The position numbers and the translations under genes were made by a program. From sequence record PZ386975.1: 64,000 nt of DNA; one strand, written 5' to 3'. Below, piece after piece: positions 1 to 64,000 of this stretch. Position 1 is the stretch's first letter. Each line of letters starts with the position of its first letter. Origin of the DNA: a phage. The notes beneath the pieces are model-generated. The model did no database searches. It was given only the letters and a program-made list of their open reading frames with translations, and was not told the DNA's origin.

Positions 1-29
1 CACTGGCAAAAGCAGCAGCAATCATTTCT

Positions 30-227
30 ATGACTGGAAAGCAGGTTGGTGTAGATGCTTCAGCAGTTGCACAAGTTCTTGCAAGCCAAATTGAACAGCA
101 GCCTTACATCCACGTAGGACGTGGAAAAGGTGGTAAGAAACAAGCACATCGACCAACTGGTGCAGCAGCTATTAAACGAGCAGCTAAGAAAGCTCGTAAC
201 CGTAAACGCAATAAGAAGGCTAAATAA
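30..227 (+). CDS. hypothetical protein with very basic K/R-rich C-terminus; reading frame is open to the window start, so probably 5'-truncated
   Basis: ORF in co-oriented block; no in-frame stop upstream to position 3. Confidence 0.4.
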   Translation: MTGKQVGVDASAVAQVLASQIEQQPYIHVGRGKGGKKQAHRPTGAAAIKRAAKKARNRKRNKKAK

Positions 228-229
228 TC

Positions 230-550
230 ATGAGCAAAGTTTATAACACTCGCAAATTACAGATTTTCGTACTGTGCCAGTTTATGGCTAAAGAATACAA
301 CTTCTACTATTGTGGCACAGGTTTTATTAGCGACGATGATGGTTCATACCTACCATTTAAAGAAGCTGTGAAGCTCTTTAATGAAGAGAAAAACTCTAAG
401 AAAGATATCGAAAAGGTCAAGCTAACCTATAGCAAGAAAGATAAGAAGATTATCTGCCTAGATAACTTTGTAAAAGTTACTGGAGAAGCAAAAGAGTTTA
501 TGGATGAGAGTGAGATTTCATTCACAAGCATCTTGAAAGTAGCTCAGTAA
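230..550 (+). CDS. hypothetical protein (106 aa)
   Basis: ORF in co-oriented early block, followed by stem-loop near 560-590. Confidence 0.5.
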   Translation: MSKVYNTRKLQIFVLCQFMAKEYNFYYCGTGFISDDDGSYLPFKEAVKLFNEEKNSKKDIEKVKLTYSKKDKKIICLDNFVKVTGEAKEFMDESEISFTSILKVAQ

Positions 551-601
551 ACAGATACTATAAGGGAACCTTTACAGTTCCCTTTTTATTTTGGAGATAA
601 A

Positions 602-1117
602 ATGTATCTGTCAAACCTGAAACGTTCGGCTGCAATGTCAGTTCTAAGACTCAGCTTTGAGGAACGTCAAGAGTTCATTGACTCCCACCAATACGACCCT
701 TCTAACTCGAATCACATGGTTCTTTGGAATCGTGATAACTTCCGTGAAAGAGCACTTGTCCGTTATTACCCACACTACACAATAGATAACCTGTATGAAT
801 GGTGTGTTGTGAAGAACACTATTGCAACACTGAACAATCTTTGCAGGTATACAGGTAAGCAAGCATTTACATTAGGTCACCACAAACCTGTTACAAAGGG
901 TGGTGAGCATCACTGTGCAAACTGGTTTATCCAGACTAAACTTGATAACCAGAAGCAAGGAGATAGCCTTCTAAGCATCCCTAAGATGACCTATGAAGAG
1001 CAAGAGAAATATATCAAAAATAATATGCCAGATGTGCTTGACAACAACTATACAGATTTGGCAATATCTCTCCTGTTGAAGTTCGAGACAGTTTATAGGG
1101 CAACTTACAATGGCTAA
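602..1117 (+). CDS. putative HNH-type endonuclease-like protein
   Basis: motif LGHHKPVTKGGEHHCANW resembles the HH..GG..N core of HNH nucleases; RBS-like GGAG upstream. Confidence 0.45.
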   Translation: MYLSNLKRSAAMSVLRLSFEERQEFIDSHQYDPSNSNHMVLWNRDNFRERALVRYYPHYTIDNLYEWCVVKNTIATLNNLCRYTGKQAFTLGHHKPVTKGGEHHCANWFIQTKLDNQKQGDSLLSIPKMTYEEQEKYIKNNMPDVLDNNYTDLAISLLLKFETVYRATYNG

Positions 1118-1388
1118 AGAGAAGTGGGAGCTTTTACCATTAATCAGTGAAGGCGGTAATGGTTGTGAAATGTACATGATACGTGGTCATGTTCCAGAAC
1201 CAATTGCACTTGAGATGGTAAACAACTTTACAGATGGCTCTTACAAAGACTTAGAGGAGCCAACTATAAAGCAGCAATGGGTAAAGCCTGTACCAGATAG
1301 CACAGGTAACTGTAGTGTACTTTATCACGTTGTAGACCCTGCAAAATGCAAATCTGCAATGGCAGTAACAAACGTAACTTTTGATTGA
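1110..1388 (+). CDS. hypothetical protein (92 aa)
   Basis: ORF overlapping neighbours by a few nt (translational coupling pattern). Confidence 0.45.
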   Translation: MAKEKWELLPLISEGGNGCEMYMIRGHVPEPIALEMVNNFTDGSYKDLEEPTIKQQWVKPVPDSTGNCSVLYHVVDPAKCKSAMAVTNVTFD

Positions 1389-1399
1389 GAGGGAAAACT

Positions 1400-2281
1400 A
1401 TGAAAACTGTTATTGAAGCCGTCGTCACCGCACAAGAGAAATTCTTCCACACAGAAAAATTTAATATCATTCAATTCCCATCTGGAGAAATTGGTGGAAA
1501 CTTCTCTGAAGATTTTGTTAAGTTTACTGAGCGTAATGCTGGTAAGATTGATAATGTTATACTTACTGTACAGGGATATGACAAAGACACACTGTTTGCA
1601 TTAGCTTTGGCTAAAGATGCCGTTGACAGTCTTGTTCCCCAGAAATCAGCGATGAAAACCGTTGTTTTCGGGTTCTTACCAAATGCTCGATATGACCGCC
1701 ACATGTTCAAAGGTGATGCAGCAGCACTGAAAGTCTTTGCCAACCTCGTTAATGCAATGGGTTTTGATGCAGTATGTGCTCTTGACCCTCACAGTAATGT
1801 TGCAGAAAACTTATTTAAGTGCTTTCAGAGCATGAAGCAAAAAGATGTTGCAGCACACTTTGCAAGTGACCCACGCATTGATTTCTTGGTAGCCCCAGAT
1901 GCAGGTGCAGCTAAGAAGACTGAAAATACCGCTAAAGAAGTGGATAAACCGTATATCACAATGTCTAAGGTACGTAACCTTAAGACTGGTGAAATTACTG
2001 GTATGCGAATCCTTGATGATGTTGATTTGACAGATAAAACTGTCATGATTCTGGATGATATTTGTGATGGAGGCCGAACCTTCGTAGAGGCAGCGAAACA
2101 CCTACGCGAAGCAGGTGCAAAACGTGTGGAACTATATGTAACACATGGAATTTTCTCTAAAGGTGTTGAAAACTTGCTTGACAACGGAATCGACCATATC
2201 TACACTACAAACACTTTAGGTGAAGCTAAAGACCGTGGATTAACACATTATGGTCAAGTTACTGTAGCAAACATTGATTGA
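1400..2281 (+). CDS. ribose-phosphate pyrophosphokinase (Prs/PRPP-synthetase) family protein; candidate ADP-ribose pyrophosphokinase of a NAD+ reconstitution pathway
   Basis: C-terminal PRPP-binding loop VMILDDICDGGRTFVEAAKHLREAGAKRVELYVTHGIFS matches the Prs signature; start moved to ATG 1400 with GAGGGA RBS; terminator hairpin 2291-2307. Confidence 0.8.
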   Translation: MKTVIEAVVTAQEKFFHTEKFNIIQFPSGEIGGNFSEDFVKFTERNAGKIDNVILTVQGYDKDTLFALALAKDAVDSLVPQKSAMKTVVFGFLPNARYDRHMFKGDAAALKVFANLVNAMGFDAVCALDPHSNVAENLFKCFQSMKQKDVAAHFASDPRIDFLVAPDAGAAKKTENTAKEVDKPYITMSKVRNLKTGEITGMRILDDVDLTDKTVMILDDICDGGRTFVEAAKHLREAGAKRVELYVTHGIFSKGVENLLDNGIDHIYTTNTLGEAKDRGLTHYGQVTVANID

Positions 2282-2327
2282 AACTTTATAGGGGGCTTCA
2301 AAGCCCCATTTTGAGAGAGATTAAAAG

Positions 2328-4109
2328 ATGACTAAATCACTTTATGCAGTACCAGCAGGTTTAAATGCGGACGCTTACAAGTCTGGCCATATATACCAGT
2401 ACCCCAGTGCAACAGAGTACTTGATGTTCAACCTGACACCACGTAGCGACAAATGGTTTAACAGCCCTTTGGCAATTGACGGTGTAGTGGCTTTTGGTAT
2501 TCAACGTTTTGTTAAAGATTACTTGATAGACCACTGGAATGCCACTTTCTTTGAACGTGATAAAAAAGAAGCAATTGACGAAATCTTAGAAGTCATGAAT
2601 GGTGTTCTGGGTAAAGATGCTATCGGTCGGGAGCATTGGGAAGCACTTCACGACTTAGGTTATCTACCAGTTGGAGTATACGCTGTAGAAGAAGGCACAG
2701 TTGTCCCTATGCGTGTTCCGATGATTGTTTTCCAGAACACTGTTTCAGGTTTCCATTGGGTAGCAGGTTATCTAGAAGATGCTTTCTCTGCTGAGATTTG
2801 GAAGGCTTGTACCATTGCAACTATTGCATTGCACTACAAACGTATCTGTAAGAAGTGGGCTGACCTTACTTGTGATAACGACTTACATTTACCTTATCAG
2901 TGCCATGACTTTGCTATGCGTGGTATGTCCGGCTTTACTGATGACGCATTTAACGCTGTAGGCCACTTAACCAGCTTTAAAGGGACTGATAGCTTCCCTG
3001 CTGTATATACAGCTAAACGCATCTACGGACAGTCTTACCCAGTCTCTGATATTGGTGGTTCTGTACCAGCCACTGAACACTCTGTAATGTGTGCAAACAT
3101 TGCTTGGGAAGGTGGTAATGAATTGATTGAAGAAGAAAGACGCTTTAAAGGTGAATTACAAACCTTCCGTCGCTTCTTAACAGAAACTTATCCAACTGGT
3201 ATTGCAAGTGTTGTTTCAGATACTTATAACTTCTGGAGAACTGTGTCAGAAATCTTACCAGCACTCCGTAAAGAAATTATGGAACGTGATGGTAAACTGG
3301 TGATTCGTCCTGACTCTGGAGACCCTGTACATATTGTCACAGGCTATAAAGCAATCCACTTAGAGTGTGCTAAGAAGGCTTATTACGAGCACCTGAGCAA
3401 GCTGGAAGCTAGTGACACAATGCTGAATGCTGTTCTGAACATGAAGCTTGAAAACATCAACTATGGTATTGCTGGATGGCTACTGTCAGAAGGCTACGAA
3501 ATGGTTGTTGACAGAGAAGACTTTGAAGTTGCGGATACAGTATTGCTAAAGAACGCTTATATGGTTGGTTCTGCAAACGTTGTAACACGCCCTGTAGCAG
3601 AGATTGATGGAGCTATTAAGACACTGTACAACATCTTTGGAGGGACTATCAACTCTAAAGGGTTTAAGGTACTGGATGAGCACATCGGCCTTATCTATGG
3701 TGACTCTATCACACTGGAACGTGCAAACGAAATCCTGAAGCGCCTGTATGAAATGGGTTTTGCAAGCTCTAACGTAGTGTTTGGCGTAGGCTCTTACACT
3801 TACCAGTACATGACTCGTGACACCTTTGCATTTGCTGTCAAAGCAACTCTTGCAAGCATTGGTGGTAAAGAGGTTATGCTTGCAAAAGACCCTAAAACAG
3901 ATAGTGGTGTTAAGAAGTCTGCTTTTGGTGGTGTAGCACCTATGTGGGATGGTGATAAGTTGAAAGCTGTAGATGGCTATGGATTCCAGAGCTTTGCAGA
4001 TGCACTTGAACATCCAGCTTGTGCTTTACGTTTAGTCTTTAGTGACTCTGAGCAGTACGGTTACACATCTCTTGGTGATATTCGAAATAATATTGACAAG
4101 CAGCTTTAA
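2328..4109 (+). CDS. nicotinamide phosphoribosyltransferase (NAMPT/NadV) family protein, 593 aa; candidate NAD+-forming transferase
   Basis: MRGMSGF...SFKGTDSFPAV...SVPATEHSV aligns by eye to the NAMPT active-site region (GYRGVSS...NFKGTDT...SVPAAEHST); directly downstream of the Prs-like gene. Confidence 0.85.
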   Translation: MTKSLYAVPAGLNADAYKSGHIYQYPSATEYLMFNLTPRSDKWFNSPLAIDGVVAFGIQRFVKDYLIDHWNATFFERDKKEAIDEILEVMNGVLGKDAIGREHWEALHDLGYLPVGVYAVEEGTVVPMRVPMIVFQNTVSGFHWVAGYLEDAFSAEIWKACTIATIALHYKRICKKWADLTCDNDLHLPYQCHDFAMRGMSGFTDDAFNAVGHLTSFKGTDSFPAVYTAKRIYGQSYPVSDIGGSVPATEHSVMCANIAWEGGNELIEEERRFKGELQTFRRFLTETYPTGIASVVSDTYNFWRTVSEILPALRKEIMERDGKLVIRPDSGDPVHIVTGYKAIHLECAKKAYYEHLSKLEASDTMLNAVLNMKLENINYGIAGWLLSEGYEMVVDREDFEVADTVLLKNAYMVGSANVVTRPVAEIDGAIKTLYNIFGGTINSKGFKVLDEHIGLIYGDSITLERANEILKRLYEMGFASSNVVFGVGSYTYQYMTRDTFAFAVKATLASIGGKEVMLAKDPKTDSGVKKSAFGGVAPMWDGDKLKAVDGYGFQSFADALEHPACALRLVFSDSEQYGYTSLGDIRNNIDKQL

Positions 4110-4162
4110 AAGTATATGATAAGAGGCTCCTACGGGAGCCTTTTTAATTTCTGGAGAAAACT

Positions 4163-4498
4163 ATGAAAATCAAAGAGATGAACATCAACGTTGTCTTAGA
4201 AGAACGTTGGGAGAACATTAAGAAGCCTGAAGATGGTAAAAAGTTCCTTAACAAAATTTTAGTAGCAGCTAAAGAAGAACTGACTGGGAAGATTGCAGCA
4301 GCAATCACAATAAAGGTTTGTGTAAAAGGTCTTCCACAACATCACCAGTTTGCTCTTGACGAGTTTAAAGAAAGCTTCTACAATCCAAATAAACAGATGC
4401 TTGAAAGTAACTTTGCAGTATCTACAAGTATCGTTCATGACAGAAGCTTTATCCTTTACAAAAACATGAGAGGTGAGTCATGCAAGCATATTGGATAG
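4163..4498 (+). CDS. hypothetical protein (111 aa)
   Basis: ORF with RBS after rho-independent terminator 4123-4146. Confidence 0.5.
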   Translation: MKIKEMNINVVLEERWENIKKPEDGKKFLNKILVAAKEELTGKIAAAITIKVCVKGLPQHHQFALDEFKESFYNPNKQMLESNFAVSTSIVHDRSFILYKNMRGESCKHIG

Positions 4499-4656
4499 AA
4501 ATTTTACTGTCACTTGGTAGTGTAGCAGTATTTGTTTACCTTCTTTGCAAGTACTATGCAGAGCACAAGAAGTGTGATTACTGCAACGGGGAAGGGTATA
4601 CAAGAGCAGGCTGTTGCCCTATTTGTGGCGGTTCTGGTAAAATGTTTAATAAGTAA
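4480..4656 (+). CDS. small membrane protein (58 aa) with DnaJ-type zinc finger (two CxxCxGxG motifs)
   Basis: ATG 4480 after AGAGGTGAG; hydrophobic N-terminal helix then CDYCNGEG and CPICGGSG; below the 60-aa cutoff of the ORF track. Confidence 0.45.
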   Translation: MQAYWIEILLSLGSVAVFVYLLCKYYAEHKKCDYCNGEGYTRAGCCPICGGSGKMFNK

Positions 4657-4684
4657 TTTAACAGTAAACTAAGAGGAAAGTATT

Positions 4685-7051
4685 ATGCGCATGGTAAACG
4701 ACCACGCAGAAGTGATTAAGAGTTCAACTTCTTTGGAGACATCTCAAGCACAGATTACAATGACACCTGAAATGTTCAGCCTTTTAAGTTCAGGTGTATA
4801 CACATTTAAAGAAAGGGCAGTGATTCGTGAACTGTCATGTAACGCAGTAGATGCTCAAAAAGAAGCTGGAAAAGAGAACATCCCATTCCATGTGCATTTA
4901 CCTACTCGATTTGAGCCTTACTTTGAAGTCCGTGACTTTGGAACTGGTTTAACCCATGACAAAGTAATGAGTTTGTATCTGAACTATGGGGCTTCTACGA
5001 AGAATGACTCCAATGATTACATTGGTGCAATGGGTATCGGCTCAAAATCCCCATTTGCAATTGCTCAGTCATTCACAGTATCTAGCTATGTTGATGGTGT
5101 TGTTAATAAGTACTCTGTTTACCTTGAGAATGGTATCCCTCAAGTAACTAAGCTTACTACCAACCCAACAAATGAACCCAATGGTTTAGCTGTACGTGTA
5201 GCAGTTGCTGACCATCGTATTTCAAAGTTCTTTGAAGAGGCTGGTCACGTATACTCATACTTTGCTGTAAAACCAGAAAGTAACGTTGTATATGATGATG
5301 TATTAGCAGATATGAATGTCATTGCCCGTGAAGAGGGTGTTTATGATGCTATGATTCATAAGCAAAGCTGGCGTTCTAGTGGCAACAGGACAGAGTTTAA
5401 TGTGGTGATGGGTAATATTGCCTACCCAGTGAACATGGAAGCATTACTTGGTGATGATTTCTTCAAAGTCTTGCCAGAGTTTTTCCGTAGGAGCGTAGAC
5501 CTTGTAAACATCTACATGCCTATTGGTTCAGTGGCTATTGCAGCTTCTCGTGAAGCATTGCAGATGAATGACACGACAAAAAATGTTATCATTGAGGCTA
5601 CTAAAAAGATAACTGAAGCCATTACAAAGGATGTTATCAAGAAAGTTAACAGCCAACCTACACTCATGGATGCTGCACAGGCTTATGCTGAGTTACGTTT
5701 GAACTCACGAGAGATGTTTAATGCTGTGTGTCCAAAGCTAGAGTGGGGAGGCGTTAAGCTTGATTCTCTGGAAGAAGAATTACTAAACATTCGTCGTGGG
5801 ATTATCTACGCAGAAGACGGCTCAGTCATTTATGAACGTGACGGTAAAGGTAATATCAAGGTTGATAGGAACGGGAACAATATCCCTAAAGTGGATTATC
5901 TTTATAATCCAGTTGCTTATGTCAAGTTCAACTCTTTAGAGAGTAAGATTCGTGCAACAGCACTTTCCTACACTCAAGAGGCAAGTATGTTCAATATCTT
6001 TGGTGCAATGCGTAAAAGCCAAATTGAACAGTTTTTGTTCGTGATTAATGACCGTCGTAATAAAAATGGCACTGAGAAGACTGTAGGCCGCAATCAGATT
6101 CTGCGTGGTGCATGTCGAGACTACGCTAACGAGTCAAGCCTGTTCCACAGATACAATGGTATTGTGTTTGTATTCTCGACTGAAAAAGAGTTAGATGATT
6201 TAATCAATCTGCATAAACTTGATAAAAGTTTGTTAAAGATTGTGAAGATGTCTGATAAGGAACACCATTATCAGCGTAAAGAAGCTGTGAGGGGTGTTGT
6301 AAAACTCTGGAAAGCTGTTCCATCAGAAACTAAAGCTTCATACACAGAGGTGTCAGAAGACCTAGATACAATTGAAGAACCCCAGCTTTATATCAAGGCA
6401 GTAGGCGACACAGTTGATGGTGAATGTTTTTGCTCATCCCCAGAAGATGTAGCTAAAACAATTGCTAATGTTATAGGAAAAACAGTCTATGTTTTCCGAA
6501 AAGCAAATTGGAAAAAGATACCAGAAGACTGGATTGAAGTAGATGAGAAGCTATTGAATGACAGCTTAACTGATGTTCACTGGATTAATCATAACAGGTA
6601 TATGACACGTATCTATATGAATGGTGTCCTTGACCTTACAAGTAGTTGGATTATTGCCAGAAACTTTACGTTTAATAACAAGAAGATTTCTCGCGGGTAT
6701 TGCTATTCACGAGATACAAACAAAACCATCTTCTTAGAAGGTAATGAGAATGCTGTTGAGGCAATGTTTGGTAAGATTCAGTATGTGGCTGCACCGTTTG
6801 CATACACTTACACTATCAGTGTTCTTCAGGATTTGAAGTCATGCCTTGACAATGATACAAAACTGTACAAAAAGATTAAGAAAGCGGGTGACCGCATGGT
6901 TATCAAACTGACAAACTACCTTTCAAAAAGAAAACAAGAAAACTTCTTGCTTTCCCATTTAGATTGGAATAAAGTGTCACCCATCGAAGTGAGTAAGTTC
7001 TTAGGCTTTGATGTGAAGTGTGTTCCAGAAGGGACTACAATTTACGATTAA
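4685..7051 (+). CDS. rIIA: rIIA-like protein with N-terminal GHKL (Bergerat-fold) ATPase domain
   Basis: N-box ELSCNAVDA, G1 box VRDFGTGL, G2 box GAMGIGSKSPF; 788 aa; followed by candidate rIIB. Confidence 0.6.
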   Translation: MRMVNDHAEVIKSSTSLETSQAQITMTPEMFSLLSSGVYTFKERAVIRELSCNAVDAQKEAGKENIPFHVHLPTRFEPYFEVRDFGTGLTHDKVMSLYLNYGASTKNDSNDYIGAMGIGSKSPFAIAQSFTVSSYVDGVVNKYSVYLENGIPQVTKLTTNPTNEPNGLAVRVAVADHRISKFFEEAGHVYSYFAVKPESNVVYDDVLADMNVIAREEGVYDAMIHKQSWRSSGNRTEFNVVMGNIAYPVNMEALLGDDFFKVLPEFFRRSVDLVNIYMPIGSVAIAASREALQMNDTTKNVIIEATKKITEAITKDVIKKVNSQPTLMDAAQAYAELRLNSREMFNAVCPKLEWGGVKLDSLEEELLNIRRGIIYAEDGSVIYERDGKGNIKVDRNGNNIPKVDYLYNPVAYVKFNSLESKIRATALSYTQEASMFNIFGAMRKSQIEQFLFVINDRRNKNGTEKTVGRNQILRGACRDYANESSLFHRYNGIVFVFSTEKELDDLINLHKLDKSLLKIVKMSDKEHHYQRKEAVRGVVKLWKAVPSETKASYTEVSEDLDTIEEPQLYIKAVGDTVDGECFCSSPEDVAKTIANVIGKTVYVFRKANWKKIPEDWIEVDEKLLNDSLTDVHWINHNRYMTRIYMNGVLDLTSSWIIARNFTFNNKKISRGYCYSRDTNKTIFLEGNENAVEAMFGKIQYVAAPFAYTYTISVLQDLKSCLDNDTKLYKKIKKAGDRMVIKLTNYLSKRKQENFLLSHLDWNKVSPIEVSKFLGFDVKCVPEGTTIYD

Positions 7052-7130
7052 AGTGTTTGACAAGGGGCTTTGAAGCCCCTTAGAATAGCCTTACAAAATG
7101 ATTTATTAACTAACAAGAGAGAGTAATAAG

Positions 7131-8240
7131 ATGACTATTAAAACTAAAGCACAGATTGACGCAGAAATTTACAAACTGGTTAAAGAGGGTAAGCTGACTA
7201 AAACAGCTATTGCACAGAAATTTAACACCTCAACCCGTTCAGTCGGTCGTGCTGTAGAGCGTCATGAAGCAACCTTAAAAGGTAAGAAAAAGGTAGCTTC
7301 TAAACCAGCTACGAAGACTTTGAAGCAAGTTGCTAAATCAGTTAAAAAGAAAGCTGGAAAACCAGTTGAAAATGTTGTTAAAGAGACTGTACAAAAGGCT
7401 CCGGTAAATAAACTACACGAAGCTATGCAGAATGGTAACCAGATTGAGTATATGATTACTGGCGATTCTGTTATCATGACTTTCGGTGCAGATTCTGAAA
7501 TCGTTGAATCTACCCATCCGAACTACAAAGAAATCGTAATGGCTGTTGTATCCGGTGAGTATAAGAAAGCTTTCGAACTGATGAACATTCGTAAATCTAT
7601 CGAAAACTTCACTCAGGGTGCTATCACCATCAAAGGTGACAAGTTATTCTACGGTACTGTTGAGATGCGTTCTACTCTGGTTGACCGTATTCTTCACATG
7701 ATGAAGACTGGAGATAAAGGTTTTGAACGCCTTGTGATGTTCTTCGAAAAACTGATGGAAAACCCATCTAAAGACTCTGTAGAACAACTTTGGGGCTTTG
7801 TATCTCACCTTGATGTTGAAATTGATGAAGAAGGCTACATCATTGGTTGGAAGAAAGTCTCTACTCGTGAAGGCAAGCTGGTTGACTCCCACACCTACAA
7901 AGTACCTAATGATTTGGGTAACATTGTAGAAATGCCACGTTGGATGGTTGATAACAACCGTAACGTGACTTGCTCTCAAGGTCTTCATGTTGGTGCTTGG
8001 GACTATGTTCGTTGCTTCTCAGGTGATACAATCCTGAAGGTTCGTGTCCATCCACGAGATGTTGTATCTGTTCCAACTGATTACAACGATATGAAGATGC
8101 GTTCGTCTCGTTATGAAGTTGCAGCAATCGTTGATAATCAACGTAAAGTGCTGAAAGCATGGGATGGCAAGACTGAAGCTTTGCATGTCATCGTTGGCAC
8201 TGCTGGAGAACTTATCTCCCAACGTAAACGTGAAATCTAA
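7131..8240 (+). CDS. rIIB: putative rIIB-like protein (369 aa)
   Basis: size and position immediately after rIIA-like gene; no motif confirmed. Confidence 0.35.
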   Translation: MTIKTKAQIDAEIYKLVKEGKLTKTAIAQKFNTSTRSVGRAVERHEATLKGKKKVASKPATKTLKQVAKSVKKKAGKPVENVVKETVQKAPVNKLHEAMQNGNQIEYMITGDSVIMTFGADSEIVESTHPNYKEIVMAVVSGEYKKAFELMNIRKSIENFTQGAITIKGDKLFYGTVEMRSTLVDRILHMMKTGDKGFERLVMFFEKLMENPSKDSVEQLWGFVSHLDVEIDEEGYIIGWKKVSTREGKLVDSHTYKVPNDLGNIVEMPRWMVDNNRNVTCSQGLHVGAWDYVRCFSGDTILKVRVHPRDVVSVPTDYNDMKMRSSRYEVAAIVDNQRKVLKAWDGKTEALHVIVGTAGELISQRKREI

Positions 8241-8341
8241 TAAGTAATTTCTTAAAAGGCTGCTTCGGCGGCCTTTTTTTATTTGTATTTTGTGCAGAGT
8301 GCTGTATAATTGTTGTCACGATAAACTAAACAGGAGAACCA

Positions 8342-8890
8342 ATGAAGAAATTGATTCTAGGTTTGTGCTTAATGTTTACAGCACACTTATCTTATGCAGT
8401 TGACTGCCCAGAGCTATCAATTAGCCAAAAAGTAAACATGTTAAAAGCTTACCAGTATGGTGAGAATAACATGGGTAAAGGTTGGGGTATCACTCTAGCT
8501 GCTATAGCCTTACAAGAGTCAGAGTTAGGCCTGAATGTAGAGAATAAAAAGACACATGATTATGGTATCTTCCAGAATCACTTGAAGACTGTTGTAAAGC
8601 GTAACAAAATCAGTCCTAATGTGGCTAAAAAGAAACTCTTAAAAGACTTTGACTATGCTGCGAAGGAAACGCACAAAGAGCTTGAGTTTTGGACAAAGGT
8701 GCATGGTCAGCCAAAGTCAAAGAAGACTTTACAAAAAGTTTTAGCATCTTATAATGCTGGGTATTCGTACAAAATCCCTAAAGCTAAGAAATATTCTCAA
8801 GATGTCTATAACAACATGAAAGCGATTGCTCAATGTGAATTTGCAACAAACATTTCTAAGGTAAATCATGAAAAAATTAAGAAAGTCTGA
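8342..8890 (+). CDS. secreted lytic transglycosylase-like (SLT domain) protein with signal peptide
   Basis: N-terminal MKKLILGLCLMFTAHLSYA signal; SLT-like motifs ALQESELG, GIFQ, SYNAGYS. Confidence 0.55.
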   Translation: MKKLILGLCLMFTAHLSYAVDCPELSISQKVNMLKAYQYGENNMGKGWGITLAAIALQESELGLNVENKKTHDYGIFQNHLKTVVKRNKISPNVAKKKLLKDFDYAAKETHKELEFWTKVHGQPKSKKTLQKVLASYNAGYSYKIPKAKKYSQDVYNNMKAIAQCEFATNISKVNHEKIKKV

Positions 8891-9563
8891 TGAAGTATTG
8901 TGCCATGCTTATGACTTACATCCTCATGAGTTAGGTCTTGATTCCTGTGTATGGACTCCAGAACAGTGCAGGGATTTTGAAGACACAGCAAGAGAAGTTG
9001 TATGTTCACTTGAAGAGTTCCACACAACAGAGCCAATTGTGAATGTTGTAGATAAAGAGACTGGACAAGCTATAGGTGTAAGTCGTGACAGCTTATTCAT
9101 AGTCAATAAAGACCTTGTAGAAAAAGGTAACCTCATCTTAGCAGATATTGATGGTGTTCTTACAAATTTTAATCACGAAGATTGTTCAACGGAATTGACT
9201 GATGGTTCATTTTCACAGTACACTAATCTTCTTGACTCTGTAAGAGCAAAACCAACGTATGTTTTCAATATCATTGATGCAATTGCTAATCATGCTGCCG
9301 TTGGACTCTTGACAGCGAGAGGCGAATCTCAGAGAATACCTACTGAGATGTTTTTAAGGCATAACACAGAGCATGATTATATGCTTTTTATGCGTGGTTT
9401 TGGAACTAACTCTATAAGTGCAGAAAGTTTGAAAGTGAGGATGATTCAGTCTTGCATTCTGCCTTACTTTAATATAGTATGTTTTATAGAAGATACAGAG
9501 AAGAATGTGCAGAAGGTGAACAGAATCCTTCCACACATCAAAACCATGTTAGTTAAACATTGA
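8868..9563 (+). CDS. hypothetical protein (231 aa)
   Basis: ORF in co-oriented block. Confidence 0.5.
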   Translation: MKKLRKSDEVLCHAYDLHPHELGLDSCVWTPEQCRDFEDTAREVVCSLEEFHTTEPIVNVVDKETGQAIGVSRDSLFIVNKDLVEKGNLILADIDGVLTNFNHEDCSTELTDGSFSQYTNLLDSVRAKPTYVFNIIDAIANHAAVGLLTARGESQRIPTEMFLRHNTEHDYMLFMRGFGTNSISAESLKVRMIQSCILPYFNIVCFIEDTEKNVQKVNRILPHIKTMLVKH

Positions 9564-9573
9564 GAGAAAACTT

Positions 9574-10038
9574 ATGAACAATATCATTACGGTAGCACTG
9601 GACGTTACGGCAAACAAATCTGAAGTAGTTCGTAACATTATCAAGAGCAACTTTGAGGGTAAAATCTTCCGTGCTGTCAATGTAAAAGCAGACGGCAACA
9701 TCCGAGAGTATCGTGCTCTTTTGAATGTTAAGAAACACGTCAAAGGTTCTGGTTCAACGACTGCACACAAAGAAAACCTGATGACTATCTATGATATGGG
9801 GATGGCCTCAGAATTAGGTGCTGAAGGTATCGTTAAAGAAGGTGCTCCGTACCGCTCTTTCAATCTGGAAACTGCTCTTATGCTTTCCTTTACAAGTGGT
9901 TCTAAAACAACTACTTATCTCTTTACTGATGCTGCAACGGTATCTGCTATCAAGGATGGCACTGTCAAAGCTGGCGTAGTTGCTGCTGCAAAAGCTTCTT
10001 CGATGGCTGCGAATATCCTTGCTAAAGTCCTCAGTTAA
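9574..10038 (+). CDS. hypothetical protein (154 aa)
   Basis: ORF followed by terminator hairpin 10051-10072. Confidence 0.5.
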   Translation: MNNIITVALDVTANKSEVVRNIIKSNFEGKIFRAVNVKADGNIREYRALLNVKKHVKGSGSTTAHKENLMTIYDMGMASELGAEGIVKEGAPYRSFNLETALMLSFTSGSKTTTYLFTDAATVSAIKDGTVKAGVVAAAKASSMAANILAKVLS

Positions 10039-18925: not shown

Positions 18926-18949
18926 AGCCCCTTAAATGGGGCTTTTTTA
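18926..18949 (+). terminator. rho-independent terminator ending the plus-strand early block
   Basis: AGCCCCTTAAATGGGGCT followed by TTTTTT; another hairpin at 18894-18912. Confidence 0.6.
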
Positions 18950-20640
18950 CGTCTATCAAATTCCTTTCCAGAATCTTAAAACCCACCTAACAAGTCAGAA
19001 CTTTACCAATGATTCGATAGAATCTATCTCATACCTTAAAAAGCAATAACTCTATAGTCTACTCTATAGCCTTTTATCAAATCAACTTAAATATAAGCCC
19101 ATAACCCGAAAGGGAAGGGCAACCACTAAAACGCTCTATAAAGCTCTATAACAGCCTTATCAACCTAACTTAATGGATTGCATTAACCCACCTTAAAAAG
19201 CTCTTTACAGGGCTTTATAGAGACTTAAAAGAATCTTATAAGGTTATAAGCTTTATTATCTCGTTAGCTATCTTGTGAACTACTAAAAAGGGCTATGAGA
19301 TAGGACTCTATGAGGGGTAATTCATTACCTGAATCACTATCAAATCCTATTGTTATTGTCTTAAAAGTATGTTATATGGGTTTGAAAGTAGCTTAAAAGT
19401 TACGTAAATGCTAGCCCCCTTAACATTTTCTTAACAATTTCTTAACAAACCCTACATAGCTATGCTTGTTAGCCCCTTGTTAAATTTCTGTTAAGACCAC
19501 GTAAAAGCCTTGTAAGAGTCTTTGGCATAGCCTTAAAAGCCCCTGTAAAGCCCTATAAAGAGCTATCCATACAGTTGAGGGGTAAATACTAGGAAGAGGC
19601 TTAAAAGAGCCTATAAAGAGTTATAGAGAGCTTTTAAAAGGTATGTTTAAGGAATCACTAAGAAAGGAAAGGGAACGATAAGAGAAGAGAGTTGTGTTTG
19701 TAAACAACCACTGTGACCATGTTAACAGCTTGTTAAAAAGATTAAACACTTGTTAGAAGCTTGTTAATTATCTTAATTGGTATTGTTACCAATCCCTAAC
19801 AAAATAACTCTTCAAAATTAACTTGTTAGCTCTTGTTAGTCATCTGTTAAGACTCTGTAAAGCCCTATCAAGCCTTGTTAGAAAACTGTTACAGCCTTGT
19901 TAGTTCTGTTGAGAAACTGTTAAGACCTTTGAAGAATTGTTAAGAAGATGTGAGAATTGTTAAGAGATTGTTAAGGATATTTTAAAATTCTGCAAAGGGG
20001 ATGTTACAGGGATGTTAAGGGCTACCAAGCAGATATACATCTTCTACAGATATTTTTGAGTTCCTTCAAAGACCCTAAAAAAAATGACTTGACAGTCCTA
20101 TTTTATAAAAATTTTAAGATTCTGAATAATTACCTATACAGCCTTTTAAAAATACAGGTAATAACAGGCTTATAAGATACCTTGTTAGTACCGTGTTAGA
20201 CCTTGTGAGATAAGGTCTGTGAAGATATTCCTGTTAAGTTTGTTAAAACAGTCTATATAGAGGCTTAGTAATACCTAGTGAACACCTATAGAGAGTGTCA
20301 TAGCTGACATAGAGATTAAGAGGTGTATAGGAGCTTCTAAGAGGATGTAGAGAGATGGTTAAGGTGATTGTATAGGTTGTTAAGAAGGCTTGTTAGAAGA
20401 GTGTTTAGAAGGATTGTTAGAGGGCTTGTTAGAAGGGTTATACAGAGGGGCTATTAAGACCACTAGATAGTTACTAAGATACTATATAGTACTATATAAC
20501 TATATAGAGAGTAAGATTAAGAAGGTTGTTAAGAAGGGTAAATATTTTATTCACATATGATGGTGACCCAGAGGTTGGGACAACCGATAAAATTTTATAA
20601 AAATTAAAAAGCCCCCAATTAAGGAGGCTCTCAAGATATT
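18950..20640. repeat. 1.7-kb non-coding, AT-rich region with dense short repeats (YTGTTAR iterons at about 11-bp spacing; CTATAAAG/CTTTATAG motifs; ACTATATA repeats)
   Basis: no ORF of 60 aa or more on either strand; about 30 TGTTAR copies, densest at 19800-20030 and 20370-20450. Confidence 0.7.
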
Positions 20641-21264
20641 TTAAATCAGGCTTTCTAAAACTGTCTTCAGGGATGACTTAGTTGTCTGATAAAAATGAGT
20701 GAATCCGTTGTTATTATCGAATATCTGCATCATGACAGCATCCCCCTTGATTGGATACACTCGGATATCATAGTGAAACCCATTAAAGACAGCAGAACCA
20801 TTACAGAATACACTAAAATCACTTGCTGAGATATACTCTTCATGACCTGTGATTTTTATACAGACACCTTTACTTGGTCTCTTAGGGTTGATATCTTCCA
20901 TAATAGACATACTCTGCCCACCAAGAGATACCATCGTGACCACTTTACGGTTCTTCTGTTTAAAGTACATCTTAACTTTCTGCAAAGTGTCTTCATAGAA
21001 CGGATAAGACTTCTCTACAAATATTCCTTCAAGTGGCTCTTTACCATTTTCAACTTCTCTGGTATGTCGTACTGCAAAGATAATTTGTTGGAACCAGTCA
21101 AGATTTTCTTCGGAGAGTGCTTCCCGAATATCATTCCAGTCAAGGACTAGGTAGTTACCTTCAACTTCTTTTAAGTTATCTTTTTCCATATCTATCACAC
21201 CATTATCGTAAAACTTGATATTCTGGTACTGCGAATTTATTACTATTGTTCTTGATGAGGTCAT
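20641..21264 (-). CDS. hypothetical protein (207 aa)
   Basis: ORF in minus-strand block. Confidence 0.5.
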   Translation of the reverse strand: MTSSRTIVINSQYQNIKFYDNGVIDMEKDNLKEVEGNYLVLDWNDIREALSEENLDWFQQIIFAVRHTREVENGKEPLEGIFVEKSYPFYEDTLQKVKMYFKQKNRKVVTMVSLGGQSMSIMEDINPKRPSKGVCIKITGHEEYISASDFSVFCNGSAVFNGFHYDIRVYPIKGDAVMMQIFDNNNGFTHFYQTTKSSLKTVLESLI

Positions 21265-21667
21265 CCTCTGAAACTAAAAATGTAATACCACATAAGTGTC
21301 TGTAACGACTATCATACTCGAATATCTTAAACAGATATTTACCATCATGATAAACCTGTTGCACTTCACCTTCTGCAACAATCTCGCCTGTAATAAAATT
21401 TTTTAGTTTATACACATTACCAACTTTAGGTACTGTTTTCATCTCAGGCTCTTTTAGTGCTACACCTATTTTTGCATCACCGAGTAAATGAGAACTCTCA
21501 AAAGCTACGTGTTTCATATAAGCTTCTGAGCATTCCCAAATAAAACAATGTACAAGAACCTTAGCAGCATGTCTTGAGCAGTTCAACTTATCACAAATTT
21601 CTGTGTACATCTCATCTTTAGTAGAATTGTCAAGCATTGCTCTTTGCACTACTTCTTTAATTTTCAT
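21203..21667 (-). CDS. hypothetical protein (154 aa)
   Basis: ORF in minus-strand block. Confidence 0.5.
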   Translation of the reverse strand: MKIKEVVQRAMLDNSTKDEMYTEICDKLNCSRHAAKVLVHCFIWECSEAYMKHVAFESSHLLGDAKIGVALKEPEMKTVPKVGNVYKLKNFITGEIVAEGEVQQVYHDGKYLFKIFEYDSRYRHLCGITFLVSEDDLIKNNSNKFAVPEYQVLR

Positions 21668-22079
21668 AAGCTCTCCGAATAACCCTATTAAGCATCTCTA
21701 AAGTCAGCTTTCCAGATTCTAAATGTGGCATGATGAGTTTTAAAGCTTTTTCAACATCATTCACAACATCTATTATACCTTCTGCATAGGCTTCTACAAG
21801 GATATCTTTTACACCGATATAGCCTTCATTGATAATGATTTGCATATCAAAATCTTCTGATTGCTTGTTTAACTTACCTCTCCAATACCCATCAGCATTA
21901 AAAGATATCACTTCACACTCTTTAAAATCCATATCATCTGCATGGAATGGAGTAATTATTGTGCATTGGATTGGGTACTCTACACCAGTGGTGTCAACAT
22001 CAAAGACCTTCACAGAAGTAAGTGGTTTCTTTGTTTTAGAGCAGTAAACTACCAATCTTTTACCAATAAGCTCTTTCAT
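21657..22079 (-). CDS. hypothetical protein (140 aa)
   Basis: ORF in minus-strand block. Confidence 0.5.
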   Translation of the reverse strand: MKELIGKRLVVYCSKTKKPLTSVKVFDVDTTGVEYPIQCTIITPFHADDMDFKECEVISFNADGYWRGKLNKQSEDFDMQIIINEGYIGVKDILVEAYAEGIIDVVNDVEKALKLIMPHLESGKLTLEMLNRVIRRAYEN

Positions 22080-22131
22080 TTCGCTACCTTCTAAGTTTCT
22101 ACAAAGGGGCTATCAAGTAACCCCTAAGTTA

Positions 22132-22356
22132 TTACTCAGACTTTTCAGTCTTCTTATCGGACTTCTTACTAGTCTTCTTCTCAGCTTTCTGCTCAGGTTC
22201 CTTCTCAGAAGTTGCCTTGATAACCATATCAAGAAGCTCTGATAAGTCACTCTTCAGCAAAGTAACAGGCTGCTCATTGTAGAAGTTTTTGTCAAGATAA
22301 ACTTTGAACTCTTCTATAGAAGGAAATCCAAAAATTGGTACAGGTGTCTTAATCAT
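22132..22356 (-). CDS. hypothetical protein with Lys-rich C-terminus (74 aa)
   Basis: ORF in minus-strand block. Confidence 0.4.
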   Translation of the reverse strand: MIKTPVPIFGFPSIEEFKVYLDKNFYNEQPVTLLKSDLSELLDMVIKATSEKEPEQKAEKKTSKKSDKKTEKSE

Positions 22357-22432
22357 TACTTAGTTTCTCCATAGGCATCTTTCAAGATTGCCTTGTTAAT
22401 CATTTCAGCGATTGCAAAACGAACACATACAG

Positions 22433-22936
22433 CTATAATTGTAGGTTGCATTCTTTACTTACCTCTTCAAGTTTAACCTCAGAATCCTTAAGTCGTTTCT
22501 TATGAACTCTGAATCTTATTAGTGAGATGATAATACCAGCTAAAGGAACAGTATACAAGTACCAGATATCATGTAGCTTTGCAGTAATCTGTGTAATTGT
22601 CAAATCTTGAGCTATGCAGCTAATTACTGATACTGCCAGTAACATTGCTAAGAAGAAAGCCAGTATCATAACAATATTCAGACAACCTCTGGCATGGTAT
22701 TCATGCTTAATGCACTTATTCTTTTCGTCAACAACCCTGTTGTAGTCGTTTGTAAAGTCTCTGTAGAAAGCTTTCAAGTATTCTTGAGTGTAGCCTTCAA
22801 AGCAACCTGTACCATACCAATAATCACCACCAAAATGTGCTATGATACCGGTATCTCCATTTGGTTTGGTTACTCTCAAAGAGGTGTGATGACGAGTATC
22901 TTGATAGTCTATTTTGTATCTTTCTTCATAAATCAT
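22433..22936 (-). CDS. hypothetical membrane protein (167 aa)
   Basis: hydrophobic segments IVMILAFFLAMLLAVSVI and VPLAGIIISLI. Confidence 0.5.
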   Translation of the reverse strand: MIYEERYKIDYQDTRHHTSLRVTKPNGDTGIIAHFGGDYWYGTGCFEGYTQEYLKAFYRDFTNDYNRVVDEKNKCIKHEYHARGCLNIVMILAFFLAMLLAVSVISCIAQDLTITQITAKLHDIWYLYTVPLAGIIISLIRFRVHKKRLKDSEVKLEEVSKECNLQL

Positions 22937-23151
22937 TTTCCAATCCCTCTCAATCGTTTATTCCACTCAAGGTCAACAAGTCTTTGCAGGACTTTCCCTC
23001 TAGGTGTTACACCTTTTAAATCTGCATCGTAGCAACGGTAAAAGTCACCTTCAGCGTGTTTACCATAGCATTTTCTGATATTCTGACTCCTACGATATTG
23101 TTCTAATAGGGACAGTTTGTAGTAATCTTCAACTGTAGTTAGTTTTTTCAT
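22933..23151 (-). CDS. hypothetical protein (72 aa)
   Basis: ORF overlapping the downstream start. Confidence 0.4.
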   Translation of the reverse strand: MKKLTTVEDYYKLSLLEQYRRSQNIRKCYGKHAEGDFYRCYDADLKGVTPRGKVLQRLVDLEWNKRLRGIGK

Positions 23152-23223
23152 TTTTCACCACGCATCTTCTTAAGAAGCTAAAAAGGGAACTACCTCTCGA
23201 TAGCTCCCATTATAGTCAATATT

Positions 23224-23814
23224 TTATACTCGGCAAGAGTACTTCTTAGGCATTAATGCACTGCGTTTGCTACTTTCTTCACTCAATAGTGCGATAAAGT
23301 CATCACCTTTACCTTTCCACGGGCTGAATGAAGGGATATGCTCACGAATAGCCTCAATAACCGTCTTAAGTGCTGTATTTTTCATCCACCAATCAGAATC
23401 TGCTGATGCCACTACGTAGTATCCACCTTCATCAGTCAGAATTGGCTCTGAGATACATGGAGAAATCAAAGTTGTGATGATTGAACCATTGTTCATGTAG
23501 TATGTACGCTTAATAACCTTTTCAAGAAGCTTGTGTAGGTCACCAAACAGTGTGACAAGCTCTTTATGGTCAATGTCTTTTTCGAGGCTTGCTCGATACT
23601 TCAATAGTGCAGCATCAACTTCTCTGTCATTGAATTTGAAGTATTGTACTTCATCAACAAGGCAAACACTGATATTGTTGACATTCATAGTCAACTTACA
23701 GACTTTTGCAGGAGAATTGATACTTGGTTGAAAAAGTGCAACACAACCTTCAATGTTCCCAAAATGTTGGACTAGTGTTACTTGTGGGGTAATATTCTGT
23801 TGCTCTTCGGACAT
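23224..23814 (-). CDS. hypothetical protein (196 aa)
   Basis: ORF in minus-strand block. Confidence 0.5.
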   Translation of the reverse strand: MSEEQQNITPQVTLVQHFGNIEGCVALFQPSINSPAKVCKLTMNVNNISVCLVDEVQYFKFNDREVDAALLKYRASLEKDIDHKELVTLFGDLHKLLEKVIKRTYYMNNGSIITTLISPCISEPILTDEGGYYVVASADSDWWMKNTALKTVIEAIREHIPSFSPWKGKGDDFIALLSEESSKRSALMPKKYSCRV

Positions 23815-24158
23815 TACAGTTTCCTCATTAAATACTTTTTAAGTTGTGTGTTAGGTTTCTCAAAAACCTCTATAGAAGATATCTTGACAGATTCACCACG
23901 CATACCTGTATGTTTGAATATATAGTACTCTAACATCCCTATATACTTCGCTGGTAAGTCATACTTGACATACACCGTTACAGAATCTTCAAATTCAACA
24001 ACCTTTGTACCATCTTTGTAGTTAAACTCTTTAGGGTGGTCGTAGTTGTCGATATCGTACATTAAAAAGAGTCTTTTCCGTTGCATGTCAAGCTTATTTG
24101 TTAAAGACTCTTTAATATCTGAGAAGTTTTTGTAAACTGTGACATGGAGCTTACTCAT
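23814..24158 (-). CDS. hypothetical protein (114 aa)
   Basis: ORF in minus-strand block. Confidence 0.5.
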   Translation of the reverse strand: MSKLHVTVYKNFSDIKESLTNKLDMQRKRLFLMYDIDNYDHPKEFNYKDGTKVVEFEDSVTVYVKYDLPAKYIGMLEYYIFKHTGMRGESVKISSIEVFEKPNTQLKKYLMRKL

Positions 24159-24444
24159 CGTTAAACTCTCTGACGAAGAAATAGTTGACTTTATTATTAC
24201 CTACCATAAGGTCAAAGCAGGTGTTCTCAAAAGGCTTGTTGTAGGCATCATATGAAGTGTACGTATCAGCTACTTGCTTAGTAGTGAGCTTTTTACTTGA
24301 TGGATTTAAGAGGCCACCATACAGTTTCTTGATAGCCTCTTCTACAACAGACCAGATGATTTCGTCAGTAATTTCTTCGTACAGGTCAAGTTCACGCTCT
24401 AGTGAGAAGTCACAAATAGGGAAAATAACCTGTACTTTACTCAT
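24151..24444 (-). CDS. hypothetical protein (97 aa)
   Basis: ORF in minus-strand block. Confidence 0.5.
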   Translation of the reverse strand: MSKVQVIFPICDFSLERELDLYEEITDEIIWSVVEEAIKKLYGGLLNPSSKKLTTKQVADTYTSYDAYNKPFENTCFDLMVGNNKVNYFFVREFNDE

Positions 24445-24839
24445 TAACGAATCACCTGTGAGACTTGAATTGCTTCAGTTACTGACAAGTCACCTACTTT
24501 CTCTTCTTTGATAAAGGTGAAGGTAAGTTCAACAGGCTCTCGCTCTTCTTGCTCAACTGGAACACCATTAAGCTCATCAAAGATTGATTGAGTTGTCCAG
24601 TCTTCTCCACCATCTGGATAATGGATTGCATAAAGAGGAAACTCTAAATTGTACCAAGCAAAAACAGGACAACCATCGGCATCATCTCGGCATCTGTGGA
24701 GATATGTGTTTGTACCTTCAAAATGCAAATGCAGATTGCCATTCTTCTCAAAGAGAAGAGCATCTTGCAGGTCTAATTCTTCATTTTCACTGTAACGACT
24801 GACATCAACTTTAACGTGGATATGACTGCTATTATTCAT
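24444..24839 (-). CDS. hypothetical protein (131 aa)
   Basis: ORF in minus-strand block. Confidence 0.5.
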   Translation of the reverse strand: MNNSSHIHVKVDVSRYSENEELDLQDALLFEKNGNLHLHFEGTNTYLHRCRDDADGCPVFAWYNLEFPLYAIHYPDGGEDWTTQSIFDELNGVPVEQEEREPVELTFTFIKEEKVGDLSVTEAIQVSQVIR

Positions 24840-25230
24840 AAAAACCTCTCTCTGCTTGTTCGATTTTTGCTCTTAAAGCTTCACAATGTTGTAAATGATA
24901 GTTAGCTTCTTGTTCATGTGTTGCTAACTGCCTTTCAAGAACAGTTTTATAATAACTTGCAAGTTGCTCTTTTGTCAATGGGTGCTCTGAAATAATATCA
25001 AGTCCACTCTCGCCAAGAGGGTTGAATTGTCCATGCTCATTGACATTGTAAGTCTCAAACTTGAACAGACCATTGTTCACAGACTCAATAGGTGACAGTT
25101 CAACAAGCTCTACAGTAAACCGTGTATACACCTTGTCACCTCTTGAAACTACATTGTTTCCGACAATGCGTACAAGCGAGCCATTACGAGTGTACTTAAA
25201 AGTCCCAAAGTCACTAGCCCAAAGCTTCAT
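24832..25230 (-). CDS. hypothetical protein (132 aa)
   Basis: ORF in minus-strand block. Confidence 0.5.
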   Translation of the reverse strand: MKLWASDFGTFKYTRNGSLVRIVGNNVVSRGDKVYTRFTVELVELSPIESVNNGLFKFETYNVNEHGQFNPLGESGLDIISEHPLTKEQLASYYKTVLERQLATHEQEANYHLQHCEALRAKIEQAERGFYE

Positions 25231-25254
25231 AGTTTTCTCCTTAGAAAATAAAAA

Positions 25255-25270
25255 GGCTCCCGAAGGAGCC
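25255..25270 (-). terminator. stem-loop GGCTCCCGAAGGAGCC between lysozyme and the next gene
   Basis: GC hairpin with adjacent A-run on plus strand (T-run on minus). Confidence 0.45.
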
Positions 25271-25280
25271 TATGAAGATA

Positions 25281-25745
25281 TTACTTTGGGTATACACTGT
25301 CAAGATAAATGTCAGCTTCCATTCTACGTCTGTTTTTCAGTCCGTTTGAAGTGACTTTCTTACCTTCGACTGTAACCTTGTTCCACCACTGCATAGCTTC
25401 TGCACAACCTACCTTATTACCAGCGTTGTGGCGCTTGATAAATGTGGAATCCTGCATAGCTGTGATACCGATGTTGTATGTTTCACTTACAAGTGCATCA
25501 AACTCGTTCTGAGAAGTTGGAACCTTGATGGCTTTATTCACTGCTGCAACGAATTTCTCAACATCTGCAAGAAGATACTGTTCAGCTTGTTCAGCGGTAA
25601 TCTTCATACCCATCTTAACAGGCTTCCCACCAATACGGATTGTCCCATACCCAATTGTGGGGATTCCAGCAGAATCTTCGTAAGCCTCCAGCTTAAGACC
25701 TTCAAAGAACTTAATAGCTTCTAAACCTTTTCTTGAGAGTTGCAT
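25281..25745 (-). CDS. GH24 phage lysozyme (T4 e-like endolysin)
   Basis: FEGLKLEAYEDSAGIPTIGYG matches the T4 lysozyme catalytic region ([21 protein letters not shown]). Confidence 0.85.
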   Translation of the reverse strand: MQLSRKGLEAIKFFEGLKLEAYEDSAGIPTIGYGTIRIGGKPVKMGMKITAEQAEQYLLADVEKFVAAVNKAIKVPTSQNEFDALVSETYNIGITAMQDSTFIKRHNAGNKVGCAEAMQWWNKVTVEGKKVTSNGLKNRRRMEADIYLDSVYPK

Positions 25746-26377
25746 TATGCCTCCCCTGCTGGGTTAACTGTAACTGTTGCTGCATTAGATGTTACAGAGC
25801 CACCTGCACCAGTAACTACACAGGTGTAGCTTCCTGCATCAGCAGTGGTTGCACCTTCTTTGGTGTAAGTTGCAGTAGTTGCATCGAGGATGTCTTCCTC
25901 ACCTTTCTTCCACTGGTAACCTGTCGCACCTGTTGCCGCAACATTCAGCGTTAAGGTCTCACCTTCATTAATTTCTTGATTGGTTGGCTGTTGAGTGATT
26001 GCTGGTGGCTTGATAGCATCCTTCAACTTAGCATTCAGCATTGAGAATGGTTTAACTCTTGCCAGCCATTCACAATAAACTGTATCAACGTCTTTACCAT
26101 TGATAATTGCATATTGTAAGTCCATGAAGAAGTCAGAAGTTCTCATTTGAGCACCAATGCTGTAAAGCAACTCATCACTAAATGGAACTTTGTAGTCTGG
26201 TTTGTAGTCAAACTCATCGACTTCTGCAATATCAGCTTCAGGCCAATATGAACTATAGGTAAGTGGTAAAATAACCTCTTGATATGTTCTAAAATCATAT
26301 CTCTTACCAGCCTTTACATTTGCAATGAAACCCTTCACAAACTCTTTGAAGTCTGGGTAAGTCTTTGCTTTAATCAT
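25745..26377 (-). CDS. hypothetical protein with C-terminal Ig-like domain
   Basis: C-terminal ...GYQWKKGEE...AGSYTCVVTG... Ig-like signature; N-terminus paralogous to 26374..26745. Confidence 0.55.
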   Translation of the reverse strand: MIKAKTYPDFKEFVKGFIANVKAGKRYDFRTYQEVILPLTYSSYWPEADIAEVDEFDYKPDYKVPFSDELLYSIGAQMRTSDFFMDLQYAIINGKDVDTVYCEWLARVKPFSMLNAKLKDAIKPPAITQQPTNQEINEGETLTLNVAATGATGYQWKKGEEDILDATTATYTKEGATTADAGSYTCVVTGAGGSVTSNAATVTVNPAGEA

Positions 26378-26745
26378 TTCTTTTTAGCCTCTAAATGTGC
26401 GTTTAGTCTAAAATAGCCTTTGTGATGCGGAGATACATCACCAACAACAATACCTTTAACCTTATAACCTTTACCAATTACATACTGGATATCCATAAGG
26501 AATCTTCCAAGACCAACAATATGGAACATTGGATATAATAGATTCTCAGAGTCTGGAATATTGATTTCGGGTTTGTAGGTGCGTTGTTCGGTTATTGGTG
26601 TAATATCTTCTTCAGGCCATTTACTGAGTCTCCATGTCAAAGGTGTTGGGATAACATCATTAAGGTTGTATCTTTCACCATTTTGCACGGAATTGATATA
26701 GGATTGTAGGAAGCAATAAAAGTCTTTTGCACTCTTAGCTTTCAT
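26374..26745 (-). CDS. hypothetical protein, paralog of the N-terminal domain of 25745..26377
   Basis: shared N-terminal pattern (MxKAKxxxDF...YxxxxG.RY...WPEEDI...YKPE...LLY...MDIQY). Confidence 0.5.
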   Translation of the reverse strand: MKAKSAKDFYCFLQSYINSVQNGERYNLNDVIPTPLTWRLSKWPEEDITPITEQRTYKPEINIPDSENLLYPMFHIVGLGRFLMDIQYVIGKGYKVKGIVVGDVSPHHKGYFRLNAHLEAKKK

Positions 26746-26792
26746 TAAATATCCTTATAAATAGTTAAAGGGGCATCAGCCCCTATTCACAC

Positions 26793-27383
26793 TTAAGCTT
26801 TGGTCTTAAGTAGGTTCTTAAGTTTTTTAAGATTCATACTCTCATCAAACTTAAAACCAAATCCATTGACATAATCAATGAACTCGGATTTCTTACTGAG
26901 TGACAATGCGTAACTCATATCAAAGTTCTTACTTGTTTCTGCGTCTGGACTAGAGTTCACATCAAATGAAATTTCTGTAGGCTCTTGCTTACTTTTTCTC
27001 ATATTATCAACCAACAAACATGTATAGTTTGCTGGATAGAAATTTACACTGCCGTCGACGTAGCTGTACTTATTATTATGAATAAGGTTGGAAAATACCT
27101 TAAGGAATGTTTCTGAGTCGTGGCAAACAAGTTTGAATTGGCTGCTCTCTCCAAGCGCAACTAATGAGTACGGACTTTCACTATCAAAGTCATAATTTGG
27201 ATTCGATGCCGTCACTGTTACACGCATCAAGTTATTAGCAATAGTCTTCTGTTTAAAAGAATTTTGAACATAGTGAAGACCTCTATCACACTGATTGACT
27301 AGCTCTTTAAGTAGGTCATTTGCATATGGTGAATTAATTGATACAGAGCCATCACTATTGTAATTAAAACTTACTGTTAACAT
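26793..27383 (-). CDS. hypothetical protein (196 aa)
   Basis: ORF in minus-strand block; hairpin 26769-26784 downstream. Confidence 0.5.
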   Translation of the reverse strand: MLTVSFNYNSDGSVSINSPYANDLLKELVNQCDRGLHYVQNSFKQKTIANNLMRVTVTASNPNYDFDSESPYSLVALGESSQFKLVCHDSETFLKVFSNLIHNNKYSYVDGSVNFYPANYTCLLVDNMRKSKQEPTEISFDVNSSPDAETSKNFDMSYALSLSKKSEFIDYVNGFGFKFDESMNLKKLKNLLKTKA

Positions 27384-27610
27384 TTTTCAGTTCTCCTGCG
27401 ATTTATGATTTTGCTGCAATAGAGAAACGAAGTAAACTCACTGGAAGAAACCACTAAGTGTTGTTCACTAGATTGAGCCATTGCCCTGAAATACATTCCA
27501 GTCAAAGCATCATAGTGACTATTCTTTCCAATTGAGGTTATATAGCCATGACTCTTTGCAGTTTGATATAAATCTATAATATCTGCGATTTCTAATTGGG
27601 AACTACACAT
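27377..27610 (-). CDS. hypothetical protein (77 aa)
   Basis: ORF in minus-strand block. Confidence 0.4.
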   Translation of the reverse strand: MCSSQLEIADIIDLYQTAKSHGYITSIGKNSHYDALTGMYFRAMAQSSEQHLVVSSSEFTSFLYCSKIINRRRTEKC

Positions 27611-27774
27611 AGATAATCCTCTTGTCTTCTGTAATTTTGAAAGAACAGGTACAGACCAATTTCAGAGGATGAATAGTAGATTAATTCTACCCTTTTTGAT
27701 TCCTTACAGTGATTGGTATTCTTACCTTTCTTCGGTTTATTTGATTTTCTCATTAAGTCTCCTTTGTAGAACAA
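27592..27774 (-). CDS. hypothetical small basic protein (60 aa)
   Basis: first ORF after the divergent promoter region; weak. Confidence 0.3.
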   Translation of the reverse strand: MFYKGDLMRKSNKPKKGKNTNHCKESKRVELIYYSSSEIGLYLFFQNYRRQEDYLCVVPN

Positions 27775-28002
27775 GGCAGACCTACAGCTTTAAGTAAGAT
27801 GGTACAGTAATCCATACAACAAGTCAAGAACTATTGCAAGTTAAAAAAGTCGTTGACAAAGTACTTGACAAGGTGTAGGCTTATAAATACTTAGAAGATA
27901 ACTTAAAAGGTTCCTCTAAAAAGGCTATTTAAACAGATATCTTTCTGGATATCTATCTTTTATCTTAAAAGCCTTTTAAGAGGTCTTATAAGAGGCATAC
28001 CA
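27775..28002. promoter_or_regulatory. divergent intergenic control region with two TTGACA hexamers (27852, 27864)
   Basis: lies between the starts of the minus block (27774) and plus block (28003); -10 spacing not optimal. Confidence 0.4.
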
Positions 28003-28374
28003 ATGAAAAACAGAACAAACAAAGGCCAGTTTAAAAAAGGCCAGTCTGGAAACCCATCTGGAAGACCAAAAGGCTCTCGTAACAAAAGCTCACTCGTAAA
28101 AGCTCAACTGACCATTGATAATTCTGCTGAGTTTGCTGCAAAGCTGTTTGAGGCGATTGTTACAAGGGATGCTGCTAAGCTTGCAGAGTTCGGGTTAAAC
28201 ACAGACGATGTAACCATCAAGAGTATGATTGAGGTCGGTAAAACTATCATGACTCACTCAGCAGGTGAGATGAAAGCAATTGCAGCAGACACTAAGAAGA
28301 CTCCTGATAATGGTGGTCAAACCCAGACAGATAACAAACCAACGTTCTCTGCTGTAGCGACTCTCAAAAAATAA
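28003..28374 (+). CDS. hypothetical protein with basic N-terminus (GNPSGRPKGSRNK motif), possibly nucleic-acid binding
   Basis: ORF with Lys/Arg-rich N-terminal region. Confidence 0.5.
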   Translation: MKNRTNKGQFKKGQSGNPSGRPKGSRNKSSLVKAQLTIDNSAEFAAKLFEAIVTRDAAKLAEFGLNTDDVTIKSMIEVGKTIMTHSAGEMKAIAADTKKTPDNGGQTQTDNKPTFSAVATLKK

Positions 28375-28455
28375 TTTTAAAAGGTGTTGACAGACTCTAC
28401 AAAGTTGCTCTAAAGTCTGTCACATCAAACAACAAATGAGAGAAGAGAGTAAAAT

Positions 28456-29871
28456 ATGAGCGAATTATTCAAACATGCGCACCTTCATGCAGGTCGAACT
28501 GAAAATGGTGCTGTAAACCATACTTCATCAATGTCTGCTCTTGTAGACTTTTACAAAGCTGCTGGTTCTAGCCGTAGCAATGTAGAAATCTTACCAGACT
28601 TGTTCTACAAAGCTTTGCATGAGGATGTTGATGTTGCAGTTCGTATTTTACTGCATATGCGAGATGTACGAGAAGGTATGGGTGAGCGTAAAGCTTTCCG
28701 AACTGTTTTACTTCAAGCGATTGAAGATAAGATTTTAGAGCCTACACAGGTTCTTCGCATTATGGATAAGATTGCAGAACTTGGTCGTTTTGATGACTTC
28801 AAAATCTTCGTAGGTACTCGTTTTGAGACAGATGCCTTCAAACATTTAGAAGCAGCATTACTAGACCCTGCAACAGCAGGTTTAGCAGCTAAGTGGTTGC
28901 CACGAGTAAAACCACGCCACAAACATTTTGTAAAACGTTTCTGTAAGTTTGCAAACTTAAGCGAGAAAGAGTACCGCACACTGTTATCTGCACTGTCTGA
29001 TACGGTTGAGCAAAAAATCTCTGCTAATGAGTTTGGTAAGATTGACTACAGCAAGATTCCTTCACTCGCTGCTGCACGTTACCAAAAACTCTTTAACCGT
29101 AAAGATGGAGAACGTTACAAAGCTTACATCGAATCACTCTCAAAGGGTGAGGCTAAGATTAACGCTGGTGCTGTTTACCCATACGATGTGATTAAGTCTA
29201 TCAAGCATGGTAATGCAGATGTTGCCAATGAGCAGTGGAAAGCACTACCAAACTGGATGGCAGAAGGTGAGAACATTCTGTGTATGACCGATGTTTCAAG
29301 CTCAATGTCTTGGGTGAATCTTGGTTCAATCACTGCCCTTGATATTGGTGTATCACTTGCCTTGTATGTAGCAGAACGCAATACTGGTTGTTTTAAGAAT
29401 GAGTTAATGGTTTACTCAACAAACCCTCACTTCATCGAACTGAGTGGTGATTTACGAAACCGTCATCGTCAGGTGATGCGTCATGTTGAATATGGCTCAA
29501 CTAACTTACAAGCAGCTTTTGACCGTATTCTTGAGATAGGTAAAAGAAACAACTTGACTCAGAAAGATATGCCAAGTAAGCTTATCATCTTCTCCGATAT
29601 GGAGTTCAATCAGGTTGATGGTGCTAACGGTCGTACAAACTTTGAAGCAATTCAGAGTAAGTACAAAAAAGCTGGATATGAGATGCCACAACTGGTATTC
29701 TGGTACTTAGCAAACCGTAATGGCACTTGCGAAGTATCTGTTAAGGATAACGGTGTAGCAATGGTATCTGGTTTCTCTCCAGCCACTTTAAAAGCTCTGC
29801 TTGGTGGTGAGAAGTTTGACCCAATCAGCGTAATGCTCAAAGCAGTAATGATTGACCGTTATATCTGGTAA
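28456..29871 (+). CDS. vWA-domain protein with helical N-terminal region (Ro60/TROVE-vWA-like architecture)
   Basis: MIDAS-like DxSxS motif (CMTDVSSSMS) at about aa 275; 471 aa; upstream of the tRNA/structured-RNA cluster. Confidence 0.5.
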   Translation: MSELFKHAHLHAGRTENGAVNHTSSMSALVDFYKAAGSSRSNVEILPDLFYKALHEDVDVAVRILLHMRDVREGMGERKAFRTVLLQAIEDKILEPTQVLRIMDKIAELGRFDDFKIFVGTRFETDAFKHLEAALLDPATAGLAAKWLPRVKPRHKHFVKRFCKFANLSEKEYRTLLSALSDTVEQKISANEFGKIDYSKIPSLAAARYQKLFNRKDGERYKAYIESLSKGEAKINAGAVYPYDVIKSIKHGNADVANEQWKALPNWMAEGENILCMTDVSSSMSWVNLGSITALDIGVSLALYVAERNTGCFKNELMVYSTNPHFIELSGDLRNRHRQVMRHVEYGSTNLQAAFDRILEIGKRNNLTQKDMPSKLIIFSDMEFNQVDGANGRTNFEAIQSKYKKAGYEMPQLVFWYLANRNGTCEVSVKDNGVAMVSGFSPATLKALLGGEKFDPISVMLKAVMIDRYIW

Positions 29872-29888
29872 AAAGTTTTAAAAAGGGT

Positions 29889-29917
29889 ATTGACAATGTG
29901 TTTGATACCCTTTAATA
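29889..29917 (+). promoter_or_regulatory. near-consensus sigma70-like promoter (TTGACA-17-TAATAT) embedded in a palindrome AAAGGGTAT..ATACCCTTT
   Basis: -35 at 29889-29894, -10 at 29912-29917; second candidate with TTGACA at 29981. Confidence 0.5.
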
Positions 29918-30036
29918 TGTTCTACATAGAAACGAAATGAGAGCTTTTCTAAGATACTGAAAAATATTTTAAAAAAGTTCTTGACAACCACTAAAAAATA
30001 ATGTTAAAGTGGTTACATAGAGTTTGAAAAGTTTAT

Positions 30037-30113
30037 CTCTGTTTAGCTCAGCTTGGTAGAGCGTTCCGTTTGGGGCGGTAAGGCCGGAGGTTCAAGTCCT
30101 CCAACAGAGACCA
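30037..30113 (+). tRNA. tRNA-Pro (anticodon UGG)
   Basis: acceptor CTCTGTT/AACAGAG, T-arm GGAGGTTCAAGTCCTCC, encoded CCA. Confidence 0.6.
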
Positions 30114-30130
30114 AATTTAAAGGGGTTACT

Positions 30131-30487
30131 ATGAGATTTTTAAAAGAATGTCCAGTTCATGGTTTAACTGAACATAGCATTCATAAGAATGGTAACGCCG
30201 GTAATAGAGTAAATTGTCTAAAATGTTGTGCATTAAGGACAAAACTTAGAGAGGATGCCAATAGGGAGAAAGCATACAAGTTTTATGGCGATAGTTGCAA
30301 AATTTGTGGCTATAATAAATGTAAAAATGCTTTAGAATGGCATCACCTTAACCCAAACGAAAAAGAGAATACACCATCAAAAATTATGGGTGCATCTTGG
30401 GAAAAGGTTAAAAAAGAACTTGATAAATGTGTTTTGCTCTGTGCTAATTGCCACAGAGAGGTTCATAGTGGAATTACAACGGTTTAA
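30131..30487 (+). CDS. HNH endonuclease
   Basis: Cys-rich Zn motifs (CLKCC, CKICG) and WHHLNPNEK...CANCHREVH HNH core; start moved to ATG 30131 because the track ORF overlaps tRNA-Pro. Confidence 0.75.
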   Translation: MRFLKECPVHGLTEHSIHKNGNAGNRVNCLKCCALRTKLREDANREKAYKFYGDSCKICGYNKCKNALEWHHLNPNEKENTPSKIMGASWEKVKKELDKCVLLCANCHREVHSGITTV

Positions 30488-30488
30488 T

Positions 30489-30563
30489 GTCGTAGAAGGC
30501 AAATGGTTAGCCACCTGACCTTCAATCAGTTGCTCGCAGGTTCGAATCCTGTCTACGACACCA
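30489..30563 (+). tRNA. tRNA, anticodon uncertain (loop CCTTCAA, possibly UUC/Glu)
   Basis: acceptor GTCGTAG/CTACGAC, T-arm GCAGGTTCGAATCCTGT, CCA. Confidence 0.45.
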
Positions 30564-30567
30564 GTTT

Positions 30568-30646
30568 TGACAGAAGACCAATTACAGCAAACTTAATCTT
30601 ATTCATCTGAAGGTAAATCGGACAAAGAAGAGATTTGGTCTGGTCA
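30568..30646 (+). ncRNA. structured RNA element Y1: conserved bulged helix (outer 4 bp TGAC/GTCA, internal loop AGA opposite G, inner AGACCAA/TTGGTCT)
   Basis: inverted repeat with covarying outer helix; shares motif CAGAAGACC..TACAGCAA with three paralogs. Confidence 0.4.
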
Positions 30647-30655
30647 TTAAGAATT

Positions 30656-30731
30656 GCGGGTATAGAGAAAGGGCGTCTCACATGTCTCATTAGCATGGTA
30701 TCGGCAGGTTCGACTCCTGCACCCGCCTCCA
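30656..30731 (+). tRNA. tRNA with anticodon CAU (Met or Ile2)
   Basis: anticodon stem CATGT/GCATG with loop CTCATTA; T-arm GCAGGTTCGACTCCTGC; acceptor has one mismatch. Confidence 0.45.
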
Positions 30732-30734
30732 ATT

Positions 30735-30800
30735 TTGCAGAAGACCGTATTCAGCAACAAACTACTTTTTGCGGATAAAAGAAAAAACACGGTCTGGCAA
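30735..30800 (+). ncRNA. structured RNA element Y2 (outer TTGC/GCAA, inner AGACCGT/ACGGTCT)
   Basis: same bulged-helix architecture as Y1 with compensatory changes. Confidence 0.4.
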
Positions 30801-30808
30801 TGTATTAA

Positions 30809-30885
30809 GGTTAGGAAGCACATAAGGTATGTGCGGTCGCCTGTTAAGCGAATGGCACAGGGTTCGAATCCCTGACTAACCGCCA
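30809..30885 (+). tRNA. tRNA-Asn (GUU)
   Basis: anticodon loop CTGTTAA, T-arm CAGGGTTCGAATCCCTG, G73, CCA. Confidence 0.55.
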
Positions 30886-30954
30886 AATTTAGGAGAGAAG
30901 CGATTGCTCACCGATTTGTAAGGTGCAAGTCCTTAGCCTGAATAGAAATTAAAT

Positions 30955-31042
30955 GTGTCGTTATCCCGTAGATGGTAGCGGTGGGGACTGTAAATCCCTT
31001 GTCATTGAGACTCGGTAGGTTCGACTCCTACACGGCACACCA
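30955..31042 (+). tRNA. tRNA-Tyr (GUA), long variable arm
   Basis: anticodon arm GGGGACTGTAAATCCCT; 88 nt; acceptor GTGTCGT/ACGGCAC. Confidence 0.6.
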
Positions 31043-31047
31043 ATAAA

Positions 31048-31125
31048 GGTTATGTAGTTTAATTTGGTTAAAATACTCCCCTGTCACGGGAGATGATGAG
31101 GGTTCAAATCCCTTCGTAACCGCCA
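31048..31125 (+). tRNA. tRNA-Asp (GUC)
   Basis: anticodon stem CTCCC/GGGAG with loop CTGTCAC; CCA. Confidence 0.6.
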
Positions 31126-31151
31126 ATTTTGAGAGGGCTATTTAGCCCCTC

Positions 31152-31186
31152 CCTTAAAGGGTTCTTACGAGTATCCTTTAAAGGAG
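31152..31186 (+). repeat. conserved palindromic hairpin CCTTAAAGGGTTCTTACGAGTATCCTTTAAAGG
   Basis: related copies at 34182-34208 and 32003-32030. Confidence 0.5.
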
Positions 31187-31265
31187 CAGAAGACCAAATA
31201 CAGCAAGAACGTATGAAAATTTCAAGCCAATTTAATTTTGAAAAATTTAAAACTTGGTCTGGCTC
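31184..31265 (+). ncRNA. structured RNA element Y3 (outer GAGC/GCTC, inner AGACCAA/TTGGTCT)
   Basis: same bulged-helix architecture. Confidence 0.4.
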
Positions 31266-31272
31266 AACAAAT

Positions 31273-31409
31273 TTACAGAAGACCGTTTACAGCAAAACTT
31301 AAACAATCTATTTCTCGGTAAAGAAAAGGCGAAGGTTCGATTCCTTCACTCGGCAGATGTCGAGTTGGTGTAATGGTAGCACTTAAGATGATAAACAACG
31401 GTCTGGTAA
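31273..31409 (+). ncRNA. structured RNA element Y4 (outer TTAC/GTAA, inner AGACCGTT/AACGGTCT) enclosing a circularly permuted tRNA-like module; Y-RNA/YrlA-like candidate
   Basis: T-arm GAAGGTTCGATTCCTTC (31331-31347), then 3' acceptor strand ACTCGGC, 5-nt linker, 5' acceptor strand GTCGAGT and D-arm TGGTGTAATGGTAGCAC. Confidence 0.45.
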
Positions 31410-31553
31410 TTATCTTTGTAGATAAGTTATTAAGCTTACCTGTGAGTATGCGACCACAAAGGGTGAAAGGGTAAATTCTAGATTTAAACCCAAAAAGGCA
31501 CATCGCTACAGACCTTAAGCAAGTCTGGGTAGCTTATCTACAAAGATAATTTA
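31405..31553 (+). repeat. 19-bp perfect inverted repeat TAATTATCTTTGTAGATAAG / CTTATCTACAAAGATAATT flanking about 108 nt
   Basis: arms at about 31405-31425 and 31534-31553, between Y4 and tRNA-Lys. Confidence 0.55.
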
Positions 31554-31555
31554 AT

Positions 31556-31631
31556 GGAAGTGTAGCAGAATGGTGATGCGGCAGACTTTTAATCTGACAG
31601 GCGATGGGTTCGAATCCCTCCACTTCTACCA
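31556..31631 (+). tRNA. tRNA-Lys (UUU)
   Basis: anticodon loop CTTTTAA; acceptor GGAAGTG/CACTTCT; paralog of tRNA at 32785. Confidence 0.5.
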
Positions 31632-31635
31632 AAAT

Positions 31636-31712
31636 GGTTCAGTCGCAGATAAGGTAATTCAAGGGTCTCATAAGACCTATGAATGTGGGTTCGATTCCCA
31701 TCTGAACCTCCA
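31636..31712 (+). tRNA. tRNA with anticodon CAU (Met or Ile2)
   Basis: acceptor GGTTCAG/CTGAACC, loop CTCATAA, T-arm GTGGGTTCGATTCCCAT. Confidence 0.5.
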
Positions 31713-31714
31713 AT

Positions 31715-31789
31715 TGTGGGTTAGCATAAATGGTAATGCAAACGGCTGATAACCGTTAGAAGAGGGTTCGATACCCTCACCTACAACCA
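31715..31789 (+). tRNA. tRNA-Ile (GAU)
   Basis: D-stem GCAT/ATGC, anticodon stem AACGG/CCGTT with loop CTGATAA. Confidence 0.6.
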
Positions 31790-31804
31790 ATTTCAATAAA
31801 GTTG

Positions 31805-31833
31805 TTGACATTGAGATGTGACTACTTTATAGT
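31805..31833 (+). promoter_or_regulatory. sigma70-like promoter TTGACA-17-TATAGT inside the tRNA cluster
   Basis: -35 at 31805-31810, -10 at 31828-31833. Confidence 0.5.
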
Positions 31834-32036
31834 AACCTTAGTTTTCGTTGCGTAGCGTCTATTTTGCAAATTTAAAATAAATGCAAACGACAATGTTTTT
31901 CTGGCAGTAGCTTGATAGGCTAAACACCAGTGAGGTCTTCCAATCCCTCATCAAAGAATTTGGCGTACTAGCCCACGGTATGATTAATAAAGTGGGCATC
32001 TTTAAGGGCTTTCTAAGAGAGTCTTTAAAGATTAAT

Positions 32037-32113
32037 GCACCCTTAGTTCAATTGGATAGAGCAACGGTCTTCTAAATCGTTAGTTACAGGTTCGAATCCT
32101 GTAGGGTGTACCA
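32037..32113 (+). tRNA. tRNA-Arg (UCU)
   Basis: anticodon loop CTTCTAA, T-arm ACAGGTTCGAATCCTGT. Confidence 0.6.
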
Positions 32114-32256
32114 ATTTAGTTAGCAGAATACTTAGACGACCTAAGCGGGTCTTCCTGTAGGGAGGTGGTCTGTATCTCATGTTTTCCAGAACATGTAAAT
32201 AATCTGAGAAGGGGCTTTACAGTGTTGAGATAATACGGTAAGCTTCGAATTATAGT

Positions 32257-32339
32257 ATGGGACGATGTTAAGACTCTAAGGCATGAGCAACGGATTCCAA
32301 CACCGTTTCAAAGGGGTTCAACTCCTCCGTCCCATGCCA
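32257..32339 (+). tRNA. atypical tRNA (83 nt, enlarged D region), anticodon possibly CCA (Trp)
   Basis: acceptor ATGGGAC/GTCCCAT perfect; anticodon region AACGG-ATTCCAACA-CCGTT. Confidence 0.4.
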
Positions 32340-32352
32340 AAGTCTTATTAGG

Positions 32353-32442
32353 GGTAGGTAGCGGCTAATGGTAGCCAAACTGTCTTGAAAACAGTTGCCA
32401 CTGTAGAGATACGGTGAGGGTTCGACTCCTTTACTTACCGCC
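32353..32442 (+). tRNA. tRNA-Ser (UGA), long variable arm
   Basis: anticodon stem ACTGT/ACAGT with loop CTTGAAA; 90 nt. Confidence 0.55.
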
Positions 32443-32698
32443 TAATAAGATTTTAAAGCCAAGCTTCATTCGGATGTTGCTTTGGTATCCCTCGTGTATT
32501 GTCGTACACACAGATAAAGCACCTAGTAGGTGTCACGGAGAAGAGATAATATCAAGCTCTCCAAAGGTTCTAGTCACCGGATTAAACAAGACTATGCAAA
32601 GACCTTTTTAGGTCTTTTTAGAGGGCTTCTAAGGTTATTACAGCTTGTTGTGGAACCTTGTTGCTTAGGTTCTTAGAAGTTCTCTAAAAAGATTTAAT

Positions 32699-32777
32699 GG
32701 GAGATTGACGGCAACTTGGTAGACCTATCTCGCTTAGAACGAGATGCTTGAGGGTTCGAATCCCTTGTCTCCTACCA
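32699..32777 (+). tRNA. tRNA with anticodon UAG (Leu-type) but short variable arm
   Basis: anticodon stem TCTCG/CGAGA with loop CTTAGAA; T-arm GAGGGTTCGAATCCCTT. Confidence 0.45.
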
Positions 32778-32784
32778 AATTAAT

Positions 32785-32860
32785 GCAGGTGTAGCAAAAT
32801 GGTTATGCGGCTGACTCTTAATCAGTAAGACGATGGGTTCAATTCCCTCCACCTGTACCA
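32785..32860 (+). tRNA. tRNA-Lys (CUU)
   Basis: anticodon loop CTCTTAA; paralog of 31556. Confidence 0.5.
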
Positions 32861-32866
32861 GACATT

Positions 32867-32943
32867 GGGGATGTAGTTTACATGGTTAAAACATAAGTTT
32901 TGCAAACTTAAGTACAGGGTTCAATTCCCTGCTTCTCCACCAA
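32867..32943 (+). tRNA. tRNA-Ala (UGC)
   Basis: D-stem GTTT/AAAC, anticodon stem TAAGT/ACTTA with loop TTTGCAA. Confidence 0.55.
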
Positions 32944-32949
32944 TTAGTG

Positions 32950-33023
32950 CATCCATAGTTTAAACGGGAAAATTACAGTCTTCCAAACTGAGGTTGAGGG
33001 TTCGATTCCCTCTGGATGCTCCA
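32950..33023 (+). tRNA. tRNA-Gly (UCC)
   Basis: acceptor GCATCCA/TGGATGC perfect; loop CTTCCAA. Confidence 0.55.
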
Positions 33024-33029
33024 AACAAT

Positions 33030-33106
33030 GCTGCTTTCGTATAATTGGCTATTACACATCCCTTGTAAGGATGGAAATGCAGGTTCGAGTCCTGTGAGCA
33101 GCACCA
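33030..33106 (+). tRNA. tRNA-Thr (UGU)
   Basis: anticodon stem CATCC/GGATG with loop CTTGTAA. Confidence 0.6.
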
Positions 33107-33109
33107 ATT

Positions 33110-33170
33110 CAGAGGTCAAGTGAAAGACCGCTGGTGTCAACTGAAGACCGTAACAAATTCCACGGAGTTG
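33110..33170 (+). ncRNA. fifth, more divergent stem-loop element containing the GAAGACCGT motif
   Basis: outer inverted repeat AGAGGTC/GACCTCT enclosing ..CTGAAGACCGTAACAAA.. Confidence 0.3.
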
Positions 33171-33201
33171 AGTTAGCGGCACAACTTCAGACCTCTTTCA
33201 T

Positions 33202-33276
33202 ACTCGCTTAGTTTATATGGTAAAACACCACCCTTACAAGATGAAGAAAAAGGTTCAAGTTCTTTAGTGAGTACCA
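33202..33276 (+). tRNA. tRNA, anticodon uncertain (loop CTTACAA, possibly UAC/Val)
   Basis: acceptor ACTCGCT/AGTGAGT, D-stem GTTT/AAAC; weak anticodon stem. Confidence 0.4.
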
Positions 33277-33277
33277 T

Positions 33278-33355
33278 GTTCCAGTATCCCAATTGGCAGA
33301 GGATGCAAGCTCAAACCTTGTACTAGTGACGGTTCGAATCCGTCTTGGAACACCA
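33278..33355 (+). tRNA. tRNA with anticodon CAA (Leu-type) but short variable arm
   Basis: anticodon stem GCAAG/CTTGT with loop CTCAAAC; T-arm GACGGTTCGAATCCGTC. Confidence 0.45.
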
Positions 33356-33374
33356 ATTTTAAGAGGCTATTTAG

Positions 33375-33932
33375 ATGAGATACTTAAAGTATGCTTCATG
33401 GATTTTCTTAGCTTTGTTAGAGCCATTTGCAGCAATCTTAGCAGTTATCTTAGCACCTTTTGTAGTTCCATTCTACAGTGAGAAGAAAGGACACTTACCT
33501 TTCGGGTTCAGATGGATGGAGACATATGACAACCCAATTGATGGTGATGAAGGTCACGTTAAAAGATGGGCTAATATTAGATGGATTGGTAAGCTGGGTG
33601 TCTACATGCAGAGAGTTGGATGGCTCTGGAGAAACAAAGCTTATAATTTCTCTTACCATGTATTAGGAAGAGATGTAAAAGATGTTACTAAGTGGAAAGG
33701 TAATATCAACGTAAGTTCTGACCCTGAAGATAATCAGACTGGTTATCTCCTAATGTGGAACAGTAATGCTTGGGGATTATTCGCTTTTATTCCGTCAATT
33801 AAAATCTTTGGTAAACAGTTTTACTGGAGAATTTATGTTGGATGGAAACTAAAAAGTGTTGTCCCAGAAGAAAGAGCATTCTCAAGGGAAAGAGTTATGT
33901 TGGCATTCTTTATTCATCCGCTGAGAAAGTAA
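33375..33932 (+). CDS. hypothetical integral membrane protein (185 aa) embedded in the tRNA cluster
   Basis: RBS AAGAGG; N-terminal hydrophobic helices; Trp-rich. Confidence 0.55.
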   Translation: MRYLKYASWIFLALLEPFAAILAVILAPFVVPFYSEKKGHLPFGFRWMETYDNPIDGDEGHVKRWANIRWIGKLGVYMQRVGWLWRNKAYNFSYHVLGRDVKDVTKWKGNINVSSDPEDNQTGYLLMWNSNAWGLFAFIPSIKIFGKQFYWRIYVGWKLKSVVPEERAFSRERVMLAFFIHPLRK

Positions 33933-33940
33933 AGATTTAA

Positions 33941-34016
33941 AGGGGATTAGTTTACAAGGTTAAAACCTCGGTCTTTGAAATCGAAGAAGTTGGTTCAATT
34001 CCAACATCCCCCGCCA
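33941..34016 (+). tRNA. tRNA-Gln (UUG)
   Basis: anticodon loop CTTTGAA; weak 1-72 pair. Confidence 0.55.
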
Positions 34017-34018
34017 AT

Positions 34019-34096
34019 GCTCCATTACTCCAATTGGCAGAGAGGCCAGACTTAAAATCTGTGTTATGTATCGGTTCGAATCCGATATGGAGTACC
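34019..34096 (+). tRNA. tRNA with anticodon UAA (Leu-type) but short variable arm
   Basis: anticodon loop CTTAAAA; T-arm ATCGGTTCGAATCCGAT. Confidence 0.45.
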
Positions 34097-34101
34097 AATT
34101 T

Positions 34102-34177
34102 TAGCGGTATAGCATAACTGGCAATGCAACAGTCTCTGAAGCTGTCCTATTAAGGTTCAAATCCTTATGCCGCTGCC
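34102..34177 (+). tRNA. tRNA-Gln (CUG)
   Basis: D-stem GCAT/ATGC, anticodon stem ACAGT/GCTGT with loop CTCTGAA. Confidence 0.55.
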
Positions 34178-34209
34178 ACTTCTAAGGATTCTTACGAGAG
34201 TCCTTAAAT

Positions 34210-34285
34210 GTGGCCTTATCATAAATGGTAATGACCCATGCTGTGAACATGGTCTATACGGGTTCGACTCCCGTAGGTCACCCCA
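34210..34285 (+). tRNA. tRNA-His (GUG)
   Basis: anticodon stem CCATG/CATGG with loop CTGTGAA; discriminator C73. Confidence 0.6.
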
Positions 34286-34291
34286 ATTTAT

Positions 34292-34367
34292 AGTCCAAGT
34301 AGCTTATATGGTTAAAGCGCGTGTCTGAAAAACATGAGAAGAGGGTTCAAATCCCACTGGACTACCA
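34292..34367 (+). tRNA. tRNA-Phe (GAA)
   Basis: D-stem GCTT/AAGC, anticodon loop CTGAAAA; acceptor boundaries approximate. Confidence 0.5.
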
Positions 34368-34383
34368 ATTTCAAAGGTGCTTA

Positions 34384-35118
34384 ATGAAAGAGATGACAGA
34401 ACAAGGTAAGGAGATTTTTAATCTCTTAAAAACCGGTAAAGGGTTTTCTAACCCACTTATTACTGGTGCAGCAGTTCTCGGTGGAACCGTAGCTGCCTCT
34501 ACATCACTTGTAAGCTCCATTAGCTCTGTAACAGACCCTACAATGAAGGAGAAGCTTGTTGCTGCTGGACTTACAACAGTCCTTCTAAACAGCTTTACAA
34601 CAAGCCTGACAAGCACTACAGCAACTACTAAGACCCTAACAGACTATGGTCAAAAGTCTATTGATGAGTTTTCATCACGTATGCAGGTAGCAAAGGGGTA
34701 TTCCAATGTTATGGGTGCAGCAGGAGAACAAGTTGGTTGTACACCATTCAGTGGTATTATGGGTGTTGCTACAGAGTATGGTCAAAAAGCTATTGACATG
34801 ATGAACAGTACACTAGATAGTGTTAACGGTGTGTTAAGTGACTTACAAGACGCTATTGATAAGGGTCTTGCTACTGTTTCTGATTTAGCTAATCAGGCTG
34901 TTAGTAAGATTAATGAAGGTATCTCAAAGATTACAGCTTATGCAGATGAAGTTGTGCAGATGATTGAAGAAGAAGCTGCCCTTATTGCAGAGTACCTTAA
35001 AACGAATATCAATGGGTTCTTAGCAGGTATCTTACCAGACTGGTTTGATGATGCTTGTAAAACTGGTGTAATCGACACTATTGCAACACCAGAAATGAAG
35101 AACGCATTACAGAAATAA
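34384..35118 (+). CDS. hypothetical Ser/Thr/Ala-rich protein (244 aa)
   Basis: start moved to ATG 34384 (RBS AGGTG) because the track ORF start overlaps tRNA-Phe. Confidence 0.5.
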   Translation: MKEMTEQGKEIFNLLKTGKGFSNPLITGAAVLGGTVAASTSLVSSISSVTDPTMKEKLVAAGLTTVLLNSFTTSLTSTTATTKTLTDYGQKSIDEFSSRMQVAKGYSNVMGAAGEQVGCTPFSGIMGVATEYGQKAIDMMNSTLDSVNGVLSDLQDAIDKGLATVSDLANQAVSKINEGISKITAYADEVVQMIEEEAALIAEYLKTNINGFLAGILPDWFDDACKTGVIDTIATPEMKNALQK

Positions 35119-35119
35119 T

Positions 35120-35212
35120 GGAAGATTAACCCTAAAAGGTAAGGGAGCAGTTTGCTAAACTGCCAGTAGCTGAGAAATCGGTGTACCAGTTCAAGTCTGG
35201 TATCTTCCTCCA
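35120..35212 (+). tRNA. tRNA-Ser (GCU), long variable arm
   Basis: acceptor GGAAGAT/ATCTTCC, anticodon stem GCAGT/ACTGC with loop TTGCTAA; 93 nt. Confidence 0.6.
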
Positions 35213-35216
35213 ATTT

Positions 35217-35292
35217 GAATCCGTGACAGAAATGGATATGTGCCTGTCTGCAAAACAGGTTTATAAGGGTTCAAGTCCCTTCGGATTCTCCA
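35217..35292 (+). tRNA. tRNA-Cys (GCA)
   Basis: acceptor GAATCCG/CGGATTC perfect, anticodon stem CCTGT/ACAGG with loop CTGCAAA, U73, CCA. Confidence 0.65.
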
Positions 35293-35514
35293 AGTTATTT
35301 TACTCTCTCTCAATTAAAATAATAATAATGCCCTGCTATAAGTATTCTTCCTTTCGCTACCGAAGAGTATTTTTAGACAGGGCTTTTTTACAGAGTTATA
35401 CTTTATAGGAAGACTTATACAGTATGTCTCTGACGTACATTGTGGTTTCTCCTTGACGGTCTCTGTGCCGTCTTTTTTAAGGGGAAACAAGATTTATTAT
35501 TTGGAGAAAACATA

Positions 35515-35715
35515 ATGAGCGAGAACGTTTATAAAGAACTTTATGAAGCTAACAAGAAGTTAGAGTTTATGCAGAATACTATCATGGCAATTGCAGATAG
35601 ATTATCTGTAGCAACAGGTATTGATATTAAAGAAGCATCTATGGATGCACTTCTTGATGCTGTTGATGCAAAGTTCGAAGTTAAGAAAGAAGAGACTGCT
35701 ACAGACTCTGAATAA
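35515..35715 (+). CDS. hypothetical small acidic protein (66 aa) immediately upstream of terminase
   Basis: ATG 35515 with RBS TGGAGAAAA; longer track ORF start lacks an RBS. Confidence 0.4.
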   Translation: MSENVYKELYEANKKLEFMQNTIMAIADRLSVATGIDIKEASMDALLDAVDAKFEVKKEETATDSE

Positions 35716-35736
35716 TTCTATTTGCGGAGGCGCTTA

Positions 35737-37338
35737 ATGGACTTAAATGCTGTTAAGCAGAAGCGAGTGGAAGATGTTAGGAAAGTCCTAGCTGGAGAGT
35801 TGGGGCTTTCTGATGAAGTAAAAGAAATTATCAAATCATTCGGTAAAGACCCCTCTAAATTCCTTCCAACTCAAATTCTGACTTTATTAAGATACACACC
35901 AGACCAAGTTCGCCTTATCTTTAAATTGATGACTGATAAGAACTATGTAGCTCCTCAGCCGGGTTCTCAAGAGGTCTTTTTAAACACTAATGCTGACTTG
36001 GTTCTCTATGGTGGTGCTGCTGGTGCTGGTAAGACTGCTGCATTGTTAATGGACTCTCTAAGATTTATTGAAGACCCTAACTATAATGCTGTGTATTTCC
36101 GTCGAAACACAACACAGTTACAAGGTGGTTTATGGCCTGCTGCAAAGAAACTATTTGGTAAGTTTGGTGGGATTCCTCACGAGCAGAAAATGACTATCAC
36201 ATTCCCTTCTGGGGCAACTATCAAGTTTACCTACCTAGAACTTGAAAAGCACGCTGAAGGTCATCAGGGTATTGAATACTCAGCTATTTACTTTGACGAA
36301 GGTACACACTTCTCTGCTTCACAGATTTCATACCTACAAACACGTCTTCGTTCTGGTGCTGAAGGTGATTCATACATGAAAATTTCCATGAACCCAGACA
36401 GAGACCACTTTATTTATGATTGGGTAGAACCATTCTTAGATGAAGAAGGTTATCCAGACCCTGAAAAGTGTGGTCGTATTCGTTGGTATGTAATGAATGA
36501 TGGTGTGATGGTTTCTGATTGGGAGAGAGACAAGATTCTTGAAATGTTCCCTCTTGAGATTCCTCAAACATACACCTTCATCTCTGGTACGATTGATGAT
36601 AACCCAATTCTTGACTTCTTAGAACCTAAGTACCGTGGTAAGTTGGAAAACAACACCCCTGTAAACGTTGCAAGGCTTCGCTTCGGTAACTGGAAAGCTC
36701 GTGCAGAAGGTTCAAACTATTGGCAAAGACAATGGTGTGAGATTGTTGATTCACTCCCAGAGGATGTATTTGATGTTAGAGCATGGGACTTAGCAGCAAC
36801 TTTACCATCTGAAATTAACCCTAATCCAGACTGGACAGCAGGTGTTAAGATGGGTAAATCTAAAAAAGACGGTTGCTATTATATCATTGATGTAGTAAGA
36901 TTTAGAGATAGACCCTCTGGAGTCGAAACACAAATTAATTTGACTGCTGAAAGTGACGGTAAGCGAACTGGTATTTTTATCCCTCAAGACCCAGGCGCTG
37001 CTGGTAAATCCTACGCAACATCCCTCATCAGGAAACTTGCCGAGAAAGGCTATCGTGCAAGAGCTAAACCAACAAATAAAGATAAAGTTACCCGATTTGC
37101 GGGGTTTTCTGCTGCTTCTGAAGCTGGACTTGTAAAAGTTTTGAGAGGTAGTTGGAACGAAGCTTATTTCCAAGAGCTTGAAGGTTTTTGTGGTGATGGC
37201 AAAACTAAAGATGACCAAGTGGATGCTACCAGTGATGCTTTCAACAGTCTTAACGAAGTTAAATTATTCAAGCCACCATCAATGGGTGCTCACACAGACT
37301 TAGTGAGAGGAAACCCATATGAGGGGCTTAGACGTTGA
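35737..37338 (+). CDS. terL: terminase large subunit
   Basis: Walker A VLYGGAAGAGKTAAL, Walker B-like IYFDEGTH; ATG 35737 with RBS GCGGAGG (track start is TTG). Confidence 0.85.
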   Translation: MDLNAVKQKRVEDVRKVLAGELGLSDEVKEIIKSFGKDPSKFLPTQILTLLRYTPDQVRLIFKLMTDKNYVAPQPGSQEVFLNTNADLVLYGGAAGAGKTAALLMDSLRFIEDPNYNAVYFRRNTTQLQGGLWPAAKKLFGKFGGIPHEQKMTITFPSGATIKFTYLELEKHAEGHQGIEYSAIYFDEGTHFSASQISYLQTRLRSGAEGDSYMKISMNPDRDHFIYDWVEPFLDEEGYPDPEKCGRIRWYVMNDGVMVSDWERDKILEMFPLEIPQTYTFISGTIDDNPILDFLEPKYRGKLENNTPVNVARLRFGNWKARAEGSNYWQRQWCEIVDSLPEDVFDVRAWDLAATLPSEINPNPDWTAGVKMGKSKKDGCYYIIDVVRFRDRPSGVETQINLTAESDGKRTGIFIPQDPGAAGKSYATSLIRKLAEKGYRARAKPTNKDKVTRFAGFSAASEAGLVKVLRGSWNEAYFQELEGFCGDGKTKDDQVDATSDAFNSLNEVKLFKPPSMGAHTDLVRGNPYEGLRR

Positions 37339-37354
37339 TAGCTAGGTGAGAAGA

Positions 37355-38821
37355 ATGGCAGATATTACAGAAACACAAGAAAGCTTACCACCATTTAGAA
37401 TGGGTGAAGTAGGTTCTTTGGGTCTGAAGGTTAAGAATGGAAGAATCTATGAAGAACCTCGTCAGGCACTAAGGTTCCCTGAAAGTATTAAAACTTTCCA
37501 ATTAATGATGCGTGACCCTGCTGTAGCAGCATCTGTAAATATTATTAAGATGTTTGTCAGAAAAGTCAACTGGAGATTCGTACCTCCAAAGGGAAAAGAG
37601 CAAGACCCTAAAATGCTTGAAAGAGCAGACTTCTTTAATTCTTTAATGGATGACATGGAGCATGATTGGGCAGATTTTATTAACTCTGTAATGTCATTCT
37701 GCACTTATGGGTTCTGTGTTAACGAGAAAGTTTATAAGAAGCGTCAGGGTAAAAAAGGAAAGTACCAATCAAAATTTGATGATGGTCTAATTGGATGGGC
37801 TAAATTACCAATCAGAAACCAGTCAACACTTGATAAGTGGTATTTTGACGAAGACTTTAGAAAAGTTACTGGTGTTAGACAGAATCTGAGAAATGTTTCA
37901 CATATTGCTGGAGCAATTAATCTTGGGGAAAGACCACTAACAAGAAAACTCCCACGAGCTAAATTCATGCTGTTTAAGTATGACGATGAGTATGGTAACC
38001 CAGAAGGTCGTTCACCATTACTTAACGCTTATGTACCGTGGAAGTATAAAGTTCAGATTGAAGAGTACGAAGCTGTTGGTGTTTCAAGAGACTTGGTAGG
38101 TATGCCAAAGATTGGTTTGCCACCAGATTATCTGGATGAAAATGCAGAACCTGAAAAGAAAGCTTTCGTACAATACTGCAAAACTGTTGTTAATGATATG
38201 ATTGCAAATGACAGAGCAGGTTTAATCTGGCCTAGATATATCGACCCAGATACTAAAGAGGATATTTTTGAGTTCTCATTAGTTTCTAGACAGGGTGCTA
38301 AAGCATACGACACAGGTTCTATTATTGATAGATATTCCAAGCAGATTATGATGGCATTTATGTCAGATGTTCTTGCTATGGGTCAGTCAAAATACGGTTC
38401 ATTCTCTCTTGCAGATTCTAAGACAAGCTTACTAGCAATGTCAGTAGATATTCTGCTGAAGCAAATTAAGAACGTAATTAACCGTGATTTAGTTGCACAG
38501 ACTTATGCTCTTAATATGTGGGACGATGAAGAACATGTACAAATCACATATGATGATATCGAAACTCCAGACCTTGAAGCAATTGGTTCTTATATCCAGA
38601 AGACTGTTGCAGTAGGTGCTTTGGAAGTTGACAAAGAGCTATCTAACAAGCTTAGAGAGCATATTGGTCTTCCTCCTGCTGATGAGTCTCAGCCAGTATC
38701 TGAAAAGCTTTCTCCAAACAGTCAAAGCCGTTCAGGAGATGGTTATAAGACCGCTGGAGAAGGTACTGCAAAGACACCTTCAGCGAAAGACCCAAGCACA
38801 GCAAATAAGGCAAATAAATAA
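37355..38821 (+). CDS. portal protein
   Basis: about 490 aa directly after terminase; ATG 37355 with RBS AGGTGAG (track start is GTG). Confidence 0.7.
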   Translation: MADITETQESLPPFRMGEVGSLGLKVKNGRIYEEPRQALRFPESIKTFQLMMRDPAVAASVNIIKMFVRKVNWRFVPPKGKEQDPKMLERADFFNSLMDDMEHDWADFINSVMSFCTYGFCVNEKVYKKRQGKKGKYQSKFDDGLIGWAKLPIRNQSTLDKWYFDEDFRKVTGVRQNLRNVSHIAGAINLGERPLTRKLPRAKFMLFKYDDEYGNPEGRSPLLNAYVPWKYKVQIEEYEAVGVSRDLVGMPKIGLPPDYLDENAEPEKKAFVQYCKTVVNDMIANDRAGLIWPRYIDPDTKEDIFEFSLVSRQGAKAYDTGSIIDRYSKQIMMAFMSDVLAMGQSKYGSFSLADSKTSLLAMSVDILLKQIKNVINRDLVAQTYALNMWDDEEHVQITYDDIETPDLEAIGSYIQKTVAVGALEVDKELSNKLREHIGLPPADESQPVSEKLSPNSQSRSGDGYKTAGEGTAKTPSAKDPSTANKANK

Positions 38822-39321
38822 TGGCTGAAGTTATCTCTATTTCAAATGCTACACGAGTGCATTCATATAGGGGTGTTCTTATTATCACTGACAAATTATC
38901 TGTAGAGGCTGGCTCAAGGGTCAGCCTTTCAGGTTATGTAAGTGATGGTGGAACCTCTGATGTTTTCACTATTTGCAGGTTACTTGATGCTCCAATGAGT
39001 GGAAAACCGTTTATTTCAGGAAATTGTAGTGAAATTGTTAAAATTCCATTTGACAGTTCATGCCTTTTGGGTGTAAAGTTATATAACTGCGAGAATAAAC
39101 GTATCAATGTTAATAGCATTGAAGCCGCTTTCATTACCCTCGACACTGCATTTCAATCTCCAATGACAGTTAATAAAGAAACAAACAGACTTGAATACAT
39201 TTTTTCACAAAATGATTACAAAGTACTTGTCAAAGGTAAAGTATATGATATGATTGTAAATGTGGTAGATGAATCTGGTAACCATTCAACAGTCCTTAAA
39301 CAAAAAGTAAGGTTTAATTAA
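38821..39321 (+). CDS. hypothetical head-morphogenesis-region protein (166 aa)
   Basis: start overlaps the portal stop. Confidence 0.5.
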   Translation: MAEVISISNATRVHSYRGVLIITDKLSVEAGSRVSLSGYVSDGGTSDVFTICRLLDAPMSGKPFISGNCSEIVKIPFDSSCLLGVKLYNCENKRINVNSIEAAFITLDTAFQSPMTVNKETNRLEYIFSQNDYKVLVKGKVYDMIVNVVDESGNHSTVLKQKVRFN

Positions 39322-39653
39322 TGGGAACATTAACTATTGATGGTAAGAATAAAATCCTCGCCACGCTAACCCCAACGACTATTATTTTACACAATGTAGA
39401 CCCAACGGCAGACCCTACAGCAAATAAGGTTACTCAGCCAGTGGCTATTTATTTTTCTGAACCGGATAATGGCTTAATTGCCTCAGAAGACACAGTTAAC
39501 ATTACTGTTCCAGCTTCTGCAACGGTCTCACACTATAGCTTGTGGGATGCTAACGATAAATGCGTGGCAACTGGTGCTCTTAGCAAACCTCAATTCTTTG
39601 CTGAAGAAGGTATCTATGTTATCTCTTCAGTTTCTGTAGATTTAAACAAATAG
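39321..39653 (+). CDS. hypothetical protein (110 aa)
   Basis: start overlaps the upstream stop. Confidence 0.5.
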   Translation: MGTLTIDGKNKILATLTPTTIILHNVDPTADPTANKVTQPVAIYFSEPDNGLIASEDTVNITVPASATVSHYSLWDANDKCVATGALSKPQFFAEEGIYVISSVSVDLNK

Positions 39654-39664
39654 GGTGAGTAAAA

Positions 39665-41011
39665 ATGAGTTCGAATATCTTCAGACTTGCTGATAGATTA
39701 TTCAACCAACCTTTACTAGCCACTGAATCATTAGCTCACTCAGCAGCAACTTATGTGAATAACAGATTGCTGGGTGATGTCCAAGCAGCAGTAAACTTTG
39801 ATAAACCCAAAGGTGAAGCAAGAAGTCTTTTAAAAGTGAAAGATGACATTGCTATTATCCCTATTATGGGTGGTTTAACCCATCGTATGACATTCATTGA
39901 TGCAATGTGTACAGGGGGATTAAGCTCTTATGAAGGTTTGCGTAGAGGCTTTGACGAAGCTTTAGCAGATGAGTCAATTAAGACTATTGTTCTGCATATT
40001 GATTCTGGTGGTGGTGAAGCTTCAGGTTGCTTTGAATTAGCACGTCACATTATGGCTTCAAGAGGCCAAAAGAAAATTATTGCCTATGTAGATGAGTTCG
40101 CTTGTTCCGCTGCATATGCTCTTGCATCTTCTGCTGAAGAAATTATTGCATCACCAGATGCAGATGTTGGTTCTATTGGTGTAATCATGGTTCATCAGGA
40201 ATTAACTAAGGCATTTGAAAAGAATGGCGTAACAATTAACGTCATCAAAGCTGGTGAGTTTAAAGGTATGGGTTCACCATTCCAAGCACTCTCAGAAGAA
40301 AGCAAAGAAAGACTTCAAAAGAGAATTAATGATACCTACGCAACCTTTACAGGTTTTGTAGCCGAATCTCGTAATCTCTCTGAAGAAGCTGTAAAGAATA
40401 CTGAGGCGAATGTTTATTCTGCTCAGGAAGCTCTTGAACTTGGTTTAATTAACTCAATCATGTCTCAAGATGATTTCTTAAATTACTTACAAGGTTCTGA
40501 AGAGGCTCCTGTAAGTTTAAACGTTAACAATTCAGGTGAAGAAATGACTGAACAAGAAAAGCAAGAACTAGAAGCTTTGCGTCTTCAGGTTGCTCAAATG
40601 AAAGCTAAAGAACAGGAAGCTGCTTTGTCAGATTTGACTAATAAGATTTCTGCTTCTGCTGAAGCTTTTGGGTTTGATGCAAAAGAAGCTGCAACGACTA
40701 TTTTAGGTGCTGGTCTTGATAACCCTCTGAGTGTTCTGTTTATGAATGCTATGGAAGGTGCTAACCAGAAACTTAATGAAACTATCGCGTCCCATGCTTC
40801 TGCAATGGAAGAAAAAGAATCAGAAATTACCAAGCTGAAAGAAACTGCTGGTGCTGTTCTTGAACATTCCAACGCTATGGAAGAAGTGGGTAATGACGGC
40901 GAAGCTGATTTGGTTGAAGAAGAAAAAGAACCAGCTAAAAATGCTTCCGAAGACACCGCTGAACAACGCAAACTGGCTCTCCAGAATGCTCTAAAATCTC
41001 TTATCAAATAA
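39665..41011 (+). CDS. prohead protease (S49/ClpP-like) fused to C-terminal coiled-coil scaffold-like domain
   Basis: IVLHIDSGGGEASGCFE...YVDEFACSAAYALA...GSIGV S49-type motifs; C-terminal E/K/A-rich helices. Confidence 0.7.
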   Translation: MSSNIFRLADRLFNQPLLATESLAHSAATYVNNRLLGDVQAAVNFDKPKGEARSLLKVKDDIAIIPIMGGLTHRMTFIDAMCTGGLSSYEGLRRGFDEALADESIKTIVLHIDSGGGEASGCFELARHIMASRGQKKIIAYVDEFACSAAYALASSAEEIIASPDADVGSIGVIMVHQELTKAFEKNGVTINVIKAGEFKGMGSPFQALSEESKERLQKRINDTYATFTGFVAESRNLSEEAVKNTEANVYSAQEALELGLINSIMSQDDFLNYLQGSEEAPVSLNVNNSGEEMTEQEKQELEALRLQVAQMKAKEQEAALSDLTNKISASAEAFGFDAKEAATTILGAGLDNPLSVLFMNAMEGANQKLNETIASHASAMEEKESEITKLKETAGAVLEHSNAMEEVGNDGEADLVEEEKEPAKNASEDTAEQRKLALQNALKSLIK

Positions 41012-41022
41012 GGAACACAACA

Positions 41023-41400
41023 ATGGCATATCAAGGTTTTACTAAGTTAGGTAACAGAGAACCTCTGAATGATATCATTCTTTGGGAACAGATTACCCCA
41101 ACAGGCCACTCTCGTAAAGAGTACACCCCACAGGAATCTACAGAATATCGTGTGGGAGAGGTTCTGAAAGAAGACGGTACTAAGGTACAAGCTGGAGAAG
41201 AAGCTCAGGCTGATTCTGTATGTATCGTTAACTTTTATGCAGACCTACAACTGTCTTATCATGGTCAGTTGAAAGTTGTTGGTATCCACCGTGATGCAGA
41301 ACTGAAAGACATGCTTACTCTTGAATCAAGCGTTGACGCTGCCGCAGTCAAGAAAGCTCTGGCTGCTAAAGGTATTGATTTCGTACCAACTGGCCTGTAA
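41023..41400 (+). CDS. putative head decoration protein
   Basis: 125-aa ORF between protease and major capsid genes. Confidence 0.4.
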   Translation: MAYQGFTKLGNREPLNDIILWEQITPTGHSRKEYTPQESTEYRVGEVLKEDGTKVQAGEEAQADSVCIVNFYADLQLSYHGQLKVVGIHRDAELKDMLTLESSVDAAAVKKALAAKGIDFVPTGL

Positions 41401-41433
41401 TAACAATAATAAGACATTCTGGAGAATTTTACA

Positions 41434-42537
41434 ATGTTGACTAATTCTGAAAAAAGCAGATTTTTCCTTGCTGACCTGACTGGTGAAGTCCAGTCTATCC
41501 CAAATACTTATGGGTATATTTCCAACTTAGGTCTGTTCCGTTCAGCACCAATCACCCAAACTACTTTCCTTATGGACTTGACTGATTGGGATGTTAGCTT
41601 GCTTGATGCGGTAGACCGTGATAGCCGTAAAGCAGAGACTAGCGCACCTGAGCGTGTTCGTCAAATCAGCTTCCCAATGATGTACTTCAAAGAAGTTGAA
41701 AGCATTACTCCTGATGAAATTCAGGGTGTACGTCAGCCAGGCACTGCAAACGAGCTTACTACTGAAGCTGTAGTTCGTGCTAAGAAGCTGATGAAGATTC
41801 GTACCAAGTTCGATATTACTCGTGAGTTCCTGTTCATGCAAGCTCTGAAGGGTAAAGTTGTTGATGCTCGTGGTACTCTGTACGCTGACCTGTACAAGCA
41901 GTTCGACGTTGAGAAGAAGACTATTTACTTTGACCTTGACAATCCTAATGCTGATATCGACGCTTCTATTGAAGAACTGCGTATGCACATGGAAGACGAA
42001 GCTAAGACTGGCACTGTAATCAACGGTGAAGAAATTCACGTAGTTGTTGACCGTGTATTCTTCAGCAAACTGACTAAGCATCCTAAGATTCGTGACGCTT
42101 ATCTTGCACAGCAGACTCCGCTGGCTTGGCAACAGATTACTGGTTCTCTGAGAACTGGTGGTACTGACGGCGTTCAGGCTCATATGAACACCTTCTACTA
42201 CGGTGGTGTTAAGTTTGTCCAGTACAACGGTAAGTTCAAAGACAAGCGTGGTAAGGTTCACACTCTGGTGAGCATTGATAGTGTAGCAGCAACTGTTGGT
42301 GTTGGTCATGCCTTCCCTAACGTATCTATGCTGGGCGAAGCTAACAACATCTTCGAAGTGGCATATGGCCCATGTCCTAAGATGGGTTACGCAAATACAC
42401 TTGGTCAGGAACTGTACGTATTCGAATACGAAAAAGACCGCGACGAAGGTATTGACTTTGAAGCTCACTCTTACATGCTGCCATACTGTACTCGTCCTCA
42501 GTTGCTGGTAGATGTTCGTGCTGACGCCAAAGACTAA
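41434..42537 (+). CDS. major capsid protein (lambda E-like family)
   Basis: 367 aa after protease/scaffold; high-GC-third-position codon usage typical of highly expressed genes. Confidence 0.7.
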   Translation: MLTNSEKSRFFLADLTGEVQSIPNTYGYISNLGLFRSAPITQTTFLMDLTDWDVSLLDAVDRDSRKAETSAPERVRQISFPMMYFKEVESITPDEIQGVRQPGTANELTTEAVVRAKKLMKIRTKFDITREFLFMQALKGKVVDARGTLYADLYKQFDVEKKTIYFDLDNPNADIDASIEELRMHMEDEAKTGTVINGEEIHVVVDRVFFSKLTKHPKIRDAYLAQQTPLAWQQITGSLRTGGTDGVQAHMNTFYYGGVKFVQYNGKFKDKRGKVHTLVSIDSVAATVGVGHAFPNVSMLGEANNIFEVAYGPCPKMGYANTLGQELYVFEYEKDRDEGIDFEAHSYMLPYCTRPQLLVDVRADAKD

Positions 42538-42558
42538 TATTCTTAAGGAGGGTTATGA

Positions 42559-43008
42559 ATGTGTTATACAGGCGACCCAGCCAATAACCCTCTTGATAGA
42601 GTAAGAATCCTCTGCACAGACACTAATAATGATGAAATTCTTATTGAGCAGTCTGTGCTAGAGTGGTTCTATCTAGAATCTGGAAAGGATGAAAAGAAAG
42701 CAGCCATCAAAGCTCTTAAATATTTACTCTTTCAAGTAGCCAAGATGGGAGATGAGAAGGTTGGTGGTGTTTATTTACGTAACTCTTCCAGATTCAAGTC
42801 TCTGAAAGCTGTTTATGACGACCTTGTTAAAAGCTCTGTTTCCGGACTACCCTATGCAGGTGGTATTAATCAGTGTGACATTGACATGCGTCGTCAAAAT
42901 CCTTGCTCTGTCAAGAAATACACAGAATATGGTGATGCTGCCAGATACGAAGGCAGAGATTACTGCAACCGTGTTAATGGCGTATTTATTATCGAGCGAG
43001 ATGAATAA
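42559..43008 (+). CDS. head-tail connector/completion protein, hypothetical (149 aa)
   Basis: position between capsid and tail genes. Confidence 0.45.
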   Translation: MCYTGDPANNPLDRVRILCTDTNNDEILIEQSVLEWFYLESGKDEKKAAIKALKYLLFQVAKMGDEKVGGVYLRNSSRFKSLKAVYDDLVKSSVSGLPYAGGINQCDIDMRRQNPCSVKKYTEYGDAARYEGRDYCNRVNGVFIIERDE

Positions 43009-43490
43009 TGGTTAAAAGGGTTATTCACCCCGCTAGAGCAAAATTAGTCGGGGCTATGAAGAACTTGCAAACGGCTAATGCTCAAGTTGGGTATTTCCAA
43101 GAACAAGGTCAACATAGCTCTGGTTTTTCTTATCCTGCTTTAATGTATTTGCAAGAAGTTATTGGGGTTCCTTCAGCTTCTGGTAAAGTATATCGTAGGT
43201 TGTTTGAAATCACTATGATGCTAAACAAACAGACCTTGTTAGAGCAGACTAAGAAGAATCTATATAAGCAACTTAGCAGTCTCAACACAGACCCTTCAAA
43301 TACCTTAGAAGCATTTGCAAAGAATGCTCAAAAGGCAATTAAAAGGGGTTTTGGTAATTCTGCTATCCTCCCTCCTAACGCACCTTCCACAGTCAAGAAA
43401 AAAGGCTTTAACGCACCTCTTGTTGAGACAGGTGACTTAAGAGATAATCTTGCTTATAAAATTTCTACTAAGAAGGGTATTAAAAAATGA
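43008..43490 (+). CDS. head-tail joining protein, hypothetical (160 aa)
   Basis: position; overlapping start/stop. Confidence 0.45.
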   Translation: MVKRVIHPARAKLVGAMKNLQTANAQVGYFQEQGQHSSGFSYPALMYLQEVIGVPSASGKVYRRLFEITMMLNKQTLLEQTKKNLYKQLSSLNTDPSNTLEAFAKNAQKAIKRGFGNSAILPPNAPSTVKKKGFNAPLVETGDLRDNLAYKISTKKGIKK

Positions 43491-43888
43491 GACTCTTAAA
43501 CAGACACAGCTTTGTAGTAAAGCGTAAAGTCTCTGAAGACGGTTATTATAATGATGATGGTGATTGGGTAGCTTCACAAGATATTGTAGAGGTTAACTGT
43601 AAAGGTAATATCCAGCCATATATCAAAGGTTCTGTAAAGAATGGTACACAGATTGCTTTACCGGAAGGTATCAGACTTACCGATACAAGAATCCTGTATA
43701 CTACCTATAAACTTAGAACTTCAGATGATGTAGAGTGGAATGAGTCTGATATTGTTATGATTGACGGTCATGAGTATGAAGTATTTATGACTATGGATTG
43801 GTCACAGCAATTAGCCCATACGTCCCATTATGAATATATCATTATTAGAAGGGATAAAATGAATGCAGTTAGAAACAGCAGAACTTGA
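43487..43888 (+). CDS. head-tail joining protein, hypothetical (133 aa)
   Basis: position; overlapping start/stop. Confidence 0.45.
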   Translation: MRLLNRHSFVVKRKVSEDGYYNDDGDWVASQDIVEVNCKGNIQPYIKGSVKNGTQIALPEGIRLTDTRILYTTYKLRTSDDVEWNESDIVMIDGHEYEVFMTMDWSQQLAHTSHYEYIIIRRDKMNAVRNSRT

Positions 43889-44462
43889 AAAAGGTCTAGT
43901 TAGAACCTTAGTGGATGTTATTGGTCACAGATTAGCTCGTGATAAAAATAATAGGCCAAACGTAATTAGAGCTTACCCTTCTGATAACTCAAATGACAAA
44001 GGTTTAAAACCTGACCAGCCATTTATTACCGTATATTGTCAAGATGCTGCAACACCTTATGGTTGGGTTCTTGATAAGTTTGTTGAGGATGATGTAGTTT
44101 GCTACAGAATTGCTTTTCAGATTCCTGTATTGATTACGGTGAATGGTAAAGGTGCTCACAGTATTATGCTTGAGCTTAAACAACGATTAGAGATGAGTTC
44201 AGTCAGGGATTTAATCCTTGAAGAAACAGGAGCTACAGTACTGGACACTGGAGCTATCCCGAATGACTATACTTATCTCAATACAGATTTCGAAAATTCT
44301 GCGCCTCTTGTTGTAACTCTTGTAAAAAACTCAGTCCTGAAAGATGAACGTGGAAGTATTATTGAGCGTGTCATCGTTGATGGTGAGTTGGTTTATGAAG
44401 AAGGACAAGAGCCACCAGAATATACTATCCATCTAGATGTAGACTCCAAAGGGGTAAAATAA
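43863..44462 (+). CDS. tail completion protein, hypothetical (199 aa)
   Basis: position. Confidence 0.45.
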   Translation: MQLETAELEKGLVRTLVDVIGHRLARDKNNRPNVIRAYPSDNSNDKGLKPDQPFITVYCQDAATPYGWVLDKFVEDDVVCYRIAFQIPVLITVNGKGAHSIMLELKQRLEMSSVRDLILEETGATVLDTGAIPNDYTYLNTDFENSAPLVVTLVKNSVLKDERGSIIERVIVDGELVYEEGQEPPEYTIHLDVDSKGVK

Positions 44463-45815
44463 ATGTGGAATCCAATTGTTAATGTAGATATTACATTGAA
44501 CACCGCAGGAACTACAAGAGAAGGTTTTGGTTTGCCACTATTCTTAGCTTCAACAGATAACTTTGAAGAAAGAGTACGTGGTTACACTTCCTTAACTGAA
44601 GTTGCTGAAGATTTCGATGAGAATACTGCTGCATATAAGGCTGCTAAACAACTTTGGAGTCAGACTCCTAAAGTAACTCAGCTTTATATCGGTAGACGCG
44701 CTATGCAGTACACTGTATCAATTCCTGATGCCGTTACCGAAAGTACAGACTACTCAATTACTGTAGCTGCTGGCGGTGGAATTTCTCAACCATTCCAGTA
44801 TACAGCACAAAGCTCAGACACTGCTGAGGTAGTGTTACAACAGTTTAAAACACAGATTGAAGCTGACCCAACAATCAAAGATAAGGTTTCTGTGAACGTA
44901 ACTGGTAGTGCTGGTTCTGCCACAATGATTATTACCAAAGCTGGTGATAATGACTTTGTGAAAGTAACAACCACAGCACAGACTGTATATATTGCAAGTA
45001 CAACTGCCGATACAGCAGCAACTGCTCTGGCAGCTATCGAAGCTTATTCTACCGACTGGTATTTCATTGCAGCAGAAGACAGAACCCAACAGTTTGTCTT
45101 AGCAATGGCTTCTGAGATTCAGGCTCGCAAGAAAATCTTCTTTACAGCTAACTCTGATGTAACAGCTCTACAAGGGACAGAATTAGCCAGTGCAAATGAT
45201 GTTCCAGCACAGCTTGCTAAGAATATGTACACTCGTACAGTTTGCTTGTGGCATCACGCAGCAGCAGAAGATTACCCAGAGATGGCATACATTGCTTATG
45301 GTGCTCCATATGATGCAGGTTCAATTGCTTGGGGTAATGCTCAGCTAACTGGTGTAGCAGCTTCTCTACAACCATCTAATCAGAGACCTCTGACAAGTAT
45401 TCAGAAGTCTGCTTTAGATGCACGTCACTGTAACTTTATTGACCTTGATGGTGGTGTTCCAGTGGTTCGTAGAGGGATTACTTCTGGTGGGGAATGGATT
45501 GATATCGTCCGTGGTGTTGACTGGTTAGAATCAGACCTGAAAACTTCTCTGAGAGACTTGCTAATTAATCAGAAGGGTGGTAAGATTACTTATGATGATA
45601 CTGGTATTACCCGTATTCGTCAAGTCATTGAAACCTCTCTGCAAAGAGCAGTCAACAGAAACTTCCTGTCATCTTACACAGTTAATGTTCCTAAAGCCTC
45701 TCAAGTTGCTTTGGCAGACAAGAAAGCACGTATCCTGAAAGACGTTACCTTCGCAGGTATCTTAGCAGGGGCTATCTTGGATGTTGACTTGAAAGGTACA
45801 GTGGCTTACGAATAA
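44463..45815 (+). CDS. putative tail sheath protein
   Basis: 450 aa immediately before a 148-aa tube-like gene and the chaperone-TMP set. Confidence 0.5.
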   Translation: MWNPIVNVDITLNTAGTTREGFGLPLFLASTDNFEERVRGYTSLTEVAEDFDENTAAYKAAKQLWSQTPKVTQLYIGRRAMQYTVSIPDAVTESTDYSITVAAGGGISQPFQYTAQSSDTAEVVLQQFKTQIEADPTIKDKVSVNVTGSAGSATMIITKAGDNDFVKVTTTAQTVYIASTTADTAATALAAIEAYSTDWYFIAAEDRTQQFVLAMASEIQARKKIFFTANSDVTALQGTELASANDVPAQLAKNMYTRTVCLWHHAAAEDYPEMAYIAYGAPYDAGSIAWGNAQLTGVAASLQPSNQRPLTSIQKSALDARHCNFIDLDGGVPVVRRGITSGGEWIDIVRGVDWLESDLKTSLRDLLINQKGGKITYDDTGITRIRQVIETSLQRAVNRNFLSSYTVNVPKASQVALADKKARILKDVTFAGILAGAILDVDLKGTVAYE

Positions 45816-45830
45816 TAGAGGTAAATTGGA

Positions 45831-46277
45831 ATGGCTATGTATCAGCAATATTCCCCTAAAGACGTTGTATGTAGCTGGAACGGCATTGCTATTGAAGGCT
45901 TTGCTCCAGACTCATTCTTGCGTCTACAGAGAACATCACCACTTGTAACACCAGTTGTTGGTGCAGGTGGTCAAGTTGCTCTGACAAGAAATGCAGACAA
46001 GACAGGTACTATTGAGATTGAGTTAATGCAGACTTCTCTCTCTAACCAGATGCTTTCTGCAATTCAAGCTAAACAAGACAATATGGAACTTGAAGAAGAT
46101 ATCTCTTCTAACTTCGTAATCTACGACCCATCAGGCTCTGTTCTGGCAACTGGTATTAACGCTTGGTTGCAGGAGTTACCACAGATTGAACTTGGTCGTG
46201 ACCAGAACTCTAAAACTTGGATTTTTGGTTGTGAGAAGTTAGACTACACTTCTACAATTCCAGCGTCAAGTGTTTAA
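45831..46277 (+). CDS. putative tail tube protein
   Basis: 148 aa, followed by strong terminator 46289-46322. Confidence 0.5.
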   Translation: MAMYQQYSPKDVVCSWNGIAIEGFAPDSFLRLQRTSPLVTPVVGAGGQVALTRNADKTGTIEIELMQTSLSNQMLSAIQAKQDNMELEEDISSNFVIYDPSGSVLATGINAWLQELPQIELGRDQNSKTWIFGCEKLDYTSTIPASSV

Positions 46278-46288
46278 TAAATCCTATA

Positions 46289-46322
46289 AGGGGGAGACTT
46301 TAAAAGGTCTTCCCCTTTTTTT
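46289..46322 (+). terminator. rho-independent terminator after the sheath/tube genes
   Basis: AAGGGGGAGACTTTAAAAGGTCTTCCCCTT followed by TTTTTTTG. Confidence 0.7.
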
Positions 46323-46351
46323 GTTTCTTTTAAAAGTATTAAGGAATCACA

Positions 46352-64000: not shown

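What the first reader, a model, noticed from the sequence alone, without database searches (positions are those of the whole stretch)
31331..31385. Circularly permuted tRNA-like module inside element Y4
A canonical T-arm (GAAGG-TTCGATT-CCTTC) is followed by a 3' acceptor strand ACTCGGC, a 5-nt linker, then the complementary 5' acceptor strand GTCGAGT (seven pairs, one G-U) and a D-arm (GTGT-AATGGTA-GCAC). The acceptor stem is closed by a loop and the tRNA order is permuted, so no normal tRNA can be drawn. This matches tRNA-mimicking YrlA-type Y RNAs, where the anticodon-stem position is replaced by the Ro-binding helix.
Basis: partly seen in the sequence, partly recalled or inferred. Interest (0 to 1): 0.8.

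Follow-up and report, generated by a model that had tools for sequence, protein, structure and literature searches.

The report
Phage Y RNA mimicking a tRNA
A 137-base non-coding RNA between the tRNA genes of a Felix O1-type phage folds into a tRNA look-alike on a conserved stem, just downstream of a phage protein with the Ro60 ring fold, so it is most likely a phage "Y RNA": a known kind of RNA, but from a branch that had not been described.

Summary
At 31331-31382 (+) there is a canonical T-arm, then a closed 7-bp acceptor-like hairpin, then U-G and a canonical D-arm. The loop is 4 nt, not 5. This descriptor matches once in the 64-kb window, against 0.03 expected.

The module lies inside a 137-nt element, Y4 (31273-31409). 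Y4 shares a basal stem and a UUACAGCAA loop with three simpler paralogues (Y1-Y3). All four lie in spacers of a Felixounavirus tRNA array.

The gene 1.4 kb upstream on the same strand (28456-29871; Pfam DUF2828/DUF7788) is predicted to have the Ro60 fold. It is 98% identical to Bas63 gp130.

All helices are kept, with compensatory changes, across three phage genera. A model built from Y4 finds full-length homologues in distant phages, beside their DUF2828 genes. The basal motif lies on the gene's strand 59 times against 1 on the opposite strand in 71 loci. A sister genus examined over 19.6 kb lacks both the gene and the RNAs.

Y4 has the YrlA architecture but is not a member of Rfam YrlA. It gets no hit, and it has ACAGCAA where YrlA has GNCGAA.

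Verdict: a new variant of a known kind. Binding to the protein and function are inferred, not shown.

The parts
28456..29871 (+). Gene for a 471-aa Ro60-fold protein (helical repeat ring plus vWA domain with DxSxS); the proposed protein partner
   Evidence: Pfam DUF7788 1.9e-43, DUF2828 1e-29, weak VWA_2; no TROVE hit. AF2 model pLDDT 85, pTM 0.85. The top 10 Foldseek PDB hits are all Ro60/Rsr/TROVE, E 5e-8 to 2e-6, TM 0.5-0.62 over about 525 columns. 98% identical to Bas63 gp130.
29890..30010 (+). Two sigma-70-like promoters upstream of tRNA-Pro; likely start of the transcript that carries the tRNAs and Y1-Y4
   Evidence: TTGACA-17-TAATAT at 29890-29918 and TTGACA-18-TAAAGT with TG at 29981-30010. 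No + strand terminator-like site between 29913 and 34441, and none with a convincing T-tract until 35455. Consensus matches only.
30567..30649 (+). Y1: paralogous element with the same basal module and a non-tRNA-like interior
   Evidence: Outer helix UGAC/GUCA, inner helix AGACCAA/UUGGUCU, UUACAGCAA loop. R1 hit of 38.8 bits.
30735..30803 (+). Y2: paralogous element with the same basal module
   Evidence: Outer helix UUGC/GCAA, inner helix AGACCGU/ACGGUCU, AUUCAGCAA loop. R1 hit of 44.8 bits.
31183..31266 (+). Y3: paralogous element with the same basal module
   Evidence: Outer helix GAGC/GCUC, inner helix AGACCAA/UUGGUCU, AUACAGCAA loop.
31273..31409 (+). Y4: the whole element, a basal module enclosing the tRNA-like domain
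   Evidence: MFE fold. Conserved in 252 phage records. Model R1 built from it finds distant full-length homologues.
31273..31287 (+). Y4 basal module, 5' side: outer helix UUAC (31273-76), AGA internal loop (31277-79), inner helix AGACCGUU (31280-87)
   Evidence: Pairs with 31397-31409. The outer and inner helices differ among Y1-Y4 with compensating partners. 91.7-91.9% of cells paired in A4.
31288..31296 (+). Conserved loop UACAGCAAA (CAGCAA at 31290-95); the proposed protein-recognition motif
   Evidence: Present in all four paralogues. Present next to DUF2828 genes in LeBron, P100, Los1, P778 and metagenomic phages. Strand bias 59:1.
31311..31326 (+). Variable-arm-like hairpin UUUCU / CGGUAA / AGAAA
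   Evidence: Replaced by a different hairpin (CUUUCA/UGAGAG) in Maleficent. Kept, with a different sequence, in L056, L084 and L031.
31331..31347 (+). T-arm GAAGG-UUCGAUU-CCUUC
   Evidence: 97.5% of cells paired, and 4 of 5 pairs have double changes, in A4.
31348..31365 (+). Closed acceptor-like stem (AS): ACUCGGC-AGAU-GUCGAGU
   Evidence: Three fully different but complementary versions in close relatives. 7 of 7 pairs have double changes in A4.
31366..31382 (+). U8-G9 linker and D-arm GUGU-AAUGGUA-GCAC
   Evidence: Invariant in Ounavirinae. 100% paired in A4.
31388..31409 (+). Y4 basal module, 3' side: A-rich loop (31388-96), inner helix AACGGUCU (31397-404), G (31405), outer helix GUAA (31406-09)
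   Evidence: An A-rich tract before the 3' strand and a G after it recur in other phages.

Best explanation
Y4 (31273-31409, + strand) is a phage-encoded, YrlA-type Y RNA. It is a modular non-coding RNA whose 5' and 3' ends pair into a basal stem: a 4-bp outer helix, an AGA/G internal loop, an 8-bp inner helix, then an internal loop with UUACAGCAA on the 5' side and an A-rich tract on the 3' side. The distal part is a circularly permuted tRNA mimic: variable arm, T-arm, an acceptor-like stem closed by a tetraloop, U8, and D-arm.

Shown here: the structure, its conservation and covariation, its three simpler paralogues (Y1-Y3), and the tight strand- and position-linkage of the basal motif to genes of one protein family with the Ro60 fold.

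Inferred, step 1. Y1-Y4 are co-transcribed with the tRNA array from the promoters at 29890/29981. They are cut out by the tRNA-processing enzymes. Y1 and Y2 start 4-5 nt after a tRNA's CCA and end about 5 nt before the next tRNA.

Inferred, step 2. The Ro60-fold protein encoded at 28456-29871 binds the basal stem and ACAGCAA loop of each Y RNA.

Inferred, step 3. As in bacterial Ro60-Y RNA particles, the variable distal module sets what the particle does. Y4's tRNA-like elbow and acceptor would present the ring to tRNA-recognising factors, or gate and tether it to them. Candidates are RNase P, TruB, DusA, the CCA-adding enzyme, exoribonucleases such as PNPase, and tRNA repair or decay enzymes. 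The particle would then act on the phage's or host's tRNA pool during infection.
For: Structure
- The sequence features are at the stated coordinates and occur once per window, against 0.03 expected.
- The MFE fold gives all arms.
- After re-permutation, with the variable region shortened, ARAGORN draws a cloverleaf.

Conservation
- Y4 is present in 252 phage records.
- In three genera the acceptor-like stem has three unrelated but fully complementary sequences: ACTCGGC/GTCGAGT, ACACGT/GCGTGT and ACCCTTC/GAAGGGT.
- There is no conserved reading frame.

Deep homologues
- Model R1 was built from Ounavirinae only. It finds full-length matches in phages whose Ro-like proteins are 40-47% identical: L056 59 bits (E 1e-8), L084 58 bits, L031 52 bits, plus L043, L008, L058, L012 and L091.
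- 31 of 32 hits are on the gene's strand.
- On that alignment 93.9% of cells are paired, against 66% when shuffled and about 40% when slid. 28 of 33 pairs show double changes.

Paralogues
- Four elements share CAGAAGACCnnUUnCAGCAA.
- Both their helices covary.

Linkage to the protein
- A descriptor taken from other phages hits the window exactly four times, at Y1-Y4; shuffles give a mean of 0.61.
- In 71 loci the descriptor matches 59 times on the gene strand against 1 on the opposite strand. 50 of the 59 lie within 500 nt of the gene.
- LeBron, P100, Los1 and P778 carry 2-3 copies beside the gene.
- Kolesnikvirus SeKF_13, syntenic and with an intact tRNA array, has neither the gene nor any Y element in the 19.6 kb examined.

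Protein
- Ro60 fold.
- Invariant DxSxS MIDAS motif.

Link to YrlA
- The LeBron counterpart scores 39.8 bits (E 1.5e-7) on Rfam YrlA, through its T, AS and D part.

Literature
- YrlA architecture, adjacency to Ro60, several Y RNAs per locus, and processing from one precursor (PMC4201824).
- Thermus phage Ro60 binds two adjacent Y-like RNAs and host PNPase (PMC12135203).
- Bas63 gp130 is Ro60-like, and its authors guessed that Y RNAs lie among the tRNAs (PMC11482910).
- A Listeria phage homologue lies within 2 kb of highly transcribed non-coding regions (PMC12282133).
Against: - No expression, end-mapping or binding data exist for Y4.
- The Rfam YrlA model gives no hit on Y4, even at E<=10.
- The YrlA GNCGAA motif is absent.
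- The protein has no TROVE Pfam hit, and its profile matches Ro60 sequences only at E 0.3.
- The junction between the basal stem and the tRNA-like domain (the 'anticodon stem') is not conserved.
- Thermodynamic z-scores are weak, -1.3 to -2.1.
- The A4 alignment is fitted to the model, which inflates the pair counts.
- Bas63 gp130 alone, expressed in T7 or from a plasmid, rescued plating on the Ppl defence strain (PMC11482910). At least that activity does not need the phage's Y RNAs.
- Only 38 of 71 loci have a strict motif within 1.5 kb of the gene.
Confidence: 0.75

Rival explanations
1. A cis-acting processing or 'punctuation' element of the tRNA operon. The tRNA-like fold recruits RNase P, RNase Z/E or the CCA-adding enzyme to help cut the polycistronic precursor. 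It has no dedicated protein partner and no function as a free RNA.
For: The element lies inside a tRNA array with no terminators between the tRNAs. It has a 7-bp acceptor-like stem, the RNase P determinant noted for M. smegmatis YrlA (PMC4201824). Other long hairpins also punctuate the array.
Against: This does not explain the conserved ACAGCAA basal module shared with three elements that are not tRNA-like. It does not explain the 59:1 strand-linked association of that module with DUF2828 genes, including in loci without an adjacent tRNA array such as LeBron. The sister genus Kolesnikvirus processes a denser tRNA array without any such element.
Confidence: 0.1
2. A decoy or sponge acting on its own. 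The tRNA elbow and acceptor mimic would titrate a host tRNA-targeting defence nuclease or a tRNA-modifying enzyme, independently of the Ro-like protein.
For: Phage tRNAs are known counter-defence tools (cited in PMC11482910). The T- and D-loops keep the elbow-forming residues.
Against: There is no anticodon loop, which is the target of the known anticodon nucleases. The linkage of the basal motif to the Ro-fold gene is left unexplained. There is no evidence for any partner.
Confidence: 0.07
3. A permuted or split tRNA-like (or tmRNA-like) gene. The hairpin loop would be cut by RNase P, the 3' strand trimmed and given CCA, and the resulting two-piece molecule aminoacylated.
For: The gene order (T-arm, 3' acceptor, 5' acceptor, D-arm) is that of permuted tRNA and two-piece tmRNA genes. 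In 5 of 13 distinct homologous modules the hairpin loop begins with NCCA directly after a 7-nt 3' strand: Maleficent, L031 (twice), L058 and L084. The chance of that is about 1e-6. M. smegmatis YrlA is cleaved and gains CCA (PMC4201824).
Against: The window copy has a 4-nt loop, AGAU, with no CCA. It has no anticodon arm, no tag reading frame and no pseudoknots. Rfam tmRNA_permuted gives no hit on Y4. Cleavage would in any case be compatible with the Y RNA reading.
Confidence: 0.05
4. A non-functional remnant of rearranged or decayed tRNA genes: the 3' part of one tRNA next to the 5' part of another.
For: It lies in a tRNA array invaded by HNH endonuclease genes. Tandem tRNAs are the known false positives of YrlA searches (PMC4201824). 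One such false positive appears at 34231-34353.
Against: The two 'halves' are complementary to each other across a 4-nt loop and covary across genera. The whole 137-nt architecture is recovered at E 1e-8 in unrelated phages. The element is kept at 95-99% identity in about 210 genomes.
Confidence: 0.03

Closest known systems
YrlA (Rfam RF02553; Chen, Sim, Wurtmann, Feke & Wolin 2014, PMC4201824)
   Same: The order of modules is the same: basal stem, variable arm, T-arm, closed acceptor-like stem, UA/UG, D-arm, basal stem. Both have tRNA-invariant T- and D-loop residues. Both are encoded within a few kb of a Ro60-fold gene on the same strand. Both are accompanied by further, non-tRNA-like Y RNAs.
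   Different: Y4 gets no RF02553 hit (E>10). It has a UUACAGCAA loop instead of GNCGAAN0-1G. It has a long 16-nt variable hairpin. The junction stem is not conserved. The neighbouring protein is DUF2828/DUF7788, not Pfam TROVE. Y4 sits in tRNA-array spacers.
M. smegmatis YrlA/YrlB
   Same: A 7-bp acceptor-like stem. Several Y RNAs processed from one precursor. Relatives of Y4 encode NCCA at the start of the hairpin loop, which fits RNase P cleavage and a CCA end.
   Different: The window copy has a 4-nt loop without CCA. Cleavage is untested.
Thermus phage phiLo Ro60 with Yrl1/Yrl2 (PMC12135203; PDB 9KOP, 9L5Y)
   Same: A phage-encoded Ro60-fold protein with adjacent stem-bulge-stem Y-like RNAs on the same strand. 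9KOP is the top structural match of the window protein.
   Different: phiLo Ro60 is a TROVE protein. Its RNAs carry the CGAA motif. No tRNA-like domain is mentioned in the passages I read. Binding was shown experimentally there, not here.
Bas63 gp130 (PhageMaP preprint, PMC11482910)
   Same: It is the same protein (98% identity) in the same position upstream of the tRNA array. The authors noted its Ro60-like structure and guessed that Y RNAs exist.
   Different: They suggested that some annotated tRNA genes are the Y RNAs. The elements found here lie between the tRNA genes. In Bas63, Y4 is overlapped by an annotated opposite-strand CDS, bas63_0137.
Metazoan Y RNAs and D. radiodurans Yrn1
   Same: Modular design: the terminal stem with a conserved internal loop or bulge is the Ro site, and the variable distal part is the effector site.
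   Different: A different conserved sequence. No sequence or covariance-model similarity.
Permuted tRNA genes (Cyanidioschyzon) and two-piece tmRNA genes (Rfam RF04321)
   Same: The 3' half of the tRNA-like domain is encoded upstream of the 5' half.
   Different: Y4 has no anticodon arm, no bulge-helix-bulge motif, no tag ORF or pseudoknots, and no RF04321 hit.

Membership tests
YrlA (Rfam RF02553) | Covariance-model score at or above the gathering threshold (69 bits) | tested here: not met
   No RF02553 hit on 31130-31555 even at E<=10 with permissive filters. The LeBron counterpart scores 39.8 bits, also below threshold.
YrlA (Rfam RF02553) | T-arm, closed acceptor-like stem and D-arm in that order, with tRNA-invariant loop residues | tested here: met
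   Sequence read directly. Unique descriptor match. Covariation.
YrlA (Rfam RF02553) | GNCGAAN0-1G motif in the 5' strand of the Ro-binding module (PMC4201824) | tested here: not met
   The 5' side reads CAGAAGACCGUUUACAGCAAA. The conserved motif of this class is (U)UACAGCAAW.
YrlA (Rfam RF02553) | Encoded within about 4 kb of a Ro60 orthologue, on the same strand | tested here: met
   Y4 starts 1.4 kb downstream of 28456-29871, on the same strand. The protein has the Ro60 fold, though no TROVE Pfam hit.
YrlA (Rfam RF02553) | Bound by Rsr/Ro60; carries pseudouridine-55 and dihydrouridine; substrate of tRNA enzymes | not testable with these tools
   Needs RIP or EMSA, modification mapping, and RNase P / CCA-adding assays.
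Y RNA (functional class) | 5' and 3' ends pair into a stem with a conserved internal loop or bulge, plus a variable distal module | tested here: met
   The basal module is shared by Y1-Y4 with different interiors. The same design is seen in LeBron, P100, Los1, P778 and metagenomic loci.
Canonical tRNA | Cloverleaf with an anticodon arm, detected by tRNA finders | tested here: not met
   Not called by ARAGORN or Rfam tRNA. Only a local T-arm hit of 14.9 bits. A cloverleaf appears only after artificial re-permutation, an added anticodon loop and a shortened variable region.
Two-piece (permuted) tmRNA, Rfam RF04321 | Model hit, tag reading frame, pseudoknots | tested here: not met
   No RF04321 hit on Y4. 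The element is 137 nt with stops in every frame.
Ro60 / TROVE protein family (for the neighbouring gene) | Pfam TROVE domain (sequence level) | tested here: not met
   Pfam gives DUF2828, DUF7788 and weak VWA_2 only. The family profile against PDB sequences matches Ro60 at E 0.3, which is not significant.
Ro60 / TROVE protein family (for the neighbouring gene) | Helical-repeat ring plus C-terminal vWA domain with a MIDAS motif (fold level) | tested here: met
   The top 10 Foldseek PDB hits are all Ro60, Rsr or phage Ro60, over the full length. D279, S281 and S283 are invariant in 32 homologues.

The most novel reading that the evidence does not exclude
Y1-Y4 and their relatives are the RNA subunits of a phage-wide, undescribed ribonucleoprotein family: the DUF2828/DUF7788 Ro-like ring plus 'ACAGCAA-loop' Y RNAs. 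The family occurs in phages of Proteobacteria, Firmicutes, Actinobacteria and Campylobacterota. Its distal modules range from plain hairpins, to permuted tRNA mimics, to whole embedded tRNA bodies. Some are cut at an encoded NCCA to give two-piece molecules that may be chargeable. On this reading the particle is a phage tool for tRNA surveillance, repair or counter-defence, and the RNAs programme what the ring acts on.
Probability: 0.35. Interest if true: 0.8.

Novelty: new variant of a known kind. Interest (0 to 1): 0.62.

Why it matters
Ro60-Y RNA particles are understood in only a few bacteria. What the tRNA-like domain of YrlA does is still an open question. This finding gives that question a tractable phage system. 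Felix O1 and Bas63 are easy to grow and engineer. The protein (gp130) already has a phenotype: it counters the Ppl defence and improves T7 growth.

The finding also corrects the guess that some of the annotated tRNA genes are the Y RNAs. The Y RNAs are the spacers between tRNA genes, and they are partly mis-annotated as small opposite-strand proteins.

It defines a recognisable motif: a stem, then UUACAGCAAW, an A-rich tract, and the closing stem followed by G. That motif links hundreds of phage DUF2828 genes to candidate RNA partners. It probably also explains the unannotated, highly expressed RNAs reported next to the homologue in a Listeria phage. Rfam has no family for it.

Tried and rejected
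- **Rfam, gathering and E<=10 scans of the window and the sub-region:** no family covers Y1-Y4. The YrlA hit at 34231-34353 is the known tandem-tRNA artefact, tRNA-His to tRNA-Phe.
- **ARAGORN on the native sequence, and on re-permuted constructs with the natural 28-nt variable region:** nothing found.
- **Single-sequence and profile searches of the protein against PDB sequences:** not significant; Ro60 at E 0.3. Only the fold comparison was decisive.
- **The window's CTTAA/TTAAG 'anticodon stem':** rejected as a conserved feature. The 5' strand changes without compensation in Suspvirus and Mooglevirus.
- **Thermodynamic stability as evidence:** z-scores of -1.3 to -2.1 are too weak to use.
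- **A lenient helix+CAGCAA scan:** not discriminating, since 43 of 69 sites in the window had some 6-bp partner. It was replaced by a stricter descriptor with shuffle and opposite-strand controls.
- **Protein-coding reading (ORFs 31129-31302 on + and 31273-31503 on -):** rejected. There are stops in nearly every frame across homologues, and indels that are not multiples of three.
- **Some R1 hits are probably tandem-tRNA artefacts** and were not counted as evidence: L058:5939-6076, L095:6058-6138, window 31713-31828.
- **Literature:** I found no description of these RNAs in the held library. The 2020 Annual Review on bacterial Ro60 could not be read.
Full report
**1. What the window is**

The window is from a Felix O1-type myophage (Ounavirinae, Felixounavirus). 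The 6 kb around the finding is 96% identical to Salmonella phage Meda and Escherichia phage nataliec. A tRNA array of 24-25 genes runs on the + strand from 30037 to 35292. The terminase and portal genes follow it.

**2. The observation**

- T-arm GAAGG-TTCGATT-CCTTC, 31331-47.
- Hairpin ACTCGGC-AGAT-GTCGAGT, 31348-65, with seven pairs including one G-U.
- Linker TG.
- D-arm GTGT-AATGGTA-GCAC, 31368-82.

The only corrections are a 4-nt loop (not 5) and an end at 31382. The T-loop and D-loop carry the tRNA-invariant residues.

A descriptor of this arrangement matches the 64-kb window once on both strands. The mean in 100 dinucleotide shuffles was 0.03. This is also the only tRNA-type T-arm on the + strand that is not in a tRNA gene. 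No tRNA finder calls it.

After artificial re-permutation, ARAGORN draws a cloverleaf. It does so only if an anticodon loop is supplied and the 28-nt variable region is shortened.

**3. The element around it**

The module sits inside a 137-nt element, 31273-31409. From the outside in, the 5' side reads:
- outer helix UUAC;
- an AGA loop;
- inner helix AGACCGUU;
- a conserved loop UACAGCAAA;
- an AU-rich linker;
- a variable-arm hairpin (31311-26);
- the T, AS and D arms.

The 3' side reads: an A-rich tract, AACGGUCU, G, GUAA.

Three more elements in the array share the 5' signature CAGAAGACCnnUUnCAGCAA and the 3' signature nnGGUCUGG: Y1 30567-30649, Y2 30735-30803 and Y3 31183-31266. Both helices differ among the four copies, with compensating partners:
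- outer helix: UGAC/GUCA, UUGC/GCAA, GAGC/GCUC, UUAC/GUAA;
- inner helix: ..AA/UU.., ..GU/AC.., ..GUU/AAC...

Only Y4 carries the tRNA-like insert.

Y1 and Y2 begin 4-5 nt after the CCA of one tRNA and end about 5 nt before the next tRNA. Ordinary tRNA processing would therefore release them. Two sigma-70-like promoters lie upstream of the array. No + strand terminator-like site lies between 29913 and 34441, and none with a convincing T-tract until 35455. This transcription and processing scheme is inference.

**4. Conservation**

Y3-Y4 DNA is found in 252 phage records. All four elements are present in Felixounavirus, Suspvirus and Mooglevirus.

In an ordinary MAFFT alignment of Y4 from these genera, the T- and D-arms are invariant. 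The acceptor-like stem takes three unrelated but fully complementary forms:
- ACTCGGC-AGAT-GTCGAGT;
- ACACGT-TACG-GCGTGT;
- ACCCTTC-GCCAAACA-GAAGGGT.

The variable arm of Maleficent is a different hairpin. The 5-bp CTTAA/TTAAG stem of the window is not kept in the other genera, so I do not count it as part of the structure. No reading frame is conserved.

**5. The neighbouring protein**

The gene 28456-29871 lies on the same strand, 1.4 kb upstream of Y4 and directly upstream of the array. It encodes a 471-aa protein with Pfam DUF2828, DUF7788 and a weak vWA match, and no TROVE match.

Sequence searches against solved structures are not significant.

An AlphaFold model built on 32 homologues has pLDDT 85 and pTM 0.85. 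It shows a helical N-terminal part and an alpha/beta C-terminal domain. Its ten best Foldseek matches in the PDB are all Ro60 proteins over the full length, with E 5e-8 to 2e-6 and TM 0.5-0.62: Thermus phage phiLo, Xenopus, human, and Deinococcus Rsr. After these come only isolated vWA domains. The MIDAS DxSxS residues are invariant in the family.

The protein is 98% identical to Bas63 gp130. The PhageMaP preprint describes gp130 as structurally Ro60-like and as a counter to the Ppl defence. Its authors guessed that some of the tRNA genes downstream might be Y RNAs (PMC11482910). They did not identify any RNA.

In Bas63, Y4 lies at L094:16772-16918 (162 bits). An annotated opposite-strand 'hypothetical protein', bas63_0137, overlaps it.

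**6. A wider class**

The protein family is large: 2826 homologues at E<=1e-5 and 710 phage records. It includes the mycobacteriophage 'Ro-like RNA binding proteins', Listeria P100-like phages, Campylobacter, Vibrio, Aeromonas, Staphylococcus, Enterococcus and Bacillus phages.

Next to the gene and on its strand I found the same design: a stem, then 1-4 nt, then CAGCAA(A/U), an A-rich tract, the closing strand and a G.
- LeBron: three copies just downstream of the gene.
- P100: three copies just upstream, behind a strong promoter.
- Campylobacter Los1: two copies.
- Yersinia P778: two copies.
- Most of 65 IMG/VR loci.

With a strict descriptor the count is 59 on the gene strand against 1 on the other strand in 71 loci (615 kb). 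50 of the 59 lie within 500 nt of the gene, and 38 of 71 loci have at least one within 1.5 kb. The same descriptor, which owes nothing to the window, hits the window exactly four times, at Y1-Y4, against 0.61 expected.

Kolesnikvirus SeKF_13 is a sister genus with the same synteny and an intact tRNA array. In the 19.6 kb examined it has neither the gene nor any Y element. I did not check the rest of that genome.

**7. tRNA-like members of the class**

LeBron's middle element has the same permuted module: GCGGG-TTCGATT-CCCGT, CGCCACC-CTA-GGTGGTG, TA, GTTC-AATGGCA-GAAC. It scores 39.8 bits (E 1.5e-7) on Rfam YrlA through that module. The basal part mismatches the model.

A covariance model (R1) built only from the seven Ounavirinae Y4 sequences finds full-length matches in distant phages: L056 59 bits (E 1e-8), L084 58 bits, L031 52 bits, then L031 (two more), L043, P778, L058, L084, LeBron and L091. 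31 of 32 hits are on the gene strand.

On the resulting alignment:
- 93.9% of cells are paired, against 66% in shuffles and about 40% with slid partners;
- 28 of 33 pairs show changes on both sides;
- every helix, including the basal ones, covaries.

That alignment is fitted to the model, so these numbers lean towards the structure. The unfitted evidence is in section 4.

No Rfam family covers these elements in 21 loci scanned. The one exception is L084:6352-6413, where the tRNA model matches positions 5-66. That element has a whole tRNA body in normal order mounted on the ACAGCAA stem. The class therefore mounts different tRNA-derived modules on one basal stem.

In 5 of 13 distinct permuted modules the hairpin loop starts with NCCA directly after the 7-nt 3' strand: Maleficent, L031 (twice), L058 and L084. 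The chance of this is about 1e-6. It recalls M. smegmatis YrlA, which RNase P cuts and which gains CCA (PMC4201824). The window copy, with loop AGAU, does not have this feature.

**8. Mechanism**

What is shown:
- the structure;
- its selection, seen as conservation and covariation;
- its paralogy with Y1-Y3;
- its linkage to a Ro60-fold gene.

What is known from other systems:
- Ro60 binds the terminal stem of Y RNAs.
- The distal module gates the ring or tethers it to an effector such as PNPase.
- YrlA's distal module is a tRNA mimic that TruB and DusA modify (PMC4201824).
- A Thermus phage Ro60 binds two adjacent Y-like RNAs and forms complexes with host PNPase (PMC12135203).

From these I infer that the window's protein binds the stem and ACAGCAA loop of Y1-Y4. 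I also infer that Y4's tRNA-like domain directs or gates the particle towards tRNA-recognising factors or tRNA substrates.

Two facts limit this:
- gp130 alone rescued T7 on the Ppl strain, so that activity does not need the Y RNAs.
- No expression or binding data exist for Y4 itself.

The Listeria phage CKA15 homologue lies within 2 kb downstream of three highly transcribed non-coding regions and was found in virions (PMC12282133). This fits the three P100 elements, and perhaps the neighbouring ROOL-like RNA. I could not map the coordinates.

**9. Comparison and novelty**

Y4 works like, and is built like, YrlA. It fails two defining tests of that family, the Rfam model and the GNCGAA motif. 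Its partner protein fails the TROVE sequence test while passing the fold test.

I therefore file it as a new variant of a known kind: a YrlA-like Y RNA of a distinct, phage-borne branch that pairs with DUF2828/DUF7788 Ro-like proteins. The held literature contains the guess (PMC11482910, PMC12282133) but not the RNAs, the motif or the class.

The rival readings leave the basal motif and its gene linkage unexplained, or the covariation contradicts them:
- a processing signal;
- a free decoy;
- a split tRNA or tmRNA;
- a decayed tRNA remnant.

Noticed in passing
window 31407-31555 (+): A 149-nt structure closed by a perfect stem of about 24 bp (TAATTATCTTTGTAGATAAG.. / ..CTTATCTACAAAGATAATTA). 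MFE -48.3 kcal/mol, z -7.2. It starts inside Y4's outer helix and ends at tRNA-Lys. It contains a mini-hairpin CAGAC-CUUAAGCAA-GUCUG-GG that resembles the Y basal motif. The segment is missing or replaced in some relatives, where blastn matches stop at query position 296. In Bas63 it is overlapped by the tiny annotated CDS bas63_0138.
   Followed up: partly
window 32254-32340 (+): A tRNA-like cloverleaf that neither ARAGORN nor Rfam calls. It has an 8-10-bp acceptor stem (AUGGGACG/CGUCCCAU) followed by G-CCA, a 9-nt 'anticodon' loop AUUCCAACA, an odd D region and a GGGGUUCAACUCCUC T-arm. Relatives annotate 'tRNA-OTHER' genes in this array.
   Followed up: partly
window 31155-31185, 31997-32032, 32608-32697, 34180-34207 (+): A family of near-perfect hairpins with related sequence (..UUAAAGGGUUCUUACGAGUAUCCUUUAA.. 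and variants), placed just before tRNAs or Y3. Folds of the stretches that contain them give z -3.6 (32560-32700) and z -4.6 (31900-32036). They may be RNase III-type processing sites. Not analysed.
   Followed up: no
window 33111-33196 (+): A structured spacer between tRNA-Thr and tRNA-Val, closed by AGAGGUC/GACCUCU. MFE -30.7 kcal/mol, z -3.3. It contains GAAGACCG-like words but no CAGCAA motif.
   Followed up: no
window 30037-30560 (+): An HNH-endonuclease ORF (30053-30487) starts inside tRNA-Pro and separates it from a tRNA at 30489-30560. Rfam finds that tRNA (55 bits) but ARAGORN does not; it is tRNA-Glu in relatives that lack the insertion.
   Followed up: no
window 31732-31915 and 31805-31833 (+): A weak Rfam tmRNA_permuted match (32.5 bits, E 8e-4, below the gathering score) overlaps tRNA-Ile and the spacer after it. 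The best promoter-like site of the region (TTGACA-17-TATAGT, 11/12) lies inside it.
   Followed up: no
L013 (Listeria phage P100) 3426-3977 and 4615-4889: A ROOL-like RNA (86 bits, E 8e-16, just below the gathering score of 99) lies immediately upstream of the three ACAGCAA-loop elements and the DUF2828 gene, all on one strand. Together these may be the 'three highly transcribed regions' of the related phage CKA15 (PMC12282133).
   Followed up: partly
L009 (Vibrio phage ValKK3) 4964-4990; the same in L030: In schizoT4-like Vibrio phages the motif AGACAUU-UUACAGCAAU sits in the 5' leader of the DUF2828 gene itself, behind a promoter, with its possible 3' partner inside the coding region. This could be autoregulation of the gene by its own product, or chance.
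   Followed up: no
L084 6324-6432; L087 6187-6319: Elements with the ACAGCAA basal stem that enclose an almost complete tRNA body in normal order (D-arm, anticodon arm, T-arm). The basal stem takes the place of the acceptor stem. Rfam tRNA matches model positions 5-66 at 55.7 bits.
   Followed up: partly
L006/L025/L026 (Maleficent, Moogle), L031 3373-3513 and 3747-3885, L058 6150-6292, L084 6436-6534: In these Y4-type elements the loop of the acceptor-like hairpin begins with NCCA directly after the 7-nt 3' strand. This is as if the RNA were made to be cut by RNase P and to expose a CCA end.
   Followed up: partly
L095 (Salmonella phage SeKF_13, Kolesnikvirus) 1-19599: A syntenic region with a denser tRNA array. 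It has no Ro-like gene (no tblastn hit), no CAGCAA in the array and no full-length R1 hit. The gene and the Y elements are absent together. Only 19.6 kb of the genome was examined.
   Followed up: partly
L032 3129-3236, L033 2098-2200, L036 3703-3809: Another recurrent distal module on the same basal stem..GAACCUUUCCGGAGGGGAAAGCAAAAACUCGCCAAAA.. It is shared by three unrelated metagenomic phages. Nature unknown.
   Followed up: no
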